Shown here: positions 1 to 60,277 of the stretch, piece after piece
Numbering within the stretch: the stretch's first letter is position 1
Layout: each line of letters starts with the position of its first letter
NCBI GenBank assembly: GCA_049515895.1
Contig: JBEKTQ010000018.1
Span: 1-60,277 of the forward strand
Direction of reading: 5' to 3'
DNA from: Candidatus Bathyarchaeia archaeon
Lineage (GTDB): Archaea; Thermoproteota; Bathyarchaeia; Bathyarchaeales; Bathycorpusculaceae
DNA: 60,277 nucleotides
The notes under the pieces: generated by a model
The model's database searches: none
The model's input: the letters and a program-made list of their open reading frames with translations, nothing else
What the model was told of the DNA's origin: nothing
Program-made: the position numbers and the translations under genes

Positions 1-363
1 GTCGCTGAAATCAAAAATGTCGCTAAACAGCTTATTGAATTGAAAAGAAAAGGCTATCCTATTATGAACTCAATTAATTATTTTAAAATAATAGCTAAAG
101 AAAAAAACTGGAAATGCAAACCATGGGCAATGGTTAACGTAGACCCTAACGGGAACGTAGTTTTGCCTTGCTACGTCCACAATGATTATGCAAGCAGCGT
201 CTCTATCTTTGAAGTTGGCATTAAGAGTGCGGTTTCTGAGTTTGACTGGGAAAAAATAAAAAACTGCAGCAAATGCAGCCTTCACTGTTATGTTGAACCT
301 TCTTTGGCTCTTTCTTGGGATTTCAGAGCGTACATGCATTGGGCGTTTCATGTCAACATCTGA
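1..363 (+). CDS. Radical SAM protein, C-terminal SPASM/twitch region (5' end outside the window)
   Basis: Cys pattern WKCKPW..VDPNGNVVLPC..CSKCSLHCYVE is typical of the auxiliary Fe-S domain; the frame is open from the window edge. Confidence 0.7.
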   Translation, partial: VAEIKNVAKQLIELKRKGYPIMNSINYFKIIAKEKNWKCKPWAMVNVDPNGNVVLPCYVHNDYASSVSIFEVGIKSAVSEFDWEKIKNCSKCSLHCYVEPSLALSWDFRAYMHWAFHVNI

Positions 364-494
364 TTTTTTGAGAAATCAAGGTCTAAGGTAAAGTTGCATA
401 GTTAGAAAGAAGTGCTTGATGAAAACGCTTAAGCGTCAGAACATCATTGTTTGTAATCAGTGGTTACTTATAGCAAGAGAAGTGTTAGGTTTTT

Positions 495-746
495 ATGGGT
501 TATTCAAAAAGGCAAGGTGGTAGTTACGAGGGAAGACGGGGCCATGGCAAGGGTGTTAAACGTTGCCCTGTTGAGGTGGGGGAAGAGTTAGAAGTGGACA
601 TTGTAGAATGTAGCCCAAAAGAGGAAGGTATAGCTAGAGTTCAAGGTTTAGTAATACACGTTGCCAACACAAAGCCAGGAGACCACGCGAAAATTAAAAT
701 AACCCGGATTGGCGGCACCACAGCAGAAGCAAAGGTCATAAAGTAG
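495..746 (+). CDS. Single TRAM-domain RNA-binding protein
   Basis: PVEVGEELEVDI..EGIARVQGLVIHV..KPGDHAKIKI with an Arg/Gly-rich N-terminus. Confidence 0.9.
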   Translation: MGYSKRQGGSYEGRRGHGKGVKRCPVEVGEELEVDIVECSPKEEGIARVQGLVIHVANTKPGDHAKIKITRIGGTTAEAKVIK

Positions 747-1268
747 GTATGCGCTCCCAAAAACGTAGCTTAAATCTTTGAAAAACTCGTCCTGGAAATG
801 GGTGTTCGCTAACTATCAACTTTATACGCTGAAGATACCCGATAAAAACGCGCAATCTCAAGCTTCATCTGCTTCAATCGTAGCTTTACCGCAACGGAAA
901 ATCGCAGTTTCCTCTTTACGCTTAACATCGCCAGTGTAAGGAACCTCAACTCACTGCGCGCCCCCATGACCGCATGCTATATAAATAAATACTGGCAATC
1001 TGAAAGCCTTAATCATACAAAGGAAAAGCACATTATAATGACTTATGCTGACAATCATTCCGCAGGGTAAAAGAGCGCTGCCGGTTAATTTATATAAATT
1101 CTTCAACACTTAAAAACATACACTTATAAGTGTGTATGCACATAAAATGTTATGTGAATAAGTGAATCACATCAAAAATGGCAAAGATAAACGCGGAATT
1201 TGGAAATTGACGATTCGCTTATTTTAAAAATATATGACAAGCAAAGCTGCAACAAGCAAGTGAATAAA

Positions 1269-1412
1269 ATGGGCCGCATTAATGTTGACATCTCAGATGA
1301 GTTAGAAAAACAGCTAAGACTGAAAACAGTAGAAAGATTCGGAGGCAAAAAAGGCGACTTATCCCGAGCTGTTCAAGAAGCAGTAAAAACGTGGCTAGAC
1401 AAAAAACAATAA
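1269..1412 (+). CDS. Ribbon-helix-helix DNA-binding protein
   Basis: MGRINVDISDELEKQLR..FGGKKGDLSRAVQEAVKTWL; internal ATG at 1269 preferred. Confidence 0.75.
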   Translation: MGRINVDISDELEKQLRLKTVERFGGKKGDLSRAVQEAVKTWLDKKQ

Positions 1413-1470
1413 AGAATGAAGTCGCCCTCCTCAATCCCGATAGCTATATTATAAGGATGCCTAACAGAAA

Positions 1471-1570
1471 GGCGCGGGGAAAGCCAGTTAGCCTCGAACA
1501 CCCTCCGGAAGGTGTCATATGGGCAATCTAGCTGGAAAGTCCCTTCTTGCAACGGTGATCACGGCAAGTT
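1471..1570 (+). ncRNA. Candidate structured non-coding RNA
   Basis: Nested stems GGGG/TCCC, CCAGTTAG/CTAGCTGG and ACACC/GGTGT, then a CTTGC/GCAAG hairpin; TTATAA about 22 nt upstream. Confidence 0.4.
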
Positions 1571-1654
1571 ACACTTATCTGGTTGAAGGCAATGGGCAAT
1601 AAAAGTTTAATCGATTTGTGAACAAATAATCATTTGATTGTAAGGTGGAAAATA

Positions 1655-1807
1655 ATGGTTAATAGAAATTTGAATCTTGTGTTCATCGATAAGGAAGGGA
1701 AATGGTATCCTTTAGATGAAGTTGATCGTGAAGATCTAGCGGCAGGTTTAGAAAAAATTTCTAAAGAAGTCGCCAAACGACTGCAATTGTTAAAAGAGCA
1801 AAGGTAG
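1655..1807 (+). CDS. Small 50-aa hypothetical protein (below the ORF-track cutoff)
   Basis: MVNRNLNLVFIDKEGKWYPLDEVDREDLAAGLEKISKEVAKRLQLLKEQR, preceded by an AAGGTGG Shine-Dalgarno (SD). Confidence 0.6.
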   Translation: MVNRNLNLVFIDKEGKWYPLDEVDREDLAAGLEKISKEVAKRLQLLKEQR

Positions 1808-2002
1808 AACATTTCAGGTGTCTCTTCCAAAAATTAAACAATAAAGGTAAATTGAATTAGGTCAACGCTGACTTTCCGAGCAGTTCCTTTTCCCCCGTCA
1901 AGATAAAAAAACTGCACAACAAACTGAATCGAACCAAAAATAGTTCTTTAACCATTTCCCCTATCTTAAATTCTTTAATAATAAATAATCGAGGTGAAAA
2001 AA

Positions 2003-2584
2003 ATGAGTGAAGAACAAAAAAAGGCGCCGGTAAAGGCGATAACAAAATCTGAAATCGCAGTGAAACCTGCAAAACATGTTCTTGCTAAACCTGTTACTGC
2101 TAAAGTTCCTGCTAAACGCATTACTGCCAAACAAGTTCCCGCAGTCCATGTTCTGACGACCTTTGACGATCTGGTGGATAATTTTCGCAAAAACTTCATT
2201 GAAAGTATAGCTTTCCCATTTGAGTGGACAAGTGTTGAACCTGTCGTCCCAGTTCGTGAAGCAACTGTAGATCTGGTTGATGAAGGAAACAAATTTGTGG
2301 TGCACGCTGAGATGCCTGGGGTAGCAAAAGATAATATTGATGTAGCATTGACGAAAGATGGTATTGAAATCTCGGCTGAAACAGATGTTGAAACGGAAGA
2401 TGCGGAGAAGAACTTTGTCGTCAGAGAACGCGTTTACTCGCACATTTACAAACAGATGTCGTTCCCCGAAGAAGTAATCCCTGAGAAAGCCGAATCCACA
2501 TATAGAAACGGATTACTCGAAGTCTCCATCCCAAAGAAGACGATTGCACCCGCCCCTAAAAAACACAAAGTTCCAGTGAAATAG
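2003..2584 (+). CDS. hsp20: Small heat shock protein (Hsp20/alpha-crystallin)
   Basis: VDLVDEG..VHAEMPGVAKDNIDV..FPEEVIPEKAESTYRNGLLEVSIPK; GAGGTG SD; Lys/Pro/Ala-rich N-terminus. Confidence 0.95.
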   Translation: MSEEQKKAPVKAITKSEIAVKPAKHVLAKPVTAKVPAKRITAKQVPAVHVLTTFDDLVDNFRKNFIESIAFPFEWTSVEPVVPVREATVDLVDEGNKFVVHAEMPGVAKDNIDVALTKDGIEISAETDVETEDAEKNFVVRERVYSHIYKQMSFPEEVIPEKAESTYRNGLLEVSIPKKTIAPAPKKHKVPVK

Positions 2585-2740
2585 TTGTTGTGTAGCATTT
2601 TTTGTGCTCACTAACTTTTCCCTGCAATATTTTTGAGAAACTCTCTTTATTTTTAGGTTTTTCTGTTTGAGAATTGGAAACTGTCGAGTTGGGTAAAACT
2701 TTGAAACCTGAGTGGCAAATTTAGAGTCTAATCCGTAGTC

Positions 2741-2944
2741 TTATCCTCTGTTAGGAGCAAGTTTGAATTGCCGTCTTTGCTTTTTTCCGCGAGATCTTCG
2801 AGCGCGGGGTGCCGTTCCTGATTCATTGAGCTTATGGGTTATTTTTTTGTTCTTCTCATCGGAGTATCGTTTTACTTGCTTTTTTTCGTGTTTTAGTGGC
2901 GTTGCCTCTGGATCATTAACCTTCGAGTTTTCTTTTTCATTCAT
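2741..2944 (-). CDS. Small basic hypothetical protein
   Basis: 67-aa Lys/Arg-rich ORF with a GAGGTG SD, directly downstream of the 3009-3317 gene. Confidence 0.5.
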   Translation of the reverse strand: MNEKENSKVNDPEATPLKHEKKQVKRYSDEKNKKITHKLNESGTAPRARRSRGKKQRRQFKLAPNRG

Positions 2945-3008
2945 ATTCTTTTCACCTCATTTGCTCGGTCTTTTTCGAATAAAGTAGTTACTGAAATTAC
3001 TGCCCCGG

Positions 3009-3317
3009 TTAAGGCTTTGGTTCTCTGTCTTCACTGTAGTCTCTGTCCTCGTGGACTTCCTCTTCAGCTTCGTCTTCGTTTTCTTCTTCAGCTTCGCTTG
3101 CTTCTTCACCTTCTTCATTTGCTCTGTCTTCTGCTTCGCCTTTTGGCGGATAAGCCTTATCCAACCAAACCTCAAACTGTGTCTTGCTTTCAGAGTTAGA
3201 AAAAGCCCATTCGCACAATTCACTAATGACTTTGCTAACGTCAATTTCGTGGTCGTCAGCTAAACTTTTCAAAAACTCTCCCCAATTTGCAGGCAAAGAA
3301 ACTGGAAAACTACTCAT
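3009..3317 (-). CDS. Hypothetical RHH-like protein with an acidic tail
   Basis: FPVSLPANWGEFLKSLADDHEIDVSKVISELCEW plus a Glu-rich C-terminus. Confidence 0.65.
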   Translation of the reverse strand: MSSFPVSLPANWGEFLKSLADDHEIDVSKVISELCEWAFSNSESKTQFEVWLDKAYPPKGEAEDRANEEGEEASEAEEENEDEAEEEVHEDRDYSEDREPKP

Positions 3318-3490
3318 TTAAAAACAATCTCCACTACCTTGTTAATGCCAAGTTATATTTAAGCTTCAAATGTACTTGAGAATGTCGCTTCGGAATTACA
3401 CTTAGTTCGTCGATGGCCAAAAGCCTCTAAAAAGATCAAAAGCGCGCTTATATTTAGGTTAATCGTATAGCTATGTGCAAGAGATTTTAC

Positions 3491-3778
3491 CTATATTGCT
3501 CTGTAATAGATTTGTTCTCCGGTAGACTGCTTAATTTCTCTTGCTTCCACCGTTCCTTGCTTAACCAAGTTTTCTATTGCATTTTGAAACAGCCAGTAAC
3601 CAGCTACGCCGCTAACAAAAGTTCCAAAATCCCTAATTTCGATATTGTAGCCTAATCCTGTAACTATTTCAGAAAGAGTAAAAGCGCTGTCCTGATTTCT
3701 TTTCAAAAAGGACAGTATACGTTCTTCAAACGTAGAATATCTACTTCCAGATTTCCATTCTTCTTTTCCTATCGGCGT
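3491..3778 (-). CDS. Small winged-helix-like protein (probable ACG start)
   Basis: ILSFLKRNQDSAFTLSEIV..AIENLVKQGTVEAREI..YYRA; SD GGGGGTGAG then AAAA-ACG. Confidence 0.7.
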   Translation of the reverse strand, partial: TPIGKEEWKSGSRYSTFEERILSFLKRNQDSAFTLSEIVTGLGYNIEIRDFGTFVSGVAGYWLFQNAIENLVKQGTVEAREIKQSTGEQIYYRAI

Positions 3779-4018
3779 TTTTCTCACCCCCTTTTTCAAA
3801 CAAGTTTTCATCTACCCAAAGCGCGTCCACATTGTTGCTTTTCTTGATTTTATCGATGAAGTTGCTGCAGATCTTAAATCTAACTTTGGACCAGTGAGTG
3901 AGTGTTTCTTCTAGCACCTAATCAGTGGGTAAGGAAATGCCATGTTTTCCGCTCGCTAGAAGCCTTTGAGATAAAAAACTTTTTAAATACACACACTCAT
4001 CATTCTTTCCGAACCCAA

Positions 4019-4585
4019 ATGATACCAAAATGCTTCTTTTTCACGAAGGGAGTTGGAAAACACAAAGAGCAACTCCAATCTTTCGAATTAGCCCTCAGAA
4101 ACGCAGGGATACAAATGTGCAACCTCGTAAGCGTATCCAGCATCGTTCCCCCAGGATGTGAGCAGCTGACATGCGAGAAAGGCTTGAAGATGGTTCAGCC
4201 CGGCGAAATAACCTTCGTCGTCATCGCCCGCAACTCCACCAACGAACCGCATAGGCTTGTTGCGTCATCCATCGGCGTCGCTATTCCCTCAGGCAAAAAC
4301 CAGTACGGGTACCTCTCTGAGCATCACTCTTACGGGCAAACAGACGAGACCGCAGGCGACTACGCTGAAGACTTGGCAGCAACAATGCTTGCAACGACCA
4401 TGGGCATTCAGTTTGACCCCGAAACCGCATGGGACGAGCGCAAACAACTCTTCAAGACCACCGGGCTCATCATCAAAACTGCTAACATAACCCAGAGCGC
4501 AGCAGGCGACAAAAACGGCTTATGGACAACAACCGTTGCCGCAGCAGTCTTTGTACCAGAAAACAACAACAAACCAAAAGAATAA
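4019..4585 (+). CDS. pdaD: Pyruvoyl-dependent arginine decarboxylase
   Basis: [22 protein letters not shown] self-cleavage motif, [18 protein letters not shown]. Confidence 0.93.
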
Positions 4586-4673
4586 ATTCTTTTCAACCCA
4601 ATTCAGGGTTTTTCATTTTTTGAAGTATTTAAGATTCATTAAATGCTCAATCTGGGACTCTGAACTTCAGCGG

Positions 4674-5579
4674 TTACAAGATACTTTTCCAGTTTGCCAC
4701 AGTGTCAAGAAATCCTTGCACTGGTTGGCCGCCGTAAGTTCTAAGTTTTTCAATCAGTTGGGTCTCTGCAATTGCAGCTTTTTGGAAGTTTCTGATCTGG
4801 GTGGCGCCGTCTGTCAAGTAAAGGAACTCTTCGGCTCCTGCCCTTGCACAGCGAACGCTAACCGTCAGCAGCTCCTGCGTAGTCGGCACGTCTTCTGGTT
4901 TGTCGCCTGGACCATACATGTAGAAGGCGACGTAGAAGGGTTTCTTGAGGAGCTTCTTGAAGGCCCGCGTAAGCATTTCCCAGTACCAGGGGGTAGCGTA
5001 GTTTTTGCTGAACATGACAACGCAGAAGCGGTCAGCGTACTTGGCGAAATCGTCGAAGTCTACGCCATAGCGTTCCAGAGAGCTGACTGGGTCAGGCTGA
5101 ATGCAAAGTACCAGCTCTTTTTTCACCCGCTCTCGGACTTGCGCAATGTACTCTGTGACTTCCCGTTTTCGCCATTCAACCCAGCCAAAACCGCTCTTCT
5201 TCCACAGTTTCTGGCAGCGTGGGCAAGTGCAGTGTCCATGTTCTGCAAAGTACTGGCTATTTAACCACACGCCCTTGGACTGAGCGTCAACTTCGGCTAT
5301 GTAATTCAATTGTTCAGCCCTGTGCTCTGGCTGCGTGGCACAAACTATGTCCCAGTAAATGTTGAAGTTGTTGTTGCCCATTTTGGCGGGTCCCAGCGGC
5401 GACTGGGAAATCCAGTCTGGGTGATTCTGCACGGCTACGTTGTCGGCGAAAACGGCGATGTTGCTGTACATGTCTTTCCGCGGCGTGAGCCTTATGCCCA
5501 TTTCAGTTTTCACGCGGAGAACATGAAAATCGAACCCCTCTGCCTTTTCAGGTTTGAAAGTGTATGAACCAAGCTGCAT
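4674..5579 (-). CDS. Hypothetical TIM-barrel/glycoside-hydrolase-like protein with a Cys cluster
   Basis: HPDWIS..WDIVCATQPEHR..HCTCPRC..WVEWRKREVTEYI..YGVDFDDFAKYAD..VMF pattern resembles GHL10/GH42-like proteins. Confidence 0.55.
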   Translation of the reverse strand: MQLGSYTFKPEKAEGFDFHVLRVKTEMGIRLTPRKDMYSNIAVFADNVAVQNHPDWISQSPLGPAKMGNNNFNIYWDIVCATQPEHRAEQLNYIAEVDAQSKGVWLNSQYFAEHGHCTCPRCQKLWKKSGFGWVEWRKREVTEYIAQVRERVKKELVLCIQPDPVSSLERYGVDFDDFAKYADRFCVVMFSKNYATPWYWEMLTRAFKKLLKKPFYVAFYMYGPGDKPEDVPTTQELLTVSVRCARAGAEEFLYLTDGATQIRNFQKAAIAETQLIEKLRTYGGQPVQGFLDTVANWKSIL

Positions 5580-5998
5580 CTGACGCGCCTTTTTCCAGCC
5601 AAAGAAGCTGTTGAAAAGTAAATAAGTGTTTTGTGCAATAGCTAAAAATAAGAATTTTTGTTTTTTATGCTGTTTGGCGCAAGCAGCCAAGCACATAATT
5701 AGAGATTATTGTGGTTTTTAATTTAACGTGTATATTTGTGCAGGCACGCGCGAATCGTCACAGTTTTCCATGGGTCACAAACTTCAAGTTAAAGCCGGAA
5801 TTTTGAACATTTTTTTAGCAAAAGCCGCTCTATTAGTGAAAAATTGGATGAACACTATGCAAAACGCAAGCTAAATCAACAGTTGCTCAAACCAGAGCAA
5901 AAACAGGTTTCATATGCACAGCTTTTAAATATAACTGTGTGTAGCTGTAGAGGTAAAAATTAGCCAAGCAAACAATTGTCAAAAAGGATTGGACGAAC

Positions 5999-7294
5999 AT
6001 GTCAGTCGTTGGAAGCGCAGATCCGGGAAGCATCGCATGGGTAATAACCGCAACCGCCCTAGTTATGCTAATGACCCCCGCCTTAGGGTTCTTCTACGGC
6101 GGCCTAGTAAGGAGAAAGAACCTCGTATCAACTATAGCCCAATGCTTCATAATATTTGCAGTCATAAGCATAGTCTGGGCTCTATGGGGTTATATGCTTG
6201 TATTTGGACCCACAAGCAACCACATAATCGGCTTCAGCCCAAGCCTACTGGGCATGAATGGCCTCAGCATAAACGCCGTCAACACACAACTTGCTCCTAA
6301 CATCCCCGAGTTGCTATACTTCGCATTCCAACTCAAGTTCGCAGCCATCACACCAGCTTTAATCGTCGGTGCATGCGCTGAAAGGATACGTTTTAGGTCA
6401 CTACTCATTTTCATAGTTCTCTGGTCGACCTTTATTTACGCGCCTATAGCATGCTGGGTTTGGAACCCCAACGGTTGGCTCCATAATTTAGGCGCAATAG
6501 ACTTTGCAGGTGGTATAGTTGTGCACATTTCCTCAGGCATCTCAGCTCTAGCAGCGGCGCTTGTTGTAGGAAGGAGAAAAGGCTGTGCTATCCCCTGGCA
6601 AAATCACATGAAAGCGTTAGACCAGAAGGATCATGCGACAGAGTTTAAGCCAACAAACATCCCGTACGTGCTTTTAGGTGCAGCGCTGTTGTGGTTCGGG
6701 TGGTTCGGCTTCAACGCAGGCAGCGCATTAGCTGCAAACGGCTTAGCCGTCTCTGCGCTGGTAACCACGAACTTGGCGGCGGCTGCGGCGGCGGTAAGTT
6801 GGATGCTAGCAGACTGGGTGCGGAAAGGAAAGCCGTCGGCGATAGGCATGGCAACGGGCGCAGTAGTTGGGCTAGTAGTAATTACTCCTGCGGCGGGGTA
6901 CGTCAGCGTAGGAGCGGCTCTAATCATCGGCTTGGTCGGCGGGGTCATTTCGAACTCGGTGGCTAACTGGAGAGCAGGCAGATCCCGCATAGACGATGCA
7001 TTAGATGTGTTCGCATGCCACGGCGTGGGAGGAATCTGGGGTTCAATCGCAACAGGCATATTCGCATCAGCAGCCATAAACGCTTCAATAAAAGGCGGCT
7101 TGATCTTCGGAAACGTGCATCAATTCCTCGCTCAGTTAGCGGCGATAGGTATCGTGGTGCCGTTTGCATTCTTCGGCTCCTATGCGTTGCTTAAATTGGT
7201 GAACGTGTTTTCGCCGCTAAGAGTAAGCGAGGAAGCAGAAGACGCAGGCTTAGACATGAGTGAGCACGGCGAAGAAGCCTACCAGCTAGACTAG
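5999..7294 (+). CDS. amtB: Ammonium transporter 1
   Basis: DFAGGIVVH, LLWFGWFGFNAGS, DDALDVFACHG (twin His), GLDMSEHGEEAY. Confidence 0.97.
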   Translation: MSVVGSADPGSIAWVITATALVMLMTPALGFFYGGLVRRKNLVSTIAQCFIIFAVISIVWALWGYMLVFGPTSNHIIGFSPSLLGMNGLSINAVNTQLAPNIPELLYFAFQLKFAAITPALIVGACAERIRFRSLLIFIVLWSTFIYAPIACWVWNPNGWLHNLGAIDFAGGIVVHISSGISALAAALVVGRRKGCAIPWQNHMKALDQKDHATEFKPTNIPYVLLGAALLWFGWFGFNAGSALAANGLAVSALVTTNLAAAAAAVSWMLADWVRKGKPSAIGMATGAVVGLVVITPAAGYVSVGAALIIGLVGGVISNSVANWRAGRSRIDDALDVFACHGVGGIWGSIATGIFASAAINASIKGGLIFGNVHQFLAQLAAIGIVVPFAFFGSYALLKLVNVFSPLRVSEEAEDAGLDMSEHGEEAYQLD

Positions 7295-7523
7295 CGAAGC
7301 CCGACCTCCTTTTTCCTTTTTGCTCTTAAATAAATTCTTTGTTTTCACGTTATTTGACAATTTTTGAATTTACGTCGTTTATTCTGGACAATATTATTTT
7401 TCTTAGCCTCTTTTTGCTTGATTGTTTTGTGATTGAACGGTTTCTTCGAGATTGATTGGACATTCATCGATATTTGAGCAATTAATCAATGCGAATGCTT
7501 AGTTTAAATATTAGTTCGCCGAA

Positions 7524-8852
7524 ATGGTTGAACAAATAAGCGGTATAGGTGCTGTCGAGGGGGCAAATGTGGGAGCAGCAGACATAGCATGGGTGTTAAT
7601 GTCAACAGCGCTTGTGATGCTGATGACTCCAGCCTTGGCTTTCTTCTATGGCGGCTTAGTCCGAAGAAAAAACCTGGTCTCCACCCTTGTGCAGTGCATG
7701 ATAATCTTTGCGGTGGTGAGCCTCGTCTGGTTATTCTGGGGTTACAGCCTCGTTTATGGACCAAGCGTCGGCGGATTCATAGGCAATCTATCGCTTTTTG
7801 GCTTAAACAACATAACATTATCTAGCGTCTATCCTTCCGCTTCAGCCATCCCGGAAATTCTGTTCTTCGCGTTTCAGCTTAAATTTGCGGCAATCACCCC
7901 CGCTTTGATTCTGGGCGCATGCGCGGAAAGGATACGTTTCAAGTCGCTTCTGATCTTTGTTGTTTTGTGGTCTACCCTGATTTATTCTCCGATTGCCAGT
8001 TGGATATGGAACCCATCAGGGTGGCTGCATGTGCTTGGTGCGGTGGACTTCGCAGGCGGAATAGTTGTACATATCGCCGCGGGTTTGTCAGCTTTGGCGG
8101 CGGCGCTTGTTCTGGGTAGAAGACAAGGCTGCGTCTTCTGGAAAGACCAGCTTAAAGCTTTAGACCAAAAAGCCCCCACCAAAACAGTGCCCATGGGATC
8201 AGAGTTTAAGCCAACAAACATCCCCTATGTGATTTTGGGTGCAGGTTTACTCTGGTTCGGCTGGTTCGGCTTCAATGGCGGCAGCGCATTGGCGGCCAAC
8301 AGCATCGCGGTGTCCGCTGTTGTAGTAACCAACTTGGCAGCGGCAGCAGCAGCTGTAAGCTGGATGCTCATGGACTGGCTAATCAAAGGAAAGCCCTCTG
8401 CAATTGGAATTGCAGTTGGGGCAGTCTGTGGCTTGGCGGCAATTACGGCGGCTTCAGGGTACGTCAGTTTTTGGGCTGCAGTAGTCATCGGGTTAGCTGC
8501 AGGAGTAATCTCCAACCTGGTGGCTAACTGGCGTGCTGGAAGGTCAAGAATTGATGATTCACTGGATGTTTTCGCTTGCCACGGAATCGGCGGAATGATT
8601 GGCGCAATATCGATTGGTTTGTTCGCAACCGCCGCCGTGACCCCAGGCGTTACAGGCTTAATTTACGGCAACGTTCACCAACTCGCGGTTCAGCTTCTTG
8701 CTGTCGGAGTGGTGTCTGCCTTCGCATTCTTCGGCACCTACGCCTTGCTGAAAGTGGTTGACCGCTTCTTCCCGCTTCGAGTTAGCCTCAAAGAAGAAGA
8801 GGATGGCTTAGACATGAGCCAGCATGGCGAAGAAGCATACCACTTGGACTAG
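7524..8852 (+). CDS. amtB: Ammonium transporter 2 (tandem paralog)
   Basis: Same Amt motifs; long stretches identical to the 5999-7294 protein. Confidence 0.97.
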   Translation: MVEQISGIGAVEGANVGAADIAWVLMSTALVMLMTPALAFFYGGLVRRKNLVSTLVQCMIIFAVVSLVWLFWGYSLVYGPSVGGFIGNLSLFGLNNITLSSVYPSASAIPEILFFAFQLKFAAITPALILGACAERIRFKSLLIFVVLWSTLIYSPIASWIWNPSGWLHVLGAVDFAGGIVVHIAAGLSALAAALVLGRRQGCVFWKDQLKALDQKAPTKTVPMGSEFKPTNIPYVILGAGLLWFGWFGFNGGSALAANSIAVSAVVVTNLAAAAAAVSWMLMDWLIKGKPSAIGIAVGAVCGLAAITAASGYVSFWAAVVIGLAAGVISNLVANWRAGRSRIDDSLDVFACHGIGGMIGAISIGLFATAAVTPGVTGLIYGNVHQLAVQLLAVGVVSAFAFFGTYALLKVVDRFFPLRVSLKEEEDGLDMSQHGEEAYHLD

Positions 8853-8944
8853 CGCAATCTCAAACAGCGCCAGCTATGTAGCCGACGGTAAATTGAAAAG
8901 ATATATCAACATATAACTTCATACTCGGGGACGGGTGAGATGGC

Positions 8945-10570
8945 ATTAAACAGCGCGCCGTTCTCTGCGTAATTATCGCATTCATAATCGCTGTTTACTT
9001 TGTTAGCGCATACTATATTCAACCAGCCAACAGCTGCTATGGTCCATGCGTAACTGCCAACATAAACACCACCCAAATAAACATTAATCAAACCGTCACC
9101 GTGACTGGGCAAATCTGTCCTCCAGGACCAAACAAATGGATGAGGGTCGTTTTCACGAGACCCGACTTCTCCTACATCGAGCGAGATTTGCAACCGGATC
9201 CTAAGACGGGAAATTTCTCGGTTACGCAAAAACTTGACATGGCTGGATACTGGAACATATTTGCCATCAACGGCGTTTTATGTGACAGACTATTCGCTCA
9301 GGTAACTGACCCAGCTAACCCGAACCCGACAGCTCCGCCCTCAGTTATAGCCTTGAAGTATCGCCCAAACTACAATGTCTTGGGATCAGCGGCGGCTCTG
9401 GCAACCCTTGGAGTCGTCGGGGTCGTCTATAGCCTGAAAAAAATGACCATAAAAATCAGTTCGCTGAGGCTGCTTATCCAAATTGGATTGTTATTTCTTA
9501 TTTTCTTCGGTGTCTTCTGGGATCATCAATACTTGTCTTTGCCTGTTGAAATGATTTCGCCGCATGAATCTCTCGTTGCCACCAACGCATTGGGCGTATC
9601 AATGCCCGACGGGATTCCAGCGCCCTTCTTCGGATGCTACTACCCATGCGGAAGAACCGTAACCTGCTCGCTGTGGCAGATTCAAACCTACCTTTACCCT
9701 TTCTTCAACGTTGGAAACGGCTGGGGAGTACACTACACCTCGACGGGACTCGAAAGGTTAGCCATCGTTTTCGGCGTGATTATTTTGGCGGCGGTCCTTC
9801 TTGGAAGGGCATTCTGCGGCTGGGCATGTCCATTCGGGTTATACTTGGATTTGATGACGCGTCTAAGAAAACTCGTCAGGATTAAGAGAAGGAACTTTTC
9901 AGACAAATTTAACCAACAGCTTCACCAGCTAAGCTACGTCATTCTGGCAGCCATAATCATCATCAGTATTCTTTTCGGTTCACAAGCCATAGCGGGAACC
10001 CAGCTTGTTCCCGGAACCCAAAAAGGCGGCTTTGTCTGGAACTACTATTCAGCGCCGTTTTGCCAAGTTTGTCCAATGAAGCCGTTTTGCATGCTGGCTG
10101 ATGTTGCTTTGGGTTTGCAATTGCCCGGCTGGCTTACCCAAACAACAGGCGGTCAATTTTGGCAGCTTGGTTTCTACTTGACATCGATAAACCTGATTGT
10201 GCTGGCCTTGGTTACCGTTGCTGCTTTCTTCTTCAGGCGGTCGTGGTGCAGGATTTGTCCACTCGGGGGCTTAATCGCGTTGTTTAACAGGTTTCCGCCG
10301 TTCAAGTGGGTTTCCGGAGTTAGGCTTAACAAGAATGCAGAGAAATGCAAGAAATGTGGTGTATGCAAACGTGTGTGTCCGAGCCAGGTTAAAGAGGTTT
10401 ATGAGCGAAAAAGCGGAGATGTGGCTCCTGCTAGCTGCATTTGGTGTCTGCGCTGTGTGGAAATGTGTCCGTATGAAGGTTGCTTGGAATTCAAGTTTGC
10501 GGGAAAAACTATTTGTAAATCTAGAAACTGGTTAGCAGATGGAAGTAGCGTAAAGGTGGATGCTGATTGA
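8945..10570 (+). CDS. Membrane 4Fe-4S binding protein, NapH/MauN/NosR-like, with an extracellular N-terminal domain
   Basis: GRAFCGWACPFG, RSWCRICPLG and two ferredoxin motifs (CKKCGVCKRVCP, CIWCLRCVEMCP); in-frame signal peptide upstream of the track start at 9101. Confidence 0.85.
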   Translation: MKQRAVLCVIIAFIIAVYFVSAYYIQPANSCYGPCVTANINTTQININQTVTVTGQICPPGPNKWMRVVFTRPDFSYIERDLQPDPKTGNFSVTQKLDMAGYWNIFAINGVLCDRLFAQVTDPANPNPTAPPSVIALKYRPNYNVLGSAAALATLGVVGVVYSLKKMTIKISSLRLLIQIGLLFLIFFGVFWDHQYLSLPVEMISPHESLVATNALGVSMPDGIPAPFFGCYYPCGRTVTCSLWQIQTYLYPFFNVGNGWGVHYTSTGLERLAIVFGVIILAAVLLGRAFCGWACPFGLYLDLMTRLRKLVRIKRRNFSDKFNQQLHQLSYVILAAIIIISILFGSQAIAGTQLVPGTQKGGFVWNYYSAPFCQVCPMKPFCMLADVALGLQLPGWLTQTTGGQFWQLGFYLTSINLIVLALVTVAAFFFRRSWCRICPLGGLIALFNRFPPFKWVSGVRLNKNAEKCKKCGVCKRVCPSQVKEVYERKSGDVAPASCIWCLRCVEMCPYEGCLEFKFAGKTICKSRNWLADGSSVKVDAD

Positions 10571-11514
10571 TCCAGGTTAAAGCCAAGAAAATGATAGTTA
10601 TCGCGTTTCTTTTCTTAGCGCTTACGTCAATGGTCATACTGGTTAAGCCTGTGTCTTCGCAAGCAACTCTGTCAACGATTACCATTCTGCGGGACGGAAG
10701 CATCTCTCCTGCCACGGCGGCGATTCAACGAAGCGGCAACACTTACACTTTTACTGACGATATTTATGCAGCGATAAATGTTTTGAGAAGTAACATAATT
10801 CTCGACGGCGCAGGTTACACACTCAGAGGACCGTTTAACGGTAATTCAACGGATATTTGGGTTGTTGGAACTGGACCTGACCCTTCAATGGCTTATTACA
10901 CTATAGGCGTTGACTTAGGCAACAAAAGTGTCTGCGGAGTCACTGTCGAGAACTTGAACGTGGAAAACTTTAGCATCGGCATGTACATTTGGACAAAGAA
11001 CAACACGGTAGTTGGCAATGCTTTTTCAGGCTGCATCGTTGGCTTACTCATGTCGGGCTCAAACTCCACGATAACAAGAAATTATGTTTCAGGCAACATC
11101 GAGGGTCTCTTCTTTGGGTTCAACTCGCCATCCGGACAGTTCCCGCCAGACATGGTGGTTTACCAAAACGCATTCATGAAAAACAACATACAAATCAGCG
11201 GTTGCCAATGCAAATCATACAACATGTCGGAGACCCCGCATGACTGGGATAAGGGAAAAATAGGAAACTACTGGAGCGACTACAACGGCACCGACGCAAA
11301 CCACGACGGCATCGGAGATACACCCTACGTTATCGATCCTTTAGACAGGGACAGTTACCCGCTTATGCAACTTCCCGTTAAACCGCCTCTTTCAGCATCA
11401 AAAGCCCTTCTTGCGCCCGTGTCCTTGGAAGTAGTGGTTTTAGCCGTTTCGGCTCCAGTTGCGTCGGCGGCCGGAGTTTTTGCAGTTAAGCATCGACGAA
11501 AGACGAAGGGTTAA
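10567..11514 (+). CDS. NosD-like parallel beta-helix surface protein
   Basis: Signal peptide, SNIILDGAGYTL, GNYWSDYNGTDANHDGIGDTPY, C-terminal TM segment with a basic tail. Confidence 0.85.
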   Translation: MIQVKAKKMIVIAFLFLALTSMVILVKPVSSQATLSTITILRDGSISPATAAIQRSGNTYTFTDDIYAAINVLRSNIILDGAGYTLRGPFNGNSTDIWVVGTGPDPSMAYYTIGVDLGNKSVCGVTVENLNVENFSIGMYIWTKNNTVVGNAFSGCIVGLLMSGSNSTITRNYVSGNIEGLFFGFNSPSGQFPPDMVVYQNAFMKNNIQISGCQCKSYNMSETPHDWDKGKIGNYWSDYNGTDANHDGIGDTPYVIDPLDRDSYPLMQLPVKPPLSASKALLAPVSLEVVVLAVSAPVASAAGVFAVKHRRKTKG

Positions 11515-11689
11515 GAATGCAAAAATTATGAAATCATCTGGAGAATGAACACTAACTGGCTCTCTTGCAATACAGGCAAGGAAAAAACAATCAAACATCT
11601 GGAAATAGAGGGAAAAACATGTTTAGATTTCCTTAACGCTACTTTTTTATCTTAACCTTCAATGAATAAGTTTAGAGGTTTCACGAAAA

Positions 11690-12265
11690 ATGAAGGTTGT
11701 TGCTTTTAATGGGAGTGCACGGAGAGACGGAAACACCGCAGTGCTTCTGAAACGGGTTCTTAGGGTTCTAGAAGCGGAAGGCATCGAAACAGAGCTGATT
11801 CAGCTTGCCGGAGAAGAGATTCACGGTTGCACCGCCTGCAGAGCATGTTTTGAAACGAAGAATCAACACTGCAAAATCACCACTGACAACGTAAACGCCT
11901 ACATCCAGAAAATGCTGGAAGCTGACGGCTTAATCTTGGGTTCACCCACGTATTTTGGCATGATGTCGCCTGAAATGAAGGCCCTTATTGACCGCGCGGG
12001 ATTCGTATGCAGAGCTACTCCTGACGCGTTAAAATATAAGGTTGGAGCTGCAGTAGCCGTTGCCAGACGTGCTGGCGCGATGACAACTTTTGATGCTATA
12101 AACCACTTTTTCCTTATCAACCAGATGGTAGTGCCCGGGTCCTCGTACTGGAACATCGGCGTGGCAAACAAGAAGAACGAAATCGACAAGGATGAGGAAG
12201 CCTTGAAAACCATGGATGACCTTGGCAGAAATATGGCGTGGCTGCTCAAGAAAATAAAGGCTTAA
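11690..12265 (+). CDS. Iron-sulfur flavoprotein (Isf/flavodoxin-like)
   Basis: FNGSARRDGNT, CTACRAC..C, ADGLILGSPTYFG. Confidence 0.9.
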   Translation: MKVVAFNGSARRDGNTAVLLKRVLRVLEAEGIETELIQLAGEEIHGCTACRACFETKNQHCKITTDNVNAYIQKMLEADGLILGSPTYFGMMSPEMKALIDRAGFVCRATPDALKYKVGAAVAVARRAGAMTTFDAINHFFLINQMVVPGSSYWNIGVANKKNEIDKDEEALKTMDDLGRNMAWLLKKIKA

Positions 12266-12319
12266 GCCGTTACAGTATTAGAAGTTCAACGCCGGGTATC
12301 TTTGTTTTCTTATGAACAT

Positions 12320-13228
12320 TCATCGGGAAACCAGCGCAATTGCAATTATAATTAGCAATGCACCGATTGTTGAAAAAATGGTGATGGGCTCCTTTAGCAC
12401 CAGAATGGACAAGAGAACGGCAATAACTATTTCGGACAAAAGCAGAACGGTCGAGGTGGAAGCCGACAAATGCTTGAGCCCTTCAAGCCAAAGATAGTAT
12501 GGTACAACCCAGCAAACTATAGCCGTGTAAAAAACGGCGAGCCATGCGGATTCGCTTAAAGCAAAAAACCGTGAACCAGCCAAAAAAGAAAATGGCAATA
12601 TTGAAAGCATGGTGAATACTAGCACCCAAGTCATAGATTGAAATGTTGCTGAGGTGGAGTTCATTAGGAGCCGTTTGTTGTAAACCATGAAAACCGCCCA
12701 AGCAACCCCTGAAGTGACAAGCATCACGTCGCCTGCTATCTGCCCACCCATTAAACTTGAAAAATCCAAGTTCGTGCTCACAAAGACTATCCCGACTAAT
12801 CCGAAAAAGATGCCAAGGATCTTTATCTTTGAGAAACGTTCACCGAGCAGTTTCGGGCTTAAGAGCGCAACCCACATTGCGCTTAAGTTTATGAAAAGCG
12901 CAGCCTTCGCCGCGGTAGTATAATTCATGCCTACATACTGCAGAAGGTAACCAGCACCGTTTGCGATGCCTAAGAAAACGAGAAGTTTGGTGTCCCCCAC
13001 TTTGAATTCCAGTTTTCTAAGAAGCACCATGATAACCACCAATGAAATAGAAGATACTAGGAAACGCCAAAAGAGAAAGGCAAAAGGATCAGTGTAAGCT
13101 AAGCCAATCTTTATAATCGGGAAAGAGGTGCCCCATAGGGCGCCAGCCAAAATAGTTAAGAACACTGCCTTACTTTTTTGGCTTAACAGCTGGTTTGGCA
13201 AATTCTTTCCCTTTTTTGCTTTCTTCAT
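12320..13228 (-). CDS. DMT/EamA family transporter
   Basis: About 10 TM segments, LWGTSFPIIK, YTTAAKAALF, LLGERF. Confidence 0.9.
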   Translation of the reverse strand: MKKAKKGKNLPNQLLSQKSKAVFLTILAGALWGTSFPIIKIGLAYTDPFAFLFWRFLVSSISLVVIMVLLRKLEFKVGDTKLLVFLGIANGAGYLLQYVGMNYTTAAKAALFINLSAMWVALLSPKLLGERFSKIKILGIFFGLVGIVFVSTNLDFSSLMGGQIAGDVMLVTSGVAWAVFMVYNKRLLMNSTSATFQSMTWVLVFTMLSILPFSFLAGSRFFALSESAWLAVFYTAIVCWVVPYYLWLEGLKHLSASTSTVLLLSEIVIAVLLSILVLKEPITIFSTIGALLIIIAIALVSR

Positions 13229-13371
13229 ACGTTTGCTGGCTTTATAAAGAATTATTTGCTAGCTTTAGCGTTTCCGACATTATTTTTGAAGGCTCAAAAA
13301 TTCATACTGAAGAAGAAAGATATGGACCACTGGAGGGCAGCTGCCTGTTTCGGAAACTAAAACGTTAAGGA

Positions 13372-14316
13372 TCAAGGCGTCTTTGGCTGACGTTCCACGG
13401 TTTTCTTAGTTCCTGTTGAAGGGCTGGAAGTTTTTATTAAACCAAACGCTCGGCCTTCATCTTTGAAGTTAACAGCGATTAAGACGGATAAAGTGACCAG
13501 CGGGATCAACGAGTAGTAAAAGAGCGGTGTGGCCACGGCGTTGGAGAAAACCATAGTTACGAAGCTTGAACCTATTCCTGAAACCAGCAGCATCCCGTTC
13601 GACAGCAAAAGCGAAACAACTGCGCTTACGCCGGCAAGTTTGAGGTTTTTGCGGTTGAACGAGACAAAGAGTGGAATCGCCAGCAACCCGAACCTTGGAT
13701 CAAAGAACCCGAAAGCAAAGGCGATTCCAGACAGTAATGGTTTGTCGCGCCAGCCAAGGTAGAAGCAGAGCAGAAGCAGGAAGGTTACGAAGACTTTGGC
13801 TTGTCCTTCGCCCCATTGCCAATAGTAACTTGGCGAGAAGCCATATTGCGGAAACGGGAGGGGTAGGAAAAGAGCGATAAGTGTGACTATGAAGGTTACT
13901 GCAAGGGGTTTCCCGTTTTGGATTTTGTAAATGAAAAACGCAATGAAAGGGAGCATCAGGAACTGAACGATGTCGAAGGCGGTGAGAGCCCGCTGATAAC
14001 TCAGCGTGAGAAAAGGCGAGACAAGGAGTAGAAACGAGGGCAGGTACTTGTAGGTTTCAGGATGAGGTAGGATTAATGGTTCTCCATCGTTTAAGGTGCC
14101 GGAAGCGTAAATGTGCGATGGGTTGTTCCAGAGACGCCAGGCACCCATATAATAGGCTGAGAAGTCTTTTGCCAATATCGGTGCTGAAGGGGTAATCCCA
14201 TTTGAGGGCGTGTAGGTCTGCGGGTAAGCCAGTATCAGGGTATACAGGTTTAGAGCGATGACGACGGCGACCGCTATAATGAAAATGGTTTTGGAGGATA
14301 TATGTTTGAAAGTCAT
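13372..14316 (-). CDS. Membrane glycosyltransferase, GT87/DUF2029-like
   Basis: KDFSAYY..YKYLPSF..EGQ motifs; multi-TM. Confidence 0.7.
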   Translation of the reverse strand: MTFKHISSKTIFIIAVAVVIALNLYTLILAYPQTYTPSNGITPSAPILAKDFSAYYMGAWRLWNNPSHIYASGTLNDGEPLILPHPETYKYLPSFLLLVSPFLTLSYQRALTAFDIVQFLMLPFIAFFIYKIQNGKPLAVTFIVTLIALFLPLPFPQYGFSPSYYWQWGEGQAKVFVTFLLLLCFYLGWRDKPLLSGIAFAFGFFDPRFGLLAIPLFVSFNRKNLKLAGVSAVVSLLLSNGMLLVSGIGSSFVTMVFSNAVATPLFYYSLIPLVTLSVLIAVNFKDEGRAFGLIKTSSPSTGTKKTVERQPKTP

Positions 14317-14520
14317 CGTTTACCTGCTTTCTGACGGTTTTTGTTTAATACTATTGTTGGACTTTTATACTTTAGCCGAAGTTGTTTTTTAGCCTTACAC
14401 TTTTGTCTGCGGAGAAATCTGGTTTCGCGCCCAAATGTATTACAATTGTCTTACGCGGGAAAACCCTTTTATTCAATTCCCCCATTCCCACCATAAAAAG
14501 CCAAACTAGGATGAACTCCG

Positions 14521-15153
14521 ATGCTTCCACAAAAACAAACCAAGACAAAACAAGTCTCAATCATGGCAATGGTAGCGGCACTTTACGCTGTATTGTTCTA
14601 TGGTTCAGCAATAGGTATGTTGCCGGGATTCACGCTTCTTTACCTTCCCGTTATTCTACTAGGAGTTCTCCCAGTGTGGTTTGGCTGGCCAGGACTTATC
14701 GGCAGCATGATTGGCGCTTTTATTGGAGGATTGTATGTTGAGGGAGTTCCTCCTTACGCTGCATGGGTAGAATCAGTTACTGCATTAATTATTTTCAGCT
14801 TAAATTGGTTTCTCATACCGCGGAATGCCGTAGAAGGCAGAACAAAAAGGAACTTGATATTCCTCATGATTGTGTACGCGGTCACACTTTTCATAGGCAC
14901 CACTTATATCCTATGGCAATACCTGTATCTCTTTAACATAGGAATTCTTCCCTTCAATTTTATAGGCAAGTTCTCGTTCACAGTTGTCCTTGTCTCTACC
15001 TATATCCTAAACTTGGTTATCCAACTTGCTGTATGTCCTGCCTTACTAAGAGCGGTTACACCCAAGCTAAAAAGCTGGGGGATATACTCCGGAAACTTTG
15101 CGGAATGGAGAAGTTTGAAAGCCAAAACTCAAACCCAAGCTAAACAAGTCTAA
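14521..15153 (+). CDS. Integral membrane protein, QueT/ECF S-component-like
   Basis: MAMVAALYAVL..LPVWFGWPGLIGSMIGAFIG; about 6 TM segments. Confidence 0.55.
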   Translation: MLPQKQTKTKQVSIMAMVAALYAVLFYGSAIGMLPGFTLLYLPVILLGVLPVWFGWPGLIGSMIGAFIGGLYVEGVPPYAAWVESVTALIIFSLNWFLIPRNAVEGRTKRNLIFLMIVYAVTLFIGTTYILWQYLYLFNIGILPFNFIGKFSFTVVLVSTYILNLVIQLAVCPALLRAVTPKLKSWGIYSGNFAEWRSLKAKTQTQAKQV

Positions 15154-15259
15154 AAGCGTCCAATCGTTTACCTTAGATTTGCTAAAAATGTTTTGGCTCA
15201 AATCTATAGACAACGCTTTTAAGTTATCGATGACCTAAAGGCACCTTGAGTGCTCAAAA

Positions 15260-15808
15260 ATGAAAATCAGAGTTATCAAACTAACCCCAGAACAACTCAT
15301 GAAGTTGCTGCAGGGAGAAGCCTCAGCTTTCGCTTCAAGCTTGCCCTCTGACGCGGAACTTTTAGATTTGAAGTTTGACTTATTTTTCAGGCAGGTGCTT
15401 GCCGTAGTTAGAAGCGACACTTTTGAGGATGTTGCCGAAGGCTGCCCGACCCCAGAGTTGAAGCTGACAAAAAGCTCGGCGCCAAAGGCTGCTCCTAAAC
15501 CAACAGCAACTTTCAAAGCCGAACCCAAACTTGAGCTTAAGCCGGCTGCCTCAAAGGCTATGCAAATCTCACAACCCGGCAAATCCACTACCAAATGGGA
15601 GAACGAGTTTAGCCCAGACCAACGGAAACTGCTCAGCTTCCAAGTCAAGGACGACTGCGTCGTGGTTAAGCCTATTCAGTTTTTGAAAGCCGAATGGGAA
15701 GACATAAACGAAGTGGTCCGAAGCTTAGGTGGCAAATGGGTCAAAGGTGCCATTATCAGCTACTGGGAAATCCCTACGAGCTTAGATTCGCAGCACCTTT
15801 CGAGTTAA
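15260..15808 (+). CDS. Hypothetical two-domain protein
   Basis: Long ORF with a TATA-like box upstream; Pro/Ala/Lys linker; C-terminal FLKAEWEDINEVVRSLGGKW..YWEIP. Confidence 0.7.
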   Translation: MKIRVIKLTPEQLMKLLQGEASAFASSLPSDAELLDLKFDLFFRQVLAVVRSDTFEDVAEGCPTPELKLTKSSAPKAAPKPTATFKAEPKLELKPAASKAMQISQPGKSTTKWENEFSPDQRKLLSFQVKDDCVVVKPIQFLKAEWEDINEVVRSLGGKWVKGAIISYWEIPTSLDSQHLSS

Positions 15809-15861
15809 AAACGAAAATTCTTTAAACAAGCTGGCTATATTCAGAGTAGGGTTGTATCAAG

Positions 15862-16446
15862 ATGGCAAAAACCGATAAACCTCTAACTAAAAATGCACTT
15901 GTCTCCATGCAGGTAATCGATTCGCAAGGTCATTTGGTTGGAAAAGTTAAGGATGTCGCCTTCGTCGTTGGACAGCTTGGCATTTCACTTTCAGTAGAAA
16001 ACGAGGATGGTGAAATTCAATGCATCCAGTGGCAGGACATTCAAGCAGCCTCGGATTTCATATTATTGAAGCCTCAATTTTCAGGTGGCAACAAAGGAGA
16101 ATGTGCAAATGAAGAGACTCAGGTTTTCCAAACGGAACAGACAAAGCAAACGCAGCAAACAGAACCCAAGAAACAAACTGCTCAGCCGCTTTGCCCAACA
16201 TGCAACCAGCCACTTACTTGGATTCCGCAATATAGCAGATGGTATTGCTACAACGACAAGAAATACGTCAATCCGGAGGAATCTATGAAAAAAGGAGACT
16301 GGGAAGAGTCAGTCAAAGATCAAAGGACGCAGCAAACGTCCACGAAAAAGTCCAGTCCGCCTTTGTGCCCAACTTGTAATAAGCCTCTCACATGGATTCC
16401 ACAGTACAACAGATGGTACTGCTACAACGACAAAAAATACGTTTAG
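15862..16446 (+). CDS. PRC-barrel protein with two zinc-ribbon-like repeats
   Basis: MQVIDSQGHLVGKVKDV..WQDIQAASDFILL plus two copies of PLCPTCNxPLTWIPQYxRWYCYNDKKYV. Confidence 0.8.
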   Translation: MAKTDKPLTKNALVSMQVIDSQGHLVGKVKDVAFVVGQLGISLSVENEDGEIQCIQWQDIQAASDFILLKPQFSGGNKGECANEETQVFQTEQTKQTQQTEPKKQTAQPLCPTCNQPLTWIPQYSRWYCYNDKKYVNPEESMKKGDWEESVKDQRTQQTSTKKSSPPLCPTCNKPLTWIPQYNRWYCYNDKKYV

Positions 16447-16544
16447 CGTCCATCTTGCAGTATTTTTTGGTCGTTGCGGGAAAGATGAGCACGCTTCATT
16501 AGAATAAAAAGTGACCTCTTACTTGCAGTTCATAGATGCTGTGT

Positions 16545-16973
16545 TCAGCTTGGCATGGTGTAGTAAACGACTGCCCCTAACGCGATACTTATTATCCAGA
16601 GGACTGCGGTGATCTGCATCCATTTTTGGGGTGGCTGAGGTAAATCATTGAAAACATACATCACGGACAAAACTACTGCAGGGAAACCAATCGCCATATG
16701 TATAATTTGCAATACTGAGAATGGTGAGGTCATGGCGTCACTTGGGTTGATATAGTAAATGAATAAAGATGGAAACATCACCGCAAATATTGATATCAAA
16801 TTAAGAAAAACTGCGCCGCTCATGATCCAGCGGTGAAGCTGGAGCGATTCTTTGCTTCGGAGTCTTGCATAACCGATTCCTATGATCGCCAGTCCAAGAG
16901 CAACTAACATCATTGTTAGGGATTCTTGTTGAAGATAAGAATTTAAGTAGTTAAAATTCATGTTCACGCTCAT
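16545..16973 (-). CDS. Four-TM membrane protein, DUF420-like, divergent from the cox cluster
   Basis: LQLHRWIM and IIHMAIG His-bearing helices; DUF420-like genes commonly accompany oxidase clusters. Confidence 0.6.
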   Translation of the reverse strand: MSVNMNFNYLNSYLQQESLTMMLVALGLAIIGIGYARLRSKESLQLHRWIMSGAVFLNLISIFAVMFPSLFIYYINPSDAMTSPFSVLQIIHMAIGFPAVVLSVMYVFNDLPQPPQKWMQITAVLWIISIALGAVVYYTMPS

Positions 16974-17290
16974 TTTTCTCTTCCCATAAGATGAGAAACT
17001 TAAAGCATTATTTGGTACTTTGTGTCTGTGTTCAGCCAACAACAAATAAACGCTTAAATACATACCCGAATGGCTAGAGAGCAAAAAGTCAATTTTGATA
17101 ATTGCTTTTAAAAAACAATCGTTGGGAACCTGCCGCTTCTTTTCTGCAACAAGCTTTTCGGTCCATCGCTGCTTTCAGAGGGCAAACTAGCGGTAAATCG
17201 CCAAATTAGCAACCTATTTACTTGTGACTGTACACTGGCAACCAACACAAGTTTAAAACCTGAATTTCACGACTATTTATTGGGAAGATT

Positions 17291-17428
17291 TTGGTGAAAA
17301 TTAAAAAGGTAACGAACGTCCAAGAAAATAGAAGCGCCCTTTTCATCGCTATGGCTATGCCCACTCAAGCAGACAGTTACTATTATCGTAGGTTACTAGG
17401 AACACATTCAACTGAGAGTGCGGGGTAA
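17291..17428 (+). CDS. Possible small ORF upstream of coxB
   Basis: TTG/GTG start, KIKKVTNVQENRSALFIAMAMPTQADSYYYRRLLGTHSTESAG; TTTAAAA about 35 nt upstream. Confidence 0.3.
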   Translation: MVKIKKVTNVQENRSALFIAMAMPTQADSYYYRRLLGTHSTESAG

Positions 17429-17511
17429 AGTAGAAACATAATAAGAATTCTGCTTGCACCGTTTACCCCAAATTGAGTTCCATTTTTAATTTTCAAAATA
17501 GGAGATCAATT

Positions 17512-18183
17512 ATGTCGCAACCCATACCAGTTTCGGCCTCTGACTGGAATCATCTTTTCGATCTAGCTACGACCATAGCACTAGTAGCGATGGCTGTTGT
17601 TATAGGCGCAATGATTTATTTTATAGTAAGGTACAGGGAAAGAAAAGGCCAAGCCAAGTTCATTCCAGACTTCAGCATAAGAAAAAGTCGCGCTAGGGAC
17701 AGTGTGATTTTTGCCTCAATTTCCATCATAATATTGGTCAGTTTGGTTGCGGCTTCCTACCGACTTACTCCCAATGCGCGTTTTGAGCCCACTGTCTCCA
17801 AAAGTTTGGTCATCGACGTAACTGCTTATCAGTGGGGTTTCGATTTTGGCTACCCTAACGGCGTGACGACGTCAGACAATGTAACCCTGCCTGGAAACAC
17901 AACTGTAATGTTTAACGTTACAAGCACGGATGTAATGCACAATTTTTACTTAGTCCAATACAAGGTAAGCATAGAGGCAGTACCTGGCAGATATAACATT
18001 TTGTGGATAACTACACCAGTGGTAAACGGAAACGACCAGTACAGCTACAACATTTACTGCAAAGAACTCTGTGGAGTTGGCCACACATTCATGGATGCAG
18101 CCATGACGGTTGTAAGCCAACCCGTTTATGACCAATGGCTTGCCAGCCAAAATGCTACAAACTCATCGAAGTCAGGAGGCTAA
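17512..18183 (+). CDS. coxB: Heme-copper oxidase subunit II with a CuA site
   Basis: Two TM segments, AYQWGF, DVMHNF and CKELCGVGHTFM CuA ligands. Confidence 0.95.
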   Translation: MSQPIPVSASDWNHLFDLATTIALVAMAVVIGAMIYFIVRYRERKGQAKFIPDFSIRKSRARDSVIFASISIIILVSLVAASYRLTPNARFEPTVSKSLVIDVTAYQWGFDFGYPNGVTTSDNVTLPGNTTVMFNVTSTDVMHNFYLVQYKVSIEAVPGRYNILWITTPVVNGNDQYSYNIYCKELCGVGHTFMDAAMTVVSQPVYDQWLASQNATNSSKSGG

Positions 18184-18187
18184 AGCG

Positions 18188-19864
18188 ATCGTATTTTCAA
18201 TAAAAGACTGGTTAATTACAACTAACCATAAGCAGGTTGGCATACTTTACATAGTGACAGCCATATTTTTCTTAGCGGTTGCTGGCTCATTTGGAGAAAT
18301 GATGAGAACGCAGCTTGCCGTTTCAAACAACAATTTTCTTAACCCCTTCACTTATGACCAAACCGTCACCTTACATGGCCTGTTAATGATTCTCTGGGTT
18401 CTTACACCCTTGGGGATTGGCTTGGCAAACTATATCGTGCCGCTGCAAATAGGCGCAAAGGATCTGGCGTTTCCACGCATGAATGCCTTAAGCTACTGGA
18501 CATATCTGTTCAGCGGCGTAATGCTTGTTAGCTCCGTATTTATGCCAGGGGGCGGACCAAACACCGGCTGGACCCTCTACGCACCTCTAAACACTATACA
18601 GTTTACTTCTCAAGCAGGCATGACCCTTGCCGTAATGGCATTGCTACTGTTTTCTCTTTCCGTGACCATGGGTTCAATTAACTTTCTCACAACCGTCGTG
18701 AGAAACCGAGCCAAGGGTGTAACTTGGAAACGGCTACCAATATTCACTTGGTCGATTCTTTTCACTATGACGCTTGCGCTTTTTGCGTTCCCGCCGTTAG
18801 CTGCAGGCCTACTGCTGTTATCAAGCGATAGATTTCTCGGCACCGTCTTCTTTAGTGCCACTCAGGGCGGCGGCATTTTATGGGATGAACTCTTCTGGTT
18901 TTTCGGTCACCCCGAAGTTTACATTGTCGTTTTTCCTGCCTTAGGCGTAATCGCAGAAGTTTTTCAAACGTTTGCGAAGAGACCCGTATTTTCAAGAACT
19001 GTCTTCATCGTTGAATTTGCAGCTGTAACCTTTCTGAGCGTTGGTGTTTGGATGCATCACATGTTTACAACGGGCGTGAACTACAGTGTCTTGCAGACTT
19101 TCTCTTTCACTACGCTCGCCATATCCATACCTTTCGAAGGAGTAGTTCTTGGCTTGGTGCTTACACTATACAAAGGTCACATAAAACTAAACACTCCAAT
19201 GTTGTACTGTCTCGCCGCCATATTTACTGTGACTTTGGGGGGTATAACAGGTGTGCTGCAAGCTTTTCCAGTTTTAGATTACGCTTTCAATGGGACCTAC
19301 TGGATTGTGGGTCATTTCCATTATGTCATGGCTGGAACCACTCTATTTGCGCTAATTGCAGGACTATATTATTGGTGGCCGAAAATAACCAAGAGACAGT
19401 ACAATGAGACTTTTGGAGTAATCATTTTCCTTGTTTCCTTCGTTGGATTCAACATTCTCTATTTTCCATACTTCTTCATGCTGGATATGCCTAGAAGAAT
19501 ATCGACGTTTTCATTAGCCTCAGGACTAGCATCGTTGAATTTAACGGCAACTATCGGTGCCTACATATTCGGACCTGCCGCTGCATTAGCCGTTTTAAAC
19601 CTTGTTTTAAGTTTGAGAAAACCCGTTTCTTCAGGGCCTAACCCTTGGGAAGGAAGAGAATTGGAGTGGACGGGCGATTACGACGGGTCACTCGCCTTGG
19701 CTACATCAACGGCAACTGCAGAGACAGCGGTTGATCCGAGTGGTAATTCTCGGTATAGCCGCTGGTACTGGTGCATGACAGGCTCGTGTGCATCAACTGA
19801 AACTGCGGTTGACTCTGCAGGCCAATCTGGTTATTTGCATAAGTCTGCGGAGGTTGAAAGTTGA
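18188..19864 (+). CDS. coxA: Heme-copper oxidase subunit I, A1-type (start uncertain: ATC 18188 or ATG 18128/18152)
   Basis: TTNHKQVG, TLHG, FWFFGHPEVY, WMHHMF, VGHFHYV, MPRR. Confidence 0.97.
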   Translation: MVFSIKDWLITTNHKQVGILYIVTAIFFLAVAGSFGEMMRTQLAVSNNNFLNPFTYDQTVTLHGLLMILWVLTPLGIGLANYIVPLQIGAKDLAFPRMNALSYWTYLFSGVMLVSSVFMPGGGPNTGWTLYAPLNTIQFTSQAGMTLAVMALLLFSLSVTMGSINFLTTVVRNRAKGVTWKRLPIFTWSILFTMTLALFAFPPLAAGLLLLSSDRFLGTVFFSATQGGGILWDELFWFFGHPEVYIVVFPALGVIAEVFQTFAKRPVFSRTVFIVEFAAVTFLSVGVWMHHMFTTGVNYSVLQTFSFTTLAISIPFEGVVLGLVLTLYKGHIKLNTPMLYCLAAIFTVTLGGITGVLQAFPVLDYAFNGTYWIVGHFHYVMAGTTLFALIAGLYYWWPKITKRQYNETFGVIIFLVSFVGFNILYFPYFFMLDMPRRISTFSLASGLASLNLTATIGAYIFGPAAALAVLNLVLSLRKPVSSGPNPWEGRELEWTGDYDGSLALATSTATAETAVDPSGNSRYSRWYWCMTGSCASTETAVDSAGQSGYLHKSAEVES

Positions 19865-20634
19865 CAGAAGACTATGAACATCCTGAAGAAGGCAAATCCA
19901 CCTATGCACCGATCATCCTTGCGGCGGGAGTTGCACTACTGCTTTTCGGGCTCGTAATTTTCTTGCCGCTTGCCATAGCGGGAATAGTAATTGTAGGCGC
20001 GGCGTTGTTCAAGTTGTTCAAGGATGGTGCTGAAGAAAAATTTGCAGAACTCAAAGAATCTCTTGAAGAGAAATATCCGCTTGAATCTTTAAGTAAAGAG
20101 AAACTTGGCGTCTGGGTTTTCCTTGTTTCTGAAATCCTAATTTTCGGATCACTTATCGTTGCTTACGCGTACGTCAGATTATCCAGCAGTTCATGGCCCG
20201 TTGCCACTCAAACCCACGACGTAATCCTCGGAATGAGTAACACCATCATCTTGCTTACCAGCAGTTTGGCAATGGTGTTTGCTCTTTACTCGATCAGGGC
20301 AGGCAACACAAAAGGATTAAAAGTTGGGTTAATGGGGACGTTTGCATTGGGTGCAGCTTTTCTCGTAATTAAGCTTGGATATGAATGGCCACAATATTAT
20401 CGAAACGGGTTCACGATAAGCAGCGGCTTGCCCGGCTCTAGTTATTTCGTGTTGACAGGTCTTCATGCTGTACATGTTGGAGCGGGTTTGGTTGCGGTTG
20501 GATACCTTCTTTTTAGATCTTTCAATGGAGGATTTACAAGTACAAAGCATTCCGCCGTTGAAAATATCGGCTTGTACTGGCATTTTGTGGATATTGTTTG
20601 GATGTTCCTCTTTCCGCTGTTCTATCTAATTTAG
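19861..20634 (+). CDS. coxC: Heme-copper oxidase subunit III
   Basis: GVWVFLVSEILIFG, NTIILLTSS, LTGLHAVHV, LYWHFVDIVWMFLFPLFY. Confidence 0.95.
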   Translation: MTEDYEHPEEGKSTYAPIILAAGVALLLFGLVIFLPLAIAGIVIVGAALFKLFKDGAEEKFAELKESLEEKYPLESLSKEKLGVWVFLVSEILIFGSLIVAYAYVRLSSSSWPVATQTHDVILGMSNTIILLTSSLAMVFALYSIRAGNTKGLKVGLMGTFALGAAFLVIKLGYEWPQYYRNGFTISSGLPGSSYFVLTGLHAVHVGAGLVAVGYLLFRSFNGGFTSTKHSAVENIGLYWHFVDIVWMFLFPLFYLI

Positions 20635-20644
20635 GTGAAAAAAT

Positions 20645-20914
20645 ATGCCTAGTATGAAAATGTACGTTGGAATCTGGCTGGGACTTGTAGTTGCAACTGT
20701 GGTGGAAGTGGTAACCCGTTCATTAGCGGGGGCAGCCTCATTGCTAGCGCTGATCATTCTCTTAATCTCTTCAGGTAAAGCCCTAACCATAGCCCTATAC
20801 TACCAGCATCTGCGCTATGAAGACAGAAAGCTTGCAATCTTGCCGATTGCTGCCGTCGTAGGGGTCATTTTTCTTGCGATTGCCGCTGGAATGTCGATGT
20901 CATTGGGAATGTGA
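20645..20914 (+). CDS. coxD: Heme-copper oxidase subunit IV
   Basis: Three TM segments; KALTIALYYQHLRYE matches the KAxxxxxxFMHL motif. Confidence 0.85.
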   Translation: MPSMKMYVGIWLGLVVATVVEVVTRSLAGAASLLALIILLISSGKALTIALYYQHLRYEDRKLAILPIAAVVGVIFLAIAAGMSMSLGM

Positions 20915-21441
20915 AAGCGATGGCTAACTCTTACAGACCATACTTGCCTCTTATTGCGATAGGCGCTCTAGCCCTCGCGCTTCTTGTCGGTGCAGCAGCT
21001 GTTTTGATTTTCAATATTCAGCCGCAAATGACAGCCACCAACCCAAGCAAGGTAACGACGGCAACCATTGTAATTTATGAGGGAGAACTCACAAACGGCA
21101 AATTCGGCTTTGGTACCGCTCCCAACAACCTGACTTCGCCTGGACCCACCATCGGATTTTCAACATTGGATACCGTTAACATTACGGTTGTGAATGTTGG
21201 GAAGCTGCCACATGCTTTTGCCATAACTACAACGCCAACCGCTGGAGCACTTGTTCTTTTCAATGCTGTGGTTGGTTCAGCTAGCAATCCGCTTATGCCG
21301 GGGCAGTCAGGCTCGGTTATTTGTAGAGCTTACAACGGTGCCTTCGATTACTGGTATGTTTCTCCTGTTTCGGGGGACATTTCAGCCGGAATGTACGGTG
21401 CCGTCATAGTTAGCTCGGTGACTGGTCCAGCGTTTCCTTAG
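20911..21441 (+). CDS. Membrane-anchored cupredoxin-fold protein with a degenerate Cu site
   Basis: FGFG..SPGPTI, NVGKLPHAF; YVSPVSGDISAGMYG replaces the C..H..M ligands. Confidence 0.75.
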   Translation: MKAMANSYRPYLPLIAIGALALALLVGAAAVLIFNIQPQMTATNPSKVTTATIVIYEGELTNGKFGFGTAPNNLTSPGPTIGFSTLDTVNITVVNVGKLPHAFAITTTPTAGALVLFNAVVGSASNPLMPGQSGSVICRAYNGAFDYWYVSPVSGDISAGMYGAVIVSSVTGPAFP

Positions 21442-21493
21442 TCAGATCCAAAAAAACGTCCGAGCCTTTTTGATAGTTAAAGTGAAACGAATT

Positions 21494-22360
21494 ATGAAGC
21501 AAAAAATAAACCAGTATCTTCAACTTACGAAGCCCAAGGTGACACTGTTAAACTTGTTTGTAGGCATCACCTGCTTTGTTCTTGCCGCGTTCCCAGCTAT
21601 AACCTGGTTCAAACTTGCCCTGTTTGCGTCTACAGGCTACTTAGCGGCGGGCGGCTGCGGCGTTTTAAACAGCTTCTACGATAGAGACATCGACAAATTG
21701 ATGTCCCGCACCTTGAAGCGGGCAATCCCTGCGGGACAAGTGAGGTCCAATGAAGCGCTGGTACTGGGAGTAGCTATGATTTCAGTTAGCTCTGCTTTAT
21801 CGTATTTCCTGTTTAACCCCTTGACTTTCATAATGATGCTTCTTGGAACAGCCTTCTACTTAGTTATTTATACGGTTTGGCTAAAACGCATCAGTCCTTG
21901 GAACGTGGTTATAGGCGGCTTCGCTGGATGTTTTGCTGGATTTGCAGGTTGGACAGCCGCAGCTAACACTCTTAGCTTAATGCCTTTTCTTGTCGCCATG
22001 CTGGATTTTCTTTGGACTCCCGGTCACCTTTGGGGGCTTGCCATCAAGAAAATGAAAGAATACAAAAAGGCAGGAATCCCAATGCTGCCCGTCAAGTTCG
22101 GCATCATTAGAGCTTCACAGGTTGTTTTCGGGCTGAATGTTTTTACAGTTGCTTTCTCGTTTCTATTTCCGATATTTCATCTTACAGGCATCGTTTACTT
22201 TTGTTTTGCTTTGGTTGCGGGAAGCGCATTTCTATTTCAAAATCAAGGATTGCTATTTTCAAGCCGGGAAAAGTACGGGTTCAAAGTGTTTATAGCCTCA
22301 ATTCCTTATTTGGCATGTTTGATGCTAGGATTAATTGTCGACAAGTTTTTCGTTATCTAA
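21494..22360 (+). CDS. cyoE: Protoheme IX farnesyltransferase (heme O synthase)
   Basis: YLQLTKP, NSFYDRDIDKLMSRTLKRAIP, IYTVWLKR, LWTPGHLW, AGIPMLP. Confidence 0.95.
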   Translation: MKQKINQYLQLTKPKVTLLNLFVGITCFVLAAFPAITWFKLALFASTGYLAAGGCGVLNSFYDRDIDKLMSRTLKRAIPAGQVRSNEALVLGVAMISVSSALSYFLFNPLTFIMMLLGTAFYLVIYTVWLKRISPWNVVIGGFAGCFAGFAGWTAAANTLSLMPFLVAMLDFLWTPGHLWGLAIKKMKEYKKAGIPMLPVKFGIIRASQVVFGLNVFTVAFSFLFPIFHLTGIVYFCFALVAGSAFLFQNQGLLFSSREKYGFKVFIASIPYLACLMLGLIVDKFFVI

Positions 22361-22563
22361 TTCTCTTGATCATAGGACGCAAAAAACAATTTAAGCCTAT
22401 TTGGTTGCATAAACGTGCTACAGCCGTCAATCGACCGCATATTTTCATATCCCTTTTTCAACTAATCCATCTTAACTTCGTTACGAGTAACCTGTAGCTG
22501 TTTATGCACAGCAAAAAAGCCTATTAACCTGATTAATCTCTAAGATAATTTGAGGTCTTTAGA

Positions 22564-23124
22564 TTGTTAATGCAAGGAACTTTTTTAGCGCTGACACTAA
22601 TAGTTGTCATTGGTTTGCTCTCAGCTTCAGCGGCAACAGTAAAAGCTCAGACAGGAACAGCCTTGACTTTGTATGCAGGAGAAAAATCTACTAGCGCATA
22701 TGGTTTTGGCAGCAGTGCAAGCGACCTTGCTTCCCCTGGACCGACACTTAACCTTGTTGAAGGCACAACCTACACAATGACCGTGTACAACGTAGGGAAA
22801 ATGGATCACTCATGGGAAATTTCAACATCTAAAGCGACAACCACCTCGCCTTTGTTCGAAGCAGGCATCGGCATTTCAACCTACATAACTCCGGGAGGTA
22901 ACGGAACAGTTACTTTTACACCTAACCAAACGGGCAACTTCTATTACGTGTGCACGTTTCCAGGACACATAGCATTAGGCATGTGGGGAAACGTAAAAGT
23001 AACATCGACAGTTCCGGAGTACCCTTCAGTATTGACAGTGATGTTCATGGCGCTGGCAGTTACAGGTCTGGCAGCTTTCTTAGCACGACAAAAAATCAAA
23101 ATTGGTAAATTCCCAAATTTCTAA
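22564..23124 (+). CDS. Blue (type-1) copper protein, sulfocyanin/rusticyanin-like, with a PEF-CTERM-like anchor
   Basis: Signal peptide, MDHSW, YVCTFPGHIALGM; VPEYP plus a TM segment and basic tail. Confidence 0.88.
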   Translation: MLMQGTFLALTLIVVIGLLSASAATVKAQTGTALTLYAGEKSTSAYGFGSSASDLASPGPTLNLVEGTTYTMTVYNVGKMDHSWEISTSKATTTSPLFEAGIGISTYITPGGNGTVTFTPNQTGNFYYVCTFPGHIALGMWGNVKVTSTVPEYPSVLTVMFMALAVTGLAAFLARQKIKIGKFPNF

Positions 23125-23192
23125 TTTTTTTATTTTTATTTTTCTACCAAACTTGCTTTTGAGAATTTCAGCGTATTCCATGAAGCCGCATT

Positions 23193-24620
23193 TTAGAAAC
23201 TGCTGAAGAAGCCTCTTATGACTTCCTTGGCTGATTGGCGAAGAGGATGTTTGATCCTCGAGGGGTCATCCAAGTTTCGCAGTCTTGCAATTCTGAAGTA
23301 AATTGGAGGATGGGGATCCCAATTTAGCCATTCTTGGAAACGGAAAGACGGCATGCGTTCGTAAAGCAGTCTTTGGAAGCCTATTTTTTCAAGTGAATCA
23401 GCTAAAACCTTCGGTTTCCCTATGACTATTGCTGAAATTAAGTCAGCTCTTGCCTCAAAGAACTTGGATATGAAATAAGTCAGTGACAACAAGGCCCACA
23501 GATAGATGATCAGCAAGAACGTTGAAGTAGTTCTTACTAATGTGAAAATTATGTAGAACCAGAATAGATACTGAACTGCTGACAAACTGTACAGCCAAAG
23601 AGGGTCATGTCCCTTTAAATGCCCGAATTCGTGTCCCAAGATAGATTCAATTTCTTCGTCGTTAAGTTGCAAAAACGTTCCGGTGGTAATCAGAACGATT
23701 CCTCGGCTGGGACTGGGACCTGAAGCAGCTGCATTTGGTAGTAGAGTGTTGGAGACGATGATTTCAGGCACTTTATAACCGAACTTGTCGGCGGTTCTCT
23801 GAACAATATCATAAACGTTTACTTTCTTGGCAATCAAATCTTGAGTTTTGCAATCAATCCCGAACTTGGCGAAAACTTCATGTGCCTTTTCGCAGTCAAG
23901 GTTGCCGTTCTCGGCTATTGTCATCTTATAAATTTCTTGCTTAAGCTGAGTCAAGTCTTTTTTCGAAAGCTTTTTGCTTGTGTTATCCATCTCTGCGGAT
24001 ATGGGATACTGCAGGATGTGGATATATGGGTCTTTCTCAGTAATGTGCCAATCTGCCGCCCTAGCAACTATCTTGTTCGAGTAAAAAACAAAGACGAATT
24101 GAATGACAAGCAGCACAATCGGAACCAGAGGCCCAATGATGAGAAACAGCAATATCCCCACAGTCATAAACGCTGCTATAAGTAGAATCTGGGTTTCCAA
24201 AAAAATGCGACGCAAAGATTTGTTTTCTTTACCCGTAACCGCTTCTGGCACTATTGATTCTCCTTCTCTCCAAGCGAAGAAAAGGCTATTCTTTCTAACT
24301 TGTTCTTCAAAAGCATCCACGGCTATGTTGAGGTCTTCTTTGGACCTTAAGACTTCGTCTTCTGAAACCCCTTGACTGATTGGCTCAATGACCGCGTTGA
24401 TTGATTCGCTGCCAGATGCGTGAACGTTGAGAATTTTCTTGCCGTTGGAATCTAAAACTGAATAACTTACGGAAAAATTGTCCGTTGAAATATCTGCGAA
24501 TCGGTTTTTTTGAGGAGTTAGAAAAAATCGGTTCATGTACTCATAGAACTTGCTAACGTAATCTACCGGAATTTCAGGAACAATTGTAAATGATAGTGAA
24601 TTCGCCTGCAAACTAAGCAC
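23193..24620 (-). CDS. HtpX-like M48 zinc metalloprotease with an N-terminal extension
   Basis: PNAAASG, ILGHEFGHL, FEARAD, DPHPP..RI. Confidence 0.9.
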   Translation of the reverse strand: MLSLQANSLSFTIVPEIPVDYVSKFYEYMNRFFLTPQKNRFADISTDNFSVSYSVLDSNGKKILNVHASGSESINAVIEPISQGVSEDEVLRSKEDLNIAVDAFEEQVRKNSLFFAWREGESIVPEAVTGKENKSLRRIFLETQILLIAAFMTVGILLFLIIGPLVPIVLLVIQFVFVFYSNKIVARAADWHITEKDPYIHILQYPISAEMDNTSKKLSKKDLTQLKQEIYKMTIAENGNLDCEKAHEVFAKFGIDCKTQDLIAKKVNVYDIVQRTADKFGYKVPEIIVSNTLLPNAAASGPSPSRGIVLITTGTFLQLNDEEIESILGHEFGHLKGHDPLWLYSLSAVQYLFWFYIIFTLVRTTSTFLLIIYLWALLSLTYFISKFFEARADLISAIVIGKPKVLADSLEKIGFQRLLYERMPSFRFQEWLNWDPHPPIYFRIARLRNLDDPSRIKHPLRQSAKEVIRGFFSSF

Positions 24621-25083
24621 CTTTAGAGATCAAAACAACAAATCCCTTCAACTCAAGTAAAGTAACTATTCTGACGTTATTATCTTTTCGCGCAATACAT
24701 AGCTTGAAACTGAGCTGGGTGTAATTAGAAACTGTTTTCTGCATATTCAAATGGTCTTCGGCTTTTCAAATGGTCGAACAAACCCTTCTTCTTATAAATC
24801 AGGTTCTTGGTTTCTGACTTGAAAAGATGTATAACACGGTCAACGACTATTACTTCAAAAATAACGAAGGAAATGATAACCCTGAACTAAAACGTGGGAA
24901 ATTGCGTAAATTCTGAGCAACAAAACTTCGAAAAAACAATGGCAAAATCCCGTTCACCCTTCGGCACGCAAGCCTTCTCTAAATGCCCTAAAAAGCACAA
25001 AAAGGAGGAATCGATTTCCGCGTACAAAAAGACGCCAACACGAGAAGTTATTGTACAAACTGACAAAATAAAAAAAGATTTTT

Positions 25084-25431
<348 letters not shown>

Positions 25432-25469
25432 CTAGCTCCGACATAAAACAGACAAATCGCCGCTAGCTA

Positions 25470-25652
25470 TTAATCTTTTTCCTTCCTATTTTGACTTGGT
25501 TTAACGGAGAGTTCAACGGCTTCGCCGATTTCACCGGCTTCCGCCTTTAATGTTTCAACTTTTTCCTTGATTCTTTCCATTTCTTCTGAGGCCAGTTTTT
25601 CAATTTGTAGGTTAAAATCCTGAAAGTCTTTCTCCAACTTTGCTTTTGACAT
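25470..25652 (-). CDS. Small coiled-coil protein inside the ATP synthase operon
   Basis: MSKAKLEKDFQDFNLQIEKLASEEMERIKEKV, charged helix. Confidence 0.6.
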   Translation of the reverse strand: MSKAKLEKDFQDFNLQIEKLASEEMERIKEKVETLKAEAGEIGEAVELSVKPSQNRKEKD

Positions 25653-25676
25653 ACATCCCACCATTTTTCTAAAGGT

Positions 25677-26129
25677 TTATTTAACAACCAAAACGGGGCA
25701 AGACGCATATTCAATCACTCGTTCCGCGACGCTGCCTATAAGAATCCTCTCAGCGCCCCTTCGGCCGTAGGTGCCCATCACAATTAAATCTACGTTCAAG
25801 TCTTTAGCTACATGCACAATCCTTTCAAATGGTCTACCTTCAGCGATTAAAGAAGAAGCGTTTATCCCTGCTTTTCCAGCTACGCCGACAACATAATTGA
25901 CGTAGCTTTTTCCATCTTCTTTTAGTTCTCGTTCAGCAGTCTCTCGGTTGTCTATTTTTGCGATTTGGTCAAGAACAACATTATCAACGACGAAAACCGC
26001 TATGATTTGTGCACCAACCATTTTGGCTATGCTCATTCCGTACTCGGCAGCACGCAAGCTAGGTTCTGATCCGTCAGTCGGTATCAAAATCTTCTTTATA
26101 GATCTAAAGTCAAGACTCAACTTTTCCAT
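25677..26129 (-). CDS. Universal stress protein
   Basis: KKILIPTDGS, DLIVMGTYGRRG..IGSVAERV..CPVLVVK; overlaps atpD by 20 nt. Confidence 0.95.
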   Translation of the reverse strand: MEKLSLDFRSIKKILIPTDGSEPSLRAAEYGMSIAKMVGAQIIAVFVVDNVVLDQIAKIDNRETAERELKEDGKSYVNYVVGVAGKAGINASSLIAEGRPFERIVHVAKDLNVDLIVMGTYGRRGAERILIGSVAERVIEYASCPVLVVK

Positions 26130-26751
26130 GCTCCCTAATCATGTGTTTAATTCTTTTGGTTCGAACAAACTCCTCGCGATCTTTTTCTTCCAAAACCAGC
26201 GCGATTTGCTTGGTGATGTTGCGGTACATAGGAATAAGAACGTAATTCAAAGCGTTAACCCGCCGCTGCGTCCTTTTCACGTCGTTAGCGATCTGAAACG
26301 TTGTGCCTTCAGCCCTGGCTAAGTCAGCAACTAACTCGAGTAAATTGTGAAACTGCTTAAATGCTTTATCTAGTTCGGAACTGGTGTTAGCGAAACCGTA
26401 ATCAGGTTTAACTTCGTCTGCGCCTTGGAATTCAACATCGGGAACTATGACTCCCATTATACTTTTGAAATCCATCAGGAAATCCGCTTCGAAGTGTGAA
26501 CCTAATGCGACGTTGGCAATTGTCTCGGAGCCCTTAGCCATATTGGCTTCTTTTATGCCCTCGTATCCCTTTGCAAGAGCTTCCAGCAAATCCGCGCGTG
26601 CCCGCTCTGACTCGTAGATGCTGTTTCGAAGCTCGCGAAGCAGAATGTCGCGTTTGCGTTCAAGCACGTCGCGTCCCGATTGGGCGAGGCTTAAGGTTTT
26701 TTTTGTCTGTATCAGGTTGATTCTTGTTGGACTGATGTTTTCAACGGACAA
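26110..26751 (-). CDS. atpD: A1Ao ATP synthase subunit D
   Basis: PTRINL..LERKRD, TQRRVNAL..LIP. Confidence 0.95.
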   Translation of the reverse strand: MSVENISPTRINLIQTKKTLSLAQSGRDVLERKRDILLRELRNSIYESERARADLLEALAKGYEGIKEANMAKGSETIANVALGSHFEADFLMDFKSIMGVIVPDVEFQGADEVKPDYGFANTSSELDKAFKQFHNLLELVADLARAEGTTFQIANDVKRTQRRVNALNYVLIPMYRNITKQIALVLEEKDREEFVRTKRIKHMIREHGKVES

Positions 26752-26755
26752 TTGC

Positions 26756-28153
26756 TTACTTTACCTCTTGAACAGTTTTCGGGTAATACTTCTGAATGTA
26801 TTCGGGATGCACATGAATCAATTCTTCATCGGGCAAAACTGACAACGTTTCCCAGGCAATATTCAGGGTGTCCTCTATAGTTCTGTTCTCATCTTTGCCT
26901 TGGTTAATCATCGACTTCTCAAAACGTTCACCGAAGCGCAGGTAATCTTTGTCCCTTGTACCCAGCCCTTCTTCGCCAATGATTGTAACGAGTGATTTTA
27001 CAGAATTGTACTGTGCATAAGCCGCGTATAGCTGACTTGCAACGTCAGCGTGGTCCTCTCTGGTTCGGCCTTTTCCGATGCCGTCTTTCATTAGCCGAGA
27101 CAAGCTTGTGGTAATGTAGATTGGAGGGTAAATGCCCTGTTTTTCCAGATTGCGGGATAACACAATCTGTCCTTCTGTTATGTAGCCGGTAAGGTCGGGG
27201 ATAGGATGTGTTATGTCGTCGTTGGGCATGGTTAAGATAGGCATTTGAGTGATTGAGCCGCTTTTACCAGCTACTCTTCCCGCACGTTCGTAAATGCTTG
27301 CAAGGTCACTGTACATGTAGCCTGGGTACCCTTTTCTGCTGGGTACTTCCTCCATTGAAGCGCTGACTTCTCGCAAAGCCTCGCAGTAATTCGTCATATC
27401 AGTCAAAATTACGAGGACATGTGAGTCTTGATCGAAGGCTAGATACTCTGCTAAAGTCAAACCAGCCCTCGGCGTAATTATGCGCTCGACAGGCGGGTCT
27501 TCAGCCATGTTGAGAAACATCGCGACGTTCTTTATCGCGCCAGTTTCCTCAAAGCTTCTTCTGAAAAATGCTGCGTCATCATGCTCCAACCCCATTGCGA
27601 TGAAAACGACGAAGAATTCTTCGTTTGCGCCTCGAATTGTTGCTTGTCTAACAATTTGTGCGGCAAGCTCGTTATGAGACAAGCCTGGACCGCTGAAGAG
27701 TGGAAGCTTTTGACCACGAACAAGGCTGTCAAGTCCGTCAATTGCTGATATGCCTGTTTGAATGAAATCCCTAGGATACTCCCTGGAAGTGGGGTTCAGC
27801 GGAAACCCATTTGCATCCCGTCGCTCTTCGCTGAAAAACCTTGGGTGTCCATCAATAGGCTCGCCGAAACTGTTCATTATACGGCCAAGCATCTCGACTG
27901 AAACGGGTACCTCCAGCGGTTTTCCTAAGAATCGAGTTCGGGTCTCAGAAGGTGACAGTCCTGTGGTTCCTTCAAAGACTTGGACGGTCACGGCTTTCTG
28001 ACTTACTTGAATAACTTTGCCTAACCGTATCTCTCCAGTTTGGGCTCTGACCGAAACAAGTTCATCGTAACCAACGTCTTGCACGTTTTCCACAATGATA
28101 ATTGGGCCTGAAATGGAAGCGACTCCTTTATACTCTATACCCATACCAGCCAT
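26756..28153 (-). CDS. atpB: A1Ao ATP synthase subunit B
   Basis: [39 protein letters not shown]. Confidence 0.98.
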
Positions 28154-28158
28154 ATTCT

Positions 28159-29928
28159 TTACCTCAGGACACTCTCCAACTCCTCAAAGTGCTTCTGCAT
28201 CCTATTCTCTAAATCGTCCAAATCGTTTACTTTCTCGTTAGGAATAGAAGTTTTCATGCGAATAATCTCCTCTGTGATTGGCAGCTGGGTAATCTTAAAG
28301 ATCGGCTCGCCCTTGTTTACCGCCTTGCCAGCATAATGGTGGAAATCCACGATGATTTTAAGCATCTTGAACTGCTTTTTAGGGGAGCAGTACGTGTCTA
28401 TGGGGTCTAAAGCGTTCTGTTGCAAAAGAGCAATACGGAGAATCCGCGCCGTTTCCAAGATCAAACGTTGCTTATCAGGCAAAGCCTCTGGACCGACCAG
28501 TTTAACAATGTTTTTTAAGTCATCTTCAGCCTGCAGAATACGCATCGCCTCAATTCTATAGTTGTTCCAGTTCTTATCCACCTGCTGATGCCACCAGCTC
28601 TCAAGCTCACCGATATACCCGCTGTAACTCTGCATCCAATTGATTGCTGGGTAATGTCTCGCATCAGCTAATTCGGAGTCTAGAGCCCAGAAAACTCGTG
28701 TGTAGCGTTTTGTGTGCTGTGTGACAGGTTCCGAAAAGTCGCCGCCTGGAGGGGAAACAGCTCCAATAGCGCTGATTGAACCCAGACGTTTCTCGGCGCC
28801 CAAGGTTTCAACAACACCTGTACGCTCATAAAACTCTGCCAGCCTCGACGGCAAATAGCTTGGGAAACCTTCTTCAGCAGGCATCTCCTCAAGTCTTCCT
28901 GAAACCTCACGTAACGCCTCGGCCCATCTGCTTGTGGAGTCAGCCATCAAGGCCACTGCGTAGCCCATGTCACGGTAGTATTCAGCTAACGTTATACCGG
29001 TGTAGATGCTTGCTTCGCGAGCAGAAACTGGCATGTTGCTTGTGTTAGCTACGAGGATAGTTCGCTCCATAAGCGGGTGACCAGTCGTGGGATCAACTAG
29101 CTTGGGAAAACTAGTCAGCACATCCACCATCTCGTTGCCGCGTTCCCCGCAGCCTACGTAGATTATCAGGTTCGCATCTGACCATTTGGCAAGCTGCTGC
29201 TGAGTAACGGTTTTGCCCGTGCCGAATCCACCTGGAATAGAGGCGCTGCCGCCTTTAGCAATTGGGAAGAAAGTGTCAATTATCCGTTGCCCAGTAATCA
29301 GCGGAACAGAGGGAGGAAGCCTTCGGCTGTAGGGACGCGCTTTCCGCACAGGCCACTTCTGCAACATCGCGATGTCGGTTTTCGCGCCGTTCGACTCGAG
29401 GGTCGCAATATTCTCTGTTATCGTTAGATCACCTTCGGACGCTAGATTGACCAGAGTGCCACGCATCAAAGGCGGGATCAATATTCGATGTTCAACCAAA
29501 TCAGTTTCCATTACGGTGCCGACGATGTCACCACCTGCAAGTTTGGCGCCAACTTCGGCCTTAGGTTTGAAAAACCATTTCTTATCTCTCGAAAGAGGAG
29601 TTACTCCCTTCACTTGCTTTATAAACGCTCCTGTAAGAGCTCGAAGCACGTCTAATGGTCGCTGTATCCCGTCAAAAACGTTTCCGACCAGTCCAGGTGC
29701 CAACTCTACTGAAAGCAGGCTCCCAGTACCCAAAACGGGCTCGCCGACTTTAAGACCGGTTGTGTTCTGGTAAACTTGAATTGTTGCGTGTTCTCCTTCT
29801 AACCGAATGATTTCGCCGATTAGGTTTTCGTTGCCTACCTCAACCAGTTCGTACATGATTGCTCCAACCATATCTTTCGCTTCAACGACTGGTCCTGCAA
29901 CGCGGATTATGCTTCCTTTAGGGGGCAT
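28159..29928 (-). CDS. atpA: A1Ao ATP synthase catalytic subunit A (no intein)
   Basis: [35 protein letters not shown]. Confidence 0.98.
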
Positions 29929-29933
29929 GATTG

Positions 29934-30551
29934 TTAAGACTCCTTAAACATCATTTTTGCCAGTTCCACGCGTAACTGGGGTTTCAACTCGTTCAATTTG
30001 TTGTCGATGGTGCTGTCGTAAGTTATCTTGCGATCAATCGACTGTGTTTTGAAACCGCCGATGAAATCTTCTGTTTCTTCTAGTATTTTTAATTCGCAAT
30101 TCAGCTTTTTGGATAGTCGATCCAACTCTTCTTGGGTTAGCCATGCTTTGTCCTTAGTGTTAACTTGTATGATGAGGCTTTTTTGGCCTAGCCCTTTAGC
30201 AACCTCTTTTATTAGCGTAAGCAGGTAACGGTGGTATTCCCCAGTTGTCACGAATTCCTTAAGGCTTACAAGAGCTTTGTCAAAAGCAGCATTGACCAGC
30301 TCCTCTTTTGCCTGAAGCAGATAATTCCTCATCTCCACTTCAGTTATAGAAACGATCCTTCGCTTTTCTGCTTCCGCACGAGCTACAGCTTGATTCAGAG
30401 TAGTCTGGTACTTTTTGTCTGCTTGCTGCTTAGCCGCTTTTAGAACTTCCTTCGCTTCGTTTTTGGCCGTTGAAACAATGGCTTCAGCTTCTTTTTGCTC
30501 TTCCTCTAAAACCGCGTTTGCAATCGCCGATAGGCCCTCTTTAACGCTCAC
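29934..30551 (-). CDS. atpE: A1Ao ATP synthase subunit E
   Basis: N-terminal coiled coil, FIGGF..ITYDSTID; position in the operon. Confidence 0.9.
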   Translation of the reverse strand: MSVKEGLSAIANAVLEEEQKEAEAIVSTAKNEAKEVLKAAKQQADKKYQTTLNQAVARAEAEKRRIVSITEVEMRNYLLQAKEELVNAAFDKALVSLKEFVTTGEYHRYLLTLIKEVAKGLGQKSLIIQVNTKDKAWLTQEELDRLSKKLNCELKILEETEDFIGGFKTQSIDRKITYDSTIDNKLNELKPQLRVELAKMMFKES

Positions 30552-30570
30552 TTTTACCGATTCCCTCTCT

Positions 30571-30879
30571 TTAAATTCTTATACCCAAGGTCTTGCTGAT
30601 GATGTCGGACATTCGAGTTTCGCTTGGTTTTCCTTTGCTTCCTGGGACCTCAACTATCAAAGGCTCTCGCCGTTCGCGACGTACCTTCTCGATTCTGTCA
30701 TGTAGTTGCGCTTGAGTGGAAAATTCTTCGCTTATGATTACGATTGCCAAGTCAGGGCGTGTGAGCGCTTTGTCCAAAGCTTGTCTAGCTTTATCCACTG
30801 AAGTTGCTTCAATACCTTCAACGCCGACTAGTCTGAAACCCGTTACCATGTCAGCATCTCCTATTACGTAACCAAGCAT
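30571..30879 (-). CDS. atpF: A1Ao ATP synthase subunit F
   Basis: VIGDADMVTGFRLVGV, PLIVEVP. Confidence 0.95.
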   Translation of the reverse strand: MLGYVIGDADMVTGFRLVGVEGIEATSVDKARQALDKALTRPDLAIVIISEEFSTQAQLHDRIEKVRRERREPLIVEVPGSKGKPSETRMSDIISKTLGIRI

Positions 30880-30937
30880 AGGGTCTCTTGATAAAACTTA
30901 AATTACTAGTTAAATAACATTGTGTTGACAGAAATTT
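30880..30937. promoter_or_regulatory. 58-bp divergent promoter region between atpF and atpI
   Basis: AT-rich AAAACTTAAATTACTAGTTAAATAAC between two divergent ATGs. Confidence 0.6.
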
Positions 30938-32950
30938 ATGCTGCAACCGGAAAGGATGACTGTTGCCTCAGTAATCTGTGTCAGGCAAGACGTTGAACGG
31001 CTTCTGGAAGCGTTAAGTAGCTTCGGCGAATTCCACATTGAGGAAGCTACTGACAACGCTAGTGCTCTTGAGAATAATCAGGAAATTCAGAAAGCTGAGG
31101 AGACGCTTTCAAGCGTTAACGACTTAGTCAAACAGTTCAGCCAAGAAAAGCCAGGCATGTTTGACCTTTTCAAGGCGGCTCAACCCGCGAAAACAGAGAT
31201 TACTGCCGAAAACTGGCAAGTTCTCGCCGAATCCATTGGCCAACAAGTTTCGTTGTTGAAGAAGGAATTTGACGAGTTTAGCAATTCTTTATCGAGCCTC
31301 CGAGAAAAAAGTGCCCAGCTTAGCAACATCAAAAAAATGCTTACGATAATCGACGTCAACCACGCAGACCTTGAAGCCATACAGAACCTGGAATTGATTC
31401 ATGTAACAGCAGCATCCGTCCCACATAAAAACTTTGAAGCATTAAAAGCAGAGCTTGCCAAGTTCCCTCTTATCCTGAGCTACGCCATCTTAACAAAAGA
31501 AACCAACTTTGTGAGCATAGCCGTTCCAGGCAAGCAAAGTACGGACGTGGAAAAAATCGTTAAAGCACATCACGCAGAGATTTTTTCAATCCCCAAAGAC
31601 TTGCCGCACAAAACTAAGGAGGCTCTCAGAGAAGTCAATAACCGCCTAAAAGACAACTCAGAAAAAGAAAAAGCTGTTTCGGATTCACTGCACAAATTAG
31701 ACATGGAAAACAAAAACAACCTCCCAGTATGGAAAGAAACTGTTGAAAACATTTTGACAATATTTAACGCAAAGAAAAAAATGCTGCAGTCAGGAAGACT
31801 AGCAACAATTAAAGGATTCGTACCCAAGAAAAACCAGCTCGCATTCGACGAAAAAGTCCATTCTCTGCTTGGGGAAAAAGCCATAGTACTGCAAAATGAC
31901 GCACCTGAATCTGAAAAAACTCCGACTAAAATCAACAACAACAGGTTTGTAAAGCCATTCGAGGAGGTCACAAAACTCTACGGTTTGCCCCACTACGGGG
32001 AAGTGGACCCCACTCCGTTCATGGCTATATCTTTCCCGATTATCTTCGGATTGATGTTCGGTGACGTGGGCCATGGGTTAATCTTGCTGGTGGGTGGCTT
32101 TGCTGTCGGGATGCTGGTTAAGAAAAATCAGGGAATAAGGAATCTGGCCTTTATATTGGCGCTGTGCGGTTTAGCCGCAATTATTGCTGGTGCCTTATTC
32201 GGCGAATTTTTCGGCAAGGAAATTTTTCCCGCGTTATGGTTCAGGCCATTTGTTGTTACCAACGTTTTTGGCGTCCTAGTTTTCGCGCTGATTATTGGTG
32301 TAATACAGATAACCAGCGGTTTAGTTTTGGAAATGCTAGACTTCATATTTAAACATGACATGGTTGACGCTGTTTTAACATCGATTCCAAAAATAGCATT
32401 CTACCTAGGAGGGGTTTCCTTAATCTTGGTTTACAAATTAAACATTGGAGCATGGCTTTCAGGTCCCATACTGCTTTTAATTGTTCCGTTTATTCTTGTG
32501 GCTTTCGCGAAGCCTGCTTTTATGGCTGTTAGGGACTTCTCAACCCCTACGGCAGTTGCGGTTCCTGAGGAAGAGCCGGAGCCTTTGGGGCAGAGGATCT
32601 TCGAGAGCGGAGACATGGTAACACGTTTACTCAGCAACAGCATATCCTATACTCGGATTCTCGCCTTGCTTATGGCACACTGGGCGTTACTCCTTGTCAC
32701 CTATACTATCGCAGGCGTGATAGGTGGTCCCACAGGTTTAGGTTTAGTTCTCAGTGGGGTAATCATCGTCGGCGGAAACATCTTCGTAATTGCGTTTGAA
32801 GGATTAATCGTTTTCATTCACACATTAAGATTACACTTCTACGAATGGTTTAGCAAATTCTACGGGGGAAACGGAACTGAGTTCCGTCCACTCAAGCAAA
32901 ACTTCGTATACACCAATGTCCGGATTCGTGGAAACGGGGAAGAAGCTTAA
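30938..32950 (+). CDS. atpI: A1Ao ATP synthase subunit I/a
   Basis: YGLPHYGEVDPTP, FGLMFGDVGHG, SYTRILAL (essential Arg), LRLHFYEWFSKFY. Confidence 0.97.
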   Translation: MLQPERMTVASVICVRQDVERLLEALSSFGEFHIEEATDNASALENNQEIQKAEETLSSVNDLVKQFSQEKPGMFDLFKAAQPAKTEITAENWQVLAESIGQQVSLLKKEFDEFSNSLSSLREKSAQLSNIKKMLTIIDVNHADLEAIQNLELIHVTAASVPHKNFEALKAELAKFPLILSYAILTKETNFVSIAVPGKQSTDVEKIVKAHHAEIFSIPKDLPHKTKEALREVNNRLKDNSEKEKAVSDSLHKLDMENKNNLPVWKETVENILTIFNAKKKMLQSGRLATIKGFVPKKNQLAFDEKVHSLLGEKAIVLQNDAPESEKTPTKINNNRFVKPFEEVTKLYGLPHYGEVDPTPFMAISFPIIFGLMFGDVGHGLILLVGGFAVGMLVKKNQGIRNLAFILALCGLAAIIAGALFGEFFGKEIFPALWFRPFVVTNVFGVLVFALIIGVIQITSGLVLEMLDFIFKHDMVDAVLTSIPKIAFYLGGVSLILVYKLNIGAWLSGPILLLIVPFILVAFAKPAFMAVRDFSTPTAVAVPEEEPEPLGQRIFESGDMVTRLLSNSISYTRILALLMAHWALLLVTYTIAGVIGGPTGLGLVLSGVIIVGGNIFVIAFEGLIVFIHTLRLHFYEWFSKFYGGNGTEFRPLKQNFVYTNVRIRGNGEEA

Positions 32951-33999
32951 AGCAACATTTGACCCAGGATATGTTCCGTATTAATGCCCCCTTCAACCCC
33001 CACGCTTGCCGCGATCAGGTTTCGCACTTCTGCTTCTTTAAGCGTCATAAAGGCAAGTGCCCCTCCAACGTTGAAGAGTTCGCTGATGGTGAAGGCCTTA
33101 GCATGCTGGAAAACCACTCTCTTGAAGGCTTTTTCAGCGGCTGCCAAGGTTTCATCTGGACTTGAGGTTTTAGCAAAGAATTTTCCATAGTAAGTTTCAG
33201 AAGCGACTTTTGTGGCCGATTCGAAGTCTGGCGCCATCAGCATATCCTCAACCGTTTGAGATTTGAGTTTGAAGTTCTTAGGAGGCACCGCCGCTCTCAG
33301 CTTGTTTGCGTCGTAATTCAGAGCTTTCCCCCTAAGAACCGTCAAAATGGTAAAGCTGTCGTTTTCTGTAGCAGCGTAAAAACGCGCATGGGGCTTCTCT
33401 TTCCTAGGCAAAGCTTCGTAGGCATTGTACAAGCTGTTGTAGAAGACCTTGTCCAGCAATATGTCAAGGGCTGAAGTTGACCCGTTTTCTTCGTAGGTCT
33501 TCATGCCCACGCTCAGAGCTGGTGCGTACATCCTGTCCTTAATGGAATTCTGCATTTGCTTTAAAGTGGACGCTTTGGCTGCCTCTTCGAGCATCAAGCG
33601 CCTTTTAAGGAAATCTTCCGCGGAAAAGTAAATTTTGCTTAGCTTTTCCTCGGTGCCGAGCCTCGCATTGGTTGCTTTTATTAGGGTCTTGAGGTTTTCT
33701 ACCTCAAACCGCAAAATGTAACTGGAAAGGAAGTTCGCAGCCTTCTTTGGCGAGTTCTTAATCATTTTCACGTAGGTTTCAATCAAGTTTTCATTCAGAG
33801 CCCGCTCCAGATTTCGGCTTGTCAGCGGCAACGGCACCTTGGCAATTTGAGTCTGATAGCTGGTGTCCCGAAGTTGAGCCGCGATCGCAGCTAGATTCTT
33901 GTTTTCCGCTAGGGATTTGATTTTTGCTTCACTGAGAAGCTTGCTTTTTTCAGCCCCGATCTTGGCTAGAACAGGGGCATATTGTGTTACCCGACTCAA
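32947..33999 (-). CDS. atpC: A1Ao ATP synthase subunit C
   Basis: LRDTSY..LERAL, EVENLKTLIK, KEAEVRNL. Confidence 0.9.
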   Translation of the reverse strand: MSRVTQYAPVLAKIGAEKSKLLSEAKIKSLAENKNLAAIAAQLRDTSYQTQIAKVPLPLTSRNLERALNENLIETYVKMIKNSPKKAANFLSSYILRFEVENLKTLIKATNARLGTEEKLSKIYFSAEDFLKRRLMLEEAAKASTLKQMQNSIKDRMYAPALSVGMKTYEENGSTSALDILLDKVFYNSLYNAYEALPRKEKPHARFYAATENDSFTILTVLRGKALNYDANKLRAAVPPKNFKLKSQTVEDMLMAPDFESATKVASETYYGKFFAKTSSPDETLAAAEKAFKRVVFQHAKAFTISELFNVGGALAFMTLKEAEVRNLIAASVGVEGGINTEHILGQMLL

Positions 34000-34316
34000 A
34001 GTTTGGCTTCCTTAACGATTGCTTTCACAATCGCAGTGACCGCAAGCTCCATGTGCTTTCCGGCTTGCACTTTCAATTTCTCAGTGGCTGCTTGGTTCGC
34101 TTTCAACTGCTCATCCCGTTTGCGGTTGGCTTCTTCAACCATCCTCGCGTGTAGTTGCCTCCCTTCTTCCTCAGCGTAAGTCTGACTGTTGGCAATCAGT
34201 TTCTCGCCGTTCTTCTGCGCCAGAGCCTTCATGGTTTGGGCTTCTTGCTGAGCGCCGCTTCGAATCTTTTCTGCTTCAGCTTCAATTTTTTTGAGTTCTT
34301 CCCACACCTTCTCCAT
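33996..34316 (-). CDS. atpH: A1Ao ATP synthase subunit H/G
   Basis: MEKVWEELKKIEAEAEKI, charged helical stalk protein overlapping atpC. Confidence 0.8.
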   Translation of the reverse strand: MEKVWEELKKIEAEAEKIRSGAQQEAQTMKALAQKNGEKLIANSQTYAEEEGRQLHARMVEEANRKRDEQLKANQAATEKLKVQAGKHMELAVTAIVKAIVKEAKL

Positions 34317-34400
34317 TGTTCCACAAGTTACCAAGTGCTGCATCTCTTGAAAAGCCTTTTGTTTTTTGGAAAAATCAGGCCAAGTCAATGGACCGCTTGG

Positions 34401-34467
34401 TAGTCAGCTAACTGACTAAAACCTCCCAAGGCCCAATCTGTGACTAAGTTTGGGTATTCCTTAGTCA
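34401..34467. promoter_or_regulatory. Paired inverted repeats (putative operator) between divergent atpH and htrA
   Basis: TAGTCAG-CTAA-CTGACTA (34401-34418) and TGACTAAG-N11-CTTAGTCA (34441-34467). Confidence 0.55.
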
Positions 34468-34509
34468 ACAAATACTATTTTGCCGTATACTCTTACGGTG
34501 AAAAACAAA

Positions 34510-35442
34510 ATGAGTCAACTATCTAACCCATTAGAGGTTCTCAAATCACTCTCAGAAGCAACAAGCATGCTGATAAGCAAAATATCAAAGTCCGTGGTCA
34601 GCGTAAAAGCGCAGATGTCACGCGGCACAGGCGTTGTCATAACAAAAGATGGGTACATTGTCACCTGTAATCATGTTCTCGGAGGATGCAGTGGAGTCAA
34701 AATCGGGCAGGGAGAAAAAACCTTCAACGCCAAAATCGTAGGCGCAGATGCATATAACGACTTAGCTTTGCTGAAGGCGGAAAGCGGGGAATTTACACCA
34801 GTAGAAATGGGCGATTCAGAAAAACTAAGCGTAGGTCAATATGTTTTGGCTCTAGCTAACCCATTTAACAGAAACCAGCCAACCGCCACCAGCGGCATGG
34901 TAACAAGCGTAAACAGCACAATAAGAGGCTGGCGTGGAGCCATGCAAATGGAAAACATAATCGCTACCGACGCGCAACTTAACCCAGGCTTCAGCGGAGG
35001 ACCACTCGTAGACGCTGAAGGCAGAATCATCGGCATAAACACGGCTTACGTCTGGCAAAGGGGCATAGCAATACCAATAAACAAAGTCAAAACCGTGGCA
35101 GACAGACTAATGACAGGACGTGAATCGCAGAGAGGCTACCTGGGAATAATCGCAAACACCGTCGCTATTCCAGAAGAAATCGCCGAGCAAGCAGGCTTAG
35201 AACAGGAAACAGGCGTAATGATATTCAGCGTCGAGGCAGGCTCACCGGCACGTAAAGCAGGCTTAGCTATGGGCGACGTACTCGTCAAATTCAACGGTAA
35301 ACCCGTCACCGACTTCTACGACCTACCGAGACTTCTCGCAGAAGACGTCATAGGCAAAGAAACAAAGCTGACCGTAATTCGAAGAGAAACGCTGCTAGAA
35401 GCAACCATAGTGCCAACAGTTCACGGAGGAGAAGAAGACTGA
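34510..35442 (+). CDS. HtrA/DegP-like trypsin protease with a PDZ domain, no signal peptide
   Basis: TCNHV, YNDLA and NPGFSGGP catalytic triad; RGYLGI..SPARKAGL PDZ. Confidence 0.93.
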   Translation: MSQLSNPLEVLKSLSEATSMLISKISKSVVSVKAQMSRGTGVVITKDGYIVTCNHVLGGCSGVKIGQGEKTFNAKIVGADAYNDLALLKAESGEFTPVEMGDSEKLSVGQYVLALANPFNRNQPTATSGMVTSVNSTIRGWRGAMQMENIIATDAQLNPGFSGGPLVDAEGRIIGINTAYVWQRGIAIPINKVKTVADRLMTGRESQRGYLGIIANTVAIPEEIAEQAGLEQETGVMIFSVEAGSPARKAGLAMGDVLVKFNGKPVTDFYDLPRLLAEDVIGKETKLTVIRRETLLEATIVPTVHGGEED

Positions 35443-35790
35443 TAGAGCACATCCCACTGGAAATTGAACCGCCTCAACCGATGCCATCACCACCGCTCAG
35501 AAGACGACCCTCCCCAATGCCAAGGTTTAGCACAGCACACCAAGTTGCTTCAACCGTTTCTTTCCTACCTATCTTTGACTAGGCTGGAAAGAAACCCGTT
35601 TTTTTCTTGTTTCCCCCATCAAAGTGTTTTTCAAAATAAGACACGTTGAAGTTATCCAAGACAATATTTTTTTGCAACATTAAAGGCAAAATCTTTTAAC
35701 TATTTAACTATTCCAAAGAACAATTTCAAATTGCCTGCTCAAAACTTTACGCGCAAACCATACACAAGTCAGGGTACAGGTTGGAAAGGG

Positions 35791-35960
35791 ACACAAAGGT
35801 CGAAAAAGTCACAGGCAGTCCGGAAAAGACTGGAAAAGTCGGGAAGGAACGGGAAACAACGCGGCGGAACAGGAGAAAACGGGAAAAAACGCAACCTGCA
35901 AACGGCTCAAGTCATAATTCAAGAAAGCAACCCAAGGCACAAACAACAAAAAATCCACAT
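35791..35960 (-). repeat. Leader plus 10-bp array element, copy 1
   Basis: Reverse complement TTTGTTGTTTGTGCCTTGGGTTGCTTTCTTG..GCAGGTTGCG followed by about 9 units in 10-nt phase. Confidence 0.8.
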
Positions 35961-36128
35961 AAACCTGAAACCTGAAATGCGATTAGAAACAAAACCCTTT
36001 TTTAAGTATTCAGCCTTCAAAAGGCACATTGCTTTTTTGATATAGAGTCTATATATATTATTAAGTGAATCTCTATAGGAACCTTCAGCATTAGGCTTAT
36101 TGAACATGTGGAAGAGGTGACAAAAAGA

Positions 36129-36302
36129 ATGCTATCCAGAGACTGCGACGGATGCACCATACTTAAGGAATGCAGCGTCCGCTTCAGAAAAGCCAATAAA
36201 GGCGACAAGGTTTACTGCCCCGACGGAACAGCACATCTAATTGACAACTCTAGCGTAATTCAAAGCGAAGACTTGATTTGCTTCTTCGAAGCGTTTCAAT
36301 AA
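36129..36302 (+). CDS. Small Cys/His-rich (putative Zn-binding) protein upstream of the phosphate regulator
   Basis: MLSRDCDGCTILKEC..YCPDGTAH; GAGGTG SD. Confidence 0.65.
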   Translation: MLSRDCDGCTILKECSVRFRKANKGDKVYCPDGTAHLIDNSSVIQSEDLICFFEAFQ

Positions 36303-36410
36303 TTCAATAGCCCAAAAATAGGTTAAAGTTAGCAAAACTTAAAAAAACACGTATTTATTCTTGTTAGTTCAGTTTTTGTCTTGTTTTTTAAGCAGCTAAC
36401 CACATTTTTT

Positions 36411-36480
36411 ATATAGTAAATCTCCATAGACTAAATAGTCTATATAGATATAACTAATATAATTAGGCATCCATAGAAAA
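36411..36480. promoter_or_regulatory. Putative archaeal Pho-box operator
   Basis: Perfect inverted repeat ATAGACTA-AA-TAGTCTAT at 36426-36443; related half-sites at 36040-36054 and 42437-42451. Confidence 0.55.
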
Positions 36481-36497
36481 CGTATTGACGTGTCTGC

Positions 36498-37547
36498 ATG
36501 ACTAAAGAAGTCGAAAAACAAAACGAGGAACAACGCAAGCTTCAGGTAACAGGTGGATCCACATTCATTCTTTCCCTGCCCAAAGAATGGGCTATCCGAA
36601 ATGAGTTGAAGAGAGGAAGCTCAATGGTTGTCCGTGAAGAAGACGATGGATCCCTCTGCGTTGCACCTTCAAAATTTGTAAAAAAAGAAAAGCAAGACGA
36701 AGCCTTCATCAAAGCCTCAGTAAACGACAACCCTGACGCCATTATGCGAACAGCAATATCAGCTTACTTAGACGGGTACAACATTCTGCATATCAAAGCG
36801 CCAAGTCAAAAAGTGCTCTCAGCCAAAGTTCGAAATCACCTTAAGAATTTTGCGCGACATTACCTTGTTGGAACGGAAATTGTAATTGACACGCCCACAG
36901 AATTGACGCTTCAAGTGCTCCTCAATTACCCTGAGCTCACGGTTCAGAATGCGCTGAGTCGAATGTCAATAATTGCTTCATCCATGCATAAAGAAGCCTT
37001 GTCAGCGCTGAAAAAGCTGGATTACACAGCTGCAAAATCAGTTATTGAAACTGACCGTGAAGTAAACCGGTTCGGGCTGTACATAGTTAGACTTTTAAAG
37101 TTAGCAGTTTCAAACCCACGAATCGTAAAAGAAATCGGGTTAAACTCTCAGAGAGACTGCTTGGGCTATAGGCTAATAGCGAAGGCCGTAGAAAGAACCG
37201 CCGATCACGCGACCAAAATCGCTGAAAACACTATGTGCCTAAAGGAGTGTGTAAACGGGCAATTTTCAGAAAAGATTAGCGAGTTAAGCGGTTTGGCAAT
37301 ATCAATGTTTGAGAACGCCATGGACGCATTGTTCAGACGCGACTTTAATCTGGCTGAAAACGTCATCGAAAGAATAAGTCAAGTGCATAAACTGGAAAAG
37401 GAGACTGTGCTTTCCATGCAAAACGTCAAAACCGAAGACGCCGTGCACTTGAGACTAGCAATTGAAAGCGTGCGAAGGACAGCCGAATACGCCAGCGACA
37501 TCTCAGAGGTAGTTCTGAATCTAAACGTTGAGTCGGTTCTGGGATAG
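36498..37547 (+). CDS. Phosphate uptake regulator (AbrB DNA-binding domain plus PhoU domains)
   Basis: RKLQVTGGSTFILSLPKEW plus AVERTADHA and VRRTAEYASDI. Confidence 0.92.
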   Translation: MTKEVEKQNEEQRKLQVTGGSTFILSLPKEWAIRNELKRGSSMVVREEDDGSLCVAPSKFVKKEKQDEAFIKASVNDNPDAIMRTAISAYLDGYNILHIKAPSQKVLSAKVRNHLKNFARHYLVGTEIVIDTPTELTLQVLLNYPELTVQNALSRMSIIASSMHKEALSALKKLDYTAAKSVIETDREVNRFGLYIVRLLKLAVSNPRIVKEIGLNSQRDCLGYRLIAKAVERTADHATKIAENTMCLKECVNGQFSEKISELSGLAISMFENAMDALFRRDFNLAENVIERISQVHKLEKETVLSMQNVKTEDAVHLRLAIESVRRTAEYASDISEVVLNLNVESVLG

Positions 37548-37661
37548 TCTACAACTATTTCCCAGACGTTTTTCTCTTATTCCAACTCGTTGAACTCATT
37601 TTTTTCAGGAAGAAGAGAATTTGGATGGGTCTGCGATGGCTCGCAGATTTACTTTGGCTTG

Positions 37662-38309
37662 CTACCTTAATGTTACTTTCTCGCCAGTTGCGACGTAAAC
37701 TACAGCTTCCATGATGTGCATGGCATGATCAGCAATGCGTTCAAGATACCTTACGACGAGGACGCTGGAGATGGTGCATTCGTTCGTGACGCTTGCCTGC
37801 GCGACCAGTTTGTCCAAGTACTCGAAGTAGGTTTTGTCAACTTCGTTCTCTTCCTCCGTCATCCTCTTGACAAGCTCCGGGTCCAAGCGTCTGAGCGAGT
37901 TAATGCTTACACGCACCATTTGGAGCACTTTTTCAGCCATTTTTTCGATGTATTCAAATATCCATTTATCACACTTGACTGTTTTTGCATTGAAACGCGT
38001 AGAGACGAAGGATATATCCCAGGCATATCTGCCGAAACGTTCAAAGTCGTACGCCACTTTCATGTAGGAGTTTATTATTCTCAAGTCGGAGGCAACTGGC
38101 TGATACTTAGCTATCAAGCTAAAAGCTTTCTCTTCCACCTCCACGGTTCTATTTACCAGAATTTCCGAGAGTTCATGAACACTCTTTGAGAGGTCTTCGC
38201 CCTCGACAAAGCCGTTTATTGACACAGACAGGGCTTTCTCAGCGACCCCTCCCATTTTAGAAACCATTACGGTCAGCTCTTCTAATCCAGAATCTATTAG
38301 TCTTTCCAT
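37662..38309 (-). CDS. phoU: Phosphate signalling protein PhoU
   Basis: YQPVASDLR, DFERFGRYA, RYLERIADHA. Confidence 0.95.
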   Translation of the reverse strand: MERLIDSGLEELTVMVSKMGGVAEKALSVSINGFVEGEDLSKSVHELSEILVNRTVEVEEKAFSLIAKYQPVASDLRIINSYMKVAYDFERFGRYAWDISFVSTRFNAKTVKCDKWIFEYIEKMAEKVLQMVRVSINSLRRLDPELVKRMTEEENEVDKTYFEYLDKLVAQASVTNECTISSVLVVRYLERIADHAMHIMEAVVYVATGEKVTLR

Positions 38310-38319
38310 ATTGTTCACC

Positions 38320-39102
38320 TTATCCAAACTTGCCTGTAATGTATTTTTCGGTTAACTCACTTTTCGGGTTCTCAAAAATATCCACTGTTTCTCCGAATTC
38401 TTCCAATTTTCCGAGATACATGAACGCCGTGTAGTCGGAGATCCGCGCAGCCTGTTGGAGATTATGGGTTACGATAATGATTGTAAACTCCTTCTTTAAC
38501 TCAACAATCGACTCCTCAACCTTGGCGGTGGCGATCGGGTCAAGAGCCGAGCATGGTTCGTCCATTAGGATAACTTCTGGCTCAACAGCTAGTGAACGAG
38601 CAATGCATAATCGTTGCTGCTGTCCCCCAGACAAAGCGGTCCCAGGTTTCTTCAAATCATTCTTTACTTCATCCCACAGAAACGCCATCCGAAGACTCTT
38701 CTCGGCTAGCTCATTAAGTTTGTTTCTATTTCGCACACCGTTAAGTTTCAGACCCGCCACCACATTGTCGTAGATGGTCATGGTGGGAAACGGGTTTGGC
38801 TTCTGGAAAACCATGCCGATCCTACGCCTAATTGCAACTGGATCAACTTTTGAATCGTAGATGTTTATGCCATCCAAGATAACTTCGCCTTGAACTTTCG
38901 CGCCAGGAGTCAACTCGTGAATCCTGTTTAAGCACCTGATGAGTGTGCTTTTTCCGCATCCTGAGGGACCCATGATGGCGGTCACTTTGTTCTCGGGAAA
39001 CTTCAAGTTGATTCCTTTGAGGGCTTGCAACTTGCCGTAAATGGCTTTTAAGTCTCTTGTTTCCACCTTAGCCGGAAATGACTCTTGGGTTTGCTTACTC
39101 AA
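38320..39102 (-). CDS. pstB: Phosphate ABC transporter ATPase
   Basis: [40 protein letters not shown]. Confidence 0.98.
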
Positions 39103-39163
39103 TTTTATCGGGTCTCCTCAAAGTCCATGCAGCGAATTATCTTTTGTGTTTCCATCATTGCTT

Positions 39164-40039
39164 TTACTCCATTCTTGCCTCTGTTAAGTTCTTTCCTATG
39201 ACAAGTTTAACGAAAAGGTTCAGTCCTAGCATCAACAGAATGAGGATTAAGGCCGCGCCCCATGCTTGAGCTTCCCACACTGGAAAACCGGAAGTTCCGT
39301 AGTTATAAATTAGAACAGTTAGTGAGGCAGTAGGTTGATTAAATATATTTGTTATGTAGTGGGTGCTCGCGGCGGCTGTTAGGAGTAAGGGTGCTGTCTC
39401 ACCTGTGGCGCGTGCAATTGATAAAATTATCCCTGTCAAGAGCCCAGTCTTGCCTGTGCCGATAACGACTCTGAAAATTGTTCTCCAACGAGGAACCCCC
39501 AGAGCCATGGAAGCCTCTCTCAAGGTATTTGGTACAAGACTAAGAGATTCACTTGTTGTCCTTGCGATAATGGGTATCATAATGAAACTTAGGGCAACGC
39601 CTCCTGCAAACGCCGACCATTCATGTGTAGTGAGGACAATTATTATGTACACGAAAAGACCGATAACCATGGTTGGGAAACCAGTAAGTACATCATTCAT
39701 GAAACCTGATACAGTCGAAAGTTTAGAGGAAGACCATTCTGAAAAGAAAATGCCTGCTCCTACGCCGATTGGAATGGAAATCAAACTGGCTATGCCCACC
39801 ATTGTGAAAGAACCTGCTATCGCAGGACCTATCCCTCCGGTCTTATCAGTTGGTCCTGCAGGCATGTGCGTTAGGAATCCCAAACTGATCACTGAGCCGC
39901 CTTGTATCAAAACTTCAGCTAGGATGAAAACTAGAGGCACGATGGCGAGGACTACAGCTACCAGTATAAGAATGGTCATTGACTTGTTGACTAACCGCCG
40001 CCACCAAGAAACACTTGAAAACCCGTCAGCACTGGTCAT
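39164..40039 (-). CDS. pstA: Phosphate ABC permease
   Basis: LREASMALG, ARATGETAPLL. Confidence 0.96.
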   Translation of the reverse strand: MTSADGFSSVSWWRRLVNKSMTILILVAVVLAIVPLVFILAEVLIQGGSVISLGFLTHMPAGPTDKTGGIGPAIAGSFTMVGIASLISIPIGVGAGIFFSEWSSSKLSTVSGFMNDVLTGFPTMVIGLFVYIIIVLTTHEWSAFAGGVALSFIMIPIIARTTSESLSLVPNTLREASMALGVPRWRTIFRVVIGTGKTGLLTGIILSIARATGETAPLLLTAAASTHYITNIFNQPTASLTVLIYNYGTSGFPVWEAQAWGAALILILLMLGLNLFVKLVIGKNLTEARME

Positions 40040-40051
40040 TTCAAGCCTCCA

Positions 40052-40984
40052 TTATGCCCGCACCTGCGTTCCACGCGTCATCCTCCAAAGCAGCAAACGA
40101 GCAAAAACATTGATTATCAAAGCAACAAAGAAGAGAATCAAAGCGACTTCCACTATCGCTGCGCGGTACAGTCCTGAAGCTTCGCCGAACTCATTGGCAA
40201 TCAGTGCAGACAGTGAGTACCCCGAAGAAAACAAGTTTGACGTGATACTTGGTATGTTGCCAATTACCATTACCACCGCCATTGTCTCACCGACCGCTCG
40301 TCCTAGTCCGAGAACGAATGCTCCGAATATGCCTGACCTTGAGTAGGGCAAAACGCTTTTCTGTGTGACTTCCCAATCTGTTGCTCCCAAGGAATACATT
40401 GCTTCTCTCTGGCTGTTTGGGACGGCATGGAGAACATCTCTTGTGACGGCCGACATAGTAGGAATAATCATGATTGCCAAGATTACGCCTGCTGAGAAGA
40501 AGTTTGCGCCGCCCTGAAACGGGCTCCCTGAAAATAATGGGACAAAGCCAAGGAATTGATGCAGGGGGGTTTCTATATATTTTGACAAAAGGGGAGCAAA
40601 AACTAGGATGCCGAAGAGACCGTAAACCACGCTTGGAACTGCCGCGAGTAAGTCAACGATTGTTCCAAGTAAGTAGCCGATGCTTCGATGTGCTTTTAGC
40701 CTTTCAGAAATGAAAATAGCTACACCAAGACTGATAGGAAGCCCGATCATAATCGCAATGGCAGATGTAACTAGGGTTCCATAAATAAACGGTAGTGCGC
40801 CAAGCGCGTTCTTATTCGGATTCCATTTTGAGCCGACCAGGAAGCCTATGCCGAACTTGGCAATTGATGTAGAGGATCCGAGATAAAGCTCGTATGATAG
40901 TCCAACGAGAAGAACTATGATGAACAAAGCGGCAGCTGCGAGAGCCATTGTTGCGATCGTGTCTCCTCTCAGTCGGAACTGCAA
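40052..40984 (-). CDS. pstC: Phosphate ABC permease
   Basis: LAAVPSVVYGLFG, LGLGRAVGETMAV. Confidence 0.96.
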   Translation of the reverse strand: MQFRLRGDTIATMALAAAALFIIVLLVGLSYELYLGSSTSIAKFGIGFLVGSKWNPNKNALGALPFIYGTLVTSAIAIMIGLPISLGVAIFISERLKAHRSIGYLLGTIVDLLAAVPSVVYGLFGILVFAPLLSKYIETPLHQFLGFVPLFSGSPFQGGANFFSAGVILAIMIIPTMSAVTRDVLHAVPNSQREAMYSLGATDWEVTQKSVLPYSRSGIFGAFVLGLGRAVGETMAVVMVIGNIPSITSNLFSSGYSLSALIANEFGEASGLYRAAIVEVALILFFVALIINVFARLLLWRMTRGTQVRA

Positions 40985-41038
40985 CTTTCGAAGCCTCTTG
41001 AATTGAAGTTAAAAAAATGAGGGGTAGCGAGTTAGATT

Positions 41039-42370
41039 TTAGCTTATGTATGGTGTTCCATTTGGTGATGTTATCAGTTTAAGCGATGCGTTGCAATTGG
41101 CGATGATGTTAGTTGGCAATGGAACGTAGCCTATGCCGATGCCTGCATTTTGGCCGCTGTTAATGATCCATGATAGGAAGTTGACGACTGCTGCGCCTGT
41201 AGCTTGATCGCTCTGTTGCTGGTAGACCAAAGCATATGTCATCGTCACGATTGGGTAGATTGTAGTGTCAGTTTGGTCGTTGTAGATGTTATCAATAATT
41301 GAAACAGTTGTCCATTGAGCATTTCCGGCTGGAAGACCGGCATTTGCTCCTGCTTGAAGTGCTGCTGCCATGTTGGTGATGTTGGCTAGGATGTAGTTGC
41401 CTGTTCCGTTTTGGACTGCACCATAGGCGAGGTTGGTTTGTCCAGGGTTGTCGAGTATATAGGAGATTTCAAGTGGACCAATGGCGCCGTTGTTCGCTGC
41501 AACGTTCTGTGCTACTCCTGCGTTTTTGTTTCCTTCGAGTTCATTTGGAAGGGATGGCCAGATGTTGGGGCTTGTGCTCGGGCCTCCGACTTGTGTTGCC
41601 CAGTCTGAGCTTGTCTTGTAGAGGAAGTCTGTGAAGGCAAACATTGTTCCACTCCCGTCAGATCGGTGGACACAAATAATTGCGGTATGCGGCAGTTGAG
41701 CTTGAACCGTAGCGGATTGTAGACCCACTATGGCTGGGTCGTCCCAATAGGTTATCTTGCCTATGAAAATGTCTCCCAGGACTGCTCCGCTGAAGTTAAG
41801 TCCGTTTTGGCAGACTGTACCGTTGAGGAGTTTAAGGTTGTATGCTGGCACGACGCCGCTGGCGGAGATGGGTACGGTTATTGCTGTTGTGCCTGTGGGA
41901 AGACCTTGGTACTGGGCTGCGGTCATTGGGGCGTCGGTTTCTCCGATTTGGTACAGTTTCTGCTGGAAGTTGCTTATGCCTGTGCCGCTGCCTACTGGGT
42001 TATAGTTGATTGTGATCTGTGACTGGTAAGTGGCATATTGTCCTATCCAAGTTTGCATCAATGGGTAGACCAGTGTGCCGCCACCGGCTGTTATGGTTGC
42101 GGATGCTAACGGTGCGGGTGTTGGAGTTGGTGTTGGTACAGGCGCAGGAGACGGAGTTGGAGAGGGAGTTGGTGCGGCTGTGGGTATGGCTGTTGGACTG
42201 GCAGTTGGATGTGTCGAAGCGGTAGGTGTAGGCGTTGGGGTTGCTGTTGGCGCTGGACTTGGAGTCGGGCTTGTAGAGTTACTTCCCGAAATGTAGGGGT
42301 AAGCGAATATGGTTCCGACGATGACTACAAGAACTATCACGGCGATAGCTATTATGTATGTAGTTTTCAT
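41039..42370 (-). CDS. pstS: Phosphate-binding protein with a TM anchor and PT linker
   Basis: [28 protein letters not shown]. Confidence 0.95.
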
Positions 42371-42620
42371 TTTTATACCTCTTTTTTACAAGCGACGATG
42401 TAGTTTCTGTTGTTATATCGATTCCCAACATAATTCCTATAGACTATATAGAAAGAAAAACATGGAAAAAACCAGAGAGACCCCGCGAGAAAATCTCTGA
42501 TCCTGTTGCTGCGCCAGGGGGAATGAAGGACGACGCGCCAATTTTCCATGCTTATCATGGCTTTTCCATAGGCTTTAGGGGTAATATTCAAAAGAGACGT
42601 TTAGACCCTTCAATAGAACA

Positions 42621-43247
42621 ATGATACCTATTCTGAACGTTAATTGGGAGAGTCTTCCATCCGAAATAGATCTTAGCGGACGCGACGCTGACGTTTTAGC
42701 GCTTATAGAAATTGAAGACTTGACCATATTCACGTTTGACGGGTTAAAGCGAAGAACAGGTCTGCATCCTGAAACGCTGTCGCGGATTCTTGCCCGGCTA
42801 GAGGAGGAGGGCATAGTCAAAAAAGAGCACGATGGGTACAGGGTTACGCCAAAAATAACCAAGCTGAAACTTAACCAATCACGCTCCGAAGAGCCTGCAA
42901 CAACGCTAGTCCAAACTTTCCTACCCTCAGATCTAATGACACACCAGCTTATTCTTTCCCTCAGAGGCAAATGGTTCGGCGTGCTCCGCTGGCTTGGCAT
43001 CTCAGAAAACAATCGCGGCGTCACTTTGAAGTGGATAACTGAAGACGGCGGAATTCAAATAGCCGCGAACATTCAGGGAACAACGCTTAACATCGAAGCA
43101 AAGTTCTTAACGAACAACGACTTAAACATGGCGTTGAAAGCATCTTACCAACTTATGACTAACATCGGCAAGCTTTGCCAAGGCTCACACGCACTAGCTA
43201 GAAACGTGGCATACTTTGGCGGCTCAAACTTCTCCATGCCAGCCTAA
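42621..43247 (+). CDS. Winged-helix transcription regulator
   Basis: FTFDGLKRRTGLHPETLSRILARLEEEGIVKK..GYRVT. Confidence 0.8.
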   Translation: MIPILNVNWESLPSEIDLSGRDADVLALIEIEDLTIFTFDGLKRRTGLHPETLSRILARLEEEGIVKKEHDGYRVTPKITKLKLNQSRSEEPATTLVQTFLPSDLMTHQLILSLRGKWFGVLRWLGISENNRGVTLKWITEDGGIQIAANIQGTTLNIEAKFLTNNDLNMALKASYQLMTNIGKLCQGSHALARNVAYFGGSNFSMPA

Positions 43248-43416
43248 ATGTGCCCTTAGTTTTGATAGCGATTTTGTCCGAGTAGATGTGGAAGTAAGAA
43301 CAGCCATAAATTAAGGGCTTTTCGGACAATCTAGGGGTAAATTGGGGAAAAGCATTTAAAAAACAAATGTAAGCTTGGAACTAAAAGAAACCTGTTAGTG
43401 CGGGTCTGATTAGGTA

Positions 43417-44394
43417 ATGGTAGAGCAAGAAACTGAAGAAGCGGATCTGAAAAACTCAAAGCTTGATAAATTGAAGGCCAACGTTACCTTTGATTATCAT
43501 TCTTCTCGCTTCTTTTCCTTAGTTTTCTTGACTATTTATATCGTCGCGATAACGATATTTTGCTTGGAATACAAGATTATTCCTGGACCTGAATTTCTGG
43601 TTTTAGGGATTCTCTTCATCGCAGCTTATAATAAGCAGACGTATCGAGCGCTGAAAGATTGGCTTCCGTTTATCACGGTGTTTCTTTCTTACGAAGTCAT
43701 GTATAGCTTTGTCGGTACAGTTTCATCAGGCAATCTTCACAGTGGACCAAAATTTGTTGACACGTGGCTGTTTGGTCAGATCCCCAGTATTATCCTTCAA
43801 CAAACTGTAAGGCTGCCGGTTTTAGATTACGCGGGAGCCTTCTTCTATTCCATATACTTCTTCGTACCAACCATATTCGCTTATGTCGTTTGGAGGAAAA
43901 GCCCGAAAAACTACTGGAAATACACCGTATCCTTCGGTGTGCTCACATACTCCGCGTTGATAACCTTCCTGTTTTACCCTGTTGCCCCTCCTTGGATCCA
44001 GTTTAGCTCAATCCTTAACCCATCTTATACTGGACCTCAAGTAATACGAGTCTTAACTGGATCAGTTGACCCCAGCTTAGGCTTTCCAGTTTACAAAACT
44101 TTGTTTGATTTTCTAAGCCCAAACAACTACGCTGCCTTCCCCAGCATGCACTCAGCCATACCTTGGCTAGTCTTCCTGTTTGCTTTCAAAATATGGAGAT
44201 GGAAATCGCTTCCAGTGCTAGCAATCCCCGTCGGCACATGGTTCAGCGCAGTATATCTTGGCGAACATTACCTCACGGATGTTGTCGCAGGAATAATATA
44301 CGCAACAGCAGCGTACATCGCAGTCACCGAAATCTTACCGTACATTTCCACGAAAGTAGGCTTTTTGCAAAAGCACGTTCCGGTAGAAAAGTAA
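43417..44394 (+). CDS. PAP2 / inositol phosphorylceramide synthase (AUR1)-like membrane phosphoesterase
   Basis: YPVAPPW, AAFPSMH, VYLGEHYLTDV. Confidence 0.88.
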   Translation: MVEQETEEADLKNSKLDKLKANVTFDYHSSRFFSLVFLTIYIVAITIFCLEYKIIPGPEFLVLGILFIAAYNKQTYRALKDWLPFITVFLSYEVMYSFVGTVSSGNLHSGPKFVDTWLFGQIPSIILQQTVRLPVLDYAGAFFYSIYFFVPTIFAYVVWRKSPKNYWKYTVSFGVLTYSALITFLFYPVAPPWIQFSSILNPSYTGPQVIRVLTGSVDPSLGFPVYKTLFDFLSPNNYAAFPSMHSAIPWLVFLFAFKIWRWKSLPVLAIPVGTWFSAVYLGEHYLTDVVAGIIYATAAYIAVTEILPYISTKVGFLQKHVPVEK

Positions 44395-44533
44395 AGTTTT
44401 GCGATGGGCAGGGTTTATTTTTGTCCAAATGCTTAACGATTACAATTTTGCAATAGCTGCGGCGTTGAAACCTTCTTCATTTTTCAGTCATTCTCCCCAC
44501 CAGAGAGTTGTGCACAGAGGTTCTTTTCGATGT

Positions 44534-44609
44534 TGGTAGCCCGGGAGAGACTCGAACTCTCGTCAAGGGCTCCAGAGGCCCCTATGCTTGACCGCTACAC
44601 CACCGGGCT
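44534..44609 (-). tRNA. tRNA-Gln(CUG), intron-less, CCA encoded
   Basis: AGCCCGG/CCGGGCT acceptor (A1-U72), anticodon arm GGGGC-CTCTGGA-GCCCT, GTTCGAGTC T-loop. Confidence 0.97.
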
Positions 44610-44644
44610 TCGCACAACACAAACATGGCTCACAATATTTAACT

Positions 44645-44869
44645 TTAATGTTGCGAGGCGTCGCCGTTGTTCTTGTTCTTTAATGCCTCCCGGACGCAGT
44701 AGCATTCTTGGCTGACGCGATTATAGCTTTCGCAGAGCCACAGAGTGTCAACAATGAAGCTTTTGTTTTGGCCGTAACGAGTCGAACAGAAAACTTTAGT
44801 TGGGTAATCATAGCAGTTGTGGCTGTCACAGTTGCCGCAGTGTTTTTCCTTGTCTTGTTTTTCCACCAT
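44645..44869 (-). CDS. Small Cys-rich protein
   Basis: HCGNCDSHNC..FC..LC..ECYC. Confidence 0.65.
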   Translation of the reverse strand: MVEKQDKEKHCGNCDSHNCYDYPTKVFCSTRYGQNKSFIVDTLWLCESYNRVSQECYCVREALKNKNNGDASQH

Positions 44870-44873
44870 GTTT

Positions 44874-45905
44874 TCAGCTTCCCTTCTTTGATGGTTGCTC
44901 AAACTGATAGAACGGGGTTCGTCTGAAGTTTTCGCCTAGTCGTTCGGTGACGGAGGCAACGAGGAATGGGAAAATCATTAAGGCTTCTCCGATGACCATA
45001 ACGTGGGCTGCTTCGCCCTTCATTTTTCCCCAGCTTACCGTCTCCTCCAGCGTTGAACCGGATAAGCCTCCTGTTTCAGGCCTATCCAGTGTGATGACGA
45101 TGCCGTAGTCGAGGCCTTTCTTGGATGCTACAGCGGATGATTGGATTGTGTTGCGTGGAACTCCACCGCCGATAACTATCATTCCGTTTTTAGGCGACTT
45201 GCTGCATATTCCGCAGATCGTCGGCACGTCCTTGAAGGCGTCCAGCAGCAGAACGGGTTTAGGCTTGTCCTGCGCGGCGTGAAGCCAATGGATAAACCCG
45301 AATTCTGAGTCTCGCGCGGAAGGGAGGAAAATCGGCACGTTTTCTTCGTATGCCGCTCGAAGGATTGAGTTTTTGTCGGTGAGTCGCTTGCCTATTTCGT
45401 GGGTGAACTCGTTTGAAGCTAAGCTTTCGCCCTTGCGTTCGGCTGCGATTTCATCGTAGATCTCTGACATTTTAACGTCTAATCTGACGTAGTCTTCTTC
45501 GGGGACAAGGATGTCGTAGATGCGGAAGAGATGGTACTTGTAAAGTTCCGTGTCGTCTATTGCCCATTTTGCTTTGTAGTGGTGTCCGCCGACGGCTTCG
45601 ATGGCGTCGTGAACCATGCATGCGCCGGTGCTTACGATGACGTCGACGAGGCGTTTCCTTATCAAATCCGTTATAAGCGTGCGCATACCCGCTGGGACCA
45701 CGGCTCCTGAGAGCGCCAAAAAGACGGTGCATCCACTGTCTCTGAGCATTTTCTCGTAGATGTCGCATGCCGTCGCCAACCTGCCCGCGCCCAGGGAGCC
45801 TGATTTTTTGAATTGCTGCATCAGTTGGTCAACCGTTTGTGCGCCGCCCACCTTTATGTGCTCGACAGGATTCCGCAGGTAATCTTTCCTCTCCATCAAA
45901 GCCAC
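44874..45905 (-). CDS. dys: Deoxyhypusine synthase
   Basis: LSGAVVPAGMR, STGA..HD, GGGVPRN, GGLSGS..E..SWGK with the active Lys. Confidence 0.93.
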   Translation of the reverse strand: MALMERKDYLRNPVEHIKVGGAQTVDQLMQQFKKSGSLGAGRLATACDIYEKMLRDSGCTVFLALSGAVVPAGMRTLITDLIRKRLVDVIVSTGACMVHDAIEAVGGHHYKAKWAIDDTELYKYHLFRIYDILVPEEDYVRLDVKMSEIYDEIAAERKGESLASNEFTHEIGKRLTDKNSILRAAYEENVPIFLPSARDSEFGFIHWLHAAQDKPKPVLLLDAFKDVPTICGICSKSPKNGMIVIGGGVPRNTIQSSAVASKKGLDYGIVITLDRPETGGLSGSTLEETVSWGKMKGEAAHVMVIGEALMIFPFLVASVTERLGENFRRTPFYQFEQPSKKGS

Positions 45906-45990
45906 GCCTTACCGTAAATTGTATGATGGATAAGGAGTGAACTTTCCATATTTAAAGTTGAATCAAGTGTTGTTTGGTGTGAAAAGTTTT

Positions 45991-46210
45991 GCGCGGTGGG
46001 AAATTCGGGCAAATTTGTTGTTTGTGTTTTGGGTTGCTTTCTTGTGGAGAAGCTTGGATCAGCTGCAGGTTGCGTCTCCTATCGTCTCCTAAAGTCTCCT
46101 ATCGTCCGCCATCGTCTGCCAAAGTCTCCCAAAGTCCGCCATCGTCTGGTAAAGTCTCCTAAAGTCCTAACGTCAACAAAATTTAATAGGCGGCCACTAC
46201 CGTCAAAATA
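45991..46210 (+). repeat. Leader plus 10-bp array element, copy 2 (GTC-type array)
   Basis: Leader to GCAGGTTGCG (46065-46074), then 10 units nnnGTCnnnn at 46071-46170 and a degenerate tail. Confidence 0.9.
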
Positions 46211-46220
46211 GGCTGATTCA

Positions 46221-46425
46221 AAAAACATCTAGAAAGATCGCAGGGTGCGCAGTCTGCAGAAATGTGAGTTTGTGAGGGTTTAGGATTTTTCGCATTAGAA
46301 TTTTGTTCTTTGCGTTTTGGATTGCCCCCTTGGAATGGGGTTTGTATTGGCTGCAGGTTGCGGTTAAAAATCTCCCTAAGTCTCCATAATTCTCCCAAAA
46401 TCTCCTTAAATCTCCCCAAAAATCT
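46221..46425 (+). repeat. Leader plus 10-bp array element, copy 3 (long leader, TCTC-type array)
   Basis: CTGCAGAAATG..GGATTTTTCGC..GCAGGTTGCG (46353-46362), then 5-6 AAATCTCCnn-like units. Confidence 0.9.
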
Positions 46426-46510
46426 GTGGCTTAACCTTAGATAACCGGAAATTCTCGTGAAAAGAGATGCCTAACTAATCGGTTTAGAGTCAGCATGGAA
46501 GGGCACGTAT

Positions 46511-46759
46511 CTACAATTCTTGGTTGCGGAGTCTTTCCCGTATTTCTTTTAGCCGATTCTCGGAAAGGTAGTATTTCCCGTTGACTTCGACAAAAATTCC
46601 GCTTTTGCCCAGCCGCCTCTGCATCGCATCCTTAAACCTCGGCCCAAGACCCAGCTCCTCGGGAGTCATGGCTTTTTCCGGGCTGGTGGCTCCTTTGCTC
46701 CGAAATTTCGCTACAAGCTCGACCAGCCATCTGCGTACTTCTTGTCTTTGCCTAAACAT
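46511..46759 (-). CDS. Small winged-helix-like protein
   Basis: KFRSKGATSPEKAMTPEELGL..RLGKSGIFVEVNGKYYLSE. Confidence 0.75.
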   Translation of the reverse strand: MFRQRQEVRRWLVELVAKFRSKGATSPEKAMTPEELGLGPRFKDAMQRRLGKSGIFVEVNGKYYLSENRLKEIRERLRNQEL

Positions 46760-46776
46760 GCAGGTACGCGCTTAGC

Positions 46777-47178
46777 CTATGTTTTTAGGAGCCCCAAAAT
46801 GCCGCCTATTAACCCGAGGATTAAGCCGATTAGCCAGCCGCTGCCGACGAAGATGCTTAGCACCGAAAAGATTATGACGATTGTGCCGCCGACTTGCGTC
46901 ACGCCTGTGTACATCAAGTACGCTCCAACCATGATTATGACGGCGAACACGATTGCGACAACTCCCAGCAAAGTGAACGCGATCCCCGCAAACAATCTAT
47001 GCCGAACCTCATCTGAGTACGCGAAATTAAGAATATCGTGGCCCAAAATAATCCTAACTATCCCCCGTAAAAGAATCAGAATGCCGCCCACCAGAGAAAG
47101 CGCGAAACCGACGACTGCCCGCTTGACCTTAGGTTGCTGAATGCTTGGCTGCTGTGTGTTTGGTTGCTGCAAAAACAA
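46777..47178 (-). CDS. Small multi-TM membrane protein
   Basis: FALSLVGGILILL..FSVLSIFVGSGWLIGLILGLIGGILG. Confidence 0.75.
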   Translation of the reverse strand: MFLQQPNTQQPSIQQPKVKRAVVGFALSLVGGILILLRGIVRIILGHDILNFAYSDEVRHRLFAGIAFTLLGVVAIVFAVIIMVGAYLMYTGVTQVGGTIVIIFSVLSIFVGSGWLIGLILGLIGGILGLLKT

Positions 47179-47341
47179 TTTTCCTCTAAAAATGGGTTAA
47201 ACAAGCGGCAATTTAAACTTTCCCAGAGCACAAACAGCCCCGCCTACCTTTGACAGGCATTTAGCTTTACTTACGCAAATTTCTTTAGTCAAAGCAAACA
47301 AACTAGAAACTCGCAGAAAGTCCACACTGGAGAAGCTTGAG

Positions 47342-49168
47342 ACGGCTAAAATCAAGAACGCTTCAATTTTTCTGCTGGTCTTCCTACTTTGCTCTCCCAT
47401 TTTTGCCGGTTTACAGGTGCATGCGCAATCGGAGCCGACGCTTGCCGAAACAATCAACAATATCCTAACCAACATTAACCTCGCAAACGTTAGTCCGCAG
47501 TGGGGCACCGTCTACAGCCAAATATTCTGCTTGACAAATCAGAGCATTTTTGACACCCTCATACAAGAAGCAGTCAACCAGAGCGATTGGCAAGACGCAG
47601 TTTGGGTTGCAAGGCTTGCGGAGCTCAACGGTTTCAATTCACCAATTTTAACTGATTGCTTGGCAACCGCGTTGGAAAATATGCCGATGTGCGGAAGTTT
47701 GCCAGCAACGTGTAACACTGCAAATCAAACGGTTACTTCGTATCCGCCTGAGGTGTTTTGCGTTTATGACAGGTATATGGTCAACGCTTACCGCTACGCG
47801 CAAGAGCTTGGTGTTCTAGGCTGGAACATGACTCGCGCCTTCACAGATTTCGCTGATGCATACGTTTCTTCGCCAAAGGGGTCTGGGAGTCGAAGCGGGG
47901 AAATGTTTTGGATAAATCCGGCAGCGAACTTTTCAGCTTCCTACACTGGCCGTTATTATGATGAGTACGCGGAAACCTTAGGCATGTTTTTGGAGTTTGC
48001 CTTGAATGGTGTTAGAAGCAACATGACGGTAAACAGCTTGTCGTTGAACGCTACGTCGTTTATGGATAACATGTGGGGTGCTGTGCAAGATCTTTGGAAC
48101 GGCGATTTTTATGACTACAATAACATGGGAATTGGGCTGGCTCGAGCGTTCGACATCGTTGAGTGTGAAATGGGTAATTTCGCGCAGATAGCCGAAGAGT
48201 ACCAGAACTACCGTGGACTCCTGCCATATTTCAGCAACGTAATAACCGACTTGGAGTACACGTGTTTGACTTCGGGCTGGGACTCGCCGATCTGGGCTTC
48301 ACCTGGAGCAATACAGCACGCTAATGACAATTCTCAAGTACGCTTGCCTGAAACACTAGCAGCCCTAATCGCAATTCAAATGCTTTATCCCCAATTCAAC
48401 GCAAGCATGCAAACTAACTTTCAATCAATGCTTCAAACCGGTTGGCAAGGACTAGTAAACAGCACCCTATACAGCAACGGCCAGTTCCAGTTTACCGCGC
48501 AGAACTCCACAACAGCTCTGCCAGAAGCTTACTCAGATGATGCTTCCATGCTTGGCGCCATGACGCTTTTCTTAGATGGGATCATTCCGCAAACTGGAAG
48601 CTTATCAATAGCGGCAAGCAACGAGCGGTACGAAGATTACCAAACATGCTTTCCCATTAGTCAATGGCAATTTAACTACCAAAACCAATCAATAAGAATA
48701 CCCGTTATGGCAGGAACTTTGATATTTACCTTCGGTTCCCAACCTGTGAGCCAGCTGTTTCCGTCAAACGGAGTTTATGAAATTCAATTTTCACCCGACT
48801 GGAACAGCATTGCTTCAGTGACTAAAGTCGCAGACATAACAGTGCCTCAGCTAAAGCCTGCAACCCTGCAAACACAGATACGACCAACTCCAACACCCAC
48901 ATCAACTTCAACCCCATCGCCTGAGGCAACTTCCGCCGTCTCTATTACGCCAACCCTGACCAGCTCACCAACGGGGGAGTCTCCTGCGATCTTCCACGAT
49001 TTGTTGTTTATCGCCGCAGTGCTTACCCCAACACTACTCGTGTTCTTGGCGGTTACGTTTTACATAAAAAAGAAAAAACCACTTGCAACACCTGTGCAGG
49101 TTAAGGTTATGGGTTCCTCTCGAAAAGTAAAATATGTTTATTCATTTATTGAATTATTCAGTAGGTGA
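47342..49168 (+). CDS. Secreted/surface protein with a PT linker and C-terminal TM anchor (possible glycoside-hydrolase-like fold)
   Basis: In-frame signal peptide KIKNASIFLLVFLLCSPIFAGLQVHA upstream of track start 47417; RYYDEYAETL, VECEMG; TM segment plus KKKK. Confidence 0.7.
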   Translation, partial: TAKIKNASIFLLVFLLCSPIFAGLQVHAQSEPTLAETINNILTNINLANVSPQWGTVYSQIFCLTNQSIFDTLIQEAVNQSDWQDAVWVARLAELNGFNSPILTDCLATALENMPMCGSLPATCNTANQTVTSYPPEVFCVYDRYMVNAYRYAQELGVLGWNMTRAFTDFADAYVSSPKGSGSRSGEMFWINPAANFSASYTGRYYDEYAETLGMFLEFALNGVRSNMTVNSLSLNATSFMDNMWGAVQDLWNGDFYDYNNMGIGLARAFDIVECEMGNFAQIAEEYQNYRGLLPYFSNVITDLEYTCLTSGWDSPIWASPGAIQHANDNSQVRLPETLAALIAIQMLYPQFNASMQTNFQSMLQTGWQGLVNSTLYSNGQFQFTAQNSTTALPEAYSDDASMLGAMTLFLDGIIPQTGSLSIAASNERYEDYQTCFPISQWQFNYQNQSIRIPVMAGTLIFTFGSQPVSQLFPSNGVYEIQFSPDWNSIASVTKVADITVPQLKPATLQTQIRPTPTPTSTSTPSPEATSAVSITPTLTSSPTGESPAIFHDLLFIAAVLTPTLLVFLAVTFYIKKKKPLATPVQVKVMGSSRKVKYVYSFIELFSR

Positions 49169-49251
49169 ATATAGTGAGATTCATTGATCGGGAGATGAAG
49201 ATCAAGGAGCTCTAACCAAAAGAAATTATAAAAAATTTGTCAACAATGCAA

Positions 49252-49420
49252 AGCACCTCGTCACAGTTAGGTGCTCGTTATCTCTGTGACTGTTGGAGAA
49301 TGATAACAGAGCACAGAATCTAAAGGCAAGGAGAGGTTTTTTGGTGGTTTGATTGGAATTGGAAATTCAGTTGGGTTGTAGGAAAATTGCAATTTAAGGG
49401 GGTGGGGCGGAATTGAAGGC
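49252..49420 (+). repeat. Overlapping double-hairpin element, copy 1
   Basis: AGCACCT..AGGTGCT and GTGCTC-GTTATC..GATAACAGAGCAC, then a G/T-rich tail shared with 54315-54455. Confidence 0.85.
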
Positions 49421-49520
49421 GGGTAGTTTGGGTTTAGAATCGTTAAAACTTGATTTATTGGGCTTTTCTTGCGTTTGGATATTGAAGGTCAGGTTGTGCG
49501 TGATTAGGTTTTAACCCTTG

Positions 49521-50804
49521 TTAGATGTATTGTGTCGGTGCAAATAGTATGGTTGTGTTTCCAATTTTTTCAATATGCCAATAGTCTTTTGTGGCTATGA
49601 GTGCCCGAGTGGGCTTGTAGGTTTCTATGAAACTTCGAAAGCTTCTGGAAATTTTGGGTTTCTGGAATGCTTGGTATTTCGATTCAACGGGAACGATTCC
49701 GTTGTCGATGTGGAGGATGAAATCAACTTCTGCCTTGTTTGTAGTTCTCCAGTAGTTGATGGTTTCATCTGAAAAGCTGTTTCTAAGGGCAAGGAGAACT
49801 TGATTTTCCATGATTTGTCCTGCGTCGGTTCTTTGCTCTAGTGAGTTGAAGTTGTTAAGTATGTGATTTCGGAGTCCTATGTCGTGAAAGTATACTTTTG
49901 GGTTTTTCTTCAGTTCGGTGAGTGGATTTTTGTGAAATGGTTGGATGAGTTGGGTTATGTAGGTTTCTTGGAGCATGGAGATTGTTTTCTTTGTTTCTTT
50001 GTAGTAGCTTTGGCATGCATTGCTAGTTTCATTGTAGTTTAGTATTTTTCCTGTTAGTGCTGCTAAAGTTCTGACGATGCACCGGTACTTTGAGGGGTCA
50101 CTAACTTTGAGGAATTCGACTCCGTCTTTGGATACGTAGGTGTCGTAGATGTTTTTGAGGATGATTCTTTTTGTTTCGATATCTGGCGCGGTCACGACGG
50201 CTGGGTATCCTCCGAAGGTTAAAAACTCGTTTAGAAGCGGAGCAAATTCGCGGTGGAAAATTTCTGCCGTTTCTATCGTGAGTGAGATACCTTTGAGAAG
50301 AAACTCTCTTATTTGGGTGTTCTTTTCTAGGTAAATATTGGCTAGGCGGGGGTCTTTAGTTACTAAAAACTCGTGGAAGTTGAAAGGGAACAGTTCAAAG
50401 AAGAAAACTCTTCCAACAAGGAATTTAGCCATGTCTCCACAAAGTTCTAGCGATGAGCTACCGGTTGCAATGAACTTGACGTTTTCGAAGGTGTCATAAA
50501 GTAGTTTCAGAGTTTTACCGGAGTTTTTTACGTATTGATATTCGTCCATGAGGAAATAGTGACGATCTTGGCTAGTAATGTAGCTTTTGATATATTCTTT
50601 CGGGTTGGCTTCGAAAGGTTCCAATACGTCTGGGTCTTCAAAATCTAGGAAAATTACTTTTTTCCCAGACAGGGTTCTTTGAAGTTGTCTGAGGATAGTT
50701 GTTTTTCCTGATTGCCTCGGGCCTTTTATGGCGTATGCTTCCCTACGGTTTATCCACTTGTTCAGGTTTAACAGGATATCTCTTGGATAGCTTTCCATTG
50801 TCAT
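49521..50804 (-). CDS. AAA+ ATPase (AAA_14 plus DUF4143, C-terminal PD-(D/E)xK-like domain)
   Basis: GPRQSGKTT, MDEYQ, ATGSSS, FGGYP, KVYFHDIG, EVDF..PVESK. Confidence 0.92.
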   Translation of the reverse strand: MTMESYPRDILLNLNKWINRREAYAIKGPRQSGKTTILRQLQRTLSGKKVIFLDFEDPDVLEPFEANPKEYIKSYITSQDRHYFLMDEYQYVKNSGKTLKLLYDTFENVKFIATGSSSLELCGDMAKFLVGRVFFFELFPFNFHEFLVTKDPRLANIYLEKNTQIREFLLKGISLTIETAEIFHREFAPLLNEFLTFGGYPAVVTAPDIETKRIILKNIYDTYVSKDGVEFLKVSDPSKYRCIVRTLAALTGKILNYNETSNACQSYYKETKKTISMLQETYITQLIQPFHKNPLTELKKNPKVYFHDIGLRNHILNNFNSLEQRTDAGQIMENQVLLALRNSFSDETINYWRTTNKAEVDFILHIDNGIVPVESKYQAFQKPKISRSFRSFIETYKPTRALIATKDYWHIEKIGNTTILFAPTQYI

Positions 50805-50938
50805 GTCTCTGCCGTTTTAACAATAGAATTGTTAACAACTTTTAAATTTTACTATTGTTAACGCTAACGGGGGAAAGAGTTTTGTTTTGTATAATTTTTA
50901 TATCAATTGATTATTGTTTAACTAATTGGGGTATCGAT

Positions 50939-51148
50939 ATGGTTAAGGTGAAACTTTCCTCTAAGTTTCAGGTTGTAATTCCTCGAGAAGTCAGGGAAAA
51001 GCTAAACTTGAAGCCTGGCGAGGAAATCGCGATGATAGAAAAATCAGGTGTAATATGCTTAGTGCCGCAAAAGCCCATAAAGCAAATGCGGGGTTTCGTC
51101 AAAGGCGGAAATACTCAAAATATCCGTGAAGAAGAGGATCGCTTTTGA
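50939..51148 (+). CDS. AbrB/MazE-type antitoxin (orphan)
   Basis: VKLSSKFQVVIPREVREKLNLKPGEEI. Confidence 0.9.
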   Translation: MVKVKLSSKFQVVIPREVREKLNLKPGEEIAMIEKSGVICLVPQKPIKQMRGFVKGGNTQNIREEEDRF

Positions 51149-51312
51149 CACCCAGAGATTACCTTGAGAAAAGAGTTAAGGCGAAGAAACTAAAGCAGGT
51201 CATAAAACAGACTGACGCGTTTAGGAACGAGTCGGGCAAAAAACTCGGAATCACTAAATCTTCCGCAGATACAATTAGGGAAGATCGCGATCATGGCCAT
51301 TGAAGCCGTCCG
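51145..51312 (+). pseudogene. C-terminal fragment of a further antitoxin plus the first codons of its toxin
   Basis: ..SSADTIREDRDHGH* overlapped by TTG AAG CCG, then truncated. Confidence 0.55.
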
Positions 51313-51382
51313 TATGTTCAGAAAGGCGCTGATCAAAATAATAGCACCATATATTAGAATCAACGAACAGCATTTCGCTCAC
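51275..51382 (-). pseudogene. Truncated PIN/VapC toxin (N-terminus only)
   Basis: MSEMLFVDSNIWCYYFDQRLSEH, then runs into the opposing fragment. Confidence 0.75.
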
Positions 51383-51383
51383 A

Positions 51384-51629
51384 TCATTTTTCTACAGTTT
51401 CCCACATTTTCTTCAGCTTCAGCGGATCTGTGGCGGGCGCGCCTTCCTTAATGCAGCCCTCCATTTCCTTAATGAATTCTTCAGCTGAAATTGGAGGCAT
51501 AATAACTATGTTTTCATTCTCTATTTTCAAGCGAGCTTTTCCTCCAACTTGCAACCCGACTTTGTCTCGAACCGCTTTGGGAATTTGAACTCGCCCTCTG
51601 TGGTCAACAGTTACTTCTTCCGTATTCAT
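51384..51629 (-). CDS. AbrB/MazE-type antitoxin
   Basis: VTVDHRGRVQIPKAVRDKVGL. Confidence 0.9.
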   Translation of the reverse strand: MNTEEVTVDHRGRVQIPKAVRDKVGLQVGGKARLKIENENIVIMPPISAEEFIKEMEGCIKEGAPATDPLKLKKMWETVEK

Positions 51630-51753
51630 TTTTTCCCACCAGAAAATTTCCGCCGTGGGAATATAATCTTTCCGACTAATAAATCAAATCACCTTGGCTG
51701 AACTTAGTTGAACTCTGCAAATGGTTGTTGTTGGCGCACGCGAAAATTTGGTG

Positions 51754-52158
51754 TCAAAGGAGGATTTGAAGGCCCGCTTCCCTGAAGTGGTTGTCAAACG
51801 TGAATGCGTTAGGGATTGAAAGATCTTTTATCAAAGCAAAACTTGTGCAGTCTGTGAAACTCCATGATTTACCATCAGATCGTTTGAACATATCAAGTGC
51901 TTTTTCAAATAAGTCATCTTCCACCCAAAATACGCGAACACTCTTGCTTTTCATGATTTTATTAATAAAGGCGGAGGCTGAAGAAGGGCTTCTTCTTGAC
52001 CACAATAAAGTAATTGTTTCGTCCAGTATGTAATCGGTGGTTACAGAAATACCGTATTTTCCTGAGGCTATAATGGAAAGGAACTTGCATGCTGCTTCAT
52101 GATTTACATCGTCTTCTACTTCGAGGGCGTACCAGGCGCTTGTATCTACGAATATCAA
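51754..52158 (-). CDS. vapC: PIN-domain VapC toxin
   Basis: IFVDTSAW, ILDET, SFTDCTSF, FTFDNHF. Confidence 0.93.
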   Translation of the reverse strand: MIFVDTSAWYALEVEDDVNHEAACKFLSIIASGKYGISVTTDYILDETITLLWSRRSPSSASAFINKIMKSKSVRVFWVEDDLFEKALDMFKRSDGKSWSFTDCTSFALIKDLSIPNAFTFDNHFREAGLQILL

Positions 52159-52391
52159 GTGTTTTCACCATACAGATACTTGTCGTGTTCTTCGGAGCCG
52201 CGATCTCTTTTTCCAGTTCGTCTGGAACTGGGTGGGCTTGTAAAAATAGGGTCATTCGGGTTCACGTTGCCTTCGACGGTGGTTTTGATGGCCTCACGTA
52301 GGACTTCCTTGATGCTTTTTGAGTTTCTTTTTGCGTATTCTTCGAGGAGTTTGTGCTCCGCTTCTGTAAGAGTTGTTTGCACGACTTTCAT
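52155..52391 (-). CDS. CopG/RHH antitoxin
   Basis: VVQTTLTEAEHKLLEEYAKRNSKSIKEVLREAI..EEHDKYLYG; 4-nt overlap with the toxin. Confidence 0.88.
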   Translation of the reverse strand: MKVVQTTLTEAEHKLLEEYAKRNSKSIKEVLREAIKTTVEGNVNPNDPIFTSPPSSRRTGKRDRGSEEHDKYLYGENT

Positions 52392-52846
52392 GTTACATCA
52401 TGAATGAAAGATGAGTGATGAAAAATATAATCTTTCCATTATTCTGTAAAAAAGAAACAGAAATTGGAATAGAAAAGAAATTATCTTTTAGAGTAAATAG
52501 CTCTAATGCCGCCAAGAACGAATCCTAAAATAAAATAAAAACAGCCATCCCAACCAAAAAATATAGAGAAAATATTGCTCCAAAACCGCTAGCCACAGTC
52601 AACCACATAGCCAATTTATCGCTTCGTTTTCTCATTGGTGTAAATCATCAAAAGAAAAATAATTTACAAACAGTTTCATCTCAAAAAGTGATAAATTAGC
52701 TCTTTTAGGAGTTCTGCGTGCTTCTCGTCACCCGACTTAAGTTCTTTCTCGGTGTGAAAAACCGTCAACTGAATTTCGGGAAGCCCTGCTTTAGAAAGCG
52801 GCAATACCTAAGAACTTCCCAGCAGTAACCTACAAAACCGAATCAA

Positions 52847-52922
52847 TGGAGCTAGAGGCTGGGAGTTTAACCCAGCGTATATGGCAATGCTCGCCACGGT
52901 CTATTCGCTCGACCACTCTCGC
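52847..52922 (-). ncRNA. tRNA-Cys-like element (non-canonical or pseudo-tRNA)
   Basis: 76-nt cloverleaf GCGAGAG/CTCTAGC, GTC/GAC, GTGGC-GAGCATT-GCCAT, GCTGGG-TTAAACT-CCCAGC, U73-CCA; TATA-like CTTAATTT about 25 nt upstream. Confidence 0.7.
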
Positions 52923-53100
52923 AAAAATCGATGTGGCATACAGTAAATTAAGTATTATTCCCGCATAGAATTATTCTTACATGGCTCCCAAAATGAACTT
53001 CGTAGAACCTAGTAAACAGACGATTTTCGACATGGATACCGAAACAGACGAAGATTTGACAGAACCGCTAATAGCTAAATAAAATGGCAAAAAAGCGTCG

Positions 53101-53250
53101 GCGCGCGTGGAAAATCCGGCAAATTTGTTGTTTGTGTTTTGGGTTGCTTTTCTTGTTTTCAGCTTGGATTGGCTGCAGGTTGCGTCTTAAAATCTCTAGA
53201 AATCTCTGTAATTCTCCCAAAATCTCTTTAAATCTCCCGAAATCTCCTCA
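53101..53250 (+). repeat. Leader plus 10-bp array element, copy 4 (TCTC-type array)
   Basis: Leader nearly identical to 45991-46074, GCAGGTTGCG at 53175-53184, six AATCTCnnnA-like units. Confidence 0.9.
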
Positions 53251-53278
53251 ACCCAGAATGGCGTCATCGATGGATAAG

Positions 53279-53345
53279 TGAGGCCGAGAAGTGGCAGGAT
53301 AAAATTCAAGGGGCAAAAGTGTTCTTGAAAAAAGTTTGCAATTAA
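53279..53345 (+). pseudogene. 3' gene-end remnant, duplicated at 54249-54313
   Basis: EAEKWQDKIQGAKVFLKKVCN* versus EAEKW*DKIPEAKAFLKKVCE*. Confidence 0.6.
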
Positions 53346-53456
53346 AGCGCCTTACGCTTGAACCAGCTCAAACCAAAAACAAATCCAAAATGATCACAGC
53401 AGTATCAATTGCGGATAAATGCACTGGGTTTAGTTAATAGTGTCTTTCAGCCAAGA

Positions 53457-53858
53457 TTACTGGAAAATCAATTTTAAGGAGTCAAGTTTGCCTAAGTGTT
53501 TCTGGTCGTTTGAGTAAACTTCTGTGATGCCTAGCCGCATCATCAAAGCAAGGTTCACGCCATCGTTGAAGTCAATTTGTTCCGCAGACATGTTGTTAGC
53601 CCCCATCAGCAAATCATCCCCACTTAATTCGATGATATCAAGAGTTTGATAGGACATTATCTTCTCAAGTGTAGGCTTGATGTCTCCTTGCCTGCCCATA
53701 GCTTCTAGCACCCAAGCCACTTCACACAAAACCAATGTAGATGTTATGGCTGCTTCACCTTCTTCAATGCGCTCAAGAATATTCTTAGCTATTTTCCCAA
53801 AACGCGGGTGCGCTGTAAGGGTGTAGATAAACACGTTAGTATCTACGAACCGGGTCAC
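53457..53858 (-). CDS. vapC: PIN-domain VapC toxin
   Basis: RFVDTNVF, VLCEV, DFNDG, YSNDQKH. Confidence 0.93.
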   Translation of the reverse strand: MTRFVDTNVFIYTLTAHPRFGKIAKNILERIEEGEAAITSTLVLCEVAWVLEAMGRQGDIKPTLEKIMSYQTLDIIELSGDDLLMGANNMSAEQIDFNDGVNLALMMRLGITEVYSNDQKHLGKLDSLKLIFQ

Positions 53859-54106
53859 TGGAAATCCTCAACCAGCTTCTTTCGAATGTATTCTCGCGCT
53901 AACTGTTTTGGTTCATCAACGGGGTTAATCAGGTTCACAGAGCCGTATAACGCCTCTGTAGGCTTTTTGTGGGTTTCCACCGGCACTAGGCAGATACGTC
54001 CCATGTATTCTGTAATGATAAGTCGTATGCCTTCATGTACACCATATTTTTCGCGCAACCGCTTAGGCAAAACAATTCGTCCATACTTACCAACTTCAAC
54101 AGACAC
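53855..54106 (-). CDS. AbrB/MazE-type antitoxin
   Basis: VEVGKYGRIVLPKRLREKYG; GGTGG SD before GTG at 54106. Confidence 0.9.
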   Translation of the reverse strand: MSVEVGKYGRIVLPKRLREKYGVHEGIRLIITEYMGRICLVPVETHKKPTEALYGSVNLINPVDEPKQLAREYIRKKLVEDFQ

Positions 54107-54314
54107 GCTAAACCACCGACAAACTATCACATAAACGACAAATATAAATTTTTTGCCAAGAAAATCAATTTACGACAAAATTGAAAATCAATTAGTAACA
54201 TACCTTGGTAATATAGTGCGTGAGGTGTCAGTTGCCCCGTGGAGCAGTGAAGCGGAGAAGTGGTAGGATAAGATTCCAGAGGCAAAAGCGTTCTTGAAAA
54301 AAGTTTGCGAGTGA

Positions 54315-54455
54315 AGCGCCTCGTCACGGGTAGGTGCTCGTTATCTCCGTGGCTGTTGGAGAATGATAACGGGCATAGGCGGGGGTTGAGGTTGGTTAAT
54401 TGGTTTAATTGGAATTGAGTGGATTTGCAGGAAAGTTACAATTTTTGGGGGGGCT
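54315..54455 (+). repeat. Overlapping double-hairpin element, copy 2
   Basis: AGCGCCT..AGGTGCT and GTGCTCGTTATCTCC..GGAGAATGATAACGGGCAT. Confidence 0.85.
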
Positions 54456-54535
54456 GGCTTTAAATCTGGTTTTTTTGTAATTTGCGTAAAAAAGTTTATG
54501 TATGCATTTGGTATCTGTTGTATACGGTGGTTGTG

Positions 54536-54856
54536 TTGACACTTAAACCGTTAGCCGTAAGAGTTCCTGCTGAATTAGAGAAAGAGATTATTGAAATCGT
54601 AAAACAGGAAAAATTAGACAAAGCCACGGTTGTCAGAAACCTTCTTGAAGTGGGCATAAATGAATGGAGAAAGCAAACTGCCTTAGAGTTTTTGCAGAAG
54701 GGAAAAGTAACTTTCGCCAAGGCCGCAGAGATTGCAAATCTTTCACTTTGGGAGTTTTCTGATTTGATTAAGCAGCGCAATATTGAATGGGTCAGATTTG
54801 CGCCTGAAGATGTTGAGAAAGAGTTCAGGGAAGCGTCGGCGGCGAAGCGCAAGTGA
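54536..54856 (+). CDS. UPF0175-family antitoxin
   Basis: GKVTFAKAAEIANLSLWEFSDLIKQRNI. Confidence 0.88.
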   Translation: MTLKPLAVRVPAELEKEIIEIVKQEKLDKATVVRNLLEVGINEWRKQTALEFLQKGKVTFAKAAEIANLSLWEFSDLIKQRNIEWVRFAPEDVEKEFREASAAKRK

Positions 54857-55362
54857 AGCCGTTAGTTTTCAATTCTACACCCTTGATCTACTTATCCAAA
54901 GCTGGATTGAGCGGGATTATTGAGCGTTTGAATACAGAAAAGTTGACGTGCCCTTTGGTTAAGTTTGAGGTTGTAGACAAGGGGAAACAAAAAGGAGTCC
55001 CTGACGCTATTGCTCTGGAGAAATTGTTTGATAATGGAGTTTTCAAGTTACGTGAACCTAAAGACAAGCTATTTCTTTCGCGCTTGTCTGAGACGCATGG
55101 GCTTCATATTGCAGATGCTGAGGTTTTGGCTCTCGCCAAAGAGTGTGATGGTTTCGCCGTTATTGATGATGAGGTTGCCAGGAAAACAGCGAGAGTGTAC
55201 GGAGTCGAATATGTTGGCACGCCGTATATTTTGGAGAGGGCTGTTTTTGAAGGGCTCATTTCGAAAGCAGAAGCTAAACAGGCCGTGAATGACATGGTTT
55301 CATCTGGCTGGCGGTGCAGCGTCGAGAGCTATGCGAAGATTATTGCGTTATTAGAAAAATAG
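54853..55362 (+). CDS. DUF3368/PIN-domain toxin-like protein
   Basis: VFNSTPLIYL, LHIADAEVLALA, IDDEVARKTA..VGT. Confidence 0.88.
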   Translation: MKPLVFNSTPLIYLSKAGLSGIIERLNTEKLTCPLVKFEVVDKGKQKGVPDAIALEKLFDNGVFKLREPKDKLFLSRLSETHGLHIADAEVLALAKECDGFAVIDDEVARKTARVYGVEYVGTPYILERAVFEGLISKAEAKQAVNDMVSSGWRCSVESYAKIIALLEK

Positions 55363-55733
55363 CTATTTTTTGAGAGGGTTGTGATTTCGCATGATAGAGT
55401 TTGCCGCAGGTTGAAAGGTTAAAGGGTAACCCGTTTGGATTTTGCGGTTTAATTTTCACTTGGTTTCCTTAAGGTTGTTGTGAGGTTTTTTCCCGTTTAC
55501 TTAACCGTCAAAGTCGTCACCATACAATTGGTGAGGAGAAACTATACATAAGAATTAACGAGGAACTGATACAAAAGAATAAGGAAAGATAAGGTAGCTT
55601 GTTTTGTGTCTTATTTGCAGGTAGCTATCTAGTTAAGTCTACCATTTTCTTAATTGTTACTACGTTTATGCGGGGTCCAAACGTTTTCCCTTCTTGGAAA
55701 CCGGAACAATCCAAATCAAAGGAGAGATGAAAA

Positions 55734-55970
55734 TATGGGAAGAGAGTTCACTCAAGAGCATGTAATGAAAATTTGTTTACCGCCAGAACTCTATCTTGCG
55801 GTGATTAAATTTCAGGCGCAAAAGGAAATAGGCAAATCCTACGCTGGACTGCTCCTAATAACCAAAGCAGCATATCAAGAACAGCTAATCTCCTGAGAGG
55901 CGTACGAGAAATATGTGTATCGTTACTCACGCAAGCTGGTTCCAGAAGAGCAACCCAAAAAAATTAATTG
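55734..55970 (+). pseudogene. Interrupted hypothetical gene
   Basis: GGAG SD; MGREFTQEHVMK..QEQLIS*EAYEKYVYRYSRKLVPEEQPKK continues in frame past TGA at 55894. Confidence 0.6.
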
Positions 55971-56042
55971 AGGAGCAAAAGAGAAACAGAAATTGGAAAG
56001 AAAGATAGAACGTCGATTTGCTTCTTGGTGAATTGCGGAACA

Positions 56043-56483
56043 TTACTTATCAGGTGAAAGAAACTCCTGTTCAGTCTGGACAGTTACTTCTTTTATTTTT
56101 GCAAAGTCAATATCATCGCTGATTACAATTGAGTTGTTGTAATATGCGGTTGCTGATATGAACGCGTCAGCTATCGGTATACTGTATTTTCCCTTGAATT
56201 CACTTGCCTTGGCCGCTATTTTTTCATCTATCACATATTTCTTTATGGCTGCGGCGTATCGGACGTCTGCAATTCGTGCTTTAGCTAGGTCAACTCTGTT
56301 TTCATGCGAATATTTGTAATAGATTTCCGTTAAAGTGACTACGCTTATACCTGCCTCTATGTCTCCATTTTCGATGAGTAACATTATTCTTTGAACATTT
56401 TCCCAACCTGCCTCCGATGCAAAGAGCTTAATGAGAGGCTTAGTATCCAGTATAAGCTTAGGCTTCTGTGACTCGATTGTCAA
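56043..56483 (-). CDS. vapC: PIN-domain VapC toxin
   Basis: LILDTKPL, TLTEI, PIADAFI, ISDDIDF. Confidence 0.92.
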   Translation of the reverse strand: MTIESQKPKLILDTKPLIKLFASEAGWENVQRIMLLIENGDIEAGISVVTLTEIYYKYSHENRVDLAKARIADVRYAAAIKKYVIDEKIAAKASEFKGKYSIPIADAFISATAYYNNSIVISDDIDFAKIKEVTVQTEQEFLSPDK

Positions 56484-56724
56484 ATTCCCTATCCCACTCT
56501 TTTCGCGTTGCTTCTAATTCCTTTGAGGGTTTTCTGTTTGCAAACAATTCTTTGTCGATGCCGGCAAGCTTAGATAGTTTGGAAACTCGAATCAATCTAA
56601 CAGTGTTATCTTCGCTGACGACCAAAAATTTTTCGCCCTTGACTATCTTCAGCTGTTTTCTTATTTTTGAAGGAAGGGTTATCTGCCCTTTAGAGGTAAC
56701 AGTAACACTTTCTTCTTCCAACAA
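56458..56724 (-). CDS. AbrB/MazE-type antitoxin
   Basis: VTVTSKGQITLPSKIRKQLKI. Confidence 0.92.
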   Translation of the reverse strand: MLEEESVTVTSKGQITLPSKIRKQLKIVKGEKFLVVSEDNTVRLIRVSKLSKLAGIDKELFANRKPSKELEATRKEWDREFDNRVTEA

Positions 56725-56883
56725 TAGTTTCGCCTTACAATCATAGTTTATTCCTTACACTTATAAAATTAGCGGAAGAAAAATTCTGATCTAGTTTTTT
56801 GCTTTTTGACGGTTTTGTTTTCTGTTTCGACTTGGGCTTCTGTTTCCGTTTGTTTGGTTTGAAAAGTTTTGTAAGTTGTTTTG

Positions 56884-57040
56884 GCGCGGTGTAAAATCGG
56901 CAAATTTGTTCTTTGTGTTTTAGGTTGGTTTCTTGAAAAGGGGCTTAAAGCGTTTGCAACTATCATCTAGAATCATCTAAAAACATCTGTAAACATCTAT
57001 AAAGATCTAGAAAAATCTAGAAACATCTAAAAAAATCGCG
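56884..57040 (+). repeat. Leader plus 10-bp array element, copy 5 (ATCT-type array)
   Basis: GCGCGGTG..GGCAAATTTGTT..TTTGTGTTTT leader, then 8 units nAnnATCnnn at 56961-57040. Confidence 0.88.
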
Positions 57041-57290
57041 GGGCGTTGCCTGCAGAAATGCGGGTTGGTGCTGGTCTTGGATTTTTCGCGGCAGAATTTT
57101 TTTCTTTGTTTTGGGTTGGTTTTTTGGTTTGGGGCTTGGTTTGGTTGCAGGTTGCGGTTTAAAAAGTCTAAATTCGGCGTAAAAAGTCTACTAAAGTCTA
57201 CTAACGTCAATAGAAGTCAATAGTCGTCTGCCAAAGTCAATAGTCGTCTAAAAAAGGCCACCAACGTCAATTAACGCAACTAAAAGTCAA
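57031..57290 (+). repeat. Leader plus 10-bp array element, copy 6 (long leader, GTC-type array)
   Basis: Leader homologous to 46221-46362, GCAGGTTGCG at 57147-57156, about 13 units at 57161-57290. Confidence 0.9.
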
Positions 57291-57482
57291 GACTGATGAG
57301 GATTAACGGCGTAAAACGGTAGAAGATCTTCCCTTATTCTCTCTAAATCTGCTCAAAATCGCTGGTTCAATCTTAGATAGCCCAAAGTTGCCAACAAAGG
57401 TGCCTAAGCAATCGGTTACAGCTCAGAGATGTCGTCGAAAGGTTGCTGACCCCGCTTTCTTGGCGCGCCATGGTTAAGGGCT

Positions 57483-57720
57483 CTAAATCCCTTGGCTGCG
57501 GATTCTTTCCTACATTTCTTTTAGCCGATTCTCCGCAAGGTAGTATTTCCCGTTGACTTCCACGAATATTATGCTTTTGCCCAGCGCCTCTGCCTTGCAT
57601 CCTTGGACCGTGGCGGAAGACCCCGCTCCTCTGCAGCCAACGCTTTTTCCAGTGTGGTGCCGCACGAGGGGGTTCTTTTGCTTACTCCAACATTACTCAT
57701 CTTCTTGGCGTTTACGTATT
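57483..57720 (-). pseudogene. Frameshifted copy of the 46511-46759 gene
   Basis: TTTAGCCGATTCTC..AAGGTAGTATTTCCCGTTGACTTC..GCTTTTGCCCAGC shared with 46548-46613. Confidence 0.75.
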
Positions 57721-57763
57721 TGCCTCAGAAAGAGAAAACCAGCCGCAAAACCCAGGTAGATTT

Positions 57764-57807
57764 AGGTGCTCGTTGTCTCCGTGTCTGCTGGAGAATGATA
57801 ACGGCAC
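57764..57807 (+). repeat. Hairpin element, copy 3 (partial)
   Basis: AGGTGCTCGTTGTCTCCGTGTCTGCTGGAGAATGATAACGGCAC. Confidence 0.85.
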
Positions 57808-57858
57808 ATAATCAAAACAAGGATTAAGATTCAAGGTTACTGCTGTTCTTTTAGTGTT

Positions 57859-58329
57859 TTGTATTTTTGTGCTACAGATGTACGGTATGAATGTCAACTG
57901 AGTTTCTCTGACGCGGAGAAGCTTCTTTTTGCTAAAGTTGATGAGATAGAAGAAAAATATCGGCAGACTGGTTCTGAAGAGGTTCTTGTTGAAAACGCCG
58001 ATCTGATTTTTAAGAATCTGGAAGTTATACTCCGGCGGATAACAGAGCTTTATTGTTTTGTTGTTCCCATGATTTTGGGATGTGACGGAACCCACGAGAT
58101 TGTTGAGTATTTCTTTAGGTTGAATTTTTACAATTTTCAAGCCGACCTATCGAAGTGTCTGGCGCATGTCCGCACGTGGTCTGACAAATATAGGGAAGAG
58201 TTTCTTTTAGACTTAAAGCAGAATGGCGCGTCTTTTTTCCGGCTTCCAAGAGGCTACACCGACAAGGAGGTTAACGATTTGATTAATTCAAAAGATTTAG
58301 GTAAACAGGAGGAAAAAGAAGAAAAATAG
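57859..58329 (+). CDS. Hypothetical protein (5' end uncertain)
   Basis: 156-aa ORF with protein-like composition; no motif recognised. Confidence 0.5.
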   Translation: MYFCATDVRYECQLSFSDAEKLLFAKVDEIEEKYRQTGSEEVLVENADLIFKNLEVILRRITELYCFVVPMILGCDGTHEIVEYFFRLNFYNFQADLSKCLAHVRTWSDKYREEFLLDLKQNGASFFRLPRGYTDKEVNDLINSKDLGKQEEKEEK

Positions 58330-58489
58330 GTAACTTGCTTTGACACTTTCCCTCAACTAAAATCAGAGTTTTCTTGTTAACTTTTTTTGTAAATGGAGAA
58401 TACGAGAATTCTTTAATATTAGGCGTGGTTAATTGACGAGCAGCGTCTCCCAATATTCTTCAGTATGCAATATGGGCAAGACAACGTGC

Positions 58490-59860
58490 TCATGCGTTGT
58501 CAGGTTTTCGTCTTAAACGTCTGACGGCTATAACTGTGAAAACTGAAATGACTTCGGCACCGGCTATGCCAACGGCAAGCACAGACCCTGATGACGTTGC
58601 TAACGACGTTGAAGGTAATAAGAATTGTACTGTCACTTGTGAACCTCCGGCTACTAGATTTGCGTCGAAGTTCGTTGTGTACCACACGTAGAAGTTATTG
58701 GCGTCTTGCGTGTAGCCCTGGTTAAGAGCCTTCTGGCCATCTATGTATACGACTGGGTTTATCCCGTAGGAAATGGCGTTTTTCGGAATAGTCATATTGC
58801 CAAGGCCTGCCGTTCCGTTGGGTCCTGTTATTTTGAAGGAAACTGTTGTTATGGTGGGTTTGTTTGATGTGATTGTGGCGTTGGATATCTGTGAACTGGT
58901 TACGTTGCCGCTGATGGCAAGATCAACTATGGCACCACTACCTGTTGTCACTGGGACAGTTTTTGTTGAAGTAGTTGGAGTAGGTGATGGCGTTATTGTC
59001 GGTGTTGGGGTTGGGGTGAGAGTTGCTATTGGGGTTTGAGTTGGAGTAACTGTAGGGGATGGAGTAAGAATTGGAGTGGGAGTTGGCGTTGGAGATGGCG
59101 ATGGAGTAGGAGTAGCTGCGGATGTTGGAGTTGGTGTTGGCGAGGAGCTGGGAGTCTGGGTTGGAGTAGCCGTAGGAGTTGGGGTTAGAGTTGGAGTTGG
59201 TTTGGGAGTTGCCGAAGGAGTTGGAGTAGGTGTAGGAGTGGGAGAGTGGGAGTTGGAGTCGGTGTCGGAGTGGGAGTTGGGGTTGGTTTGGGAGTTGGTG
59301 TTGGTGTTGGAGTTGGGGTTGGGGTAGGAGTGGGAGTTGGGGTTGGTGTAGGAGTTGGAGTTGGAGAAGGAGTCGCAGTTGGTTTGGGAGTTGGTGTTGG
59401 TGTTGGAGTTGGTGTTGGGGTAGGAGTGGGAGTTGGGGTTGGTGTAGGAGTTGGTGTTGGAGTTGGGGTTGGTGTAGGAGTTGGAGTTGGAGAAGGAGTC
59501 GCAGTTGGTTTGGGAGTTGGTGTTGGTGTTGGAGTTGGTGTTGGGGTAGGAGTGGGAGTTGGGGTTGGTGTAGGAGTGGGAGTTGGAGTCGGTGTTGGTG
59601 TTGGAGTTGGTGTTGGCGAGGAGCTGGGAGTCTGGGTTGGAGTAGCCGTAGGAGTTGGGGTTAGAGTTGGAGTTGGTTTGGGAGTTGCCGAAGGAGTTGG
59701 AGTAGGTGTAGGAGTGGGAGGCCGTAGGAGTTGGAGCGGGTGTTGCCGCTGGTGCATCCGCACCAGTCACCGTAACAGTACCTGGCCTAACACCAATCGA
59801 GAAAGCGCATATCAATAATGAAATTAGAAATGCGATCGTTAGGATTTGAATTTTCTTCAT
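58490..59860 (-). CDS. Surface protein: signal peptide, long Pro/Thr repeat linker, C-terminal beta domain and TM anchor; linker partly read in a shifted frame
   Basis: [16 protein letters not shown] signal; [31 protein letters not shown]; two compensating frameshifts in the repeat. Confidence 0.8.
58975..59745 (-). repeat. Degenerate 6-bp (CCAACN) coding tandem repeat with internal longer duplications
   Basis: GGAGTT/GGTGTT/GGGGTT run; a ~120-bp block is duplicated 476 nt apart. Confidence 0.95.
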
Positions 59861-60164
59861 GTTTTTTGTCCTAATATTTCTTGTTGACTTGGTTTATTTG
59901 ATATGTTAGAAGTTAAAGTTGAGCGAAAGCCGTTAAGTTAAACGTGTTGCTTGCATTACACGGTTCGCTGAACATACTTTAACTCTACCAATTATTTACC
60001 TTTTTCTTTTTACAGTGTCCTAGAGCTTGTTGGTGTAAAATGTATTTTTGTTGTGCATTTGTATGTTGTAAACTCGCAGCAAGTAATGTTTATTAAGCGT
60101 GCCGTCTTGTCCCTAAAATGGTTAAAAATGGTTATAAGTCTGATTTTTCATATTGGAGCCTGTA

Positions 60165-60277
60165 ATGGACTTCTTTGACGAACACGTTCTAGCAGCTCTT
60201 AGAGATGGCAAACCCAAAGACTTCACCACGCTTCTTAGCGAAGTAGGCTTTAGCCACAACACTCTGCAGCAACATTT
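60165..60277 (+). CDS. Winged-helix protein, N-terminal fragment (runs off the window)
   Basis: MDFFDEHVLAALRDGKPKDFTTLLSEVGFSHNTLQQH; GGAG SD. Confidence 0.6.
   Translation, partial: MDFFDEHVLAALRDGKPKDFTTLLSEVGFSHNTLQQH

Follow-up and report, generated by a model that had tools for sequence, protein, structure and literature searches.

The question raised by this locus is what kind of element is formed by a T/G-rich leader that recurs between genes and is followed each time, directly, by short units in exact 10-nt register. The window, by which we mean the whole stretch of 60,277 nucleotides analysed here (Candidatus Bathyarchaeia archaeon, assembly GCA_049515895.1, contig JBEKTQ010000018.1), holds six such modules. 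All six copies reported by an initial annotation of the letters alone are present where it had placed them, and a profile built from the six window leaders matches the contig exactly six times. Their parts are the following.

35811..35890, minus strand: array 6, about 8 units, GTTnnTnCCC type drifting to GAC/GTC
35891..35966, minus strand: leader copy 6 (profile match 35962-35891)
45991..46073, plus strand: leader copy 1, T/G-rich conserved box (profile match 46000-46073, E 9.8e-17)
46074..46163, plus strand: array 1, 9 x 10-nt units, GTC(T/C)(C/G)C box
46164..46285, plus strand: tail and linker from module 1 to module 2
46286..46361, plus strand: leader copy 2, second module of a tandem pair (profile match 46294-46361, E 1.1e-13)
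46362..46421, plus strand: array 2, 6 units, (A/T)TCTCC box
53101..53183, plus strand: leader copy 3 (profile match 53109-53183, E 5.7e-16)
53184..53253, plus strand: array 3, 7 units, ATCTC box
53457-53858, minus strand: PIN-domain gene, convergent, downstream of array 3
56884..56964, plus strand: leader copy 4, variant 3' end GCAACTATC (profile match 56891-56960)
56965..57034, plus strand: array 4, 7 units, ATCT box
57035..57079, plus strand: linker from array 4 to the next module
57080..57155, plus strand: leader copy 5 (profile match 57087-57155)
57156..57295, plus strand: array 5, 14 units, mixed GTCT and GTCAAT boxes

The window arrays comprise 6 to 14 units and keep the 10-nt register from the base after the leader; Tandem Repeats Finder gives a period of 10, 20 or 30 at all six copies. 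The common leader end ascribed to five copies is confirmed, GCAGGTTGCG forming the 3' end of five of the six (46065-46074, 46353-46362, 53175-53184 and 57147-57156 on the plus strand, 35899-35890 on the minus strand), and the copy at 56884 terminates in GCAACTATCA. Leader copy 1, whose 3' end is GCAGGTTGC, has no TATA-like motif in the usual place; leader copy 4 retains CTTAAAG at that position. Array 1 degrades to GTCAAC-like units that reach about 46181, and the tail after it recurs behind GTC-type arrays elsewhere in the genome. The succession of an ATCT module and a second module is also found at four other loci (C7, C21, C23, C27). Leader copy 6 separates an HtrA-like protease gene from an AbrB-PhoU gene that adjoins the pst operon, and its array is of the type that precedes, on contig C23, an intact gene of the family described below. 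A CRISPR array was considered and rejected, the units being 10 nt long, contiguous and devoid of unique spacers.

The 10-nt period across the genome

The element extends far beyond this contig: the leader profile search finds 71 copies on 28 of the 53 contigs of the window's genome and, of 60 further genomes from the genus, 40 are matched by a leader model. The strict register that had been read from the letters is well marked on this scale too. Compared at lag 10, the 80 nt that follow the leader have a mean identity of 0.637 in the 71 copies; lags 9 and 11 give 0.288 and 0.299, and 5000 random 80-nt windows of the genome give a lag-10 mean of 0.256 (SD 0.058), so that the signal is well above chance. 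The lag-10 identity is at least 0.43 in 69 of the 71 copies and exceeds the controls' 99.9th percentile in 32. Conversely, 59 of the 60 strong 10-periodic tracts of the genome are arrays of the leader-array kind, with a leader match in 57, a weak one in one and none in one. The period is exactly 10 nt across every box type and species seen, and well-kept arrays contain no 9- or 11-nt units. The exchange of leaders and arrays at their junction, which the initial annotation had suggested, holds only in part: 33 of 69 copies share their array type with the copy whose leader is nearest to theirs, against about 14% by chance as estimated from array-type frequencies, and leader identity is 0.70 within array types and 0.65 between them.

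An associated gene family

The element is what precedes the genes of a Bathyarchaeota family that is matched by no Pfam model, and the canonical order of the unit is leader, array, gene. Among 74 full-length family genes collected from relatives, 68 have a leader match (64 at E<=0.001) and a 10-nt array directly before the start codon, the median distance from array end to start codon being about 21-22 nt; the 12 best loci all carry leader and array before the gene likewise. When the window's genome is taken together with the 60 others of the genus, gene and leader occur together in 35 of these 61 genomes, the gene alone in none, the leader alone in six and neither of them in 20; gene and leader counts per genome correlate with a Spearman rho of 0.89, these being related genomes and not independent points. 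At all 12 loci inspected the gene is monocistronic with unrelated neighbours, and none of them has a toxin partner gene beside it.

Each unit of the array consists of a 4-nt box beginning with G and about 6 spacer nt, and the box register is exact at 10 bp counted from the last base of the leader. In the gene-linked arrays of relatives, the mean information at unit positions 1-4 is 1.93, 1.64, 1.54 and 1.26 bits, position 1 being the near-invariant G, and that at positions 5-10 is 0.93, 0.96, 1.03, 1.05, 1.22 and 1.39 bits (57 of 68 arrays, those with at least 4 units). The 3' third of the leader contains in many units AAAGCTTAAAT, which we take to be BRE/TATA-like on the usual consensus and spacing rule.

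Predicted fold and probable DNA binding

The family proteins are single chains of about 92 aa with an internal duplication. They are, according to structural modelling, PhS018-like barrel proteins, remote relatives of AbrB, MazE and MraZ, and they probably bind DNA. Their likeness to PhS018 is supported by a search of the PDB with a family profile (A1), which matched 2GLW, the structure of Pyrococcus horikoshii PhS018, at E 2.6e-5 over profile positions 8-72. The AlphaFold model, built with the alignment (pLDDT 89.2), has a beta-beta-alpha-beta pattern that occurs twice; it aligns with the solved 2GLW at Z 11.0 and rmsd 2.1 A over 81 residues in VIA-align, and Foldseek places 2GLW at the top (E 1.5e-4, TM 0.69), followed by MraZ-DNA complexes at TM 0.5. 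R26, K30 and R59 are nearly invariant in the family. At the level of sequence, the profile comes to MraZ (E 0.38-0.51) and AbrB (E 0.33-0.43) chains of the PDB without significance, TIGR01439 scores 13.7-13.9 bits (E 0.03), under its 28.3-bit cut-off, and a search with two members returned no Pfam family at E<=1. As a lead only, neighbours of the family in the Atlas carry PF04014 (score 0.85).

Box types and protein clades

Box type follows protein clade. On the tree of 66 proteins with 30 box classes, the box class changes 41 times; 200 shuffles of the labels gave 53.5 changes on average and never fewer than 50. The GATA, GGTA and GGGT boxes occupy one subclade each within a single starred clade, the GATA and GGGT subclades being starred as well, and GTAC, GACA, GTG and GTT/GACT are each tied to a clade of their own. 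Such co-variation is equally expected from the co-inheritance of the gene with its upstream DNA. The positioning of histones, one of the roles first suggested for the tracts, is disfavoured, since the 4-nt boxes are sequence-specific and differ according to the clade to which the neighbouring gene's protein belongs; the more general idea of tracts that bind protein in helical phase and are neither CRISPR nor coding agrees, as a prediction, with everything found.

Proposed mechanism and closest parallels

We propose, by analogy and with somewhat more confidence than doubt, that the elements are phased operator arrays for their cognate proteins. Each element would be the 5' control module of its gene family, with one protein molecule per box; successive boxes being spaced by one helical turn, the bound molecules would all sit on the same side of the duplex, with cooperative binding like that of MraZ on GTG(G/T)-N6 boxes. 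The bound proteins would control the adjacent promoter and hence their own gene, the position of the BRE/TATA-like AAAGCTTAAAT placing the transcription start in the first box, and the upstream T/G-rich box with its T run may insulate the unit or terminate read-through.

The closest worked-out parallel is the box array before the dcw operon of bacterial MraZ, a ring oligomer. The MraZ study describes GTG(G/T) boxes, spaced by 6 nt, upstream of the gene for MraZ itself; one subunit binds each box, cooperatively and through the major groove, and transcription starts within box 1. It likens MraZ to Arc, CopG and MetJ (PMC12957436). Both systems have single-chain, internally duplicated small barrels related to AbrB, and direct repeats of a G-first 4-nt box and 6 spacer nt before their own gene. 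However, the present family has neither the MraZ Pfam domain (PF02381, the MraZ/UPF0040 double motif) nor a significant sequence match to MraZ, its proteins have 92 aa instead of about 150 and lack the helical oligomerisation parts, and their predicted topology is PhS018/RIFT-like and not a swapped hairpin. The family is furthermore archaeal and monocistronic, without dcw context; its arrays comprise 4-18 boxes against 3-4, and it has many paralogues with differing boxes, a conserved leader and greatly multiplied gene-less copies.

PhS018 is the best match by profile and by fold, shares the length of 92 aa and the two-fold internal repeat, and is predicted to recognise DNA in the AbrB manner (PMC4333400). 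The barrel superfamily and a GR-x-x-IPK-like loop motif are common to the family and to AbrB, MazE and SpoVT; the latter, however, are homodimers of ~50-aa domains on palindromic or loosely defined sites, whereas here a single chain carries both half-domains, no toxin partner gene adjoins at the 12 loci inspected, and the direct-repeat arrays are long. We know of no array before the PhS018 gene. The comparison with the AbrB group extends to Sso7c4, an archaeal AbrB-like chromatin protein. Small beta-strand readers of the ParR/parC and omega/CopG type polymerise cooperatively on contiguous 7-11 bp direct repeats before their own genes, but they have a ribbon-helix-helix fold and serve plasmid partition or copy control with partner genes, of which there are none at the 12 loci inspected. 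TRAP binds spaced triplets in the trp leader RNA with one subunit per box, and resembles the present case in having a short box repeated at regular spacing in a 5' leader; its target is nevertheless RNA and its spacers are variable, while the family arrays are invariant at 10 nt.

Solo copies and alternative explanations

Most copies in the window's genome stand alone. Only eight of the 71 are followed by the gene (three intact) or its remnant (five), and the remaining 63, among them all six of the window, are solo modules without a family gene. About 8 array types accompany the 3 intact genes, and at least 31 arrays (ATCTC 14, ATCT 9, GACYC 8) have no obvious cognate gene in this genome. Leaders outnumber genes in 37 of the 41 leader-bearing genomes. 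The solo copies are intergenic, and their orientation is random (downstream gene co-directional in 31 and convergent in 39; upstream gene co-directional in 35 and divergent in 35); since there is no bias towards the neighbours, a simple role as promoter or operator of a host gene does not fit them. Under the operator reading, the solo modules may be extra sites in trans, forming a regulon, decoys or architectural sites, or else inert copies spread by duplication or recombination.

A bolder extension, in which we place limited trust, is that paralogous barrels, each reading a 4-nt box of its own, form matched pairs of 'address and reader' with long 10-bp-phased arrays. Carried on a common leader, these arrays would have been seeded at dozens of intergenic sites per genome, where protein filaments of 50-140 bp would act as landmarks or insulators or would drive array duplication, for instance via forks stalled at coated arrays. 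It is conceivable, if doubtful, that such a system is of a selfish or chromosome-organising kind undescribed in archaea and not a mere autoregulatory operator.

Control at the RNA level, which we regard as distinctly unlikely, would have the protein or another factor bind the boxes as single-stranded RNA in the transcribed 5' leader, on the precedent of TRAP, and set the translation or stability of its own mRNA, solo copies being small RNAs or sponges. In 28 of 66 gene-linked leaders the first box comes 21 nt after a TATA-like motif, which would place the start of transcription inside the array; the array would then be transcribed, and this leaves room for the reading. A Shine-Dalgarno-like GGAG/GGTG motif downstream of many arrays, the strong T/G strand asymmetry of the leader, and the occurrence of related RIFT-type barrels in RNA-handling proteins (Upf1/Sen1 and ribosomal proteins resemble the model at Z about 5 to 6.3) are in keeping with it. 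Nevertheless, the exact 10-nt period matches the helical repeat of a duplex, which flexible RNA would not need; RNAalifold gives 0 conserved pairs across 70 leaders, no Rfam family matches the element (a scan of the whole window gave only one tRNA, at 44537-44609 on the minus strand), and the TATA-like motif is kept in only 6 of the 71 genome copies.

Little probability is given to a non-autonomous repeat without binding role, that is, MITE-like or recombination-spread 5' fragments whose arrays are slippage products kept by descent. This would agree with the excess of leaders over genes (at least 926 matches against 142 in the 61 genomes), the patchy distribution in the genus with frequent gene remnants, the random orientation and intergenic position of the copies, and the recurrence of whole modules with identical unit order at several loci (86-95% identity in the GTCTCC group). 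Slippage alone, however, would not keep period 10 across more than 30 unrelated box types, nor conserve four box positions while spacers vary. The most similar pair of distinct copies is only 95% identical, so that there was no recent burst, and inter-copy similarity begins anywhere from about -60 to -98, with end points that vary too, so that sharp ends common to the copies are lacking. A scan of 30 window ORFs found neither a transposase nor a recombinase. An integron attC site, an imperfect inverted repeat that folds into a hairpin near an IntI integrase, was considered as well; the 70 leaders show no conserved pairing, and the scanned ORFs include no recombinase. With variable element boundaries, a best pair at only 95% and copies adjoining housekeeping genes throughout the genome, the earlier suggestion that the modules are ends of a mobile element building a toxin-antitoxin island is disfavoured. 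As it concerns how copies spread and not why the array exists, the repeat explanation is compatible with the operator arrays that we favour.

It is very improbable that intrinsic DNA shape accounts for the element, with phased A-tracts curving the DNA or positioning archaeal histones, as chromatin boundary or positioning elements, independently of the adjacent gene's product. Many arrays do have A-rich spacers between G/C-containing boxes, repeated every 10 bp exactly for 50-140 bp, and a chromatin side effect may exist since the genome encodes a histone-fold protein; yet the GACCC/GACTC and GTTnnTnCCC arrays show no A-tract phasing, and the near-invariant G at position 1, the clade-specific 4-nt boxes and the strict attachment to one gene family and leader would be left unexplained. 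Centromere- or iteron-like loading sites, such as ParR/parC or Rep-iteron arrays belonging to integrated plasmids or viruses, were also among the initial proposals and are scarcely credible: several arrays have a 20-nt super-period in Tandem Repeats Finder, and type II partition loci carry 10-11 bp direct repeats, or 20 bp as two half-repeats, before the gene of a small binding protein, but neither next to the gene at any of the 12 loci inspected nor among the window ORFs scanned is there a ParM/ParA-like or Rep-like partner, and the sites run to dozens per chromosome, spread over 28 contigs and often flanked by housekeeping genes.

Implications and wider distribution

If the operator reading is correct, the sequence-specific reading of phased boxes would be the first function for the PhS018-like barrel family, and MraZ-style reading, with a small barrel per 4-nt box one helical turn apart, would extend to archaea, where it would have diversified to dozens of specificities. 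The clades with differing boxes would then be a natural data set for the recognition code of this fold, and the family may supply orthogonal repressor/operator pairs. The several-fold excess of gene-less modules would suggest large regulons, architectural sites or else a new multiplication route for regulatory DNA in uncultured Bathyarchaeota.

The family has at least 984 homologues; those with a source name are almost all 'hypothetical', some members bear the automatic name 'DNA-binding transcriptional regulator/antitoxin', and none of the listed matches has a Pfam domain. Homologues from elsewhere in the class, including other genera, families and orders, were judged by eye to be preceded by a TATA-like motif and then 3-10 units in 10-nt register, and one homologue (L103) has, also by eye, ten GAT(A/G) units upstream.

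A leader followed by a 10-nt array recurs throughout the genome

The six copies listed in the initial annotation are all present as it described them, at the following positions of the window:

35966-35811, minus strand: copy 6, array at 35811-35890
45991, plus strand: copy 1, array at 46074-46163
46286, plus strand: copy 2
53101, plus strand: copy 3, array at 53184-53253
56884, plus strand: copy 4, array at 56965-57034
57080, plus strand: copy 5, array at 57156-57295

Each copy opens with a T/G-rich leader of ~75-95 nt, which ends in GCAGGTTGCG in five of them, as had been claimed (the exception, at 56884, ends in GCAACTATCA), and an array of 6 to 14 units of 10 nt begins at the base right after it. 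Searching the 53 contigs of the 3.18-Mb assembly with a profile of the six window copies' leaders gave 71 matches at E<=0.001 on 28 of these contigs; exactly six fall on the window contig, so that the element extends well beyond it. Over the 80 nt after the leader, the mean identity of the 71 copies is 0.637 at lag 10, 0.288 at lag 9 and 0.299 at lag 11; for 5000 random genome windows, the lag-10 mean is 0.256 (SD 0.058). A lag-10 identity of at least 0.43 is reached in 69 of the 71 copies, and two of the 71 leader matches have no array behind them. The reverse test is equally clear, with 59 of the 60 strongest 10-periodic tracts genome-wide being arrays of the leader-array kind and the sixtieth a T-rich low-complexity stretch; a leader match was found at 57 of the 59, weak at one (E 0.0019) and absent at one. 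The sole array without a detectable leader among the strong tracts of this genome lies on the minus strand of contig C15 (C15:70076-70204), is of GTCAAC/GTCAAT type and has ~12 units.

Named by their box, about eight array types are found among the 71 copies: ATCTC (14), GTCAAC (13), ATCT (9), A-rich GTCAA (9), GACYC (8), GTCTCC (7), GTT..CCC (6) and GGTT (3). The CRISPR and coding readings, both already set aside in the initial annotation, were considered and dropped; ORFs over the repeats have no family match, and the coding reading falls because a 10-nt period is no multiple of 3. Rfam at gathering thresholds returned one tRNA and nothing else for the whole window.

A gene family is linked to the leader

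A gene common to all 71 copies was sought, and most copies have unrelated neighbours, namely diverse housekeeping or convergent genes; at six of the 71, the ORF downstream opens with one common short peptide, sometimes truncated. The family in question comprises internally duplicated proteins of ~92 aa, encoded in the canonical order leader, array, gene. In this genome its profile detects five fragments and three full-length genes, the latter at C23:65318-65617, at C7:175401-175688 and, on the minus strand, at C7:83623-83943. Every fragment lies directly behind one of the 71 leader matches, as do two of the full-length genes; the remaining one comes with a GGTT array and a leader match that is weak. 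The association is found in relatives as well, where 12 of the 12 best gene matches adjoin a leader match, and where 68 of 74 genes from other genomes of the genus, selected solely on full length and the lack of stop codons, have a leader match upstream (64 at E<=0.001). In gene-linked units the register holds from the last base of the leader; the median distance from the end of the array to the start codon is ~21-22 nt, and a GGAG/GGTG motif often comes after the array. The family gene stands alone, no conserved partner gene having been seen at the 12 of 12 loci of ~3 kb.

Across 61 genomes (this one and 60 others of the genus), gene and leader occur together in 35, the gene without leader in none, leaders without the gene in 6, and neither in 20. 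Gene and leader counts per genome correlate strongly (Spearman rho 0.89), the genomes being kin and not independent samples; statistics over genomes and paralogues are inflated by this relatedness. At least 926 leader matches, scored up to a maximum of 66 in any one genome, stand against 142 gene matches over the 61 genomes, and leaders outnumber genes in 37 of the 41 leader-bearing genomes. Three tandem family genes with a spacing of 1539 nt in one genome (G012:C1:7626-10973), and two equal-scoring copies ~22 kb apart on contig C6 of another (G059), suggest recent segmental duplication of whole units.

The protein resembles PhS018

The family protein has no Pfam match at E<=1, and an NCBIfam scan gave nothing above cut-off. 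Public data hold at least 984 homologues at E<=1e-5; where source names are given, almost all are hypothetical proteins, a few are labelled Candidatus Bathyarchaeota archaeon, and some carry the automatic name 'DNA-binding regulator/antitoxin'. A profile of 69 members searched against solved structures gave one significant match, PhS018 of Pyrococcus horikoshii (2GLW, E 2.6e-5), followed by AbrB and MraZ chains at non-significant E values of 0.3-0.5. A single-sequence fold was poor (pLDDT 62.7) and was replaced by an alignment-based AlphaFold model (pLDDT 89.2), which has a beta-beta-alpha-beta pattern twice. The structural search against representatives placed 2GLW first (Z 11.0, rmsd 2.1 A over 81 residues), a DUF1905 protein second (Z 9.9) and generic RIFT-type barrels next (Z 5-7), and Foldseek also ranked 2GLW first (E 1.5e-4, TM 0.69), followed by cryo-EM structures of MraZ on its promoter (TM ~0.5). 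Since the profile match and the predicted fold both put 2GLW first, the family protein is predicted to be a PhS018-like single-chain barrel, only distantly related to the AbrB/MazE/MraZ DNA binders and probably outside those families. In one paper, PhS018 is predicted from an alignment to recognise DNA like AbrB-type proteins (PMC4333400); in another, it is a RIFT protein of high two-fold symmetry (PMC11258233).

The box follows the protein and the period is invariant

The unit of the array consists of a 4-nt box, nearly always beginning with G, and of about six less constrained bases, which are often A-rich toward the end of the unit. In the 57 of 68 gene-linked arrays with at least four units, the information content at positions 1 to 10 is 1.93, 1.64, 1.54, 1.26, 0.93, 0.96, 1.03, 1.05, 1.22 and 1.39 bits. 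The boxes seen are GTCA, GTAA, GTAC, GTG(T/C), GACT, GACA, GATA, GGTA, GGGT, GCAA, AGCT, GTT and more. Box type follows the protein tree: over 66 proteins and 30 box classes, 41 changes are counted, where 200 label shuffles gave 53.5 on average and never fewer than 50, and one well-supported clade of 113-aa proteins has GATA, GGTA and GGGT boxes, one per subclade. This agreement is needed for a relationship of reader and site, yet is no proof of one, because a gene and its upstream DNA are co-inherited. Two observations are independent of this caveat. All of the unrelated box types have a period of exactly 10, and the out-of-genus homologues, found in 7 of 149 genomes searched at class level (one from another genus of the same family, four from other families of the order and two from other orders), have by eye the same layout, in which a TATA-like motif is followed after ~12 nt by 3-10 units in 10-nt register. 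At one locus upstream of a family gene (L051, G056:C6:214413-215165), the 10-nt array is followed by a perfect 6-nt microsatellite, GTTCCC repeated ~14 times, which precedes a promoter-like segment; here an array unit has given rise to a second repeat regime.

The leader carries a conserved box and a promoter-like motif

The most conserved part of the leader is a 24-nt T/G-rich box with a T run at its end, most positions of which are at least 90% conserved across 70 leaders from many species, with proteins only 37-64% identical. RNAalifold predicted no conserved pairing in these 70 leaders (leader strand as given). Through its T run, the T/G box could serve as terminator or insulator; alternatively, it could be the site of a shared factor. 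In the alignment of leaders (A2), a purine-rich GAAGAAGAAC-like stretch lies upstream of this box in about a dozen units, and TTGTAAAAAG lies upstream of it in the 113-aa subfamily. Such additional motifs in subsets of leaders hint at clade-specific extra control sites.

The BRE/TATA-like motif AAAGCTTAAAT is located ~21 nt ahead of the first box in 28 of 66 gene-linked leaders, as scored by a simple pattern, and at equal distance, by eye, in the out-of-genus homologues. The remaining 38 leaders have G-rich variants at the TATA-like position, and 8 of these have a TATA-like motif between array and gene instead; only 6 of the 71 copies of this genome keep the motif. Given the usual spacing in archaeal promoters, transcription from AAAGCTTAAAT would start in the first box, as in MraZ.

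Proposed mechanism and comparison with MraZ

By analogy with MraZ, we propose that one protein molecule may bind each box and that the boxes, being one helical turn apart, would set neighbouring molecules side by side on a single face of the duplex, in contact with each other and binding cooperatively. As the repeat is 10.0 bp and not ~10.5, a long filament of this kind would have to twist round the DNA or overwind it. In MraZ, the beta-strand 'cradle' of each single-chain subunit enters the major groove at one box, binding drops stepwise as boxes are mutated and depends on their spacing, box 1 holds the transcription start, and MraZ represses its own operon (PMC12957436). The system would work like that of MraZ, but on sequence and genomic context the family does not belong to MraZ. 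Operators made of phased direct repeats and read by a small beta-barrel regulator are already known in principle; new are the archaeal setting, the long arrays, the dozens of box specificities, the shared leader and the several-fold excess of gene-less copies. Full-text searches of an incomplete literature collection, supplements not included, returned no description of the arrays or of a function for the family.

Among the alternatives, the one that survives best is that the array is a transcribed 5' leader bound at the RNA level in the manner of TRAP. We consider it unlikely, as the invariant 10-nt period and the anatomy of the box favour recognition of duplex DNA.

Solo copies and their spread

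Modules without the family gene, including all six in the window, are intergenic. With crude ORF-based gene calls, the downstream gene is co-directional at 31 copies and convergent at 39, the upstream gene is co-directional at 35 and divergent at 35, and no orientation bias relative to neighbouring genes was found. Copies 1 and 2, and copies 4 and 5, form tandem pairs; copies 2, 3 and 5 face convergent genes, and copy 6 is flanked by a protease gene and by an AbrB-PhoU gene that adjoins the pst operon. The surroundings in the window are as follows:

36498-37547, plus strand: just downstream of copy 6, gene for a fusion of PhoU domains to an N-terminal AbrB/MazE-type domain, a different AbrB-type regulator
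37662-42370, minus strand: complete phosphate-uptake operon (PhoU, PstB, two permeases, PstS), beside the AbrB-PhoU fusion gene
44537-44609, minus strand: tRNA gene
44874-45905, minus strand: deoxyhypusine synthase gene, with the tRNA gene immediately before the first element pair
47417-49168: 583-aa ORF without family match
49521-50804: AAA_14/DUF4143 ATPase
51754-56724: dense toxin-antitoxin-like pairs (PIN + DUF6290; PIN + MazE-like, twice; UPF0175 + DUF3368)

The scanned ORFs included no integrase, so that the tRNA gives no sign of being an integration site, and a scan of 30 window ORFs showed no recombinase.

Twenty leader matches from nine other genomes were hand-picked from the highest-scoring, irrespective of genes. 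Lag-10 identity is at least 0.5 in 17 of them, and the gene is next to only 3, two of these being broken; modules lacking the gene are thus a normal feature of the genus and no peculiarity of this genome. At five loci, an ATCT module is joined through a linker to a second module, and GTC-type arrays run through a common tail into a degenerate leader with an ATCTC array. Copies of the same type keep an identical order of unit variants, with 86-95% identity within the GTCTCC group, and whole modules have thus been duplicated. Copy ends are ragged, and no pair exceeds 95% identity apart from overlapping extracts of tandem copies. The shuffling of leaders and arrays suggested by the initial annotation stands only in part: leaders of one array type are little more alike (0.70) than leaders of different types (0.65), and the nearest leader bears the same array type in 33 of 69 copies. 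This loose tracking is compatible with some exchange at the junction, and equally with a short conserved leader of little phylogenetic signal.

A repeat duplicated as whole modules could be purely selfish, an explanation to which we give a small chance. Intrinsic curvature or histone positioning, put forward earlier for the 10-nt phasing, is more doubtful still beside clade-specific boxes, and centromere-like or iteron-like sites, from the same set of proposals, are very improbable. If the arrays are instead sites for the family protein, the solo copies are the weakest part of the account. At least 31 arrays, of ATCTC, ATCT and GACYC types, are without an evident cognate reader in this genome, which has three intact genes, and for this reason solo arrays may be trans-acting sites, decoys or relics; in other species, GACT-type boxes are associated with one particular clade of the protein.

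Other observations on the window and the genome

The gene mcrA was sought in this genome and not found. The assembly is rated 4.87% contaminated, and five short contigs (C48 and C50-C53, 2.7-3.7 kb) have a G+C content of 55-60%, against 40-47% in the other 48, and may represent contamination or pieces of rRNA. Near the end of the window, the following features were seen:

58490-59860, minus strand: ORF of 456 aa without Pfam match, whose product is probably a repetitive low-complexity protein
59004-59745, within this ORF: an 18-nt unit repeated in tandem ~42 times, with a super-period of 126 nt

What the first reader, a model, noticed from the sequence alone, without database searches (positions are those of the whole stretch)
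52847..52922. Non-canonical tRNA-Cys-like cloverleaf embedded among VapC toxins
Seen (minus strand): GCGAGAG TG GTCG AGCGAAT AGAC C GTGGC GAGCATT GCCAT ATAC GCTGGG TTAAACT CCCAGC CTCTAGC T CCA. It is 76 nt, with encoded CCA and a TATA-like box about 25 nt upstream. It keeps the established tRNA-Cys identity elements (GCA anticodon, U73). It has lost U33, purine 37, G19 and C56, and has a G3-A70 mismatch and a 6-bp T-stem (7/6 = 13-bp acceptor branch). G32-U38 and A33-U37 could close the anticodon loop down to 3 nt. The stems are largely preserved while the loops have changed, which is not what random decay predicts. Established: many VapC PIN toxins cut tRNA anticodon loops. Inference: a decoy or nuclease-resistant tRNA mimic, an RNase P/Z processing tag, or a non-translational Cys carrier.
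Basis: partly seen in the sequence, partly recalled or inferred. Interest (0 to 1): 0.75.

Follow-up and report, generated by a model that had tools for sequence, protein, structure and literature searches.

The report
Odd accessory tRNA-Cys-like gene family
The 76-base cloverleaf is a real, evolutionarily maintained member of a previously undescribed family of cysteine-tRNA look-alikes in peat archaea (Bathyarchaeia) that keep the features needed for charging with cysteine but have lost features needed for normal decoding, and that tend to sit beside PIN/VapC toxin genes.

Summary
Window 52847-52922 (-) is a 76-nt cloverleaf with a GCA anticodon, U73, encoded CCA and a TATA-like box near -26. 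ARAGORN and Rfam's tRNA model do not call it.

It is not a decayed relic. It belongs to a family of 29 distinct sequences. These come from 10 of 120 genomes of one Bathyarchaeia genus, one further genome contig and 19 peat or wetland metagenome contigs.

All 29 keep GCA, U73 and CCA, a 7-bp acceptor stem plus a 6-bp T-stem, a UGAAA-type T-loop and a minimal D-loop without G18G19. Position 33 varies freely (U17/C7/A4/G1). Covariation supports the fold.

The window's exact 76 nt recur with flanks only 64-87% identical.

Every holder genome that could be tested also has canonical tRNA-Cys, so the family is supernumerary. It lies in variable islands. A PIN gene lies within 5 kb of 7 of 14 copies, where about 1 is expected.

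My best reading is a probably chargeable tRNA-Cys mimic that is poorly suited to decoding and is tied to conflicts with tRNA-cutting PIN toxins. A dedicated Cys carrier and a plain spare tRNA remain open. No expression data were found.

The parts
52847..52922 (-). tRNA-Cys-like gene, the 'group I' family member. Layout: acceptor stem 7 bp with G3.A70; D-stem 3 bp plus G.A, with a 7-nt loop; anticodon stem 5 bp with loop GAGCATT; variable region 4 nt; T-stem 6 bp with loop TTAAACT; U73; CCA.
   Evidence: sequence and fold. (covariance-model scores of 103 and 81.5 bits). (covariation). (76/76 identity in L105 and L112 while flanks diverge).
52923..52978 (-). Conserved upstream promoter-like leader region. 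It holds GGAATAATACTTAAT at 52961-52947 and the TATA-like TTAATTTA at 52951-52944.
   Evidence: the motif GGAATAATNCTTAAT lies upstream of most family copies; the exact motif occurs once in the 3.18-Mb genome, here; the other 33 hits carry mismatches (up to 2 were allowed). Promoter function is inferred, not shown.
52820..52846 (-). Conserved 3' trailer, TTGATTCGGTTTTGTAGGTTACTG..., with a T-run that could act as an archaeal terminator.
   Evidence: the trailer is conserved in L105, L112, L116 and L089, and the sequence beyond it diverges. Terminator function is inferred.
53457..54130 (-). Context: a vapBC-like pair upstream on the same strand. The PIN toxin is at 53457-53858 and the AbrB/MazE-type antitoxin at 53855-54130.
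   Evidence: PIN at 53499-53849, 49.9 bits. (MazE_antitoxin, 3.2e-6).
51754..52391 (-). Context: a vapBC-like pair downstream on the same strand. The PIN toxin is at 51754-52158 and the RHH-like DUF6290 antitoxin at 52155-52391.
   Evidence: PIN at 51775-52155, 42.4 bits. (DUF6290, weak, 3.2e-4).
54482..56724 (.). Context: two further toxin-antitoxin pairs. One is UPF0175 (54482-54856, +) with DUF3368 (54853-55362, +). The other is a PIN (56043-56483, -) with an AbrB/MazE antitoxin (56458-56724, -).

Best explanation
The element is a functional small-RNA gene with its own promoter-like motif. It belongs to a fast-evolving accessory family of tRNA-Cys paralogues, which I call group I. The family probably derives from the lineage's second tRNA-Cys type, which already lacks the D-loop/T-loop elbow.

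Shown here:
- Selection keeps the cloverleaf.
- Selection keeps the elements that CysRS and SepRS are known to read: G34-C35-A36, U73 and the CCA end.
- Elements needed for efficient ribosomal decoding are unconstrained or absent. These are U33, a purine at 37, the G18G19/psi55C56 elbow and a 12-bp acceptor/T arm.
- The genes sit in variable, toxin-antitoxin-rich islands, often next to PIN/VapC genes.

Inferred mechanism:
- The RNA is transcribed from its own promoter, matured, and charged with Cys or phosphoserine (Sep).
- It does not serve as a normal decoder.
- It acts as a tRNA-Cys surrogate in conflicts with tRNA-targeting PIN nucleases. It would either be an alternative substrate (a decoy or sponge) or a spare Cys-tRNA whose changed anticodon-loop flanks escape cleavage.
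For: Family and structure:
- A model built from the element finds 14 copies scoring 66-103 bits in 10 of 120 genomes of the genus. Canonical tRNA-Cys scores 51 bits or less with the same model.
- With L089 and 19 metagenome contigs there are 34 copies and 29 distinct sequences.
- 94.9% of cells form a pair, against 34-49% when partners are slid. Seven pairs change on both sides, and 0 of 500 shuffles reach the observed values for percentage paired, pairs changed on both sides or covariation score; for further pair types, 8 of 500 do.
- RNAalifold on an independent MAFFT alignment returns the same 7/6 cloverleaf.

Selection on the window's own variant:
- It is 76/76 identical in L105 and L112. 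Their flanks are 87%/82% and 70%/64% identical.
- All 7 differences from L116 lie in loops.

Identity kept, decoding relaxed:
- G34, C35, A36, U73 and CCA are invariant in 29 of 29.
- Position 33 is T17/C7/A4/G1.
- Position 37 is A22/G4/T3.

Supernumerary:
- G000 has two canonical tRNA-Cys, plus CysRS and SepRS.
- The canonical 3' half is present in G007, G066 and G101.

Accessory:
- The window from about 49 kb onward has no match at the conserved deoxyhypusine-synthase locus of three close relatives.

PIN link:
- PIN is the top Pfam family among neighbouring ORFs, 13 of 130.
- 7 of 14 copies have a PIN within 5 kb, against 1.06 expected. P is about 3e-5, or 2e-4 without the discovery locus.
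- Only 2 of 36 ordinary tRNAs of G000 are that close to a PIN.

Precedent:
- Phage tRNAs with anticodon-loop changes are predicted to be insensitive to VapC-type tRNases (PMC10264068; I read the abstract and passages).
Against: - No transcript evidence was found; no RNA run is listed.
- Charging, and cleavage by PIN toxins, were not tested.
- 7 of 14 copies have no PIN within 5 kb.
- The PIN neighbours belong to several subfamilies, not one partner.
- The enrichment may only reflect shared residence in variable islands, and related loci are not independent.
- A resistant spare tRNA would still need to decode. Loss of U33 in 12 of 29 sequences and the 13-bp arm argue against that.
- A decoy would not obviously need U73 and CCA.
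- The loops diverge more slowly than the flanks. Between the window and L116 about 20% of unpaired positions differ, against 33-38% in the flanks. This is relaxed constraint, not demonstrable diversifying selection.
- Nineteen of the 34 copies were found with a pattern that fixes parts of the 3' half. Invariance there is partly due to how they were found.
- The targets of these archaeal PIN proteins are unknown.
Confidence: 0.35

Rival explanations
1. A dedicated non-ribosomal carrier. The RNA is charged by CysRS or SepRS but kept away from aEF1A and the ribosome by its 13-bp acceptor/T arm, its missing elbow and its relaxed anticodon loop. It would hand Cys or Sep to an unidentified aminoacyl-tRNA-dependent enzyme, or serve as a scaffold for tRNA-dependent Cys synthesis.
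For: - The charging identity set is invariant while decoding features are relaxed.
- The 7/6 arrangement gives 13 bp, the total length that sets tRNA-Sec apart from elongator tRNAs (review PMC7609411, passages read).
- SepRS and CysRS both exist in G000.
- Recalled, not from any call here: non-proteinogenic tRNA-Gly of staphylococci with altered T-loops, and Cys-tRNA-using peptide aminoacyl-tRNA ligases.
Against: - No partner gene is conserved next to the copies. The neighbourhoods differ, and the top family is PIN.
- The LanB-type family PF04738 was not found in G000, but that search also found nothing in the control genomes, so it is uninformative.
- FemAB-like and Acetyltransf_6 genes exist in G000 on another contig. 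They are adjacent only to the other (group II) tRNA-Cys type, in three genomes.
- The short CysRS paralogue occurs in most of the genus, so it is not co-distributed with the family.
Confidence: 0.25
2. An ordinary spare tRNA-Cys isoacceptor. It is island-borne and redundant, decodes UGU/UGC in translation, and is unusual only because this lineage tolerates unusual tRNA-Cys architecture.
For: - A related type with the same UGAAA-type T-loop and no G18G19 (group II) is called tRNA-Cys by ARAGORN. It is syntenic across three families of the order. It is the only tRNA-Cys-like hit in G108 (98% complete) and G131 (96% complete). Such a core is therefore compatible with translation here.
- 3 of 12 group I copies tested pass Rfam's tRNA threshold, at 38-41 bits.
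- Most members (17 of 29) still have U33, and 26 of 29 have a purine at 37.
Against: - Position 33 behaves as an unconstrained site, with entropy 1.51, among the highest in the molecule.
- The window copy has A33 and U37.
- The 6-bp T-stem adds a base pair to the acceptor/T arm in all 29.
- Canonical tRNA-Cys is nearly identical across species. Group I copies differ by 10-30%.
- The family was found in only 10 of 120 genomes.
Confidence: 0.2
3. A decaying tRNA-Cys pseudogene, or the relic of an integration (att) site. No function.
For: - It lies in a variable island with dispersed repeats.
- tRNA detectors do not call it.
- The window copy is the most deviant member in its loops.
Against: - Covariation supports the fold.
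- The 76 nt are 100% conserved against 64-87% in the flanks.
- Changes fall only in loops.
- All 34 copies are full length, with a conserved upstream motif.
- No partial copies were seen among the 19 contigs found with a pattern for the 3' half.
- No integrase appears among the 25 commonest neighbour families. Only 25 of 76 families were shown.
Confidence: 0.05
4. A tRNA-like processing tag. RNase P or tRNase Z would cut at the cloverleaf to define the end of a neighbouring transcript, and the RNA itself would be a by-product.
For: - It lies between two same-strand vapBC operons.
- Its 5' leader and 3' trailer are conserved within its subfamily.
Against: - The neighbouring genes differ from copy to copy.
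- A promoter-like motif sits directly upstream of the element.
- Invariant GCA and U73 are not needed for a processing tag.
Confidence: 0.05

Closest known systems
Canonical archaeal tRNA-Cys(GCA)
   Same: Cloverleaf; GCA anticodon; U73; encoded CCA; U8, A14, G15, T54 and A58 retained.
   Different: - 7/6 instead of 7/5 stems.
- 4-nt variable region.
- D-loop of 4-7 nt without G18G19.
- T-loop U-G-A-A-A (U-U-A-A-A in the window) instead of T-psi-C-R-A.
- A37 instead of the genus's G37.
- Position 33 is variable.
- It evolves fast, whereas the canonical gene is nearly invariant across the genus.
'Group II' tRNA-Cys of the same order (found here; I found no description in the papers searched)
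   Same: UGAAA/UGCAA T-loop; no G18G19; GCA; U73; CCA. It scores closest to the family model, at 53-69 bits.
   Different: - 7/5 stems, a 5-nt variable region and the canonical anticodon loop YUGCAGA.
- ARAGORN detects 3 of 4 copies in the genus and all 4 checked outside it.
- It has a conserved position beside DUF1616 and wHTH genes.
- It is apparently the sole tRNA-Cys in G108 and G131.
tRNA-Sec and selC* tRNA-Cys (13-bp or tRNA-Sec-like acceptor domains; PMC7609411 and PMC5389517, passages and abstract read)
   Same: A non-canonical length of the acceptor/T arm (13 bp in total). selC* also combines U73 and GCA with a non-canonical arm.
   Different: - The split here is 7/6, not 8/5, 9/4 or 8/4.
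- There is no long variable arm and no 6-bp D-stem.
- No adjacent SelB-like or dedicated CysRS gene was seen.
- The hosts are archaeal, not bacterial.
tRNA-Pyl and type II mitochondrial tRNAs (compact core without the D/T-loop elbow; PMC7609411, passages read)
   Same: A small D-loop without G18G19 and a T-loop without T-psi-C.
   Different: Two nucleotides, not one, lie between the acceptor and D stems. The anticodon stem is 5 bp. The anticodon is GCA. It is a supernumerary nuclear-type gene with its own promoter motif.
Phage-encoded tRNAs with anticodon-loop changes, predicted to evade VapC, PrrC or colicin-type tRNases (PMC10264068)
   Same: The anticodon is kept while flanking loop positions differ from the host tRNA. 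There is a link to tRNA-nuclease conflict, since PIN genes are enriched nearby.
   Different: It is encoded in cellular MAG contigs, and none was found in IMG/VR with the pattern used. U33 itself varies, and the arm and elbow are altered. Resistance was not tested.

Membership tests
Elongator tRNA (Rfam RF00005 / ARAGORN definition) | Scores above the curated threshold of the tRNA covariance model, or is called by ARAGORN | tested here: not met
   The window copy gets no RF00005 match even at E<=10, and ARAGORN does not call it. For the family, Rfam detects 3 of 12 other copies tested at 38-41 bits (L060 was not included). ARAGORN detects 0 of 13.
Elongator tRNA | Four-arm cloverleaf supported by covariation | tested here: met
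   94.9% of cells paired, and 7 pairs with changes on both sides.
Elongator tRNA | 12-bp acceptor/T arm (7/5) | tested here: not met
   The arrangement is 7/6 in all 29 distinct sequences. The sixth T-stem pair, G:C, is invariant, so it has no covariation of its own. The second and third pairs do covary.
Elongator tRNA | U33 and a purine at 37 in the anticodon loop | tested here: not met
   The window has A33 and U37. In the family, position 33 is T17/C7/A4/G1 and position 37 is A22/G4/T3.
Elongator tRNA | G18G19 pairing with psi55 and C56 (the elbow) | tested here: not met
   No GG occurs in any D-loop. Position 55 is G in 28 of 29 and position 56 is A in 27 of 29.
tRNA-Cys identity (substrate of CysRS/SepRS) | G34-C35-A36 and U73 (identity set as stated in PMC7609411 for CysRS; for SepRS it is recalled) | tested here: met
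   Invariant in 29 of 29. For the 19 metagenome copies, U73 and CCA were fixed by the search pattern; the anticodon was not.
tRNA-Cys identity | Actual aminoacylation with Cys or Sep | not testable with these tools
   This needs in vitro charging with the G000 enzymes at C8:97248-98639, C8:10945-12177 and C8:99959-101509.
tRNA-Sec / selC* tRNA-Cys | 8/5, 9/4 or 8/4 acceptor/T split, a long variable arm, and a dedicated SelB-type factor nearby | tested here: not met
   The split is 7/6 and the variable region is 4 nt. No EF/SelB-like family appears among the 25 commonest neighbour families (51 further families were not shown).
Nuclease-evading mobile-element tRNA | Anticodon retained while anticodon-loop flanks differ from the host tRNA | tested here: met
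   The host canonical loop is CTGCAGA. The family shows 13 different loop variants around an invariant GCA.
Nuclease-evading mobile-element tRNA | Encoded by a virus or mobile element | tested here: inconclusive
   The element sits in a variable island that is absent at the syntenic locus of relatives. However, 0 of 4 IMG/VR pattern hits are family members, and no integrase was seen among the families shown.
Nuclease-evading mobile-element tRNA | Resistance to cleavage by the cognate tRNase | not testable with these tools
   This needs cleavage assays with the neighbouring PIN proteins.
tRNA pseudogene / att-site relic | No constraint: mutations spread over stems and loops, often truncated, and no conserved promoter | tested here: not met

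The most novel reading that the evidence does not exclude
A new functional class of archaeal tRNA mimic. It would be a chargeable RNA with a 7/6 cloverleaf and no elbow that is not a decoder. It would work either as an RNA antidote or sponge for PIN/VapC toxins that target tRNA-Cys, or as a private Cys/phosphoserine carrier for a non-ribosomal process. It would spread as a promoter-plus-gene module of about 170-280 nt among toxin-antitoxin islands of peat Bathyarchaeia.
Probability: 0.3. Interest if true: 0.85.

Novelty: new variant of a known kind. Interest (0 to 1): 0.65.

Why it matters
Non-canonical tRNAs such as tRNA-Sec, tRNA-Pyl, the allo-tRNAs and selC* tRNA-Cys have each revealed new biology and supplied tools for expanding the genetic code.

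This family adds a cloverleaf layout I did not find in the papers searched. It has a 7/6 stem split giving 13 bp, no elbow, and a free position 33 beside an invariant Cys anticodon and U73.

It is maintained by selection in uncultured, abundant peat archaea that carry both CysRS and SepRS.

Its repeated placement beside PIN toxins makes one question directly testable with a handful of recombinant proteins and transcripts: do archaeal VapC-type toxins target tRNA-Cys, and do cells or mobile elements answer with tRNA surrogates?

It also shows that standard tRNA finders miss such genes.

Tried and rejected
- A blastn search of 61 relatives found only one true homologue, in G007. A covariance model was needed to find the rest.
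- My first genome-collection pattern required at least 3 nt in the D-loop gap. It therefore missed the short-D-loop members: 5 Bathyarchaeota contigs and 21 unrelated bacterial hits.
- The IMG/VR pattern scan gave 4 contigs. Three are ordinary tRNAs scoring 24-39 bits and one did not match the model. None is a family member.
- Loop closure to 3 nt is not conserved (33-37 pairable in 18 of 29 sequences).
- The Fem-type idea: Acetyltransf_6/FemAB-like genes lie next to group II copies only, and not outside the genus.
- The short CysRS paralogue as a private synthetase: it is present in most of the 120 genomes, so it is not co-distributed.
- The PF04738 search was uninformative, because the control genomes also gave nothing.
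- Absence of canonical tRNA-Cys in some holder genomes was an artefact of the model. The canonical 3' half is present in G007, G066 and G101.
- The conserved region upstream of the element is not a conserved small ORF; a 1-nt indel changes the frame between the window and L112.
- No RNA holder was listed for the stretch. Contigs of four DNA runs only showed the L116-type variant and the multi-copy D4 repeat.
- The weak Rfam lncRNA hit at 52700-52804 (12 bits, E 2.5) is noise.
- tRNAscan-SE and R-scape were not available.
- The supplements of PMC5424206 (its tRNA and gene lists) were closed. They may list Bathyarchaeota tRNA-Cys variants that I could not see.

Literature: I found no description of this family in the searches, nor in passages of PMC5424206, PMC7609411 and PMC10264068.
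Full report
**1. The observation**

- It is 76 nt and ends in CCA, with T73.
- The stems are 7 (with G3.A70) / 3+1 / 5 / 6 bp.
- The loops are AGCGAAT, GAGCATT and TTAAACT.
- TTAATTTA lies at -29 to -22.

On its own the RNA folds into this cloverleaf at -28.8 kcal/mol, z = -2.56, and 4 of 200 shuffles fold as well.

ARAGORN and Rfam find one tRNA in the window, tRNA-Gln at 44534-44609, and not this element. Even at E<=10 the Rfam tRNA model does not match it.

The flanking genes are PIN toxins with AbrB/MazE-type or RHH-like antitoxins. Three of the genome's 16 PF01850 matches lie between 51.7 and 56.5 kb.

**2. The genome**

The window is contig C18 of a 3.18-Mb genome in 53 contigs. Contigs of same-genus genomes carry the title 'Candidatus Bathyarchaeota archaeon'. 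The DNA is held by peat metagenomes.

The genome already has two ordinary tRNA-Cys(GCA) genes on C8. One is next to CysRS, with SepRS 1.3 kb further on. There is also a 411-aa CysRS paralogue.

**3. A family, not a relic**

- blastn over 61 relatives found one homologue, in G007, at 78% identity. It has a canonical CUGCAAA loop but the same 7/6 layout and an odd T-loop.
- A covariance model of the two sequences was searched against 120 genomes of the genus. It gave 14 hits of 66-103 bits in 10 genomes. G133 has three copies on one contig, and G118 and G066 have two each.
- It also gave 4 hits of 53-58 bits (group II). Canonical tRNA-Cys scored 51 bits or less, and G000's own copies scored 43.4 and 43.8.
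- One further genome contig (L089) and 19 metagenome contigs found with a 3'-half pattern all hold full-length members scoring 79-100 bits with the refined model.
- Together these make 34 copies and 29 distinct sequences.

Caveat: the metagenome pattern fixes several 3'-half positions. Invariance there is partly a result of how the copies were found. The 15 copies found by model search show the same residues.

**4. Anatomy of the family**

- Length is 72-76 nt.
- G1-C72 and C2-G71 are kept, the acceptor stem is 7 bp, and U8 is present.
- The D-stem is G-U-C/G-A-C, followed by G13.A22.
- The D-loop is usually only A14-G15-A-A21. This keeps the partners for U8 and the Levitt pair (the G15-C48 tertiary pair) but removes positions 16-20, including G18G19.
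- The anticodon stem is 5 bp.
- In the loop N32-N33-G-C-A-N37-N38, GCA is invariant. Position 33 is T17/C7/A4/G1 and position 37 is A22/G4/T3.
- The variable region is 4 nt and ends in A-C.
- The T-stem is 6 bp.
- The T-loop is U54-G55-A56-A57-A58-N-N.
- U73 and CCA are present.

On the model-fitted alignment 94.9% of cells pair, against 34-49% with slid partners. Seven pairs change on both sides. Zero of 500 shuffles reach the observed pairing, pairs changed on both sides or covariation score; for further pair types, 8 of 500 do. RNAalifold on an independent MAFFT alignment predicts the same acceptor, D and 6-bp T stems.

The sixth T-stem pair is an invariant G:C and so has no covariation of its own. 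Even so, the 3' strand has 13, not 12, nucleotides between the T-loop and U73 in every member.

**5. The window's own variant is under selection**

Its exact 76 nt recur on two other contigs, L105 and L112. (L104 is the same DNA as the window.) Their flanks are 87%/82% and 70%/64% identical to the window.

The nearest different variant, L116, is also seen in contigs of two other peat or wetland runs. It differs at 7 positions, all unpaired, and shares the G3.A70 mismatch and G32-A33.

The first ~55 nt upstream are conserved with the gene. They include GGAATAATNCTTAAT, a motif found upstream of most family copies and present exactly once in G000. About 25 nt of T-rich trailer are conserved as well. 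Beyond these limits the homology ends.

The unit is therefore a module of about 170-280 nt: promoter-like motif, gene and trailer.

**6. Where the family comes from**

A sample of 151 genomes of the order contained no further group I member; the best other hit scored 69.4 bits.

Those best hits are a second tRNA-Cys type, group II. It has the same UGAAA/UGCAA T-loop and a D-loop without GG, but 7/5 stems and a normal YUGCAGA loop. ARAGORN calls it tRNA-Cys.

Group II has a conserved position (wHTH - unknown - DUF1616 - tRNA) in three families of the order. It is the only tRNA-Cys-like hit in G108 and G131.

An elbow-less tRNA-Cys therefore very probably works in translation in this lineage.

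Group I looks like a derivative of group II. What is specific to group I is the extra T-stem pair, the minimal D-loop, A37 and the unconstrained position 33.

The canonical type is nearly identical across species, whereas group I copies differ by 10-30%.

**7. Supernumerary and accessory**

Group I holders also carry the canonical gene. G000 has two. The canonical 3' half was found in G007, G066 and G101, where the model had missed it. It was not found in G122, which is 56% complete.

G000's closest sampled relatives lack group I. They are 78-83% identical in the CysRS paralogue and 90-91% in deoxyhypusine synthase. At the conserved deoxyhypusine-synthase / tRNA-Gln locus of G117, G128 and G130, homology with the window ends at 46.0-49.0 kb (45967, 47229 and 48960). 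The part holding the AAA-ATPase, the toxin-antitoxin genes and the element has no match there.

No family member was found in IMG/VR with the pattern used.

**8. Neighbours**

The contexts differ from copy to copy. They include secreted Ig-like proteins, an archaeosortase-like protein, polysaccharide genes, a histidine kinase and toxin-antitoxin genes.

Among 130 ORFs within 4.5 kb of the 14 genome copies, PIN is by far the commonest Pfam family, with 13 members. The next families have 3 members each; among them are MazE antitoxins and nucleotidyltransferases of a type found in toxin-antitoxin systems.

Using whole-genome PIN maps, 7 of 14 copies have a PIN within 5 kb. These are G000, G023, one of three in G133, G102, G123, one of two in G118, and G122.
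- An upper-bound random expectation is 1.06 (P about 3e-5).
- Without the discovery locus, 6 of 13 are observed against 1.01 expected (P about 2e-4).
- Only 2 of 36 ordinary G000 tRNAs are that close to a PIN.

Caveats:
- Related loci are not independent.
- PIN genes cluster in variable islands, so shared island residence could explain much of the excess.
- The PINs belong to several subfamilies.

**9. Interpretation**

Shown:
- It is a real family of structured RNA genes under selection.
- The residues that Cys-charging enzymes read are invariant.
- Decoding-related residues are relaxed.
- The acceptor/T arm is longer by one pair.
- The distribution is accessory.
- PIN genes are enriched nearby.

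Inferred:
- The RNA is made and charged but is a poor decoder, or not a decoder at all.
- Its role lies either in the conflict with tRNA-cutting PIN toxins (surrogate substrate or insensitive spare) or in carrying Cys/Sep to a non-ribosomal user.

The precedent for the first role is the proposal that phage tRNAs escape VapC-type tRNases through anticodon-loop changes (PMC10264068). Precedents for unusual arms paired with private factors are tRNA-Sec and selC* tRNA-Cys (PMC7609411).

I rank the conflict reading first at 0.35 because it alone uses the context signal. The carrier reading gets 0.25, a plain spare tRNA 0.20, and the relic and the processing tag 0.05 each.

Against my first choice:
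- Half the copies lack a nearby PIN.
- A spare decoder should keep U33.
- A decoy need not keep U73 and CCA.
- The loops evolve more slowly than the flanks, so there is no sign of diversifying selection.

**10. Novelty**

I found no description of a 7/6, elbow-less tRNA-Cys-like family. I checked three literature searches and the passages read. Supplements were closed.

I rate it a new variant of a known kind, the non-canonical tRNAs and tRNA mimics. It could become a new functional class if the non-decoding role is shown.

Noticed in passing
window 53117-53198; also 46007, 46295, 56898 and 57089; genome-wide in G000: A dispersed intergenic repeat of about 75-82 nt (family D4) has 73 blastn matches across the G000 contigs. 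It is often followed by 10-nt periodic repeats (D6/D12). It shows very high summed contig depth in four peat runs. Rfam does not match it. It could be MITE-like or an unknown RNA or regulatory element.
   Followed up: partly
window 49251-49307, 54314-54370 and 57746-57802 (D8); 53271-53352 and 54240-54321 (D11): A repeated intergenic module of about 57-140 nt has three overlapping inverted repeats. It occurs between toxin-antitoxin cassettes, with 5 copies in G000 (3 in this window, plus C12 and C5). It might be a structured RNA or a recombination site that gives the island a cassette-like layout.
   Followed up: partly
L063 (G131:C4), L071 (G128:C22), L072 (G108:C5), L126-L129: A second tRNA-Cys type with a UGAAA/UGCAA T-loop and no G18G19 is conserved beside DUF1616 and wHTH genes in three families of the order. 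It appears to be the only tRNA-Cys in two near-complete genomes. In G131 two identical copies flank an Acetyltransf_6 (FemAB-like GNAT) gene and a neighbouring 235-aa gene with no Pfam match.
   Followed up: partly
G000:C8:10945-12177 (L120:1498-2733): A 411-aa CysRS paralogue has HIGN and KMSKS motifs and is 36-39% identical to the canonical enzyme. It is shortened at the C-terminus. It is present in most of the 120 genomes of the genus alongside canonical CysRS and SepRS. Several genomes carry copies interrupted by stop codons.
   Followed up: partly
G000:C8:96987-101509: tRNA-Cys, CysRS and SepRS lie clustered within 4.5 kb. The organism therefore has both the direct and the indirect Cys-tRNA routes.
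   Followed up: no
G007:C29, G066:C46, G101:C12 (two sites), G086:C2: Canonical tRNA-Cys 3' halves are present in genomes where the covariance model found no canonical gene. This suggests intron-containing or contig-end-truncated tRNA-Cys genes in part of the genus.
   Followed up: no
window 58963-59744, inside ORF 58490-59860 (-): A long array of 12/18-nt periodic repeats lies in a 456-aa ORF with no Pfam match. A homologue lies beside a family copy in G133 (L059:13199-15796). It is probably a low-complexity surface protein.
   Followed up: no
window 16166-16442 (D10); L112:595-722; L116:1-205: A ~100-nt tandem-duplicated segment of the window is also present, at 74-88% identity, on two metagenome contigs that carry family members.
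   Followed up: no
window 6301-6938 versus 7847-8499: Two adjacent segments of about 1.5 kb are about 72% identical (D3, D5, D7). They are probably tandem paralogous genes.
   Followed up: no
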